Positions 1-32,000 of a stretch of 32,000 bases of DNA are shown here, one piece after another. The translations under genes and the position numbers were made by a program. Source of the stretch: Aciduliprofundum boonei T469 (GTDB taxonomy: Archaea > Thermoplasmatota > Thermoplasmata > Thermoplasmatales > Aciduliprofundaceae); contig NC_013926.1 of assembly GCF_000025665.1 (NCBI RefSeq), forward strand, positions 1,350,001 to 1,382,000. Reading direction: 5' to 3'. Every line of letters begins with the position of its first letter. Position 1 is the stretch's first letter. Below the pieces are notes generated by a model that saw only the letters and a list, made by a program, of their open reading frames with translations, ran no database searches and was not told where the DNA came from.

Positions 1-139
1 AGAGAATCCTGCCAATCCCCACTTTGCCCAGAGAAATATAATCACTAAGGGAGCCATAGTAGAGACGGATTTGGGGAAGGTTAAAGTTACTTCCAGACCT
101 GGACAGCATGGAGTGCTCAATGGAGTGCTCTTAGAATGA
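1..139 (+). CDS. rps8e: 30S ribosomal protein S8e, C-terminal fragment (5' end lies upstream of the window)
   Basis: Translation from nt 2 gives [45 protein letters not shown]. This matches the conserved archaeal S8e C-terminus (..[34 protein letters not shown]). The stop TGA at 137-139 overlaps the next gene's ATG (ATGA). Confidence 0.8.
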
Positions 140-399
140 GCGTAATCATTTACCCTGCCTATTTTAATATTCATTATTCTCGCAAGCAGGGGCGTAGAGT
201 TCCCAAAAATCTTGCTTTTGATCCAAAACTTGAAACTATTGCAAAAGCTGCCAGAGAATTAGGGTATGAAGTTGAAATAGAGCCTGATAAAAGATACCCA
301 AGATTCTGGTGGAGTGAAAGGGGAAGAATAATTATCGATACAGATGAGCCAAAGAACGAGGTTATTAAGAAGATAGCAAGAAAAATAAGAAATGTTTAA
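136..399 (+). CDS. srp19: signal recognition particle protein SRP19
   Basis: 87 aa. The N-terminal pattern [17 protein letters not shown] and the DKRYPR motif are typical of archaeal SRP19. Translationally coupled to rps8e. Confidence 0.85.
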
Positions 400-705
400 T
401 TACCTATCTTGAGGAGTTTCCACATCCTCAACTATCTTTTTACCCGCAACCGCCACATCTATTGAATGGATAACTGCTCCAAGGGACTCTAATGTCTCCT
501 GTACTTCATCAAAATCTATGTTTGGACCTTCTATTACAACCTTCAAACTCTCTGTTTCCTGATCCACTTCGTTTAAAATGCAGTTCACACCATTTACCCC
601 ATCAACCTTGCTTAACTTAAGTGCCACTTCCACAATGCTTGGCCTGTGCGGTTTCATCACATCAAGCACCAATCTCCGAATTCCATAAGATGTATTTTGG
701 TTCAT
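400..705 (-). CDS. DUF211-family small archaeal protein (function unknown)
   Basis: 101 aa. [33 protein letters not shown]...[18 protein letters not shown]...GAVIHSID matches my recollection of the DUF211/COG1888 pattern. Confidence 0.65.
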
Positions 706-743
706 CTAATACCTCATAGTGAATGGAGATATATATTTTTTCC

Positions 744-1295
744 TTAGAGCTTCATATTCTCAGCGAAAATTTTTGCACTTCCCTCTTCTATATGACATAT
801 TCTTATCCTTTTTATACTTGTGTTTTTGAAATCTTTTATGAATTTTGATATCGCCCTCCCAAATATCTCTGCAGCCCTATCTTTGGGAAATCCATAGATA
901 CCCGTGCTTATTGCAGGCATAGATACACTTTTCACTCCTAACTCATTCGCTTTTTTAAGTGTATTATAAACAGCATTAAAAAGAAGAGAATCCTCGTTAT
1001 TATTTCCCCCTCTCCAAATAGGTCCAACGGCATGAATTACATACTTTGCATTTAATTTTCCGGCGGATGTAACGGCAACTTCACCTGTGGCAACAGGACC
1101 ATACTTTTTCACATACTCATCACTTTCTCTCTGTATCTCGTATCCTCCTTCCTTTACTATGGCCCATGCCACTCCCCCACCATGCTTCAAACTTGAGTTT
1201 GCAGCATTCACTATTGCTTCGCTATCATCCTTAGTTATATCACAGATTGAAATCTCTATTTTTATACCGCCTATTTCCCACTTTTTAAGAAGCAT
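744..1295 (-). CDS. macro domain protein (ADP-ribose / O-acetyl-ADP-ribose binding or hydrolysing, MacroD/AF1521-like)
   Basis: 183 aa with the hallmark motifs DITK...AIVNAANSSLKHGGGVA, VIHAVGP and MPAISTGIYGFP. Confidence 0.85.
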   Translation of the reverse strand: MLLKKWEIGGIKIEISICDITKDDSEAIVNAANSSLKHGGGVAWAIVKEGGYEIQRESDEYVKKYGPVATGEVAVTSAGKLNAKYVIHAVGPIWRGGNNNEDSLLFNAVYNTLKKANELGVKSVSMPAISTGIYGFPKDRAAEIFGRAISKFIKDFKNTSIKRIRICHIEEGSAKIFAENMKL

Positions 1296-1309
1296 AGCTT
1301 GAGAATATC

Positions 1310-3034
1310 TTAATCTCCATTAAATTTTCTCTTGAATGCGAGTATTGCTAAGAGAAGTATAATAAATAGAAAATATGGGATGTCAAATTCTGGTACATAA
1401 TTTGCATAGTTTCCCGCAATCCAAGCACTTTTGTTTTCCCAGTATATCTCGTACCAGGTGATGTCCTCATCGCTGTTATATTTCTGTCCCTTCTTGGCAA
1501 AGAGCATTCCATCATAAACTGAGCCAAGTATGGTGTTAGATGTTCCAGCCCCAGAGCGAACATGCAGGGAGGAGGAGACATTTACTACAAATATATCAGA
1601 ATATGCCATTTCAGTGTACCATGCAGCACACCAACCCACCCTGTCATCGTAGAAGAACTGCCACCATTTGCGCCCTGATGAATCAATGCTATAATTGTAT
1701 GCAACGAACTCTTGATTCTCTGGCACAGTTCCTATTATGCCATAACTCGTGCTTGGACCTGTTCGAATATTGAGAGCAGTGGCAGTAACTCGAAATACCT
1801 GCATAAATTTCTTGGTTCCATTCGGTATATGGTAAAAATTTACAAGGTCATACTTAGATGGGAAAAACGAGGATATGGATACATTCCATTCATCGGGAGA
1901 ATGAGTGGCTATGTAAAGATTGTCTTCATTCCTATATGTTACTATACCTGCATATATGTAATGCTCACCATTTGAGTCTCCAAATATGACCACATCCCCT
2001 TTTTCTATCCATTCAGGAACTGTAAAATTTGAAGCAAGATAGTACGAAAATTTTGCATTCTGATACTCTCTGAGATTCTCATTCAGATACTTTGGATTTA
2101 TCATTGAGCCATTGTAATTTAAAGCCCCATCGCCTTTACCATCATATCCTCTCCAGAGAGATATTCCTCCTGCTATCAATACCTGAGAAACGAAATTTGT
2201 GCTCTCCTCGCTGGAGTTTGAAAATTTCTGGTAATGGGAATTGTCGGAAGAGTACCACTTATAAGCATAACCTAAAGCACCCGCTCTATCATAATAGGGG
2301 AGAGTACACGAGCCACCTATAACAAAATTATCTATGAGGGATTTTAAATTTCCATTGTAATAATCCATATCCACATTGCCACTCACCCCCGATACATTTC
2401 CCTCGTCTGTGTACTGCCAGAATGCCCAGGAGTCCCAAATTCCCGTGGAAGGGGACGAAACTCTATAATTGGCTATCCAGAGATTCCATTGAGATACGGA
2501 GGAATCAAGGTAGTTTTCAGCATAATTTGGATTCGTGTAAATTATTGGCTTTATACCCGTTAAATTGAATACTTCAATCATAAATTCATTTACCCAACTT
2601 GATAAGCTCTCTTTTCCTAAGGATGATCCTTCTTCTAAATCCAAAACGGGTCTCAAATATCCACTCTTCAGATATGTTTTTATGGTATCTACAAAATGCT
2701 CTGCGGCCTCTTTTGCATTATAATTTTCAGGTTCTGCAAAGTGATAGGCACCAACATACAATCCTGATGCGTGTGCCTTCTCCATATTTTCTTCAAAATC
2801 CGGGTCCACATAAGATGTCCCCTCTGTGGCCTTTACAAATGCAAAGATTATCCCGGAATTTTTAACTTTAGTCCAGTTCACATTTCCCTGCCAGTGGGAA
2901 ACATCTATACCCTTAATGCTGGAGGATGTTTTGAAATATAAACTCTCTTTTTGATTGCTACCATAACCTATGGCAAAAAATATAGCATTAAGAATCAGTA
3001 TGAATACCACAAACCAAACTATTGGCCTTTTCAT
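1310..3034 (-). CDS. secreted, membrane-anchored GH25 muramidase (Chalaropsis-type lysozyme) with an amidase-like middle domain and two SH3b domains
   Basis: 574 aa. N-terminal hydrophobic signal or anchor (residues 5-24). GH25 motifs GIDVSHWQG, FAFVKATEG, GAYHFA, catalytic LDLEEG (D-x-E), FWQYT and GVSGNVDMDYYNG. Middle domain resembles the putative amidase family (..STNFVSQVLIAGG.., ..ATHSPDEW). Two SH3b-like repeats (ALNIRTGPSTSYGIIGTV.., SLHVRSGAGTSNTILGSV..). C-terminal PEF + TM helix + KRK. Confidence 0.9.
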   Translation of the reverse strand: MKRPIVWFVVFILILNAIFFAIGYGSNQKESLYFKTSSSIKGIDVSHWQGNVNWTKVKNSGIIFAFVKATEGTSYVDPDFEENMEKAHASGLYVGAYHFAEPENYNAKEAAEHFVDTIKTYLKSGYLRPVLDLEEGSSLGKESLSSWVNEFMIEVFNLTGIKPIIYTNPNYAENYLDSSVSQWNLWIANYRVSSPSTGIWDSWAFWQYTDEGNVSGVSGNVDMDYYNGNLKSLIDNFVIGGSCTLPYYDRAGALGYAYKWYSSDNSHYQKFSNSSEESTNFVSQVLIAGGISLWRGYDGKGDGALNYNGSMINPKYLNENLREYQNAKFSYYLASNFTVPEWIEKGDVVIFGDSNGEHYIYAGIVTYRNEDNLYIATHSPDEWNVSISSFFPSKYDLVNFYHIPNGTKKFMQVFRVTATALNIRTGPSTSYGIIGTVPENQEFVAYNYSIDSSGRKWWQFFYDDRVGWCAAWYTEMAYSDIFVVNVSSSLHVRSGAGTSNTILGSVYDGMLFAKKGQKYNSDEDITWYEIYWENKSAWIAGNYANYVPEFDIPYFLFIILLLAILAFKRKFNGD

Positions 3035-3058
3035 TTAAAGGTAGTATAAGCTCCAGCG

Positions 3059-3072
3059 ATAAAAATTTTATG
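3059..3072 (-). promoter_or_regulatory. TATA-like element for the lysozyme gene (near-leaderless transcript predicted)
   Basis: On the minus strand, ATAAAATTTTTATC lies about 25-30 nt upstream of the ATG at 3034. Assignment is by position only. Confidence 0.3.
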
Positions 3073-3085
3073 TCATTGCAAAGAA

Positions 3086-3095
3086 TTAAATATTT
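3086..3095 (+). promoter_or_regulatory. TATA-box-like element driving the C/D sRNA and probably the downstream gene
   Basis: TTAAATATTT lies about 20-25 nt upstream of the sRNA 5' terminal stem (3110) and C box (3114). This is the expected TATA-to-TSS distance in archaea. Confidence 0.35.
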
Positions 3096-3109
3096 TCAAA
3101 GAATTCCTA

Positions 3110-3166
3110 ATCTGTGATGAAAAGAGGGTCAGCTGATAAGATGATGAGCCCTATGAGTGCTGAGGT
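3110..3166 (+). ncRNA. box C/D sRNA (2'-O-methylation guide RNA)
   Basis: C box GTGATGA at 3114-3120, 12-nt spacer, D' box CTGA at 3133-3136, TAAG linker, C' box ATGATGA at 3141-3147, 12-nt spacer, D box CTGA at 3160-3163. Flanking AUC (3110-3112) and GGU (3164-3166) can form a terminal stem that leaves a 3-nt kink-turn bulge. Confidence 0.75.
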
Positions 3167-3173
3167 GATTTAA

Positions 3174-3758
3174 ATGAAAAGTATTGAAGAGCTTGTTAAA
3201 AGAGCGAGAGAGCTGAAGGAGAAGGGTCTGGATACAAAGGAGATAGCAACAGAGTTGCATTTATCCACGAATACCGTGGAATGGTTACTCACAAAGGGGA
3301 TTGGAGGAGAGGCACCCAAGGATGTGAAAATAGGGTGGAGAAGCATAGGGATATATCCCTACAGAATATCTAAAATTGCAGAAATAATGAGTGATATAAT
3401 CCTTGAAGAGATGGAGAAGAGACAATTTGATGTTGATTCTATTGTTGGAATTCTAATAAATGGTATTCCATTTGCAACTTTCATCGCGGAGGAATTGAAT
3501 GTTGAATTGATAATATACAGGCCGCATCCCAAGATGGAAGAGGGAGCATTCTCGAGTAATTATGCCCATATAGAAGGAAAGAAAGTAGTAATTGTAGATG
3601 ATGTCATGAGCACCGGTGAAACTTTGAGAAAGGCGATAGATGATATAAAAAATGCAGGTGGTGAGCCAGTGCTTAGTGTTGTGCTCGTGAACAAAACTCC
3701 CTGGGATGAGGTAAACGGAGTACCATTAAGGGCTCTAATTCGTGCAAGAACTTTATGA
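3174..3758 (+). CDS. HTH + phosphoribosyltransferase-domain protein (orotate PRTase-like; GfcR/PyrE2-type transcriptional regulator)
   Basis: 194 aa. N-terminal HTH-like segment (GLDTKEIATELHLSTNTVEWLL) followed by a type I PRTase domain with the PRPP loop VVIVDDVMSTGETL. SD GGTGAT at 3164-3169. Confidence 0.75.
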   Translation: MKSIEELVKRARELKEKGLDTKEIATELHLSTNTVEWLLTKGIGGEAPKDVKIGWRSIGIYPYRISKIAEIMSDIILEEMEKRQFDVDSIVGILINGIPFATFIAEELNVELIIYRPHPKMEEGAFSSNYAHIEGKKVVIVDDVMSTGETLRKAIDDIKNAGGEPVLSVVLVNKTPWDEVNGVPLRALIRARTL

Positions 3759-3965
3759 TCTCTTTCTTTTTTTGGCAGTCCATATCTCCCTGTAGAACTC
3801 TTCCTCTTTCTTCCTCTCCTCTTCGCTTTTCTCTTTTGGTTCCTCTTTCATCCTGGATTTCTTAGGCAATCCTAATCTATTAAAATATGGATTTAGCAAA
3901 TATTCTACAATTATTGTCCCCAATATTATTACGATTGCCCATATTATTGCAGTTCCTGTGTCCAT
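3753..3965 (-). CDS. small single-pass membrane protein with a K/E-rich tail (hypothetical)
   Basis: 70 aa. One hydrophobic helix (AIIWAIVIILGTIIVEYLL) followed by a charged tail. The ATG immediately follows the MBF1 stop (TAAATG). No homology recognised. Confidence 0.45.
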   Translation of the reverse strand: MDTGTAIIWAIVIILGTIIVEYLLNPYFNRLGLPKKSRMKEEPKEKSEEERKKEEEFYREIWTAKKRKRS

Positions 3966-4502
3966 TTACAACGCATCCTTAATTAAATCTCCCAATGTTA
4001 ATCCACCACTCTTCTTTGTATCCTTGCGATAAACGGTGGATACTTTTTCTTTAAGCTTGATATCCAACGCCTTTTCTAATTTCTTTATTAGCTTTTCATC
4101 AGGGTGCATTTCTCCCCTTTCAATCTTTGAGATAACCGTTTTCTTTTCAAGTATTTTTTTGGCAAGTTGCTCTTGAGTTAGCCCCATCTTCTCCCTCGCT
4201 TTCCTTATAACTTCTGGGTAATCTTCAATTAGTACTTCCTCCTCATCCAGATAATCCTTTCTTCTTCTCCTCTGCTTCCTCTCCAACCTCTCCCTTACAA
4301 CTTCAGGGGGCAGATATTTCACATCCTTTGGTATTTCATTTCCTTTAATCTCTTTGCCGAATTTGGCGCAATCATCACAAACATTCATAATCACGCCTTC
4401 TATCACAACTTTATGTAATCGTGGTACATTTTTGCCACATAATTCACAAATCATAATCTCACCAAATCTCCCATGCCTTTCCGATATATATTTTTGTTCC
4501 AT
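3966..4502 (-). CDS. mbf1: archaeal multiprotein-bridging factor 1 (aMBF1): zinc ribbon + HTH (XRE-type)
   Basis: 178 aa. N-terminal CxxC..CxxC (CELCGK...CDDCAKFG), basic linker, and a C-terminal cro/C1-type HTH (LTQEQLAKKILEKKTVISKIERGEMHPD). Confidence 0.85.
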   Translation of the reverse strand: MEQKYISERHGRFGEIMICELCGKNVPRLHKVVIEGVIMNVCDDCAKFGKEIKGNEIPKDVKYLPPEVVRERLERKQRRRRKDYLDEEEVLIEDYPEVIRKAREKMGLTQEQLAKKILEKKTVISKIERGEMHPDEKLIKKLEKALDIKLKEKVSTVYRKDTKKSGGLTLGDLIKDAL

Positions 4503-4573
4503 TCGTTGGTTCTAAATCCGAACCTATTATGAAAATTTAATATTCATCCTTACAATATCCTGTCGGTGATAAA

Positions 4574-5656
4574 ATGATTGAAAATACTCCTAAGTTGTTC
4601 ATACCGGGACCGACTGAAGTGGATGATAGGGTACGCATAGCGATGGCACAAAGAGTTATAGGACATCGTACAAAGGAGATGACTGAGCTTTATGGTGGAA
4701 TTGTGGAGAAGATGCAGAAACTCTTCAATACTGATCACTATGTGTTTGTTTTCACATCCAGCGGCTCTGCCGTTATGGAAGGTACCATAAGAAATCTAGC
4801 AGAGAAGGATGTTTTACACGGTGCTTGTGGTGCTTTCAGCAAGCGCTGGTATGAGATGAGCTTGGCGAATGAAAAAAATGCTGATTTGGTCTGGGCAGAT
4901 TGGGGCAAGGCAGTAAAACCAGAGATGATAGCAGATGCTATGGAGAAGAAAAAATACGAGCTTCTGGCACAAATACACAATGAGACAAGCACAGGTGTTA
5001 AAAATCCCACAGATGAGATTGCAAAAATTGCACATGAGAATGATACTTTAATAGCCATTGATACCGTTTCTTCCCTTGGTGGAGATATGATTGATGTGAA
5101 TAAGTATGATGTGGTTATCGCCTCCTCGCAGAAAGCTTTGGCCCTTCCTCCAGGTCTTGCCGTGGCTATTGTGAGCGAAGAGGCCATGGAGAAGAGTAAA
5201 AAAACAAGGAATAAGGGCTATTATTTTGATTTTGTTCGCATGCTCAAAAGATTTGAAAAGAGTCAGCAGCACCCAACCACCCCATCTGTGCCGCTCTTAT
5301 ACGCCATGGATGTGCAGCTTGATATTATGCTTGAAGAGGGTATGCAGGCAAGATATGAAAGGCATCTAAAAATGCGTGAGATAGTTCATAACTGGGTTAA
5401 AAAGAGAGGATTTGAACTATTCGCAGAGAAGGGATATGAAAGTGTGACCGTAACTACGATAACCAACACCTATGGCATATCCATAAAAGAGCTTAATGAG
5501 GAGCTAGTGAGAAGGGGATTGCGCATATCAAATGGCTATGGCGAATTGAAAGAGAAAACATTCAGAATAGCACACATGGGTCAATTAACCCCCACCGATA
5601 TAATGGGCCTCTTAGATACCATCGACGAGATTCTAGAGGCAAAGGGGGTGTACTGA
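4574..5656 (+). CDS. class V PLP aminotransferase (serine-pyruvate / archaeal-type phosphoserine aminotransferase)
   Basis: 360 aa. Class V fold pattern (IPGPT...V..AM, HNETSTGV, DTVSSLGG, SSQKALALPPGLA with the PLP lysine). SD GGTGAT at 4564-4569. The stop abuts the serA start. Confidence 0.8.
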   Translation: MIENTPKLFIPGPTEVDDRVRIAMAQRVIGHRTKEMTELYGGIVEKMQKLFNTDHYVFVFTSSGSAVMEGTIRNLAEKDVLHGACGAFSKRWYEMSLANEKNADLVWADWGKAVKPEMIADAMEKKKYELLAQIHNETSTGVKNPTDEIAKIAHENDTLIAIDTVSSLGGDMIDVNKYDVVIASSQKALALPPGLAVAIVSEEAMEKSKKTRNKGYYFDFVRMLKRFEKSQQHPTTPSVPLLYAMDVQLDIMLEEGMQARYERHLKMREIVHNWVKKRGFELFAEKGYESVTVTTITNTYGISIKELNEELVRRGLRISNGYGELKEKTFRIAHMGQLTPTDIMGLLDTIDEILEAKGVY

Positions 5657-6571
5657 ATGAAGGTTGGAATTTGTGACCCAATAGCCAAAGAGGGTGTTGA
5701 ACTATTGAAAAAAGAGGGTTTTGAAGTTGTGGATCTAACCGGATTGCCGAAGGATGAGTTGTCGAATCATGTGAGGGATTTGGATGCAATCATAGTGCGA
5801 AGTGCCACTAAGGTTCGTAAAGAGATGATTGATGCAGCCGAGAAATTAAAGGCCATAGGCCGTGCAGGTGTTGGGTTGGATAATATAGATGTAGAGTACG
5901 CTAAGAGCAAAGGAATTAAAGTTATCAACACTCCAGGAGCTACGAGTATAAGTGTTGCGGAGTTAACAATTGGGTTGATTTTAGCGGTGATGCGAAAAAT
6001 TGCTTATGCTGATAGAGAGATGCGTAATGGTGCTTGGCCTAAGAAGAAGTGTAAAGGCATTGAGATGTATGGAAAAACGCTGGGAATAATAGGAATAGGT
6101 AGAATAGGTCGGGAAGTAGCAAAAAGAGCTACGGCCTTTGGAATGAAGGTAATATATTACGATGTTTATCGTCCAGATGAAAGCACAGAAAAAGAGTTAG
6201 CCATAGAATTTCGTGAGTTAGATGCTTTGGTCTCCGAAGCGGATGTGATAACTTTGCATTTGCCCCTCACTCCTGAAACGAAGCATTTGATAAATAAGGA
6301 GAGAATAGAGATGATGAAGGATGGTGCTATAATAATCAACGCGGCTAGAGGAGGCATTGTGGATGAAAATGCATTATACGAAGCTCTAAAATCTGGAAAG
6401 TTATACGGTGCTGCCTTAGATGTGTACGAAAATGAGCCACTTAAAGAGAGCAAATTATTTGAGCTCGACAATATCGTACTCACTCCCCATATTGGAGCGC
6501 AAGCAAAGGAAGGACAAACTCGTGCTGGCATAGAAGTTGCTAAAAAGATTGCAGAAGCTTTGAAGTCATAA
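5657..6571 (+). CDS. serA: D-3-phosphoglycerate dehydrogenase, short form without an ACT domain (D-2-hydroxyacid dehydrogenase family)
   Basis: 304 aa. NAD-binding GIIGIGRIGREVA, catalytic-region motifs NAARGGIVDE and TPHIGA. Substrate assignment is inferred from gene context. Confidence 0.75.
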   Translation: MKVGICDPIAKEGVELLKKEGFEVVDLTGLPKDELSNHVRDLDAIIVRSATKVRKEMIDAAEKLKAIGRAGVGLDNIDVEYAKSKGIKVINTPGATSISVAELTIGLILAVMRKIAYADREMRNGAWPKKKCKGIEMYGKTLGIIGIGRIGREVAKRATAFGMKVIYYDVYRPDESTEKELAIEFRELDALVSEADVITLHLPLTPETKHLINKERIEMMKDGAIIINAARGGIVDENALYEALKSGKLYGAALDVYENEPLKESKLFELDNIVLTPHIGAQAKEGQTRAGIEVAKKIAEALKS

Positions 6572-6580
6572 GGTGATATT

Positions 6581-7849
6581 ATGGTAGAAATCAGGCCATT
6601 TAAAGCTCTGCATTACAGCGATGCTTTGATTGGCAGAGATCTTAGCAAGGTGATAACTCAACCTTATGATAAAATAAATAGGGAGATGCTAGATGAGTAC
6701 TATAAAAAGCACGAGTACAACTTTGCAAAATTGATATTGCCAAGGGAGGAGAACAGATACGAGATGGCTGCCAAAAGACTCCAAGAATGGAAAGAAAATG
6801 GAATAATTGTAAGGGACAAAGAACCTGGAATCTATATATACACTCAAGAATTTGAGCTTCGTGGCAAGAAATACACAAGGCGCGGGTTTATAGCGGCTAT
6901 GCGTTTGCATCCGTTTGAAGAAAGAGTAGTTCTACCTCACGAAAAAACCCACAGGGGCCCAAAGGAAGATCGTTTAAATATGCTTCGTGCAACTAAAACG
7001 AATCTAGAGGCAGGATTTGTCCTCTATAAGGATGATGGGAGAGTGAAGGAAATAATAGATGAGGTCATTAAAGGCACTCCAGATTTCTATGGTGTGGATG
7101 ATTATGGCACAATAACAAGGCTTTACAAAGTTAATGATTATGAGAAAATTAGAACAATTCAAGATGTTCTCAAAGATGAGCAGGTTGTAATTGCAGATGG
7201 GCATCACAGGTATGAGACAGCCGTTTATTTCCGTGATGAGATGCGTTCAAAGATTCCAGATTGGAAGGATAACAGCGCATTTAACTACAGGATGACTTAT
7301 ATGGTTAGCTTGGATGATCCAGGCTTAATTGTACTTCCAACTCATAGGCTTCTAGCCAAGGTGAAGATTCAAGAAGAGCAATGGGAAAAAATAAAAGAAT
7401 ATTTTTCAGTGGAGGAGATCGATATAAAGGAGACAGAGGAATTTCTTAAAGAGAATAAAAATAGCAATGCTTTCGTAGTTTACCAAGATGGCAAGGCTTA
7501 TGGATTGGTGCGAAATAAGGATGTTTCTCAATTTATGAACAAGGAGTGGAGTGAGGCATATCGTAGCTTGGATGCAGTGGTTCTCAGGGAAGTGATCTTT
7601 AAAATTCTCGGTGTTAAAGATCCAAAGATAGACGAGGATATCTATTATGAGAGATGGATTGAGGATGCTGTAGAAAAGGTGGATAAAAAAGTAGCAAAAG
7701 TGGCATTCTTACTTAACCCAACTCCACCAGAAATAGTATTGGAAGTGGCAAGACATCTTGAGAGAATGCCTCAGAAAACCACGGATTTCTATCCCAAAGT
7801 AATTTCTGGCTTCACTATGATGCCCGTAAACGAAAACGAGTTTTTGTAA
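6581..7849 (+). CDS. DUF1015-family protein (function unknown)
   Basis: 422 aa. The N-terminal IRPFKALHY and the central VVIADGHHRYETA fit my recollection of DUF1015/COG4198. SD GGTGAT lies 4 nt upstream of the ATG. Confidence 0.75.
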   Translation: MVEIRPFKALHYSDALIGRDLSKVITQPYDKINREMLDEYYKKHEYNFAKLILPREENRYEMAAKRLQEWKENGIIVRDKEPGIYIYTQEFELRGKKYTRRGFIAAMRLHPFEERVVLPHEKTHRGPKEDRLNMLRATKTNLEAGFVLYKDDGRVKEIIDEVIKGTPDFYGVDDYGTITRLYKVNDYEKIRTIQDVLKDEQVVIADGHHRYETAVYFRDEMRSKIPDWKDNSAFNYRMTYMVSLDDPGLIVLPTHRLLAKVKIQEEQWEKIKEYFSVEEIDIKETEEFLKENKNSNAFVVYQDGKAYGLVRNKDVSQFMNKEWSEAYRSLDAVVLREVIFKILGVKDPKIDEDIYYERWIEDAVEKVDKKVAKVAFLLNPTPPEIVLEVARHLERMPQKTTDFYPKVISGFTMMPVNENEFL

Positions 7850-7850
7850 T

Positions 7851-9071
7851 TTATATATCTCTGTATTTTTTTATTTCCCAATCTGTTATGGCTTGCAAAA
7901 ACTCTTCAATTTCTAATTTCTTCATATCTATGAATGTATCGTACAGCTCATTACCCAAAGCGTATTTTACAAACTCATCGCTTTCCATAAGCTCTATTGC
8001 ATCTTCTAGAGATTCCGGCAATGCAGGGTACTCTTTAAGTTTCTCTTTTGATAGGGCATAAAGATCATAATCCACTGGCTCTGAGGGCTCAATTTTTTTC
8101 TTTATTCCATCCAAACCTGCAAGAATGATCAAAGAGAAAGCAAGATATGGATTTGCGGAAGAATCTGCATTACGTACTTCTATATCCTTCATCCTTGCCG
8201 GAACCCTAATTAAAGTACTTCTATTTCTATACCCCCAAGCCAAATACCTTGGAGCTTCAAGTCCTCCATTTAAACGCTTATAAGAGTTTATAGTCGGATT
8301 AGTCAGTGCTGTTATATATGGCATATGCTCTAATATTCCTCCTATAAAATACCGCGCTTCTTGGGATATTTCATTATCTCCCCGAAATATGTTTTCTCCA
8401 TTCTTTTTCAAGAACATGTGAATGTGCATACCATTACCCGCCATATCTTTCTTTAACTTGGGCATATATGTCACAGCCATGCCCATATCCTTTGCGAGCC
8501 ACTTTGACACAATTTTCGTATATATGGTATAATCACAAGTAAGCTCAACCCCATCAATCCACAAAAGCTCAACTTCAATTTGCCCAGAAGCATTCTCGTG
8601 GTGATGGTACCTTATAGGAATTCCCATATCTTGAACTGCTTCGCTCACCTTTTTCCGGTATTCAAATGTGACATCAGAGTATGGCGGCTCAAAATAATGT
8701 GTATTGCCCCTACCATTTTCATTTAGAACAAAGAATTCTAATTCTGGACGAAGAACTGCCTCATAACCCATTTCTTTCAAAGCCAAATCCGCTTTTTCAG
8801 CTACATTTTTTGGATCTTTATCGAAAGCATTATCCTCATAGTATGTTTTTAAAAGAACCAAATACTCATCATGCCTCCATGGAATTTTTACAAAAGTTCT
8901 CATATCCGGCTTAGCAACCAAATCTGAGCGATTTACCGATGCGAATCCGGGAATAGAAGAGCCATCGATTCCGATACCATTTTTGAAGAAGGATTCATAA
9001 TCCTTCCTGAGGGCTATAGTGTGAACCTTTCCCATTATATCCGTTAGATTTGCATAAACCCACTCTGTCAT
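7851..9071 (-). CDS. glutamine synthetase family protein (divergent GS-I paralogue; possible gamma-glutamyl-amine ligase)
   Basis: GS motifs are retained: IDGSSIPGF, RPELEFFVL, HHHENASGQIEVEL, AGNGMHIHM, NSYKRL, LIRVPA and EVRNADSSANPYL. The ORF-track start at 9101 is TTG. The first ATG (9071, MTEWVYANL..) is preferred, with a TATA-like element at about 9112-9122. Confidence 0.8.
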   Translation of the reverse strand: MTEWVYANLTDIMGKVHTIALRKDYESFFKNGIGIDGSSIPGFASVNRSDLVAKPDMRTFVKIPWRHDEYLVLLKTYYEDNAFDKDPKNVAEKADLALKEMGYEAVLRPELEFFVLNENGRGNTHYFEPPYSDVTFEYRKKVSEAVQDMGIPIRYHHHENASGQIEVELLWIDGVELTCDYTIYTKIVSKWLAKDMGMAVTYMPKLKKDMAGNGMHIHMFLKKNGENIFRGDNEISQEARYFIGGILEHMPYITALTNPTINSYKRLNGGLEAPRYLAWGYRNRSTLIRVPARMKDIEVRNADSSANPYLAFSLIILAGLDGIKKKIEPSEPVDYDLYALSKEKLKEYPALPESLEDAIELMESDEFVKYALGNELYDTFIDMKKLEIEEFLQAITDWEIKKYRDI

Positions 9072-9372
9072 AAGGAATAGGAATACTCTCCCATATATCA
9101 ATCTTTGGAAGTGTTAAATATACTAACAAAATATTGGGTTCAATAAAAATTAACTTTGCTAATATTATCCCATCCAGACAGAGTCGCTTTACTAGGAATT
9201 CCCAACAAATGCCTTGAGGTAAAAGAGAATTAAAGCTGCAAACACATCATAGAAAGCAGGGCTATGACATCTATTTTCTAATTTACTACAAAAATTATTT
9301 TATTTCTTTGGGAGTAAAGCACCTTTCCTTTAGGGAAGAGGGTAGAGGGAGAAACCGTAGGTGTCTCCTCAG

Positions 9373-9445
9373 TGGGCCCGCCCGGGTTCGAACCGGGGAT
9401 CTTCGCCTTGTAAGGGCGACGTCATAACCACTAGACCACGGGCCC
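9373..9445 (-). tRNA. tRNA-Val (anticodon UAC), no encoded CCA, no intron
   Basis: Minus strand reads GGGCCCG-TG-GTC-TAGTGGTTAT-GAC-G-TCGCC-CTTACAA-GGCGA-AGATC-CCCGG-TTCGAAC-CCGGG-CGGGCCC-A. This is a complete 73-nt cloverleaf with GC-rich stems and a TTCGAA T-loop. The 3' flank is CTG. Confidence 0.9.
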
Positions 9446-9467
9446 CAAGTAGGGAATAAAAGTTTTG

Positions 9468-9478
9468 TTTTTAAATTT
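9468..9478 (-). promoter_or_regulatory. TATA-like element for tRNA-Val
   Basis: On the minus strand, AAATTTAAAAA is centred about 28 nt upstream of tRNA position 1. Confidence 0.4.
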
Positions 9479-9525
9479 TGTGGATGAAGCCATAAATTTA
9501 ATAGGTGCAAATAGCATAAAGGGAT

Positions 9526-10452
9526 ATGGCTTCAACGATTCGCATAGTTTTCTTTGGCACAGGAGGCTCTTGGCCCTCACCGGAGAGAAATGTGATGAGT
9601 ATAGGAGTGCAGATTGATAGTGAGGTACTCCTATTTGACTGTGGTGAGGGTACACAAAGGCAAATGATGCACACAAATATGAGTTTCATGAAGATTAAGA
9701 GAATATTCATAACCCATTATCATGGAGATCACTTTCTAGGTTTAGCAGGATTAATTCAAACAATGACCCTCAATGAAAGAAAAGAGCCCCTTGAAATTTA
9801 TGGACCTGAAAGAACGATTGATATTCTGACGAAATTCCTGAATATTGGGTACTATTCACCATCTTTCAAAATAGTTCTCTATGAGTTAAAGGGCAATGAA
9901 TCTTTAGATTTCGGGGACTATGTAGTCAAAGTGATGAAAACAAAGCACCCAGTTCCTTCCCTGGCCTATGCAATAAAAGAAAAAGACATGCCAAGGATAG
10001 ATAGAAACAGAGCAAAGGCCTTAGGATTGAATAGCAAGATACTTGAAAAGTTAAGAAAAAATGGGAAAATAGAGTATGAGGGAAAGGAGATCACAATAGA
10101 CGAGGTAAGCAATGGAGTTAGAGTGGGGAGAAAAATAGTGTATTCTGGAGATACTGCACCGATGGAAGAAATGATTTCCTTTGCTGCTAATGCCAATGTG
10201 TTGATTCATGAGGCTACGGTAGAATCATCCCTAGAAGAGCAAGCAAATCAATATGGGCATTCATCTGCAAGGCAGGCGGCTAAAATTGCTAAAAAGGCAA
10301 ATGTGGATGCCTTACTTCTGGTACACATAAGCCCAAGATACAAAGATGCAAAGATTATTGAAAATGAGGCAAAAAAGATATTCCCTAATAGCAGGGTAAT
10401 GAATGATTTTGATGAGTTCATAGTGAAAGTTAAAAAAGTTCAGTCCTCGTAA
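9526..10452 (+). CDS. rnz: ribonuclease Z (tRNA 3' endonuclease, metallo-beta-lactamase fold)
   Basis: 308 aa. IVFFGTGGS.P, the HxHxDH motif ITHYHGDHFLGL, and C-terminal HEAT / HISPRY motifs. A TATA-like ATAAATTTAATA about 25 nt upstream of the ATG suggests a leaderless mRNA. Confidence 0.9.
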   Translation: MASTIRIVFFGTGGSWPSPERNVMSIGVQIDSEVLLFDCGEGTQRQMMHTNMSFMKIKRIFITHYHGDHFLGLAGLIQTMTLNERKEPLEIYGPERTIDILTKFLNIGYYSPSFKIVLYELKGNESLDFGDYVVKVMKTKHPVPSLAYAIKEKDMPRIDRNRAKALGLNSKILEKLRKNGKIEYEGKEITIDEVSNGVRVGRKIVYSGDTAPMEEMISFAANANVLIHEATVESSLEEQANQYGHSSARQAAKIAKKANVDALLLVHISPRYKDAKIIENEAKKIFPNSRVMNDFDEFIVKVKKVQSS

Positions 10453-10481
10453 ATAATATATTCTTTTTCATTGATTTTAGC

Positions 10482-10510
10482 AAATATTTTGGAAGATCCA
10501 ACAAATATTT
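10482..10510. terminator. AT-rich imperfect hairpin between the convergent rnz and trpS genes (possible bidirectional terminator)
   Basis: AAATATTTTGGA-AGA-TCCAACAAATATTT forms 12 bp with a 2-nt bulge. T-runs (TTCTTTTTC, GATTTT) lie just upstream. Archaeal termination normally depends on oligo-T, so the role of the hairpin is uncertain. Confidence 0.3.
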
Positions 10511-10586
10511 CAATGCTATCTCCTAGCACGAAACGCTTTGATTGCATTACCTCACCCAAGTGGCAATGGAAATCCTATATTTAAAT

Positions 10587-11894
10587 TCATTCCCAAGATA
10601 CTATCTCCTTAACCTCATCCTTCGCCTGTTCTCTCTTCTCTTGAAATTCTTTGAGCCAATTGTAAATTATATCTGCCGCTTCTCTTTTGCATGGACCACA
10701 TACCCTCTTACCTTCCCTACAAGATTCATGTATATCTTTAAGATATGAATCATCATCTATTAGGTGATAAACGAATAGTTCATAAACGGAGCATATATCT
10801 GGGTTCCCACCGTATTTTCTATGCTCCTCAAGAGTTACTCCACCCCCCGTTTTAGCGCGCATAACTTTTTTTCTTGCCTCTTCAGGTGAATCTGTCAGAA
10901 ATATAGCACTTTCAGGAATGGATGAGGACATCTTTCCGCCAGTTAATCCAGTCATAAGGCGATGATAGGTGGCTGCTGGAGGATAAAACGCATTTTCGTT
11001 GAATTCCTTCTCGTAGGAGATTATTGCTCTATCAATTCTTATCCAATCTTCTTTTTGTGAATCGAGTATATAAAGAGCCTTATATGGCACATTTATTTTG
11101 AACTGAGAAAATCCAGATGCTTCAAGATAAGATATTAGATTTTTCAGTTTTTTCTCTGCATCCTCACCCTTATAGAATACGGCTAATGTAGCACCCTGTT
11201 GAGATATGCTAAACATTCTCCACCTTCCTACAATATCTCTCGTTAGACGCATATGGGGATCTTGATCCACGCCCACAGGTACAATAGTGGGCCTTGGGCC
11301 CCCAAATTTCTCAAGCTGAACATGGAGTATGTCCCCAACCTGAACCAACGGAGAGAATAAATGGCTCATATTGTCTTCTCCTGAAAAACCATAAATTGCA
11401 AGAAACTCACTCATATTCACTTTCTTTGCAAGTTTCCATGCTATATCTTTAACTTCTTGCCGTTTAGATTGGAAATAAACCTCAGTTCTAGCAGGATCTA
11501 AACCCAAAGCTATATAGCTCGGGACATACTCTTCCAAAGCAATTCTCTCAGCATCCTTTAAAGGTATACCACGAAACGAGTATGCCTCTATATCTGCAAC
11601 AGCAATATGGACATCAGCACCTTGAGATTGATAATAGCGAACTTGCTCAATGGTCATTTTGTGTCCAAAATGCATATTTCCCGAGGGCATTAATCCAGTT
11701 AAAACAGCAAAATTCCTGTTATTCTTTATGGCATCATAAATGTATTCAAATCCCCTGTGCCCAAATATAACTCCCCTGCGGAAGAGAATAGGGGCATCGG
11801 GCAAATCAAAATTAAATGGGGCTATACCAAACTGGTCCCGAAGCTTTGCATAATCTTTGTACTGCTGTGATGACCATGGATTTATGAGCTGCAT
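10587..11894 (-). CDS. trpS: tryptophanyl-tRNA synthetase (archaeal/eukaryotic type) with a C-terminal Cys4 motif
   Basis: 435 aa. Class I signatures PSGNMHFGH (HIGH) and KMSSS (KMSKS). The N-terminal extension and overall pattern are typical of archaeal TrpRS. C368-x23-C392-x6-C399-x2-C402. Confidence 0.8.
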   Translation of the reverse strand: MQLINPWSSQQYKDYAKLRDQFGIAPFNFDLPDAPILFRRGVIFGHRGFEYIYDAIKNNRNFAVLTGLMPSGNMHFGHKMTIEQVRYYQSQGADVHIAVADIEAYSFRGIPLKDAERIALEEYVPSYIALGLDPARTEVYFQSKRQEVKDIAWKLAKKVNMSEFLAIYGFSGEDNMSHLFSPLVQVGDILHVQLEKFGGPRPTIVPVGVDQDPHMRLTRDIVGRWRMFSISQQGATLAVFYKGEDAEKKLKNLISYLEASGFSQFKINVPYKALYILDSQKEDWIRIDRAIISYEKEFNENAFYPPAATYHRLMTGLTGGKMSSSIPESAIFLTDSPEEARKKVMRAKTGGGVTLEEHRKYGGNPDICSVYELFVYHLIDDDSYLKDIHESCREGKRVCGPCKREAADIIYNWLKEFQEKREQAKDEVKEIVSWE

Positions 11895-11914
11895 AGTCGG
11901 GTAATGAGTTGCAT

Positions 11915-12310
11915 TTAAATAACTTTTTCAGAAAGCATTGATAATTCTTCCACCGTTGATATGTGCGAGCCAAGATAAAATCCCAACTTTCTTCTATATT
12001 CCATATTACACACAACATCATTGCCGCGCAAAAGGTTGAAAAGGCGTCCTGCAAGATAGCTACCTTTCTTATCCCAATCTGTTAAAATTATTATTTTTTT
12101 ATGTTTTTCTGAAATCCAATCCGCAATATTTGCCAGAGTATGTCCCGAATTTAAAATTATTATATCACCTTCAAATCCAAGCTCTTGCAACGCTTTTTTA
12201 TCTCTCTTTCCCTCAACTAGAATGGGTATGTTCTCATTATCAGCCTTCATTTCATCCAGAATTTGATATACCTTATCCAATGATTCTCTGGATATTCCAA
12301 AGTTATTCAT
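11915..12310 (-). CDS. small Toprim-domain protein (COG1658 / RNase M5-like, function unknown in archaea)
   Basis: PILVEGKRDKKAL (Toprim Glu) and IIILTDWDKKG (DxD). The ORF-track start at 12325 is TTG. The ATG at 12310 lies 2 nt after the upstream gene's stop. Confidence 0.7.
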   Translation of the reverse strand: MNNFGISRESLDKVYQILDEMKADNENIPILVEGKRDKKALQELGFEGDIIILNSGHTLANIADWISEKHKKIIILTDWDKKGSYLAGRLFNLLRGNDVVCNMEYRRKLGFYLGSHISTVEELSMLSEKVI

Positions 12311-13016
12311 TCCTAAGCCCCACAACTATAATCCTTTCCGAATACTCAGAGAATTCGTTCATATCGTAATCCCCAAAAATTGCCTCTATCTTGAAACCGA
12401 CTTTTTCCATCTCTTCAACGATTTCATCCTTTTCAATTGGATAAATAGTCATCTCTGCAACTTTTCTTTTTAGATTCTCATTTTCAACTATATCGTAAAA
12501 ATATAGAAGTTTCCAATTGCCATTTTTCCTTATGGGTACAAAGAATCTGCTGTAAATTTTATCATCTCTGAATTTCGTATCTCCGTGGTGCACGATGCCT
12601 TCAACCATCTCAAAGGGATTTATTATATCAACTATCAACCTTCCACCCTTGCGAAGATGCTGGTATGCGTTTTTCAATATTTTCATTCTATCATCTTTAG
12701 GAAACATTATCAAAGAGTTTATGCCTATGATTTCTAAGCAAAATCTTTCTTCAATTTTGAAATCTCTCGCATCTCCTTTAAACAATTTTACATTCTTTCC
12801 TTCTAAATTCTCTCTAGCTAAGGATAACATTTTCTCATTCAAATCTAAGCCATACATGTTCTGGTGGTCCAGATAATACAAAATTCTCCCCGTGCCGCAA
12901 AAGAGTTCAAGCACATTCTCGCACTTATCAGCATATTTTTTGTAAAGGGGAATATCCTCCCTGAAATCAAAATAGAATAAATCGTAGAGTTCCGCTTCCA
13001 CATCGTAGAACTCCAT
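12303..13016 (-). CDS. class I SAM-dependent methyltransferase (substrate unknown)
   Basis: 237 aa. Motif I VLELFCGTGR, post-I YGLDLNEKM, and a Rossmann-fold pattern through GGRLIVD. Confidence 0.8.
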   Translation of the reverse strand: MEFYDVEAELYDLFYFDFREDIPLYKKYADKCENVLELFCGTGRILYYLDHQNMYGLDLNEKMLSLARENLEGKNVKLFKGDARDFKIEERFCLEIIGINSLIMFPKDDRMKILKNAYQHLRKGGRLIVDIINPFEMVEGIVHHGDTKFRDDKIYSRFFVPIRKNGNWKLLYFYDIVENENLKRKVAEMTIYPIEKDEIVEEMEKVGFKIEAIFGDYDMNEFSEYSERIIVVGLRNE

Positions 13017-13020
13017 AGAA

Positions 13021-13506
13021 TCACAGCTTGTATCCTATTTTGCGTAAGAACTCTTTTCTCTCTTTTCTCTTCTCCTCATCCTCTACTCCAAGGGGTGCAT
13101 AGCCATCCACTATTCCAAGTATTGCGTTTCCCTGTTCTGTTTTTCCTATTATCACCTGCAGAGGATTTGCACTTGCCACCATTATTCTCGTTATCTCCTG
13201 CACATTCTTGAGGGCATTGAGAACATTTATGGGATATGCATTTCGTAGGAGTATTATGAAAGCATGCCCAGCTCCAATATTTTTGCAGTTTTCAATTGCA
13301 AATTTGGTTAATTCTTCATCAGTGCCCTCGTACCTTATCAACCTATCTCCAGAGGCCTCACAGAATGCAAATCCGAACTTTATGCCTGGCATACTAGTAA
13401 CTAAGGCCTCATAGATATCCTCTGCGCTTTTTATAAAATGCGTGTATCCTATGATTACATTCACACTATCTTCTAGCTTTTTTACATTTACAACATCAAT
13501 TTCCAT
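13021..13506 (-). CDS. adenosine-specific kinase family protein (PF04008-like)
   Basis: 161 aa. HFIKSAEDIYEAL..PGIKFGFAFCEASGDRLIR..G.D.EL...A..N...IGAGHAFIILLRNAYPINVLNALK matches my recollection of this archaeal family. Confidence 0.65.
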   Translation of the reverse strand: MEIDVVNVKKLEDSVNVIIGYTHFIKSAEDIYEALVTSMPGIKFGFAFCEASGDRLIRYEGTDEELTKFAIENCKNIGAGHAFIILLRNAYPINVLNALKNVQEITRIMVASANPLQVIIGKTEQGNAILGIVDGYAPLGVEDEEKRKERKEFLRKIGYKL

Positions 13507-13586
13507 ATCCTATAATCTAAAAAATCATTCTTAATATTTTCTCCCAAAATTAATATGTGCTAAGACAATTATGGCGTGGTGGCTCT

Positions 13587-15026
13587 ATGACTCGAATTCT
13601 TGCAATGGATGAGGGTACAACCAATGTAAAAGCGTCAATTGTTGATGAGGAGGGAAAGATTATTTCTTCCCTATCAAAAGAATTCAATCAGATTTATCCT
13701 AAACCAGGTTGGGTTGAGCACGAGCCTGAGGAGATATGGAGAACTCAAGTAGAAGTTGCTAAGAAAATAACAAAAAATGAGAGAATAGATGCAATAGGCA
13801 TAACAAATCAGAGAGAGACCGTAGTGGTGTGGGACAAGAATGGAAAGCCAATCTACAACGCAATAGTGTGGCAGTGTAGAAGAACTGCTGATATGATGGA
13901 AGAGATAAAAAAAGAGTATGGTGAGATAATAAGAGAGAAAACAGGGCTGATAGCGGATGCATATTTCTCTGCCAGCAAGATAAAATGGCTCTTAGATAAT
14001 GTTCCACGAGCCAGAGAAAGAGCAAAAATGAGAGAGCTTATGGCCGGTACGATAGATTCTTACCTTATTTACAAACTTACAGGTGAGCATCTCACCGATC
14101 ATTCCAATGCCTCAAGAACCATGCTCTTCAACATAAAAAAAGGAGAATGGGATGAAGAGCTTCTTGAGTTATTCGGCATCCCTAAAGATATCCTTCCGCA
14201 TGTTAGAGATTCAAGCAGTGTATTTGGGTACACAAAATTATTTGGAAAGGAAGTGCCTGTAAGTGGAGTTTTAGGAGACCAGCAGGCTGCATTGTTTGGA
14301 CAAACCTGCTTCTCAAAAGGCATGCTCAAAGTGACTTATGGTACGGGAAATTTCTTGCTGGCAAACACTGGAAATGAAATAGAACATTCAGAGAATCTAT
14401 TGACCACCGTGGCTTGGAAGATAAAAGGAAATACCACCTATGCCCTTGAAGGAAGCGTGTTCATAACGGGTGCTGCTTTAAAATGGCTTAAAGATTTGGA
14501 AATTTTGAAAGATTACGATGATAGTGAGAATCTGGCAAAAAATGCTAAAGATTCAAAATTATTTTTCGTTCCGGCATTCTCGGGCCTTGGCTCTCCCTAC
14601 TGGGACCCTCATGCAAGAGGTTTGCTAATAGGGATAACGAGAGGCACAAAAAAAGAGGATATAGTGAAAGCTACCTTAGATTCCATAGCGTATCAAACTA
14701 AAGATGTTGTAGAAGAAATGAAAAAACAGGTAAAAATTAAAGAAATTAGAGTGGATGGTGGCGCTTCTAAAAATGATTATCTTATGCAATTTCAATCTGA
14801 TATCTTAGGCATACCTGTTCTAAGGCCAGCAATCCTAGAAACAACATCGCTAGGCGCAGCGTTTATGGCAGGTCTCACTATAGGTGCTTGGGATATGAAC
14901 GATTTAAAGGGATTATGGAAAGAAGATAGAAGATTTGAGCCCAAAATGAAAGATGAGGATAGAGAAAAATTGTATAAAAGATGGAAAGATGCCGTATCAA
15001 GAGCTCTAGGTTGGGCTAAGGAGTAG
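13587..15026 (+). CDS. glpK: glycerol kinase
   Basis: [48 protein letters not shown] and VDGGASKND. The ORF-track start at 13557 is GTG. The in-frame ATG at 13587, preceded by GGTGG, gives the canonical N-terminus. Confidence 0.9.
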
Positions 15027-15070
15027 AAGGTTTTAAATACTCTGAGTTACTAAATACACCAGGGGTATAA

Positions 15071-15616
15071 ATGGGAAAAGAAGAAATAGAGAAAAGATCA
15101 AGGGAAATAATGAAAATTCTGGGTAAAGACAAAAATTTCAGTGAGGATTTTAAAATTGAGCTGTTTGGAAATAGATACATTTTATTGTCAACCACCTATT
15201 TCCCGTATGAGTTAATGAAAGATATGGAAGAGCTTTTTGGTGGGGTGGGTGATTTTGTCCTTTATCGCGGAGGAAAGAGAGTTGGGAGAAAATTGGTGAG
15301 AAAGTATAAAAAATATGTGAAAGACGAATCTTTGGGTATTTATGATGTCATTTCGGCAGTTGGTTGGTACTTTGGATGGGCTTTGGGAGAGAGAATCAAA
15401 GAGGGCGAGAACTACAGAATGATACTTTACGATTCATTTGAGGCAGAGAGCTATATGAAGAATGAAGGAAAGAGCGATAAACCAGTGTGCCATTTTATGA
15501 GAGGGGTTCTCGCCGGTATTGTAGAAGAGGCGGAGGGAAGTAAATACGAAGGAAAAGAATTGAAATGTATGGTTCAGGGTTACAATTACTGCGAGTTTTT
15601 AATAGAAAAAGTGTAA
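15071..15616 (+). CDS. V4R (4-vinyl reductase) domain protein, putative small-molecule-binding protein
   Basis: 181 aa. The C-terminal pattern CHFMRGVLAGIVEEAEG....E..C...G..YCEF is typical of V4R domains. Confidence 0.6.
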   Translation: MGKEEIEKRSREIMKILGKDKNFSEDFKIELFGNRYILLSTTYFPYELMKDMEELFGGVGDFVLYRGGKRVGRKLVRKYKKYVKDESLGIYDVISAVGWYFGWALGERIKEGENYRMILYDSFEAESYMKNEGKSDKPVCHFMRGVLAGIVEEAEGSKYEGKELKCMVQGYNYCEFLIEKV

Positions 15617-15684
15617 TTTTCTTCAAAATTTTTATATTTTTATTTCACATATCCTTTTTCAAAAAAAATTAAAAAGAGGTGATT

Positions 15685-17346
15685 ATGATGAAAAGGTTAG
15701 TGGTGGTTGGCATAATGCTCTTACTTCTCATTAATGTAGGTGCCAGTGTAACCTATGCCCAATCGGACTCAAACAAATGGGGCTACAAATTAAATATAAA
15801 TCTCCAAAATGAGTTTCAACCATATTTGAAGGTACTCACAGATATGATGGTAACCAATTACAATAAAATGAACCAATCATATCAGATAAGCTCATACGAT
15901 GTAGGGCTAAACGGAAATGTGAAGATGGCAGGTGCAATGAAAAAGGATGGTGCCAATATGTTATTTGATACAGGCTCTTCCACAAATGCAAATTTGAGCT
16001 TTTATTTCAACGGCACATTTCCATATTCTAACAATGTTACAAACTTCATAAATAATAATTTCGAGCCAAGAAATATGAATATCTCTGCAAAAACTAACAT
16101 TATCCAAACAGCTATTTCCAACGGAACAGCGTTTACGGATGGCAAAGGAAATGTTTCCAAAATAATCTCAAAAAATACCAATTTTGCAAAGGTGCATATT
16201 AAAGGAAAGAATTTGCCAATACCAGCCATGCTTTATGCAGCTTTAAATGAAAAATACACAAAAATTGATTATGTGAATATAACATGGAAGGCTAGTTTCC
16301 TTTCAAATATTTCAACTCCAAGTGATTTGTATTTTTCAGTTGAATTAAATGAAGAGATAAACAATAAAAAAGTGAATTTGATAAAGATTTCCGATATAAG
16401 TTTGTATGATGAGAACTTAAGCTTGAGCATTAAAGATGTGAACCATAATGGGCTATTAGACACGGGAGATATTATAGGTATTCATGGAAATCTAAGTTAT
16501 ATTCAACATCTTATAGAGCACGATAAATCTGTAGTTCTCCATATACCGTTTGAATATAAAGGGCACATAATTTATGTGGAACCAGATTTTTCCTACTTTT
16601 TTGGCCAATGGTGGAGCTCTTCAGTTAGCATATCCACTATAGTCCAAAGCATACCTACGCAATACATGGGGATAATAGATCAATTTTCAAATATGTCTCC
16701 ATATGATAATTTCGATTTCACAATAGAAACAGAATACAATAGGAATGCTACGATAAGTTTTTCACCAGCATTGCCTTTAATGCCAACCTCCAAGCACAAT
16801 TTAACAATGAGCATAAATGGAAACTACTCAGGAGTAATAAAGATAATAGGGCTTCAAGAGAAATACATTAAGATGTTAGAATTGCTACTCAACAAAACAT
16901 TTACAATAAATGGCAATGTGGCAGAATACTTCTTCAATGGTAATTTCTCAAAATCTAAAAACATAAGTTCACCTACTCTCCATATCAGTGGAGAGATGCA
17001 ATACGGCGGGGAGAATGTATATGTGGTGCAAATTATGAATACAAATGATACTTGGAATCCTTCCCAAATACACAATTTCCACTTCTACTATTTCTATTCT
17101 AAATCCAAGGGATTCATAGTTGGTGGAGGCATAAACTTAGGGATAAAGAAATTTGACACAGAGCCCACAACTTATGAAAATGCAATGAACGAAATTAAAT
17201 CAATACAGAAAGAGGAAAAATCAGAGAGCAATAACCCAAGCAATTCTGCAGGTCCTTCATGGCTCATACCTCTATCCATAGGCATTATAATTATCGTAAT
17301 AATTGCAGTAATAGCCATAGCCTTCACAAAGAGAAAAGGAAAATAA
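15685..17346 (+). CDS. secreted, C-terminally anchored Asn-rich surface (glyco)protein, orphan (possible S-layer or envelope protein)
   Basis: Signal peptide MMKRLVVVGIMLLLLINVGASVTYA. About 19 N-x-S/T sequons. C-terminal TM helix followed by KRKGK. Strong SD GAGGTGAT and an A/T-rich promoter region upstream. No family recognised. Confidence 0.6.
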   Translation: MMKRLVVVGIMLLLLINVGASVTYAQSDSNKWGYKLNINLQNEFQPYLKVLTDMMVTNYNKMNQSYQISSYDVGLNGNVKMAGAMKKDGANMLFDTGSSTNANLSFYFNGTFPYSNNVTNFINNNFEPRNMNISAKTNIIQTAISNGTAFTDGKGNVSKIISKNTNFAKVHIKGKNLPIPAMLYAALNEKYTKIDYVNITWKASFLSNISTPSDLYFSVELNEEINNKKVNLIKISDISLYDENLSLSIKDVNHNGLLDTGDIIGIHGNLSYIQHLIEHDKSVVLHIPFEYKGHIIYVEPDFSYFFGQWWSSSVSISTIVQSIPTQYMGIIDQFSNMSPYDNFDFTIETEYNRNATISFSPALPLMPTSKHNLTMSINGNYSGVIKIIGLQEKYIKMLELLLNKTFTINGNVAEYFFNGNFSKSKNISSPTLHISGEMQYGGENVYVVQIMNTNDTWNPSQIHNFHFYYFYSKSKGFIVGGGINLGIKKFDTEPTTYENAMNEIKSIQKEEKSESNNPSNSAGPSWLIPLSIGIIIIVIIAVIAIAFTKRKGK

Positions 17347-17408
17347 TATACAACAATAATCTTCTCTTTTTTATGAAAATATTTTTTTGGTGAGTTCTCT
17401 TTACCCCT

Positions 17409-18572
17409 ATGCTCTACTACGAGAATCCTTATTTGAAAAGCGTGGAAGTTGAGGTTGAAGAGAGAAAAGGGAATAAATGCCTTCTATCAGATACCATTTT
17501 GTATCCGGGTGGTGGGGGGCAACCACCTGATGAGGGTATTGCAATTTGTAATGGAGAAGAATTTTCTATAAAGCACATAGGCTCTTTATGGCACGAAATA
17601 GATGGAATTTGCAAATGCGACAAAATGAAAATAATTTTAAACTGGGATAGAAGGTACCTATTGATGCGTTCCCACACCGCAGAGCATACATTCTTTAGAT
17701 TCTTGGAAAATAAAGGTGCTAAGATGGGAAAGATTGCGCTAGGGGAGGTATCATCGATAATTTTTCAAGGAGATATTAGTGCAGAGGATATCTTGGATGC
17801 TGAGAAGCGCACAAGAGAATTAATAAAAGAGGGAAGAAATGTGAGTACCTTTTGGATTAACAAGGATGAAATTAGAAACTATCCTGATTTGAGGATAAAA
17901 CTTGAGAGAATAAAAGATGAGAAGATAAGAGTGGTGAAAATAGAGGGACATGATTTATCTGCCTGCAAAGGTGTTCATATTTCCAATCTATCTGAAATAG
18001 AGGACTTTGCCATAGTGCATTTTAGAATGGGAAAGAGAAAGGAAGTTAAATTTGTAATTGGTGAGATGGCAAGGAATTATCATTATAGAGCCTCACAATC
18101 ACTGCGTAAATTAATGTGGAAGAGAAATTTAGATATGGATAAAATCGAGAATTATCTTGAGAATTTGGAGAATGAGAATGAAATAATGAGAAAAGCTTTA
18201 AGAGACGCAAGCAAGGATGCAAAATTCAATGTTGAAAAATGTGGAGAAATTGAGTTGCATTACCTCTTTTTACCCTATGCTGAGAAGAAAATCATCCAAA
18301 GAAAAGCGTTGGAGATAGCAAATCATAATAAGGCAGTAGTAGTATATGGAATTGGTGAGAGCAATGTGGTATGCATTGCATACAATCCCTCATATCCATG
18401 GGCGAGAAATGAGTATATGGGGCTTTTGAGCATGATGAATGGTCGCGGAGGAGGTAAAGGAAATTTTGTAAGTGGAAGTGTTGAAGATGCTAAAAAGTTT
18501 GTAGAAGAGTTGAAAAAAATTATATGTGAGAAGGCATTACAATTGCATGGTGATGAAAATGGATATAGTTAA
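17409..18572 (+). CDS. alaX: alanyl-tRNA editing protein AlaX (long form)
   Basis: 387 aa. Zinc and editing motifs HTAEHTF (HxxxH) and CKGVH (CxxxH). The N-terminal pattern YYENPYL is typical of AlaX / the AlaRS editing domain. Confidence 0.8.
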   Translation: MLYYENPYLKSVEVEVEERKGNKCLLSDTILYPGGGGQPPDEGIAICNGEEFSIKHIGSLWHEIDGICKCDKMKIILNWDRRYLLMRSHTAEHTFFRFLENKGAKMGKIALGEVSSIIFQGDISAEDILDAEKRTRELIKEGRNVSTFWINKDEIRNYPDLRIKLERIKDEKIRVVKIEGHDLSACKGVHISNLSEIEDFAIVHFRMGKRKEVKFVIGEMARNYHYRASQSLRKLMWKRNLDMDKIENYLENLENENEIMRKALRDASKDAKFNVEKCGEIELHYLFLPYAEKKIIQRKALEIANHNKAVVVYGIGESNVVCIAYNPSYPWARNEYMGLLSMMNGRGGGKGNFVSGSVEDAKKFVEELKKIICEKALQLHGDENGYS

Positions 18573-19569
18573 TCTGCTCAGAGATTTTGTTATGCTTCCA
18601 GGAGTAAGCGGCTTTGAGAGACCAATTAGAGACTATCTCCTTGAAAAACTGAAAAGTTTGAATCCCAAGGTAGATGCTGTAGGAAATGTTTATGTAACGA
18701 TAGGCGAGGGAAAAGAGCATATTGCAATCATGGCGCATATGGATGAAATCGGATTTGTCACAACGCATATTGAGGAGAATGGATATATTCGATTTGCACC
18801 AGTTGGTGGTGTAGATGACAGGATGCTTTACGGTAGAGTAGTAGAAATATTTACTCCAAGAGGTACAATTTACGGCGTTATAGGGCTTATTCCCCCGCAT
18901 CTCAGCACTCAAGAAGATAGAAAAAAGAATCCCACTTGGAAAGAGCTTGCAATAGATATAGGTGCAAAGAGCAGAAAAGAAGCGGAATCTCTGGGGCTTG
19001 GACCAGTTATGCCTGGACGCTGGAAAAAAGATTTTGTGAGAATGGGTGATTACATAGTAACAAGGGGAATAGACGACCGTGTTGGCTGTGCAATTCTCTT
19101 TGATGTTCTAAATAGAGTAAAAAATAAAAAATTAAATAAGAAGGTAACATTTATATGGACCGTCCAGGAAGAGACGGGATTGAGAGGTGCAAGCGCTATA
19201 ACAACAAGAATGGAATTTGATGAGGTTTATGCCATAGACACCATGACAACTGGAATGATGCCGGGAGTACCATTTCATTTGAGCCCCGTTAAAATAGGAG
19301 AAGGCCCCGCAATAAGATTTTTCGATAGAAGAGGAGCAGCTTCCGAATTTTTGAGAGATAAAATAATCAATATTGCATCTGAAAATGGCATCCCAATTCA
19401 AATTGCAATCACTGGGGGCTCCACTGATGCTTCTGTTGCATTCAATCATGGATTGAAAGCTCTACCCATATGCATACCTGTAAAATACACCCACAGCCCC
19501 GTAGAAATGTCAAACCTTGCCGATATAAAAAACACTATTGAACTTCTAGAAAAAATAATAGAAGATTAA
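18559..19569 (+). CDS. M42 family metallopeptidase (TET aminopeptidase / Frv-type)
   Basis: LPGVSGFERPIRDYL, AHMDEIGF, GIDDRVGCA, TVQEETGLRGA. The start is chosen at the ATG preceded by GGTGAT-GAAA. It overlaps the alaX 3' end by 14 nt. The ORF-track start is 18526. Confidence 0.85.
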   Translation: MDIVNLLRDFVMLPGVSGFERPIRDYLLEKLKSLNPKVDAVGNVYVTIGEGKEHIAIMAHMDEIGFVTTHIEENGYIRFAPVGGVDDRMLYGRVVEIFTPRGTIYGVIGLIPPHLSTQEDRKKNPTWKELAIDIGAKSRKEAESLGLGPVMPGRWKKDFVRMGDYIVTRGIDDRVGCAILFDVLNRVKNKKLNKKVTFIWTVQEETGLRGASAITTRMEFDEVYAIDTMTTGMMPGVPFHLSPVKIGEGPAIRFFDRRGAASEFLRDKIINIASENGIPIQIAITGGSTDASVAFNHGLKALPICIPVKYTHSPVEMSNLADIKNTIELLEKIIED

Positions 19570-19571
19570 AT

Positions 19572-20774
19572 TTACATCTCTTCTTTTATTGCATTTGCCA
19601 ACCTCTTGATTCCCTCCTGTATATCCTCTATGGACGGGTATGTGAAATTCAATCTCAGTGTATTTTTATGGTCTCTATATGGGAAGAATGCCGCGCCTAT
19701 AACAAATGCAACTTTATTCTTTATCGCCCTGTTAAATAGTTTCTGAGCGTCCATACCCTCGGGCAGAGTTACCCAGAGGAACATTCCTCCATCTGGCTTG
19801 GTCCATGAAACGCCTTCAGGGAAATAATCTTCAAGGGCATCAAGCATTACATCTCTCTTCTCCTTGTATATTTTTATTATCTTCGGTATGTGCTCATCAA
19901 AATATCCACCCTTCAGATATTCTTGAGCTACATACTGCAAGAATGGAGTGGTGCATAAATCAACTCCCTGCTTTGCCAGAACCGCTTTTTGAATTATGTC
20001 CTTATGTGCTACCATATACGCGATTCTCATCCCTGGACTCAGAGTTTTTGAAAATGTACCAAGGTAAATCACTCTATCATCCTTATCCATTCTCTTTATC
20101 TGGGGCACAGGCTCTCCTGAGAAGCGTAACTCTTCATAAGGTGCATCCTCTATAACGAGAATATCATACTCTTCAGCGAGCTCAAGAAGATGTTTTCTCC
20201 TATCTTCTGATAGGGTGACTCCAGCAGGATTCTGAAATGTAGGAATTGTGTAAATCAATTTTGGCTTTACATTCTCTCTTTTCAACTCTCGAAGTCTCTC
20301 TTCTAGCATATCAACCTTCATTCCATCATTATCCATCTCGATCTGCTCATATTTTGGATTATATGACTGGAAAGCGGTTAAAACTCCAACATAGGTGGGG
20401 GCCTCTACAATGACAGTATCTCCCGGATCAATGAAAATTTTAGCAGAGAGATATAGCCCTTGCTGTGAACCGGTAGTCACAAGAATATTGTCCCTTTCAA
20501 TATTTTTGAATTTGTAGCGTGAGGTTAAAAAATCAACAAGGGTATCTCTAAACGAGTTTACTCCCTCGGTAGAGCCATATTGAAGCATTTTATCTCCATA
20601 TTTATCCATCATATAAGACACGATGTTCTTTATTATATCAACAGGAAAAGCCTGAGGACTCGGAAGACCACCTGCAAGAGATATTATATCAGGCTCCTGG
20701 GTAACCTTTAGTAATTCTCTAATTTCAGATGCTTTCAAATGCTTCGCAAGAGCGGAGAATTCTTCATCCCACAT
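19572..20774 (-). CDS. class I/II PLP aminotransferase (LysN / aromatic / kynurenine aminotransferase-like)
   Basis: 400 aa. ISLAGGLPSP, TTGSQQGL, NPAG and FSKTLSPGMRIAY (PLP lysine). SD GGTGAT upstream. Confidence 0.85.
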   Translation of the reverse strand: MWDEEFSALAKHLKASEIRELLKVTQEPDIISLAGGLPSPQAFPVDIIKNIVSYMMDKYGDKMLQYGSTEGVNSFRDTLVDFLTSRYKFKNIERDNILVTTGSQQGLYLSAKIFIDPGDTVIVEAPTYVGVLTAFQSYNPKYEQIEMDNDGMKVDMLEERLRELKRENVKPKLIYTIPTFQNPAGVTLSEDRRKHLLELAEEYDILVIEDAPYEELRFSGEPVPQIKRMDKDDRVIYLGTFSKTLSPGMRIAYMVAHKDIIQKAVLAKQGVDLCTTPFLQYVAQEYLKGGYFDEHIPKIIKIYKEKRDVMLDALEDYFPEGVSWTKPDGGMFLWVTLPEGMDAQKLFNRAIKNKVAFVIGAAFFPYRDHKNTLRLNFTYPSIEDIQEGIKRLANAIKEEM

Positions 20775-20823
20775 TTTTAATCACCAAGGGGTAATGCCAG
20801 CCGCTAATATTAAGTTTATTCTA

Positions 20824-20849
20824 TTACCAAATATTACCAAAATTGGTAA
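20824..20849. promoter_or_regulatory. triple TTACCAA half-site element (two direct copies plus one inverted) between divergent promoters
   Basis: TTACCAA at 20824-20830, TTACCAA at 20834-20840, and TTGGTAA at 20843-20849. The last two form the palindrome TTACCAA-AA-TTGGTAA. The element sits directly upstream of the glnA BRE/TATA. Confidence 0.4.
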
Positions 20850-20857
20850 GAAAAAAG

Positions 20858-20865
20858 TTTAAATT
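20858..20865 (+). promoter_or_regulatory. glnA TATA box (leaderless or near-leaderless transcript predicted)
   Basis: TTTAAATT is preceded by the purine-rich AGAAAAAAG (BRE-like). The ATG at 20886 lies about 25 nt downstream. Confidence 0.4.
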
Positions 20866-20885
20866 TTTAAAATACATTGATTCCT

Positions 20886-22199
20886 ATGCAGGAGGAAATT
20901 TTAAAAAATGTTAGGGAAAAAAGGGTAAAATACATACATCTGCAGTTTATGGATATTTTGGGACAAGTGAAGAGTGTTATGATTCCTAATATAATGCTAG
21001 AGAAGGCCCTGAGTGAGGGGATAGTTTTTGATGGTTCTAGCATAGCAGGATATGCAACTATTGATGAAAGTGATATGCGTGCTGTGCCCGATGCAAACAC
21101 ATTCCAAATAATGCCTGATGATCCTAAAACTGCCACAATAATATGCGATACATACTTACCAAATGGAAAGAGATTTGAAGGAGACCCGAGATATGTTCTT
21201 CAAAGAATTCTAAAGAAGGCGGAAGATAAAGGGTTTAGATTCGTAACAGGCCCTGAATTTGAATTTTTTCTCTTTAAAATGAATGATGGGAAACCCAGCT
21301 TAGAGCCGAATGACTATGGAGGATACTTTGATTTTGGACCTGTGGATAAAGGCGAGGAAGTGCGCAAAGAAATAGTTGGGATATTCGCAGATATGGGTTA
21401 TAAGCCCGAAGCAACTCATCATGAAGTGGCTCCTGGACAGCACGAGATAGATCTGAGATACGGTTATGCCCTAACAATTGCAGATAGAATTTTAACTTTA
21501 AAAGCAATGATTAAAAGGGTGGCTCTAAAACATGGACTATACGCTACCTTCATGCCAAAGCCGATATTTGGTATAAATGGTACGGGAATGCATGTGCATC
21601 AGAGCTTGCTCACTCTTGATTTTGAAGGCAACAAATTCTATGATCCTAACGGAAAATGGCAATTAAGCGATATTGCCTTGCATTATATAGGAGGACTGTT
21701 AAAGCATGCAGATGAAACAACTGCCATTTTGAATTCTTGGGTTAATTCTTATAAAAGATTGGTTCCCGGATATGAGGCACCTGTATACATCTCTTGGGCA
21801 AATCTCAACAGAAGCGCTTTGATTAGGGTACCTGCAGGTAGGGGCATAAAAACTAGAATTGAGCTAAGAAATCCCGATCCTGCTGGAAATCCATATTTGC
21901 AATTTGCCGTTATGCTAGCCGCTGGCTTGGATGGAATTGAAAAGAAGATCGAGCCACCAGAGCCCGTAGAGCAGAACATATACGCAATGAGCCCCGATGA
22001 AAGAAGGGAGAAAGGTATAAAATCCCTGCCTGAAAGTTTGGGAGAAGCCCTTCATCATTTAAGCAGAAGCGAATTCATGAAAAATATTCTCGGAGAGCAC
22101 ATATTCAATCATTTTCTGCATGTAAAGCGGAGAGAATGGGAGGATTACAGGGCACAGGTAACCCAGTGGGAAATTGATAATCTATTGCCGATACTCTAA
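20886..22199 (+). CDS. glnA: glutamine synthetase type I
   Basis: VKYIHLQFMDILG, FDGSSIAGY, GPEFEFFLF, HHEVAPGQHEIDL, NGTGMHVHQS, NSYKRLVPGYEAP and ELRNPDPAGNPYL. The ORF-track start at 20877 is TTG, so the ATG at 20886 is preferred. Confidence 0.9.
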   Translation: MQEEILKNVREKRVKYIHLQFMDILGQVKSVMIPNIMLEKALSEGIVFDGSSIAGYATIDESDMRAVPDANTFQIMPDDPKTATIICDTYLPNGKRFEGDPRYVLQRILKKAEDKGFRFVTGPEFEFFLFKMNDGKPSLEPNDYGGYFDFGPVDKGEEVRKEIVGIFADMGYKPEATHHEVAPGQHEIDLRYGYALTIADRILTLKAMIKRVALKHGLYATFMPKPIFGINGTGMHVHQSLLTLDFEGNKFYDPNGKWQLSDIALHYIGGLLKHADETTAILNSWVNSYKRLVPGYEAPVYISWANLNRSALIRVPAGRGIKTRIELRNPDPAGNPYLQFAVMLAAGLDGIEKKIEPPEPVEQNIYAMSPDERREKGIKSLPESLGEALHHLSRSEFMKNILGEHIFNHFLHVKRREWEDYRAQVTQWEIDNLLPIL

Positions 22200-22223
22200 A
22201 AATATTAATCAAACCTCGCCATT

Positions 22224-23357
22224 ATGCAACTAATGGATGAAAAAGAAATAGAGGATTTGCTGCAAAAATACTACCTTAAAGATATGCATTATGAAGATGG
22301 AAAAATCCTAGGCTCAATGTACACCAAGCCACCAGAAATTGCATTAAAGGCATTTTTCAAATTTTATCAAGCCAATTTGGGAAATCCGGGATTGTACAAA
22401 GGCACTGTGGAGATAGAAAGAGAGGTTGTAAAATTCCTGTTGAGATTAACATCTGGCAAAGATGATTTTTTCGGCCATGTGGTAAGTGGAGGCACTGAAG
22501 CGAATGTAATAGCCCTCTGGGCTGCAAGGGAGATGGGCTACAAAAGAGTACTTGCTACTCAAGATGCTCATTTCTCAATAAGAAAGGCAGCAAATTTACT
22601 TAAATTATCATTGGAAAATGTAGAAATAATAAAGGGAAGAATGAGTATTGAAGACCTTGAGAGAAAAATAAAAGGGGGGGATATAATAGTAGCGACTGCA
22701 GGTACAACACCTCTTGGATTTATAGATCCAATCGAGGAAATAGGAAAAATTTGTGAAATGCATAATTGCTTTCTGCATGTGGATGCTGCCTTTGGAGGCT
22801 ATGTTATACCATTTTTGAGAGAATTGGGGTATACAAATAAAAAATTTGGATTTGATATTTCGGCCGTTAGAACAATTACCATTGACCCCCATAAAATGGG
22901 TATGGCACCGTATCCTGCCGGAGGAATTGTGAGCAAAGAGAACATATTTGAGAAAATAGAAATAGAAGCACCATACTTGATGGTGGGAAAGAATGAGGGT
23001 TTGCTAGGTACAAGGCAAAGTGGGAGTGTTGCAGCAGCATACGCAGCCCAACTATACTTTGGATGGGATGGATACAGAGAGATAGTAAAGAAATGTATGG
23101 AAAATACAAATTACCTTGTAAAAAGGGCAAGAGAGGAGAATTTTGAGATTTTAGAAATGCCTGAAATGAACATAGTAAATATAAAAATTAAGAATGTGGG
23201 GAAAGTGAAAAAGGAATTGTATGCAAGGGGATGGGGTATTTCCACAAATCCAAAGTATTCATCATTGAGGATAGTTGTAATGCCCCATGTGACAAAAGAA
23301 ATTATAGATGAATTTCTAGGTGAGCTTAAAAATATAAAAAAGAGTTATGGGTTATAG
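22224..23357 (+). CDS. mfnA: group II PLP decarboxylase MfnA (L-tyrosine / L-aspartate decarboxylase)
   Basis: 377 aa. SGGTEANVIALWAARE, HVDAAFGG and DPHKMGMAPYPAGG (PLP lysine) match the archaeal MfnA pattern. Confidence 0.8.
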   Translation: MQLMDEKEIEDLLQKYYLKDMHYEDGKILGSMYTKPPEIALKAFFKFYQANLGNPGLYKGTVEIEREVVKFLLRLTSGKDDFFGHVVSGGTEANVIALWAAREMGYKRVLATQDAHFSIRKAANLLKLSLENVEIIKGRMSIEDLERKIKGGDIIVATAGTTPLGFIDPIEEIGKICEMHNCFLHVDAAFGGYVIPFLRELGYTNKKFGFDISAVRTITIDPHKMGMAPYPAGGIVSKENIFEKIEIEAPYLMVGKNEGLLGTRQSGSVAAAYAAQLYFGWDGYREIVKKCMENTNYLVKRAREENFEILEMPEMNIVNIKIKNVGKVKKELYARGWGISTNPKYSSLRIVVMPHVTKEIIDEFLGELKNIKKSYGL

Positions 23358-24238
23358 TGATGTCCGTACTTGGCCCACCAAGCATCAACTTGCTCTTGCA
23401 ATTTTTTCACATACTCTGGATTCTTAAGAAGATGCCTAAATCTCCCCTGCGGTTTCAGATACTCCTCAACTGGCTTGAATTTCTTTGGCTTGTATGTTAT
23501 GCGCATATTCTCAAGGTCTCCGTCAACAACTTCCCAGAGCGGGAATATACCAGTATCGGATGCAAGTTTCATTATCTCAACAGTTTTGCTTGGGTCATGT
23601 CTCCATCCAGTGGTGCAAGAGGATATGACATGCAAGAATCTTGCACCCTCGTAACTTAATGCCTTTTGTACTTTCTTCTTGAAATCATTGAATATCGCCG
23701 GATTTGCTGTGGCGACATACTTGGCATTATGGGCTGCTATTATTCTAGCCACAGGTTTTTTAGGCTGTAATTTTCCAATTGGATTTGCACTTCCTACCTT
23801 GCTAGTTGTTGTCCAAGCGCCCCAAGGCGTGGCTCCGCTTCTCTGTATGCCTGTGTTCATATACGCCTCATTATCGTAGAGAACATACAATACATTATGT
23901 CCACGCTCAACCATACCACTGAGTGCTTGGAATCCTATATCCGCAGTACCGCCATCGCCACCAAACGCAATTATATTCAATTTCTCACCCTTTGCACGGG
24001 CAGCTGCTTCAATACCACTGGCCGCAGCGGCAGCGTTTTCAAAGGCCACATGGAGCCAAGGTACGCGCCAAGAGGTGCGAGGATATGCCGTTGTTGCAAC
24101 TTCCAAACATCCTGTAGCATTAACTACTATTGTATTAGGACCAGCAAGTTTGAGAACCCATTTGACGATTATGGGTGCAGCGCAACCAGCGCACATTCCG
24201 TGCCCCGGTGCAAAAAACTCTTCTTTTTCGTAATTCAT
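23345..24238 (-). CDS. 2-oxoacid (pyruvate/2-oxoisovalerate):ferredoxin oxidoreductase, beta subunit (TPP-binding)
   Basis: 297 aa. FAPGHGMCAGC, GGDGGTADIG and YDNEAYMNTG. POR and VOR cannot be told apart by eye. Confidence 0.85.
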   Translation of the reverse strand: MNYEKEEFFAPGHGMCAGCAAPIIVKWVLKLAGPNTIVVNATGCLEVATTAYPRTSWRVPWLHVAFENAAAAASGIEAAARAKGEKLNIIAFGGDGGTADIGFQALSGMVERGHNVLYVLYDNEAYMNTGIQRSGATPWGAWTTTSKVGSANPIGKLQPKKPVARIIAAHNAKYVATANPAIFNDFKKKVQKALSYEGARFLHVISSCTTGWRHDPSKTVEIMKLASDTGIFPLWEVVDGDLENMRITYKPKKFKPVEEYLKPQGRFRHLLKNPEYVKKLQEQVDAWWAKYGHHYNP

Positions 24239-25431
24239 ACCAATCCCTCCGCTTTAAGCACAGCTTCCTTATTTACATCAACCCAGTTAACCTCATCCAC
24301 ATCTTCCTTCAATGCCTTCTCTGCAATCTCTACAACCTCGCCTAATGACTTGAATGTTATGTCTCTTCCTCCAAGTCCAATGATGAAATCAATGATTTTT
24401 GGCTTCTTGCTCTCATTGGCAAATGTGGCGGCTAGCTCGGCATAAACAGCTCCTCCAAAGCCGAAGGATATGTTTCTCTCTAACACGGCAACTACAGGTA
24501 CATCCTTTAGCAATGCTCTTAATTCTTCCTTTGGAAACGGCCTGAATGTCGTGAGCTTGAGCAATCCCACCTTCTTACCTTCTTTTCTCAATTTCTTAAC
24601 AAATTCCCTAGTTGTGGAAGTCATGGAACCCATTGTAACTAGGACAATATCCGCATCCTCCAAGAATTCTGGAGTCACCTTGGAGTACTTCCTTCCAAAT
24701 TTGTTGTGGAACTCTTCAAACACTTCGTCTATAACCTTCTTGGCACGCTCCATCGCAATCCACTGCCCATACTTGAATTCCATAAAGTACTCTGGAAATC
24801 CAAATGCTCCCAATGTAGCTGGTTTCTCCGGGTCTAGAGTTACATAATGAGGTACAAACTCGCCCAAGAAATCGTCCACATCCTTCTGTTCTGGAATCTC
24901 CACTGGCTCTACTGTGTGAGTTAGCACGAATGCATCGATACCCACCATCGCTGGAAGTAGGATTCTCTCATCTTCCGCTATCTTAAATGCCATTATACCC
25001 AAATCCAAGCCCTCTTGATTGCTCTCAGCATAGAACTGCATCCAGCCAGTATCACGCTGTGCCATCATATCTTGGTGGTCGCACCATATGTTTATTGGTG
25101 CACTCAAAGCCCTATTTCCTATGCCCATAACTATGGGCAAGCGCATACCAGAAGCTATGAAAAGAACTTCATGCATTAAAGCAAGGCCTTGAGATGCTGT
25201 AGCAGTACCAACACGCACACCGTGGGCACTTGCACCTATGGCAGCGGAGATTGCGCTATGCTCACTTTCCACGGGTACAAATTCGGCATCCATCTCTCCA
25301 TTTGCCAAGAACTCACTTATCTTTTCAGGAACTAAAGTAGAAGGTGTGATGGGATACGCAGGTATTACTTTCACTCTAGCAAGCTTGAATGCATACGCTA
25401 TTGATTCATTACCTCTAATCATCGCCTTCAT
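24235..25431 (-). CDS. 2-oxoacid:ferredoxin oxidoreductase, alpha subunit
   Basis: 398 aa. GNESIAYA...VIPAYPITPST, SEHSA.SA..GAS..G.R. The 4-nt overlap with the beta subunit gene indicates an operon. Confidence 0.85.
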   Translation of the reverse strand: MKAMIRGNESIAYAFKLARVKVIPAYPITPSTLVPEKISEFLANGEMDAEFVPVESEHSAISAAIGASAHGVRVGTATASQGLALMHEVLFIASGMRLPIVMGIGNRALSAPINIWCDHQDMMAQRDTGWMQFYAESNQEGLDLGIMAFKIAEDERILLPAMVGIDAFVLTHTVEPVEIPEQKDVDDFLGEFVPHYVTLDPEKPATLGAFGFPEYFMEFKYGQWIAMERAKKVIDEVFEEFHNKFGRKYSKVTPEFLEDADIVLVTMGSMTSTTREFVKKLRKEGKKVGLLKLTTFRPFPKEELRALLKDVPVVAVLERNISFGFGGAVYAELAATFANESKKPKIIDFIIGLGGRDITFKSLGEVVEIAEKALKEDVDEVNWVDVNKEAVLKAEGLV

Positions 25432-25749
25432 TTACTTCTCCTCCTTCACAAAATCTATTGCTTTTACAGGACATTCATTATAGCATATTCCACAACCCTT
25501 GCAGTAGTCATAATCAATTACCACCACGGGCAATTTCTTTAATGCTTCCTTTGGTGCTGGTGTTTTCATTCTAGTTTCTTCGTCATCATACCTCAATATA
25601 GAGGGCTCTGGGCAAAATTGCCAGCAAATTAAGCAACGAATACATTTATCATAGTTTATCACAGGCTTAAACACCCTCCAAGTTCCAGTTTTATTTTCAA
25701 TAGAATTACCTGGATCAGTAATTACAGCTCCTCGGGTTATAACATCCAT
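25432..25749 (-). CDS. 2-oxoacid:ferredoxin oxidoreductase, delta subunit (2x[4Fe-4S] ferredoxin-like)
   Basis: 105 aa with two CxxCxxCxxxCP motifs (CIRCLICWQFCP, CKGCGICYNECP). Confidence 0.85.
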   Translation of the reverse strand: MDVITRGAVITDPGNSIENKTGTWRVFKPVINYDKCIRCLICWQFCPEPSILRYDDEETRMKTPAPKEALKKLPVVVIDYDYCKGCGICYNECPVKAIDFVKEEK

Positions 25750-25752
25750 TTT

Positions 25753-26343
25753 TTACCACCCCAATACAGTTTGTTTGTAGGCATCTTCCGCCGCTAAAGC
25801 GTTTTCCTCCTTTTTAGCAGGAGCATTCTCACGAATTGCCTCAAGCACATACTCAATTTTCACATTTCCAACTGCTTTGGCATAAGCTCCAAGAATTGCT
25901 GTATTCACTATGGGCGCAGCCATGGAGCCAAGTTTATGTTCCAAAGCGACTCTTGTAGCATCAACTGTTGCAATCTTGTAATTTCCAAGATTAAACTCCT
26001 CTGGCTTCTTTGCAGTGTTAATCACTATAATTCCCCCCTCCTTCAAGCCCTCGGTAACATCAATGACATCCATAAGGGAAGGGTCAAGCACCACAACAGC
26101 ATCTGGATTGTACACATTCATTCTCACATCGATTTTCTTGTCATCAATTCTAGTAAACGCTTGTACAGGTGCACCTCTGCGCTCCACGCCAAAATAGGGA
26201 AACGATTGAGCGTAGAACCCTTGCTTCACTGCTGCTATGGCCAGAATATTGGCCGCCGTAACGGCTCCCTGGCCTCCTCTTCCATGGAATCTTACTTCGT
26301 ACATAGTGGGGGTTATAATTTTCTTAACCTTAAATCTTACCAT
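25753..26343 (-). CDS. 2-oxoacid:ferredoxin oxidoreductase, gamma subunit
   Basis: The core begins YEVRFHGRGGQGAVTAANILA. The start is ambiguous: ATG at 26343 (MVRFKVKK.., possibly leaderless) or ATG at 26304 (MYEVRFHG..). The ORF-track start at 26424 adds an unlikely F/H-rich extension. Confidence 0.8.
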   Translation of the reverse strand: MVRFKVKKIITPTMYEVRFHGRGGQGAVTAANILAIAAVKQGFYAQSFPYFGVERRGAPVQAFTRIDDKKIDVRMNVYNPDAVVVLDPSLMDVIDVTEGLKEGGIIVINTAKKPEEFNLGNYKIATVDATRVALEHKLGSMAAPIVNTAILGAYAKAVGNVKIEYVLEAIRENAPAKKEENALAAEDAYKQTVLGW

Positions 26344-26379
26344 GAAATCTTTATCAAACTTGCTGTAATATCCCCAACT

Positions 26380-27594
26380 ATGAAAATGAATGAAATTTTT
26401 GAAAAATTGGAAGAGATGCAGCAAGAGCTCATAAACTTCACAATTGAGATGAATAGAATAAAGGCAGTAAATCCAGCATTCGGAGGTGAAGGAGAAGAAA
26501 AAAGGGCAGAATGGTTAGAAGGAAAATTGAAAGAAATATGCGATGAAGTGCATCGCTACGATACCGTTGATGAAAATGGGCTGAAAAGGCCAAATTTGAT
26601 AGGAATAATATATGGAGAGAATAGGGAAAGAACAATATGGTTCATAGGCCACATGGATACTGTGCCAGAAGGGGATTTAGAGCTTTGGAACCATGACCCC
26701 TATGACCCAATACTCAAGGATGGAAAGATTTACGGAAGGGGCACCTTAGATGATGGTCAAGCCATAGTTTCTTCTTACTTTGCAGCCAAGGCAATTTTAT
26801 CCTCAGGGTATAGGCCAAAATACAATATCGGGCTAGCTTATGTGGCTGATGAAGAGGCAGGTAGCAGATACGGTGCGGCATTCTTGATGGACAAGGGAAT
26901 ATTCAAGCAAAATGATTTGGTTGTTGTACCAGATAGCGGAAATGAAGACGGCTCTTTTATAGAAATCGCCGAGAAGAGTGCAGCATGGTTAAAAATCACA
27001 ACCATAGGAAAGCAAACACACGCCTCCATACCTCACACGGGTATAAATGCCCATAAGGCAGGTATGAAGTTCGCCCTTGCGGTGGATGAATTCTTGCATA
27101 GGAAGTATGATGCAAGGGATGAAACATTCGAGCCCCCAGAATCAACATTTGAGATAACAAAGAAGGAGAAGAATGTGGACAATATAAACACAATTCCCGG
27201 AACAGATATAATCTACTTTGATTTTCGAGTATTGCCCCAATATAACATAGATGATGTAATTTCAGATGTTAAAGAGATAGCAAATGAGTACGAAGATAAA
27301 GAGAGAGTTAAGATAAATGTAGACATTGTGCAGAAATCTCAGGCAGCTCCCCCCACAGATGTGAATAGCGAGATAGTCCAGAAATTAATAAAGGCAATAA
27401 AAGAGCTTCGTGGTATTGAGGCAAGACCCGGGGGCGTTGGTGGAGGCACTGTAGCAGCATTTTTCAGAAGAATGGGAGTTCCGGCTGTGGTTTGGATGAC
27501 AGCAGATGAGGTTGAGCACCAGCCAAACGAATTCTGCCGTATTAAAAATTGCATTGAAGATGCAAAAGTGTTCATCTATCTTGCCATGAATTAA
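26380..27594 (+). CDS. M20 family metallohydrolase (ArgE/DapE/LysK-like deacylase or peptidase)
   Basis: GHMDTVP, RGTLDDGQA, ADEEAGS, and a dimerisation-domain pattern. The true start is taken as MKMNEIFEKL. The 148 upstream codons of ORF 25936..27594 are antisense to the gamma subunit gene. Confidence 0.8.
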   Translation: MKMNEIFEKLEEMQQELINFTIEMNRIKAVNPAFGGEGEEKRAEWLEGKLKEICDEVHRYDTVDENGLKRPNLIGIIYGENRERTIWFIGHMDTVPEGDLELWNHDPYDPILKDGKIYGRGTLDDGQAIVSSYFAAKAILSSGYRPKYNIGLAYVADEEAGSRYGAAFLMDKGIFKQNDLVVVPDSGNEDGSFIEIAEKSAAWLKITTIGKQTHASIPHTGINAHKAGMKFALAVDEFLHRKYDARDETFEPPESTFEITKKEKNVDNINTIPGTDIIYFDFRVLPQYNIDDVISDVKEIANEYEDKERVKINVDIVQKSQAAPPTDVNSEIVQKLIKAIKELRGIEARPGGVGGGTVAAFFRRMGVPAVVWMTADEVEHQPNEFCRIKNCIEDAKVFIYLAMN

Positions 27595-27630
27595 GAAAAC
27601 TTTAATTACAACCCCTCTCTTTCACTATTT

Positions 27631-28689
27631 GTGAAAATAGCATTTGGAGTGTGCTCTCTTGGAATAGGACATGCCACGAGGAGTGCTCCCATAATAGCAA
27701 AGCTCGTAGAGGAAGGACATGAAGTGGTAATAATCACCTATGGTAGAGCTGCTGATATATTAAAAAAGGAGTTTCCTTATCTGAAAGTTTACGAAATTCC
27801 AGATTTTCCCATTCAATATCCTGAGAGAGCACACCAGTTCATTCCCTACATATTTATGAATTCAAACAAGATTGCAAGATCAATATTTAAAGCCCATAAA
27901 AATTTTTTAGGCTTGCATGAGGAACAAAATTTTGATTTAATTATCTCTGACAGCAGATTTGATGTTTTTCATAGAAATGTGCCTTCATTTCTTATAATTC
28001 ATCAACTTAGAATTATGGTTCCTCTTCACATTTTAAGAGCAGGAATATTGGTGTATAACGCATACATATCCAGATTCTTCAAAAAAATCCTTGTTCCAGA
28101 TTTCAGAGAGAATTCTTTGAGTGGGGATATGTCCCACAATCTCAAGATAATTGATGGAAATAAAATTGAGTACATAGGCCCGTTGTCTCCATTCAAGCAC
28201 CGAGATTTACCGAGGGATATAGATGTTTTGATTTCAATATCTGGGCCTGAACCACAGAGAACTCTCTTTGAGAGAAAGATTATGAAAAGTATTGATGGGT
28301 TGGATGGAAATATAGTTATAACCCTGGGCAAACCTGATGAGAAAATTAGAAATGATGACTTAAAAATATATTCATATCTAACTATGGATGAGAGAGAAGA
28401 AATAATGAATAGAAGTAAGCTTATAATTTCTCGTTCAGGGTACTCTACGATCATGGATTTGTACGCCATAGGTGGAAAAGCCATGTTTGTTCCCACTCCC
28501 GGCCAGCCAGAGCAGGAGTATCTGGCAAGGTACTTGGAGCGTAGAGGTATTGCAGGATATATGACACAGGAAAATTTGGATTTGAGAGAAATTATAAGTA
28601 GAGCAGGTAATTATAGCGGCTTCAAAGGAAAATATGATACTCGTATCTCAGTTGAAAATGCCATAAGGGTGATCACCGAATGGAGTTAA
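27631..28689 (+). CDS. GT-B glycosyltransferase (GT28/MurG-like C-terminal domain; MJ1255/TIGR00661-like family)
   Basis: 352 aa. N-terminal glycine loop CSLGIGHATRS. C-terminal SRSGYSTIMDL...GKAMFVPTPGQPEQEYLARYLE is typical of the GT28 C-terminal domain. GTG start. Confidence 0.7.
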   Translation: MKIAFGVCSLGIGHATRSAPIIAKLVEEGHEVVIITYGRAADILKKEFPYLKVYEIPDFPIQYPERAHQFIPYIFMNSNKIARSIFKAHKNFLGLHEEQNFDLIISDSRFDVFHRNVPSFLIIHQLRIMVPLHILRAGILVYNAYISRFFKKILVPDFRENSLSGDMSHNLKIIDGNKIEYIGPLSPFKHRDLPRDIDVLISISGPEPQRTLFERKIMKSIDGLDGNIVITLGKPDEKIRNDDLKIYSYLTMDEREEIMNRSKLIISRSGYSTIMDLYAIGGKAMFVPTPGQPEQEYLARYLERRGIAGYMTQENLDLREIISRAGNYSGFKGKYDTRISVENAIRVITEWS

Positions 28690-29702
28690 AGAAATACAAA
28701 AAATGGATGATTATCTCTATTGTCATTAGCGCCACATCCTTGGCCATCATCTATATGATGAGTGCAACAAAGCAGGCAGAAGAAATAATTTTAACTATTC
28801 ATCCATTGATAATTTTAGTTGCTTTATTATTTAATCTATTCAGTTGGATGGCTTGGGCTCTGAGAATAAAAATACTGGCCTCCGCTCTAAATACAAAGGT
28901 TACATACTCTAAGGCTTTCAAAATTGTTATGGTAAGTCATTTTATGGCATCTGTCACTCCCTCATCCATGGGCGGAGAACCAATGCGAATATATATGCTC
29001 ACCCAAGACGAAATAGCTCAAGGTGATACCAGTGTGGGAAATGCAACCGCTCTAACCCTTGGAGAAAGACTCATAGATTTCATATTCTTTGGGGTCACTC
29101 TTCCAATTCTCTTGCTCTTAGTCGGACTATCCGTGGATTTAACGGGAGTAAGATATCTCTTAATCGGTTCAGGAGTATTACTCGGTTTACTGGGAATATT
29201 AACATTCTACATTGTCACACATCCACATAAATTCAATAAGCTTTCTAAAAAAGTCAACAAATTGTTAAAATTCTTTATCAAGGATAAGAGCAAGAGAAAA
29301 AGAATAATCCTAAAAATGGAGCAAGAATTTGGAGTTTTTTCATCCGGAATAATAAGCCTATTTAAGCATAAAAAATGGCATCTTTTAGCAACTATTGCTA
29401 CCACTGCTCTTATGTGGAGCTTTGGATTTATGATTCCTTCCATAATTCTAATAGGTCTTGGACTTCCACCCATATGGCTTTTATCTTACACCTTTCAAAT
29501 GATTATAGTTCTGATCACAATGATTCCCATATCTCCTGGTGGAAGTGGCCTTGCAGAATTTTCAGCGTATTTTCTCTATGGACAACAGGTACCCAAAGAA
29601 TTTTTGGGACCCCTAATTGTTGTTTGGAGAATTTTAACATTTTATATGAATTTGGGCGTTGGATTAGTTTACACCCTGCACTACATAGCAAAAGGTAAAT
29701 AA
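28680..29702 (+). CDS. flippase-like polytopic membrane protein (UPF0104 / LPG_synthase_TM, MprF N-terminal-domain family)
   Basis: 340 aa, about 8 TM segments. Motifs TPSSMGGEPMRIYML and ISPGGSGLAEF match the family signatures (GGEP.R and PGG.G..E). SD GGTGAT upstream. Overlaps the GT gene by 10 nt. Confidence 0.7.
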   Translation: MELKKYKKWMIISIVISATSLAIIYMMSATKQAEEIILTIHPLIILVALLFNLFSWMAWALRIKILASALNTKVTYSKAFKIVMVSHFMASVTPSSMGGEPMRIYMLTQDEIAQGDTSVGNATALTLGERLIDFIFFGVTLPILLLLVGLSVDLTGVRYLLIGSGVLLGLLGILTFYIVTHPHKFNKLSKKVNKLLKFFIKDKSKRKRIILKMEQEFGVFSSGIISLFKHKKWHLLATIATTALMWSFGFMIPSIILIGLGLPPIWLLSYTFQMIIVLITMIPISPGGSGLAEFSAYFLYGQQVPKEFLGPLIVVWRILTFYMNLGVGLVYTLHYIAKGK

Positions 29703-29749
29703 TCGCACCTCATTATCTATCAGAGATGGGACAAGAAGGAGAAAAATAT

Positions 29750-31426
29750 ATGCTCTCTCTTCGAAGACATGTTGTTGCCACCCCAAGATATGAAATAACC
29801 ATAATTTTATCCATAGTGTTTATAATTATTGCCTCATATTTGATTTCATTTGACATATGGAAAACGATATTGTTTTTTGGATTACCTTACATTATCGTTA
29901 TTCTCTTAGACATTCTAATAATAAGATTCACCCGCATATACTTTCCAAGCAGAAGAATTATTACCCTGAATTTAGTTGTGGCCATAAGTGCAATAGTACA
30001 AATTGCAATATTCCAGCTATTCTATCCTTTCGAATTTTCCCTATTTCTCGCATTTTCGTCAGCAACATTTCTCAGAACTTTGGTTTATTATGTATTTATG
30101 AGAAGAAAGCCCGGGCTGGCCATTTTAACCTCCTTGAACTACAATATAATCTATGCAATTATGCTTCCATTTGTTGGTAAAAATTATATACTCCCATTTA
30201 TAGTATCAACTACCATCTACACTGTGATAGCACTTCTAATTTTGAAAATCTCAACAGTTCAGTTTATTAAGGAATTTGGAGAAGACCCTCTATGGTTTAT
30301 ATCCTCATTTGTAAATTATCTTTCAAATGAGACAAAAGAAAATGTACATCATATTAACAGATTCTTTGAAAGTATATATGATAAAAGAAAAGCACCCGTA
30401 TCAACCTTAATTTTCTGGAAAGGTGAAAAACCAAAAGCTATATTTGTATTTCCATACATTCATCCAGGTCCATTTGGAAATGTGGGAGGAAGCAATTTAA
30501 CAAAAAAACTGAGAGATTTTACAGGGATGAGCAACTTGCTCGTATTTCACACAACAACCACTCATGATAATAATGTGGCAAATGATAAAGATGTTAAAAA
30601 AATTGCAGAGGTAATAAAGAGATCCCTGAATTCTCAGAAGAAGTACGAAAAAATGAGTGATATTTATAGATTTAAAATCGATGGATTCGAAGTTCTAACT
30701 CAAATATTCGGAAAATATGCATTTATATCTCTTCTACCTACAAACAATATTTTTGATGATGTTGATCTTGAAAGCGGCTTAATTTTAAGAAACAAGCTAT
30801 CTAATATATACGAGGATTCTGCCATTGTGGATGCTCATAACAATTTTGACGAAGATGCTACCCCATTAAGTTTAAAAAACAAAGATATAAACAGAATTGT
30901 AGAAAGAATGAAAAATATAAAAGCTGATGCCCCGATAAAGATGGGATATTCTCAGAGATTAATAAAAGGCGATAGTGTAGGTCCAGATGGGATTAAGGTT
31001 GCAGTGTTTGAATACAAAAACAAAAAAATGGGGTACATACTGGTTGACGGAAATAACATAAAAAAAGGATTTAGAGATAAGGTGAAGAGTTCAGTTAAGG
31101 AGCTTTTAGACGATGTTGAGATCTTCTCCACTGACAATCACATTGTGAACTACGACATTTTAGATTTGAATCCATTTGGGAGCAAAGATTCTTGGGAAGA
31201 TTTAATAAAAAACATAAGAGATGCAATTAAAGATGCCATAAACAACATAGAAGATGTGAAAGTTAGTATGCATACCGAAAATGTTGAATTTATAATGGCC
31301 AGAAGGGGACAGCTTAAAAGGATGAGTGATATAACAAAGGATGCCCTTAGAAGAGTTAAAATCTCGATACCTCTCTTAACATTGGGAGGCTTTTTTGGTG
31401 CGTTGTTATCATTTATCTATCTCTGA
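29750..31426 (+). CDS. DUF2070-like archaeal membrane protein (N-terminal polytopic domain, large soluble domain, C-terminal TM)
   Basis: About 6 N-terminal TM helices, a soluble region of about 330 aa with His/Asp-rich motifs (YIHPGPFGNVGGS, FHTTTTHDNN, VDAHNNFD, STDNHIV), and a terminal TM. Start preferred at the ATG at 29750, preceded by AAGGAG. The ORF-track start is 29726. The family assignment is from memory. Confidence 0.55.
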   Translation: MLSLRRHVVATPRYEITIILSIVFIIIASYLISFDIWKTILFFGLPYIIVILLDILIIRFTRIYFPSRRIITLNLVVAISAIVQIAIFQLFYPFEFSLFLAFSSATFLRTLVYYVFMRRKPGLAILTSLNYNIIYAIMLPFVGKNYILPFIVSTTIYTVIALLILKISTVQFIKEFGEDPLWFISSFVNYLSNETKENVHHINRFFESIYDKRKAPVSTLIFWKGEKPKAIFVFPYIHPGPFGNVGGSNLTKKLRDFTGMSNLLVFHTTTTHDNNVANDKDVKKIAEVIKRSLNSQKKYEKMSDIYRFKIDGFEVLTQIFGKYAFISLLPTNNIFDDVDLESGLILRNKLSNIYEDSAIVDAHNNFDEDATPLSLKNKDINRIVERMKNIKADAPIKMGYSQRLIKGDSVGPDGIKVAVFEYKNKKMGYILVDGNNIKKGFRDKVKSSVKELLDDVEIFSTDNHIVNYDILDLNPFGSKDSWEDLIKNIRDAIKDAINNIEDVKVSMHTENVEFIMARRGQLKRMSDITKDALRRVKISIPLLTLGGFFGALLSFIYL

Positions 31427-31463
31427 GAAAAATTTAAATTTTTCAGTTTTTCTCTCTTTTATT

Positions 31464-32000
31464 ATGCTTCATGTAGGCACTTGCGGCTTTCCTGTTGCCC
31501 GAAAGAAATACTCACAGGAATTTAAGGTTGTGGAAATTCAAAAAACATTCTACACCCCAATTAAAGAAGAGACTGCAAAAAGATGGAGAGATGATATGCC
31601 CAGAGATTTTGAATTCACTATGAAAGCACCACAAACTATAACACATCCCACCAGTAGTCCCACATATAGAAGATATAAAGGAAAAAATGGAGATTTTGGA
31701 TTTTTCAAAAATAATGAAGATGTTATGAGTTCCTGGGAACAGGCGAGGAAGATAGGAAAGATTTTGAGAGCCAAGATAATCATATTCCAATCCCCCGCCA
31801 GTTTTAAAGAGGATAAAAACAATATAAAAAATATTTACAATTTTTTCAATAGCATAGAAAGAGATTTTATTTTCGGATGGGAGCCAAGGGGTAAATGGGG
31901 AGAGGCGAGCATCAAGAAAATATGTAGTGATCTAAATTTGATCCATATAGTTGACCCATTTAAAAATAAAAAACTCTGGGGAGATTTTGGATACTATCGG
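31464..32000 (+). CDS. DUF72 (UPF0759) family protein, N-terminal part (runs off the window)
   Basis: An open frame not listed in the ORF track because there is no stop in the window: MLHVGTCGFPVARKKYSQEFKVVEIQKTFYTPIKEETAKRWRDDMPRDFEFTMKAPQTITH... This matches the DUF72 pattern (G..G...........F..vEi..TFY.......W....P..F.F..K....iTH). A TATA-like AAATTTAAATTTTT about 25 nt upstream suggests a leaderless mRNA. Confidence 0.7.
   Translation, partial: MLHVGTCGFPVARKKYSQEFKVVEIQKTFYTPIKEETAKRWRDDMPRDFEFTMKAPQTITHPTSSPTYRRYKGKNGDFGFFKNNEDVMSSWEQARKIGKILRAKIIIFQSPASFKEDKNNIKNIYNFFNSIERDFIFGWEPRGKWGEASIKKICSDLNLIHIVDPFKNKKLWGDFGYYR

Follow-up and report, generated by a model that had tools for sequence, protein, structure and literature searches.

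The Aciduliprofundum boonei lysozyme Aboo_1416: a known antibacterial GH25 muramidase with a putative sorting tail, a serine-variant Amidase_6 domain and mostly archaeal nearest relatives

The coding sequence at 1310-3034 of the window, the whole 32,000-nucleotide stretch of the Aciduliprofundum boonei T469 genome analysed here, is the known and published lysozyme gene Aboo_1416. With good confidence its product can be regarded as a peptidoglycan hydrolase of bacterial ancestry that is exported to the surface and used by a murein-less archaeon against neighbouring bacteria. Four details were not found in the two papers that treated the protein before (Metcalf et al. 2014; Strock et al. 2025): a putative C-terminal sorting tail, a serine in the active site of the Amidase_6 domain, the archaeal affiliation of the nearest named relatives, and the evolutionary rate and relocation of the gene.

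Identity of the gene and previous work

The open reading frame list gave a protein of 574 amino acids with an ATG start. An exact-sequence look-up showed residue-for-residue identity to ADD09223.1, WP_008084055.1, Aboo_1416 (439481.Aboo_1416) and UniProt B5ID12, the name under which the lysozyme is cited in PMC12352652. Metcalf et al. (2014, eLife 3:e04266, PMC4241558) reported a gene of 1725 bp with App-1 (macro) and PRT genes as neighbours. Size and flanks agree with the coding sequence in the window, thus both are the same gene, a possibility raised in an earlier note on this DNA. In that study Aboo_1416 was presented as a horizontally acquired, bactericidal GH25 muramidase: the purified GH25 domain killed bacteria, the full-length protein was toxic in Escherichia coli, and in co-culture with a bacterium the gene was up-regulated and a relative fitness gain was observed (PMC4241558). 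The assays were performed at 37 °C, compared to pH ~4.5 and ~70 °C for the organism, and without a knockout. The toxicity of the full-length protein could partly originate from over-expression of a protein with two hydrophobic helices. A term search in the main text of Metcalf et al. (2014) revealed no mention of Amidase_6, hydrophobic termini or a sorting signal. The domain combination SH3_3+Amidase_6+Glyco_hydro_25 is listed for Aboo_1416 and for six further proteins in the S2 table of Strock et al. (2025, PLoS Biol 23:e3003235). The multi-domain architecture, considered worth examining in the earlier note, is real, but had already been tabulated.

Table 1 Features of the lysozyme gene and its surroundings (positions in the window)
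Feature	Position	Strand	Basis or remark
S8e C-terminus, frame 2	1-135		S8e gene at the same position in syntenic loci
SRP19	136-399		Pfam
Macro-domain (App-1) gene	744..1295	-	Pfam; 14 nt after the lysozyme stop
Lysozyme CDS, complete (574 aa + stop)	1310..3034	-	ORF list; exact match Aboo_1416 / B5ID12; 1725 bp as in Metcalf 2014
Putative PEF-CTERM-type tail, residues 547-570	1325..1396	-	TIGR03024; P548/E549 invariant; predicted helix 554-571
SH3b repeat 2, residues ~483-544	1403..1588	-	Second SH3_3 stretch; PDB 2kt8 at 483-544, 4krt domain 2
SH3b repeat 1, residues 420-474	1613..1777	-	PF08239; PDB 2krs, 2kq8, 4krt
Amidase_6 papain-like domain, Pfam 248-389, structural domain ~238-410	1868..2293	-	PF12671; AF2; Foldseek
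His378 codon, conserved dyad partner	1901..1903	-	Family tally and orthologues
Ser278 codon (family Cys position, presumed nucleophile)	2201..2203	-	Column tally and orthologue comparison
GH25 muramidase domain, residues 43-217	2384..2908	-	PF01183; PDB 4krt, 1jfx and others; pLDDT >90
N-terminal hydrophobic segment, residues ~1-27	2954..3034	-	Kyte-Doolittle windows >1.6; predicted helix 3-21
Divergent intergenic region	3035..3109	.	Two conserved AT-rich (TATA-like) blocks
Box C/D sRNA	~3110..3165	+	Directly upstream of the PRT gene; C 3114-3120, D' 3133-3136, C' 3141-3147, D 3160-3163
MBF1-like gene	3966-4502
Class-I W/Y tRNA synthetase	10587-11894		Pfam cannot tell TrpRS from TyrRS

Muramidase and SH3b domains

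The Glyco_hydro_25 profile matched over its entire length (PF01183, E 5e-53, 180.4 bits at a gathering score of 27, profile positions 1-180 of 180). The catalytic acidic residues D44, D132, E134 and D222 were invariant among 16 orthologues; D132 and E134 belong to the motif LDLEEG (residues 131-136). The segments GIDVSHWQG and LDLE aligned with cellosyl (1jfx) and Psm (4krt) in their catalytic region. SH3_3 (PF08239) was found in two stretches above its gathering score (58.9 bits, E 6e-16), and SH3b structures in the PDB matched residues 416-475 and 483-544. Together with the Amidase_6 profile, likewise above its gathering score, these results confirmed the complete GH25 domain with its D-x-E pair, the amidase-like middle domain and the two bacterial-type SH3b repeats that the earlier note had read from the sequence. 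The best solved match was Psm, the endolysin of Clostridium phage phiSM101 with a GH25 and two SH3_3 domains (PDB 4krt, E 2.6e-44). Both its GH25 domain (lysozyme residues 34-237, identity ~39 %) and its tandem SH3b pair (417-535) aligned. However, Psm lacks the Amidase_6 insert and membrane segments and lyses its host from within, whereas Aboo_1416 would be an exported surface protein.

The combination of GH25 and SH3b is a classic endolysin architecture, and endolysin families of PHROGs matched the GH25 part (E 3e-54). That the gene belongs to an integrated virus as its endolysin, or to the remnant of a provirus, is nevertheless hardly conceivable. Neither holin, capsid, integrase nor another viral gene was present nearby, the flanks being S8e, SRP19, MBF1, PRT and the C/D sRNA, and we rejected a provirus on this neighbourhood evidence. 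Phages matched in the GH25 part only, with at most 43 % identity, and covered no more than 38 % of the protein. Membrane segments at both termini are atypical for endolysins, and a virus of a murein-less archaeon would not need a muramidase. Throughout the boonei clade, moreover, the locus is stable.

Termini and the putative sorting signal

Hydrophobic segments were located at residues ~1-27 and 546-571, and the full-length AlphaFold model placed helices at 3-21 and 554-571, with a low-confidence linker at 18-37. The N-terminal segment is a candidate for a signal peptide of the Sec pathway or for a signal anchor that is not cleaved off, in line with the signal or anchor proposed in the earlier note. 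In the S2 table of Strock et al. (2025, PLoS Biol 23:e3003235), the SignalP-6 column is blank for Aboo_1416; apparently no signal peptide was called.

For the C-terminus a membrane anchor had been proposed. The hydrophobic helix was found, and the tail motif and TIGR03024 refine the assignment to a putative PEF-CTERM-type sorting signal. The extreme C-terminus is tripartite, VPEF-DIPYFLFIILLLAILAF-KRK, consisting of motif, hydrophobic helix and basic cluster, the arrangement of the PEF-CTERM/archaeosortase C sorting system (TIGR03024) reportedly described by Haft and colleagues in 2012. The score of the Aboo_1416 tail lies only at the threshold: the full-length protein reached 20.4 bits, below the curated cutoff of 23, and the isolated tail of 40 amino acids 26.9 bits (E 4e-6). 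Only 2 of 16 orthologues reached E ≤0.01, tail-only scans of relatives stayed below threshold, and in full-length NCBIfam scans of relatives the short sorting models were not among the matches. P548 and E549 were invariant in the 16 orthologues, while the motif is loosened to PE[FLIV] among them, another difference from the described system. The tail is thus a putative archaeal sorting signal of the PEF-CTERM type with a score at the threshold and a conservation in all 16 orthologues. Besides the lysozyme orthologues, no PEF-tailed open reading frame was detected in the window and the DHVE2 loci; one chance match was inside an Mrp antiporter subunit.

Amidase_6 domain with serine in the cysteine position

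The middle domain matched Amidase_6 (PF12671) with E 2e-15 and 57.6 bits at a gathering score of 23.2. Its AF2 model (pLDDT 85.5) has a predicted papain-like, Tae3/Tae4-like fold, with Foldseek matches to YjcM (9a4p), Ssp (4bi3/4bi4), Tae3 (4hz9) and Tae4. The type VI secretion (T6SS) effectors Tae3 (4hz9), Tae4 (4hff, 4j32, 6ijf) and Serratia Ssp1/Ssp2 (4bi3, 4bi4) and Bacillus subtilis YjcM (9a4p) share the papain-like fold, with the nucleophile at a helix N-terminus and the histidine after a β-strand, and all are antibacterial or cell-wall-directed amidases; TM-scores to the Aboo_1416 domain were 0.4-0.6. The motif GDCANFVSQ..AGG resembles GRCAEYVRK..WGG of 4hz9, a sequence similarity that is not significant (E 0.9), and a profile of the Amidase_6 alignment had no significant match among PDB sequences. 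The effectors are delivered by the T6SS and use Cys-His, in contrast to the Ser-His domain of Aboo_1416 in its fusion to GH25 and SH3b.

Relatives of the domain were gathered by an exhaustive HMMER search, a word-index search with the isolated sub-sequence having missed even the parent protein. The nucleophile column of the family contained cysteine in 138 of 152 segments (91 %), serine in 10 and aspartate in 4. Aboo_1416 has Ser278 in this column, preceded by Glu277 where the family usually has aspartate. The second residue of the Cys-His dyad is present: His378 is invariant in the 16 orthologues and its column holds histidine in 124 of 133 family segments. With serine in the cysteine column, the domain is a Ser-His variant, non-canonical by its active site.

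It is well possible, though short of an even chance, that in A. boonei the Amidase_6 domain has lost its catalytic activity and was kept only as a structural or peptidoglycan-binding module in a mono-functional muramidase. Ser278 and Glu277 speak for such a loss, and the domain has no alternative conserved cysteine; the only cysteines are C243 and C469. On the other hand, His378 was invariant, the motifs NFVSQ, AGG and GD around the active site were conserved, and dN/dS values of 0.21 and 0.06 for the domain revealed purifying selection. Furthermore, cysteine and serine alternated between the sister orthologues P0036/P0037 and P0034/P0038, and the pattern 'ES...H' recurred elsewhere in the family (P0165, P0203). 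An alternation of this kind would rather be expected of nucleophiles that can replace each other than of a decaying site.

Origin and evolution

Orthologues of the same architecture (n=16) occurred across Aciduliprofundales with 47-95 % identity. Whole-gene dN/dS values were 0.16 and 0.10, and purifying selection acted on every domain. The lysozyme was the fastest-evolving gene of its syntenic block. While the locus was stable across the boonei clade, divergent DHVE2 genomes carried the lysozyme at other loci, in three divergent lineages directly downstream of a gene for an alpha/beta-hydrolase or S9/S15-type peptidase.

In comparison to 28 other open reading frames, the lysozyme gene had small deviations in GC content (z=+0.06), GC3 (z=+0.27) and codon-usage score (z=-1.2) and is thus no composition outlier. 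The computed values bear out an impression gained by eye in the earlier note, where an ameliorated, older acquisition had been deduced; this age is supported by the normal composition and by orthologues that share the architecture at identities as low as 47 %. The inter-domain transfer postulated there agrees with the bacterial origin supported by Metcalf et al. (2014). In a neighbour-joining (NJ) tree archaeal sequences were nearest: DHVE2, Thermoplasmata and Hodarchaeota joined the orthologues first and Firmicutes branched much deeper, with bootstrap values <50 for all deep nodes.

The trees published in 2014 suggested a Firmicute of the Bacillaceae/Paenibacillaceae as direct donor to A. boonei. 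A recent transfer of this kind appears improbable. It would agree with the Firmicutes-dominated clade in these trees (PMC4241558), with the best bacterial and phage GH25 matches at 42-44 % identity, Paenibacillus, Alicyclobacillaceae and a Geobacillus phage among them, and with a clostridial phage endolysin as nearest solved architecture. Against it stand the best genome matches (48-56 %), which were all archaeal, the branching order of the NJ tree with its weak deep nodes, the fully ameliorated composition and the divergence of the orthologues. The nearest named Amidase_6 relatives came from Lokiarchaeia, Promethearchaeota and Thermoplasmata. Most of the top GH25 relatives had empty cluster names; for GH25 and Amidase_6 alike, the nearest relatives with a name were archaeal (Thermoplasmatota, Asgard) and not Firmicutes. 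Since the closest relatives now available belong to the archaea, the immediate donor can be named with less certainty than in 2014.

Genomic neighbourhood

The macro-domain gene was confirmed as downstream neighbour at the short distance noted before, and the two genes are possibly co-transcribed. Their linkage was restricted to the boonei-type clade, being present in the loci L087, L088 and L090 and absent in L081, L082, L084 and L089. Among the archaeal neighbours named in the earlier note, S8e, SRP19, MBF1 and the C/D sRNA were recovered, but the presumed tryptophanyl-tRNA synthetase only as a W/Y synthetase. PADLOC had no match for the lysozyme and the macro gene. Weak PADLOC matches of the PRT gene to ShosT/PsyrT were rejected as a generic PRTase fold. 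The window is rich in genes for peptidases (M42, M20) and amino acid catabolism, including aminotransferases and 2-oxoacid:ferredoxin oxidoreductase.

The intergenic region contains the AT-rich blocks ATAAAAATTTTATG (3059-3072) and AATTAAATAT (from ~3084), both kept in L087 and L088, as putative elements of divergent promoters. The divergently oriented C/D sRNA, noticed before, was substantiated by its boxes (C GTGATGA, D' CTGA, C' ATGATGA, D CTGA), two guides of 12 nt (AAAGAGGGTCAG, GCCCTATGAGTG) and its conservation: it was nearly invariant in L087 and L088, genomes whose lysozymes are 65-79 % identical. An Rfam scan of the sRNA assigned no family at its gathering score; full-length matches below gathering were obtained to sR41 (E 1.7e-9), sR3 (39.4 bits versus 41), sR20 and snoPyro_CD. 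A search for guide targets in the window and related loci, which is DNA without rRNA genes, revealed only self-matches.

Proposed function

To our knowledge, murein is absent in the lineage of A. boonei. A role of the lysozyme in the own envelope was rejected on this ground. The bacterial cell wall as target and an antibacterial role, as already proposed in the earlier note, are supported by the activity, toxicity and co-culture induction in Metcalf et al. (2014). We propose that the N-terminal hydrophobic segment directs Sec export of the ectodomain. The PEF-CTERM-type tail would retain the protein in the membrane, and processing by an archaeosortase may yield a lipid-anchored form. Owing to this retention or processing, the enzyme would not diffuse freely but be exposed on the cell surface or on vesicles that are shed. 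By homology, the two SH3b repeats are expected to bind bacterial peptidoglycan. The GH25 domain cuts the MurNAc-GlcNAc bond, as Metcalf et al. (2014) showed for the purified domain. With its Ser-His pair the Amidase_6 domain may add a second activity, the cleavage of peptide stems, or it may act as an extra binding module. The gene probably entered the Aciduliprofundales lineage long ago and has evolved there under purifying selection, faster than its neighbours, and the lysozyme would be one member of a larger group of archaeal surface proteins with GH25/Amidase_6 domains.

The same biochemistry could have another selective benefit. A. boonei ferments peptides, and lysis of bacteria and degradation of wall debris would supply them. 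Nutrient scavenging as the main role fits the peptidase, aminotransferase and oxidoreductase genes of the window and the position of the lysozyme behind hydrolase or peptidase genes in three divergent lineages. We consider it rather unlikely in view of the induction by a co-cultured bacterium and the relative fitness gain (Metcalf et al., PMC4241558), and the fast evolution in comparison to the neighbouring genes fits a conflict, without proving it.

Modular archaeal peptidoglycan hydrolases used against bacteria are also represented by Woldo and Danwoldo of Halogranum salarium (Strock et al. 2025). In contrast to Aboo_1416, these have M23 and glucosaminidase catalytic domains and PG_binding_1 instead of SH3b. 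They carry Tat signal peptides and are released to the supernatant, whereas Aboo_1416 has no called signal peptide and a putative C-terminal sorting tail.

A more far-reaching interpretation combines these observations. Aboo_1416 would be no freely secreted lysozyme but a surface-tethered antibacterial enzyme with two activities, acting by contact or vesicles, with an archaeosortase-processed PEF-CTERM tail and a functional Ser-His pair in the papain-like domain, alternating with Cys-His among the orthologues; the GH25-Amidase_6-SH3b cassette would have been assembled in archaea and exchanged between Thermoplasmatota and Asgard, rather than donated by a Firmicute to A. boonei. In this full form the interpretation is speculative and doubtful.

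The details added here build on published work and open no new question. With Aboo_1416, the use of a bacterial cell-wall hydrolase against bacteria was published for an archaeon for the first time. The sorting tail, if real, may bear on the deployment of the enzyme, which would be displayed on cells or vesicles. That purifying selection maintains a papain-like domain with serine for cysteine is a biochemical peculiarity open to experiment. Finally, archaeal sequences as nearest relatives suggest that, once captured from bacteria, weapons of this kind are passed around among archaea.

Identity and domain architecture of the lysozyme

An exact-sequence look-up identified the protein as ADD09223.1 / WP_008084055.1 / 439481.Aboo_1416 of Aciduliprofundum boonei T469. 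As the earlier note had guessed, this is the gene of Metcalf et al. (2014; PMC4241558), with 1725 bp and flanked by App-1, the macro-domain gene, and PRT, a phosphoribosyltransferase gene. In that study, the purified GH25 domain killed Bacillaceae and Paenibacillaceae dose-dependently, expression of the full-length lysozyme killed E. coli unless the gene was disrupted by IS1 insertions, transcription increased in co-culture with Mesoaciditoga lauensis, and topology tests rejected vertical descent. Strock et al. (2025; PMC12352652) cite the protein as B5ID12; their S2 table lists it as SH3_3+Amidase_6+Glyco_hydro_25 with a blank signal-peptide column, together with other Aciduliprofundales and one Lokiarchaeia entry. 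The exact match to Aboo_1416 and this table entry make the finding a known one, down to the multi-domain architecture. The earlier observation and its interpretation are both correct.

Features of the window, lysozyme domains and orthologue loci
Feature	Position	Strand	Remarks
S8e C-terminus	first 135 nt, frame 2		S8e gene at same position in syntenic contigs
SRP19	136-399		confirmed
DUF211 gene			between SRP19 and macro gene; confirmed
Macro-domain gene (App-1)	744-1295	-	starts 14 nt past lysozyme stop codon
Lysozyme ORF	1310-3034	-	ATG start, 574 aa
Glyco_hydro_25	residues 43-217		Pfam E 5e-53, full profile, above curated threshold
Amidase_6	residues 248-389		Pfam E 2e-15, above curated threshold
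SH3_3, two stretches			Pfam E 6e-16, above curated threshold
Box C/D sRNA	3110-3165	+	C 3114-3120, D' 3133-3136, C' 3141-3147, D 3160-3163
HTH-PRTase (PRT)	3174-3758	+	confirmed
MBF1-like regulator	3966-4502		confirmed
Glutamine synthetase paralogue	7851-9101	-
Class-I W/Y tRNA synthetase	10587-11894		confirmed
555-aa ORF	15679-17346	+
Glutamine synthetase paralogue	20877-22199	+
2-Oxoacid:ferredoxin oxidoreductase subunits	23345-25431	-	POR_N/PFOR_II, TPP_enzyme_C
Three-gene run	27631-31426	+
Divergent DHVE2 orthologue, L081	6001-7776		different locus
Divergent DHVE2 orthologue, L082	6001-7719		different locus
Divergent DHVE2 orthologue, L084	6001-7653		different locus
Divergent DHVE2 orthologue, L089	5001-6710		different locus

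The ORF, the complete GH25 domain, the amidase-like middle domain, the two SH3b repeats and the hydrophobic termini had all been read correctly from the sequence. The LDLEEG motif occupies residues 131-136, and D44, D132, E134 and D222 are unchanged in 16 of 16 orthologues. The top solved relative was the Psm endolysin (4krt, E 2.6e-44), and cellosyl (1jfx) was also among the best. Psm is a GH25+2xSH3b endolysin, and the lysozyme matches it in the GH25 part as well as in the SH3 pair. Against the rival reading of a provirus endolysin, which this likeness brings to mind, stand the lack of viral genes around the lysozyme and the phage records, topped by Geobacillus phages, that match the GH25 part only, with at most 43% identity. 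Hydrophobic segments cover residues ~1-27 and ~546-571; the full-length AlphaFold model (pLDDT 78) has helices at 3-21 and 554-571 around four folded modules, and two terminal membrane helices are predicted.

A putative PEF-CTERM-type tail

The proposed C-terminal membrane anchor held as a hydrophobic helix, but probably not as a generic one. The archaeal PEF-CTERM sorting model TIGR03024 (NCBIfam) matched residues 547-570 with 20.4 bits in the full-length protein (cutoff 23) and with 26.9 bits (E 4e-6) on the last 40 residues alone. The tail leads from VPEF over ~20 hydrophobic residues to KRK; P548 and E549 are kept in all 16 orthologues, the remainder varies. With a score near the cutoff, the tail nevertheless appears by sequence to be of PEF-CTERM type and not just any membrane anchor. 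By term search, neither Metcalf et al. nor Strock et al. mention such a tail in their main texts. Tails of archaeal type are also present at the C-termini of non-orthologous GH25 relatives with other architectures, e.g., VVPEFPST...KKKRK in beta-helix+GH25 proteins and a PGF-like tail in one PKD-rich GH25 protein, with sub-threshold matches to PEF-, PEFG-, Loki- and Heimdall-CTERM models. These tails on unrelated architectures suggest a broader set of surface-sorted archaeal muramidases. Among the retrieved homologues, P0040, P0042, P0063, P0071, P0074 and P0078 combine GH25 with NosD-like beta-helix, PKD or lectin_C parts and PEF-/PGF-/Loki-/Heimdall-CTERM-like tails.

The Amidase_6 domain

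An exhaustive HMMER search (E 1e-3 or better) yielded only 169 cluster representatives related to the Amidase_6 domain. In the alignment of these, the column of Ser278 has 152 segments, 138 with Cys, 10 with Ser and 4 with Asp; Asp comes just before it in 132 segments, where A. boonei has Glu, and the His378 column was His in 124 of 133. In the domain model (pLDDT 85.5, pTM 0.85), residue 278 lies at a helix N-terminus and His378 just past a strand. Foldseek matched this model to B. subtilis YjcM (E 8e-6), Serratia T6SS amidase effectors (E 4e-4 and 9e-4), Tae3, Tae4 and other papain-like enzymes. Given these matches, the modelled fold is that common to peptidoglycan amidases and endopeptidases, but the canonical nucleophile is absent. 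The cell-wall amidase-like domain of the earlier note stands by its fold, and it lacks the Cys usual in the family.

Two forms of the motif, 'GGDC' and 'xxES', switch among the 16 orthologues independently of the tree (P0036/P0037, P0034/P0038), while His378 is constant. At the nucleophile codon (2201-2203; alignment A1) they differ even between sister sequences. The switching could reflect repeated single-site change or recombination of two allelic forms. The missing cysteine invites the rival reading of a dead domain. For this domain, comparison with a relative of 95% identity gave a dN/dS of 0.21 and with one of 79% identity 0.06, close to the values of GH25 and SH3b, and the Amidase_6 domain is kept by selection. 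By sequence and model, it would either hydrolyse with a Ser-His pair or serve as a binding module.

Genomic neighbourhood

Of the neighbours in the earlier note, S8e, SRP19, the MBF1-like regulator and the C/D sRNA were borne out; the supposed TrpRS was seen as a class-I W/Y tRNA synthetase. The reported spacing to the macro gene was accurate, and the distance is 14-16 nt throughout the boonei clade. The macro gene may be co-transcribed with the lysozyme; Metcalf et al. (2014; PMC4241558) view it as a separate HGT. The PRT protein, highly conserved (98.5% and 93.3%), joins an N-terminal GerE/LuxR-like HTH to a phosphoribosyltransferase domain; its weak PADLOC matches (ShosT, PsyrT, PRTase_III-A) probably reflect the PRTase fold only.

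The 139-nt intergenic region between lysozyme and PRT carries the divergent box C/D sRNA of the earlier note. The element is very regular, all four of its boxes being perfect; its two 12-nt guides are AAAGAGGGTCAG and GCCCTATGAGTG, and only 9 nt separate its end from the start codon of PRT. No Rfam match reached the gathering threshold; a lenient scan gave full-length matches to several Pyrococcus-type C/D families that fall just short of it (sR41, E 1.7e-9; sR3, 39.4 bits, gathering 41). The sRNA is near-invariant in the relatives' loci L087 and L088, whose lysozymes are only 65-79% identical. No guide target was found in the window and the relatives' loci, DNA without rRNA.

Elsewhere in the window, the three-gene run encodes a GT1/GT28 glycosyltransferase with MurG-like C-terminal domain, an LPG_synthase_TM protein and a DUF2070 membrane protein; this suggests a membrane or glycoconjugate cluster, and the GT28-type match alone is no evidence of murein synthesis. 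The 555-aa ORF, which lies in the lowest-GC stretch (0.34), had no Pfam, PHROGs or PADLOC match. The oxidoreductase genes are the GC-richest stretch (0.44-0.46), which probably reflects the composition typical of highly expressed or conserved genes. The glutamine synthetase paralogues lie <13 kb apart, and in L084 and L089 the alternative lysozyme locus likewise has a GlnA gene close by.

Evolutionary origin

Full-length orthologues of the same architecture ranged from 95% to 47% identity, the named ones being Aciduliprofundum or 'Euryarchaeota'. Throughout the boonei-type clade, whose members go down to 65% identity, the order S8e-SRP19-DUF211-macro-lysozyme/PRT-MBF1 is fully kept. In the more divergent DHVE2 genomes (L081, L082, L084 and L089) the lysozyme lies elsewhere. 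In MAR08-339 it adjoins AspRS and a Na/H exchanger; in the three others it directly follows a gene of alpha/beta-hydrolase or peptidase S9/S15-like type, with which it may be functionally paired. The lysozyme is the fastest-evolving protein of the conserved block (78.6% and 65.3% identity versus 85-98% and 75-96% for nine neighbours); the macro gene is second (84.7% and 75.4%).

Species-representative genomes were scanned for GH25, and archaea took all of the first six places (48-56%; Thermoplasmata, DHVE2, UBA202), ahead of bacteria of many phyla with at most 45%, among them Paenibacillus and Alicyclobacillaceae with 43-44%. A rough NJ tree covered 195 GH25 domains, with sampling biased to matches of the query; in it, the orthologues were joined first by DHVE2/Thermoplasmata, next by Hodarchaeota and unnamed sequences and much deeper by Firmicutes, all deep nodes having bootstrap values <50. 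The nearest named Amidase_6 relatives were Lokiarchaeia, Promethearchaeota and Thermoplasmata. A bacterial origin of the lysozyme stands, because the GH25 family is overwhelmingly bacterial and phage-borne. A recent direct transfer from a Firmicute, the rival reading nearest to the 2014 'Firmicutes' inference, has against it these archaeal relatives and an inconspicuous composition: as noted by eye before, GC (z = +0.06), GC3 (z = +0.27) and codon usage (z = -1.2) lie within the spread of the 28 other ORFs. Judged from sequence comparison, the immediate donor appears less certain than inferred in 2014, and a spread among archaea is plausible.

Mode of action

Muramidase-type killing by the GH25 domain, E. 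coli toxicity and co-culture induction are published (Metcalf et al. 2014; PMC4241558), with nutrient scavenging as a rival reading of the killing; the present analysis established that the catalytic residues are intact and all domains selectively maintained. The N-terminal segment would direct Sec export, the PEF-type tail would hold the protein on the archaeal surface, where an archaeosortase may process it, the SH3b repeats would target peptidoglycan and the Ser-His papain-like domain may add a second cleavage activity. Export of the ectodomain to the periplasm would also account for the killing of E. coli from within by the full-length protein. What is left over for this known lysozyme are modest, testable refinements on its anchoring, its Ser-variant domain and its archaeal-to-archaeal spread.

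What the first reader, a model, noticed from the sequence alone, without database searches (positions are those of the whole stretch)
3086..3176. Unannotated canonical box C/D sRNA in the 5' leader of the HTH-PRTase regulator gene, overlapping its Shine-Dalgarno site
Seen directly: GUGAUGA (3114-3120), 12 nt, CUGA (3133-3136), UAAG, AUGAUGA (3141-3147), 12 nt, CUGA (3160-3163). Flanking AUC and GGU can close a terminal stem with a 3-nt bulge, as in a kink-turn. This is the exact C/D'/C'/D layout and 12-nt guide spacing of archaeal methylation guides, and I found no other site in the window that meets these constraints. The guides are AAAGAGGGUCAG (D') and GCCCUAUGAGUG (D). The predicted targets are 5'-CUGACCCUCUUU-3' and 5'-CACUCAUAGGGC-3', with the fifth nucleotide (C in both) methylated. 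The unusual part is the position. The D box ends 10 nt before the ATG at 3174, and the 3' stem shares its GG with the SD GGUGAU (3164-3169). The only TATA-like box (3086-3095) lies about 20-25 nt upstream of the sRNA. The sRNA and the regulator mRNA therefore probably start as one transcript. Either the sRNA is excised from the 5' UTR, or L7Ae/Nop5/fibrillarin assembly on the leader masks the RBS and acts as a cis-regulatory kink-turn. L7Ae binding to 5'-UTR K-turns has been reported to regulate translation in Sulfolobus.
Basis: partly seen in the sequence, partly recalled or inferred. Interest (0 to 1): 0.65.

Follow-up and report, generated by a model that had tools for sequence, protein, structure and literature searches.

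The report
Dual-guide box C/D methylation guide RNA
This is a real but ordinary archaeal box C/D guide RNA: one guide matches the wobble base of elongator methionine tRNA and the other matches helix 69 of 23S rRNA, and it sits in front of a regulator gene, which is a common arrangement in archaea.

Summary
It is a box C/D sRNA of Aciduliprofundum, conserved in seven lineages.

- D guide: pairs over 11 contiguous bp with the exon 1/intron junction of the organism's own elongator pre-tRNA-Met. C34 lies opposite the fifth guide nucleotide, as for Haloferax sR-tMet. The guide sequence matches Rfam sR41 and sR-tMet.
- D' guide: pairs over 10 contiguous bp with the archaeal 23S helix 69 sequence UGACCCUCUU, selecting C1920 (E. 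coli numbering). C/D-guided methylation of this site is documented in Nanoarchaeum. I checked this on Haloarcula 23S and the Rfam archaeal consensus, not on this organism's own 23S.
- Promoter: a conserved BRE/TATA lies 20-21 nt upstream of box C, and only 10-18 nt separate box D from the ATG. The sRNA is therefore almost certainly the 5' part of the regulator mRNA. This arrangement is already described for archaeal C/D sRNAs.
- Position: the leader location is derived. In two outgroup lineages the same sRNA lies 3' of a POR gene. The D-box/SD overlap occurs in only two of four leader lineages.

RBS masking by the sRNP remains an untested add-on. Verdict: new member of a known kind.

The parts
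3080..3093 (+). BRE/TATA-like promoter element (AAAGAA TTAAATAT)
   Evidence: TTAAATAT is conserved with a 20-21 nt gap to box C in window/L002, L006, L007 and L177. It is the only promoter candidate in the 139-nt divergent intergenic region. TSS not mapped.
3110..3166 (+). box C/D sRNA (approximate mature extent, about 52-57 nt)
   Evidence: Rfam sub-threshold hits span 3110-3166. Conserved in 7 lineages. The true ends are not mapped.
3114..3120 (+). box C (GUGAUGA; AUGAUGA in strain T469)
   Evidence: The only strain variation is at the degenerate R position. UGAUGA is invariant in all 8 aligned copies.
3121..3132 (+). D' guide AAAGAGGGUCAG; predicted target 23S rRNA H69 UGACCCUCUU, Cm1920 (E. 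coli numbering)
   Evidence: 10 contiguous WC bp with H. marismortui 23S and with the Rfam archaeal LSU consensus. Shuffled-guide control 334/200000. 11-12 of 12 nt conserved in L006, L007, L010 and L178; degenerate in L177.
3133..3136 (+). box D' (CUGA)
   Evidence: invariant.
3137..3140 (+). D'-C' linker (UAAG), K-loop
   Evidence: Variable in sequence and length between lineages (UAAG, UAGG, UGGG, UUG, 7-12 nt in outgroups) while the boxes and guides stay fixed.
3141..3147 (+). box C' (AUGAUGA)
   Evidence: UGAUGA invariant.
3148..3159 (+). D guide GCCCUAUGAGUG; target C34 of elongator pre-tRNA-Met across the exon 1/intron junction
   Evidence: 11 contiguous bp (10 WC + 1 GU), -19.2 kcal/mol, with the A. 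boonei pre-tRNA-Met. Only 7 contiguous bp with the spliced tRNA, and no match to the initiator tRNA. CCCUAUGAGU is invariant in all copies. Matches the sR41 and sR-tMet guides.
3160..3163 (+). box D (CUGA)
   Evidence: invariant.
3162..3169 (+). Shine-Dalgarno GAGGUGAU of the downstream gene, sharing GA with box D
   Evidence: Complementary to the 16S 3' end GGAUCACCUCCU of a family member. An SD is present in all four leader lineages, overlapping box D in two of them.
3174..3758 (+). OPRT-like / GfcR-family HTH-PRTase gene whose 5' leader contains the sRNA
   Evidence: Pfam Pribosyltran. NCBIfam NF002620 224 bits, above the 115 cutoff. GfcR_Halo 141.6, below the 300 cutoff.

Best explanation
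A box C/D sRNA of about 55 nt assembles with L7Ae, Nop5 and fibrillarin and guides two 2'-O-methylations.

- The D guide pairs with the intron-containing precursor of elongator tRNA-Met across the exon 1/intron junction and places the wobble C34 at the fifth position from box D. Methylation must therefore precede splicing.
- The D' guide pairs with the 3' side of helix 69 of 23S rRNA and selects C1920 (E. coli numbering).
- The gene is transcribed from a conserved BRE/TATA about 20 nt upstream of box C. Because only 10 nt separate box D from the ATG, the same transcript continues into the OPRT-like/GfcR-family regulator gene. The sRNA is then preserved by sRNP assembly while the flanks are trimmed.

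Shown here: the motif, its conservation, the tRNA target in the same genome, and the rRNA target on proxy sequences. Inferred: expression, sRNP assembly, actual methylation, the shared transcript and processing.
For: Motif and chance:
- Exact motif, far beyond chance.
- It is the only C/D-like site in the window.
- Sub-threshold but highly significant Rfam hits, with the D guide matching sR41 and sR-tMet.

Conservation:
- Within A. boonei strains the only substitutions are at the R of box C and in the linker.
- Across 7 lineages the boxes and guide cores are invariant while linker and flanks diverge.

D guide target:
- The elongator pre-tRNA-Met of A. boonei T469 and of the assembly 100% identical to the window reads GACUCAUA|GGGU. 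That gives 11 contiguous bp with C34 at N+5, -19.2 kcal/mol.
- The spliced tRNA and the initiator tRNA do not match.
- 118 of 120 metagenomic hits are intron-bearing elongator tRNA-Met genes whose intron begins GGG.
- Guide nucleotide 2 co-varies with tRNA position 31: U with A31 here, C with G31 in the sR41 type.

D' guide target:
- 10 contiguous WC bp with the archaeal 23S H69 consensus and with H. marismortui 23S. Shuffled-guide control 0.0017.
- C/D-guided Cm1920 is confirmed in N. equitans (PMC5389701).

Promoter:
- Spacing is conserved.
Against: - No expression, sRNP-binding or methylation data exist for this organism.
- Rfam scores are below the gathering thresholds (44.3 vs 54 for sR41; 22.8 vs 50 for sR-tMet).
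- The D' target was not checked on A. boonei's own 23S rRNA, which I could not obtain.
- In lineage L177 the D' guide has decayed, so that function is dispensable in at least one lineage.
- The guide nucleotide next to box D is mismatched with G30.
- The predicted TSS may fall at or inside the first bases of box C, which would leave no 5' strand for a terminal stem.
Confidence: 0.82

Rival explanations
1. Besides acting as a guide, the C/D K-turn in the leader is a cis-regulatory element. L7Ae/Nop5/fibrillarin assembly next to or over the SD blocks ribosome binding, or commits the transcript to sRNA processing. Expression of the regulator is then inversely coupled to sRNP assembly.
For: - Box D shares GA with the SD GAGGUGAU, 10 nt before the ATG, in the window and in L177.
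- L7Ae binding to a K-turn adjacent to an SD represses translation in Sulfolobus and other archaea (PMC5539422).
- The gene needs a leadered, SD-dependent mRNA, and the leader is the sRNA.
Against: - The overlap is not conserved: L007 and L006 have 4 and 7 nt between box D and the SD.
- In outgroups L010 and L178 the sRNA lies 3' of a POR gene, and the regulator ortholog has an sRNA-free upstream region. The coupling is therefore recent and not required by either partner.
- Promoter sharing without regulation is the commonly described situation.
- There are no functional data.
Confidence: 0.15
2. The sRNA is an independent gene. Transcription ends after box D, and the regulator gene is transcribed separately.
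For: About 20% of archaeal C/D sRNAs have their own TATA promoter. This one has a well-placed TATA.
Against: - Only 10-18 nt lie between box D and the ATG.
- There is no T-run terminator and no second TATA-like element in that interval or inside the sRNA.
- The upstream gene is divergent, so no other promoter can serve the ORF.
Confidence: 0.08
3. Chance motif, or a short upstream ORF. ATGATGAGCCCTATGAGTGCTGAGGTGATTTAA encodes a 10-codon peptide that ends at the start codon, with no guide-RNA function.
For: Box C' supplies ATG codons, and the reading frame ends in TAA directly before the ATG at 3174.
Against: - Expected 2e-7 per window by chance.
- The guide is invariant at every codon position across lineages.
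- It is kept in outgroups where no ORF follows.
- Both guides have specific targets at known modification sites.
Confidence: 0.01

Closest known systems
Haloferax volcanii sR-tMet (Rfam RF02163; Joardar et al. 2011, cited in PMC4033218 and PMC6601510)
   Same: Same D guide sequence (GAGCCCUAUGAGUGC aligned). Same target nucleotide, C34 of elongator tRNA-Met. Same dependence on the intron-containing precursor, as that paper's title states and as shown here by 11 bp with the precursor against 7 bp with the spliced tRNA.
   Different: Scores 22.8 bits against a gathering score of 50. The Rfam model is 72 nt, against about 55 nt here. This RNA has a conserved second guide for rRNA. From memory, sR-tMet is about 75 nt and has only one antisense element. 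Different phylum-level lineage (Thermoplasmatota).
Pyrococcus sR41 (Rfam RF01126) and the Pyrococcus elongator tRNA-Met wobble guide reported by Clouet-d'Orval et al. 2001 (via PMC7994747)
   Same: Best Rfam hit (44.3 bits, E 3e-9). The D guide is identical except at nucleotide 2 from box D (C instead of U), which matches the G31 type of tRNA-Met. Same size class and box layout.
   Different: Below the gathering score of 54. The D' guide is unrelated: the sR41 consensus there is variable and shorter.
Nanoarchaeum equitans sR20 (Cm1920 guide; PMC5389701) and Pyrococcus sR20 (Rfam RF01140)
   Same: Neq sR20 guides Cm1920 in 23S helix 69, the site predicted for the D' guide here. The Rfam sR20 D' guide consensus aaagagGaUcGg matches AAAGAGGGUCAG at 10 of 12 positions.
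   Different: The other guide of Neq sR20 targets 16S Gm1530, not a tRNA. The Rfam sR20 score is 32.3 against a gathering score of 44. I did not verify what Pyrococcus sR20 targets.
L7Ae-binding K-turns in archaeal mRNA leaders (Daume et al. 2017, PMC5539422)
   Same: A K-turn-forming element directly next to an SD in a 5' leader.
   Different: There the K-turn is a dedicated operator in the l7ae/nop5 mRNAs. Here it is the terminal C/D motif of a functional guide RNA, and adjacency to the SD is not conserved. No binding or reporter data.

Membership tests
Archaeal box C/D sRNA (2'-O-methylation guide) | Terminal box C (RUGAUGA) and box D (CUGA) | tested here: met
   3114-3120 and 3160-3163; invariant in 8 aligned copies.
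Archaeal box C/D sRNA (2'-O-methylation guide) | Internal D' and C' boxes separated by a short linker (K-loop) | tested here: met
   CUGA 3133-3136, UAAG, AUGAUGA 3141-3147. The linker varies while the boxes are fixed.
Archaeal box C/D sRNA (2'-O-methylation guide) | About 12-nt guide spacers between the boxes | tested here: met
   12 nt and 12 nt; kept in all lineages except the decayed 10-nt D' guide of L177.
Archaeal box C/D sRNA (2'-O-methylation guide) | Guide complementarity of at least 9-10 bp to a stable RNA of the same organism, with the fifth nucleotide from box D/D' on a plausible site | tested here: met
   D guide: 11 bp with A. boonei pre-tRNA-Met, C34 at N+5. D' guide: 10 bp with 23S H69, C1920 at N+5, shown only on H. 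marismortui 23S and the Rfam archaeal consensus.
Archaeal box C/D sRNA (2'-O-methylation guide) | Purifying selection on boxes and guides in related genomes | tested here: met
Archaeal box C/D sRNA (2'-O-methylation guide) | Expressed as a discrete small RNA bound by L7Ae/Nop5/fibrillarin, with the target actually methylated | not testable with these tools
   Needs RNA-seq or Northern blot, RIP, and RiboMeth-seq or MS.
Rfam RF01126 sR41 | Bit score at or above the gathering threshold (54) | tested here: not met
   44.3 bits, E 3e-9 locally and 3.2e-7 window-wide. Only the D half aligns well.
Rfam RF02163 sR-tMet | Bit score at or above the gathering threshold (50) | tested here: not met
   22.8 bits.
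Rfam RF02163 sR-tMet | Guide pairs with the exon/intron junction of elongator pre-tRNA-Met and selects C34 | tested here: met
Cm1920 (23S H69) guide, as N. equitans sR20 | Guide complementary to H69 with N+5 on C1920 in the organism's own 23S rRNA | tested here: inconclusive
   Met on the Rfam archaeal LSU consensus and on H. marismortui 23S. The 23S rRNA of A. boonei could not be fetched. The 16S of a family member has no such site.
L7Ae-responsive leader K-turn (translational operator) | K-turn adjacent to or overlapping the SD, conserved among orthologous leaders | tested here: inconclusive
   Overlap in the window and L177; 4 and 7 nt apart in L007 and L006; absent from the leader in L010 and L178.
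L7Ae-responsive leader K-turn (translational operator) | L7Ae-dependent repression of the downstream ORF | not testable with these tools
   Needs EMSA and reporter assays.

The most novel reading that the evidence does not exclude
In the Aciduliprofundum lineage, a housekeeping guide RNA moved into the leader of a GfcR-family metabolic regulator. Every transcript must then choose between becoming an sRNP and being translated. Assembly of L7Ae/Nop5/fibrillarin at the C/D K-turn, which shares two bases with the SD, would gate synthesis of the regulator. That would link a sugar or nucleotide metabolism regulator to the cell's capacity for tRNA and rRNA modification.
Probability: 0.12. Interest if true: 0.55.

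Novelty: new member of a known kind. Interest (0 to 1): 0.3.

Why it matters
- It adds an sRNA gene to Aciduliprofundum that Rfam gathering thresholds miss and for which I found no report.
- It assigns likely guides for two modifications, tRNA-Met Cm34 and 23S Cm1920, in a thermoacidophilic Thermoplasmatota lineage.
- It extends intron-dependent, guide-directed wobble methylation of elongator tRNA-Met beyond haloarchaea and Thermococcales. It also shows that the intron begins GGG, the bases this guide pairs with, in more than 100 archaeal tRNA-Met genes.
- It is a clean example of one sRNA serving both a tRNA and an rRNA, and of a C/D sRNA gene relocating between host transcription units.
- None of these points changes current understanding.

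Tried and rejected
- Genome-contig scan with the exact 12-mer target plus T-loop: only 10 chance bacterial hits.
- Viral-contig scans for the tRNA junction, the sRNA and the 23S site: nothing relevant.
- ARAGORN does not detect intron-bearing tRNAs here. The tRNA-Met it found in L002 is the initiator (AGCGGGG..., GGGCUCAUAACCC), which pairs with the guide over only 6 nt. Rejected as a target.
- D' target searched in the window, in pre-tRNA-Met, in the 16S rRNA of a family member and in 1.26 Mb of held loci: only coding-sequence chance hits.
- Joardar 2011 and Clouet-d'Orval 2001 could not be read. I cite them only through papers that cite them.
- MFE folding of the leader is not better than shuffles (z = -1.08). 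This is uninformative for a protein-dependent K-turn RNA.
- Terminal-stem covariation: the flanks pair in the window (AUC/GGU or AAUC/GAUU) and in L007 (CUAAA/UUUAG), but only weakly in L006 and L177. I do not claim it as evidence.
- Literature search for C/D sRNAs in Aciduliprofundum: no paper.

Full report
**Observation.** The sequence is exactly as described: GTGATGA (3114-3120), 12 nt, CTGA (3133-3136), TAAG, ATGATGA (3141-3147), 12 nt, CTGA (3160-3163), then GGTGAT and the ATG at 3174. The strict pattern occurs once in the window. Its analytic expectation is 1.9e-7 per window, and neither the strict nor a relaxed pattern appeared in 200 Markov-1 simulated windows. Rfam at gathering thresholds reports only a tRNA-Val in the window. 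A permissive scan gives significant sub-threshold C/D hits only at 3110-3166: sR41 44.3 bits, sR3 39.4, sR20 32.3, snoPyro_CD 30.6, sR-tMet 22.8. A pipeline that relies on Rfam gathering thresholds would therefore miss the element. I could not inspect the deposited annotation.

**Source.** The window is 100% identical over 13.8 kb to GCA_013329755.1 and 97.8% identical to Aciduliprofundum boonei T469 scaffold DS990516.1. The downstream ORF (3174-3758) is an 'orotate phosphoribosyltransferase-like protein' (NCBIfam NF002620, above cutoff). It is related to the haloarchaeal regulator GfcR but scores below that equivalog's cutoff.

**Conservation.** Among A. boonei strains, the only substitutions inside the element are G/A at the degenerate first base of box C and A/G in the D'-C' linker. 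The element also lies upstream of the orthologous gene in three further lineages, whose proteins are 90%, 84% and 79% identical (L007-9, L006, L177). In two more distant Thermoplasmata lineages (about 70% identical; L010/L011, L178) the same sRNA lies elsewhere in the neighbourhood, about 20 nt 3' of a POR gene on the other strand. In the alignment of all copies, UGAUGA, CUGA, UGAUGA, CCCUAUGAGU and CUGA are invariant. The linker (3-12 nt) and the flanks diverge freely. The D' guide is 11-12 of 12 identical in five lineages and has decayed to a 10-nt AACAAGGGCG in L177.

**D guide target.** The D guide matches the guides of Rfam sR41 and sR-tMet. sR-tMet guides Cm34 of elongator tRNA-Met in haloarchaea (PMC4033218; PMC6601510).

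- A first collection scan with the exact 12-mer failed.
Of these, 118 are archaeal elongator tRNA-Met genes with an intron directly after A37 that begins GGG.
- One such contig placed the tRNA just 3' of the eS1 gene. Through eS1 homologs and cluster membership I fetched the eS1 locus of A. boonei T469 and of GCA_013329755.1.
- Both encode GCCGGGGUGGCUCAGCCUGGUGGAGCGUCGGACUCAUA|GGGUAUAUUAAUCUCCACCUCCAAGCCUGAGA|AAUCCGAAGGUCCCGGGUUCAAACCCCGGCCCCGGCA.
- The exons are identical in eight family lineages, including strain MAR08-339.
- The guide 3'-GUGAGUAUCCCG-5' pairs with G30-A31-C32-U33-C34-A35-U36-A37-G-G-G-U as one mismatch at G30, then ten Watson-Crick pairs and one G.U. C34 lies opposite the fifth guide nucleotide, and the duplex energy is -19.2 kcal/mol.
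- The spliced tRNA keeps only 7 contiguous pairs, and the initiator tRNA-Met (L002) does not match.
- The second guide nucleotide is U here and in sR-tMet (A31 tRNAs). It is C in the sR41 consensus, matching the G31 tRNA type seen in other loci.
- The target is therefore the precursor, and methylation must precede splicing.

**D' guide target.** No target was found in the window, in pre-tRNA-Met, in the 16S rRNA of a family member (L175 6976-8451) or in 1.26 Mb of held sequence.

- From memory I recognised the conserved target core UGACCCUCUU as part of archaeal 23S helix 69. A recalled 183-nt Haloarcula marismortui fragment matched NZ_CP039136.1 at 100%.
- The fetched locus is a complete LSU rRNA by Rfam.
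- The Rfam archaeal LSU consensus there reads GgGGGU-AACUaUG-ACCCuC-uUAAgGUAGC.
- The D' guides of A. boonei, L007 and L010 pair with AUGACCCUCUUA over ten contiguous Watson-Crick pairs (guide nucleotides 2-11). The fifth position falls on the equivalent of E. coli C1920. Nothing comparable exists in 16S or 5S, and 334 of 200,000 shuffled guides do as well.
- The decayed L177 guide has lost the match.
- C/D-guided Cm1920 in helix 69 is experimentally confirmed in Nanoarchaeum equitans (PMC5389701). Helices 68-71 are a known archaeal methylation hotspot (PMC4644070; PMC7994747).
- Limitation: I could not obtain the 23S rRNA of Aciduliprofundum itself.

**Context and expression (inferred).**

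- The intergenic region is bounded by a divergent gene.
- AAAGnn-TTAAATAT is conserved, with 20-21 nt between the TATA and box C, in all four leader lineages.
- Only 10-18 nt separate box D from the ATG, and that stretch has no T-run and no second TATA.
- The SD GAGGUGAU is complementary to the 16S 3' end GGAUCACCUCCU.
- The ORF therefore almost certainly shares its promoter and transcript with the sRNA.
- The predicted TSS lies within a few nucleotides of box C, so the 5' strand of the proposed terminal stem may not be transcribed.
- The D-box/SD overlap exists in the window and in L177. L007 and L006 have 4 and 7 nt between them.
- MFE folding is uninformative.

**Comparison with what is known.** Reviews and primary work state that most archaeal C/D sRNA genes overlap or abut neighbouring ORFs. 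They are matured from longer transcripts whose promoters they 'hijack', and their positions relative to ORFs are dynamic (PMC7994747; PMC6009581; PMC5539422). The leader position is therefore not unusual. Its absence in the outgroups shows that it is derived.

L7Ae repression through a K-turn next to an SD is real in other archaea. tRNA-targeting sRNAs are reported to be mostly single guides. A conserved tRNA-plus-rRNA dual guide is thus mildly noteworthy.

**Verdict.** This is a genuine dual-guide box C/D sRNA and a new member of a known kind. Confidence is about 0.8 for the guide function. It is higher for the tRNA target, which was verified in the same genome, than for the rRNA target, which rests on proxy sequences. 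I put cis-regulation of the downstream regulator at about 0.12-0.15. Interest is modest.

Noticed in passing
window 1310-3034 (-): GH25 muramidase + amidase + SH3 gene, a bacterial-type lysozyme in an archaeon. It is the known horizontally acquired A. boonei lysozyme (PMC4241558). It is absent from the same site in the T469 draft scaffold: L002 has a deletion corresponding to window 1334-3062, ending about 20 nt before the BRE/TATA. It is also absent in the L007 lineage, and L006 has an fn3 gene there instead.
   Followed up: partly
L041-L160 (metagenome loci); L171 3235-3341: In 118 archaeal elongator tRNA-Met genes from many lineages the intron starts GGG directly after A37. These are the bases paired by the Cm34 guide, which suggests the guide constrains the intron's 5' end. 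Within the Aciduliprofundum family the 3' two-thirds of the intron (UCUCCACCUCCAAGCCUGAGA) is also invariant, while nucleotides 4-11 vary.
   Followed up: partly
L010 about 5440-5498 (-); L178 about 4365-4415 (-): In the outgroup lineages the sRNA lies about 20 nt after the stop codon of a POR gene. It is antisense to, or abuts, the 3' end of a convergent AAA ATPase gene, and the linker of L010 forms a small hairpin (GCCCUUUGGGC). The sRNA gene has moved between two host transcription units within the same neighbourhood.
   Followed up: partly
window 3141-3173 (+): Box C' supplies ATG codons that open a 10-codon reading frame (MMSPMSAEVI). It ends in TAA immediately before the main ATG (TAAATG). 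This is probably incidental.
   Followed up: partly
window 3094-3109 (+): The stretch between the TATA and box C (TTTCAAAGAATTCC, containing the small inverted repeat TTCAAAGAA) is conserved in A. boonei and L007 and partly in L006. It could be an operator, for example for autoregulation by the HTH-PRTase protein.
   Followed up: no
L002 2887-2962 (-); L001 1160-1431; L003 568-1500: An initiator tRNA-Met gene sits next to tRNA-Phe in the T469 draft scaffold. ARAGORN finds none at the corresponding place in L001. L003 has a phage-type integrase there instead. This is a variable, possibly integration-prone spot about 7 kb upstream of the sRNA.
   Followed up: no
window 3966-4502 (-) and 3753-3965 (-): aMBF1 (multiprotein bridging factor, TIGR00270) and a conserved 66-70-aa ORF without family hits lie convergent to the PRTase-like gene. 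The PRTase/aMBF1 pairing is kept in all lineages examined.
   Followed up: no
L175 6976-8451 (-): In an Aciduliprofundum-family contig the 16S rRNA gene stands alone, with no 23S within 10 kb, as in Thermoplasma. It lies about 1.5 kb upstream of the eS1 / tRNA-Met(e) pair.
   Followed up: no
tool behaviour: ARAGORN as configured misses intron-containing tRNAs, whereas the Rfam tRNA model found the intron-bearing tRNA-Met at gathering score (L175 10680-10787). ARAGORN's tRNA counts for archaeal windows are therefore lower bounds.
   Followed up: yes
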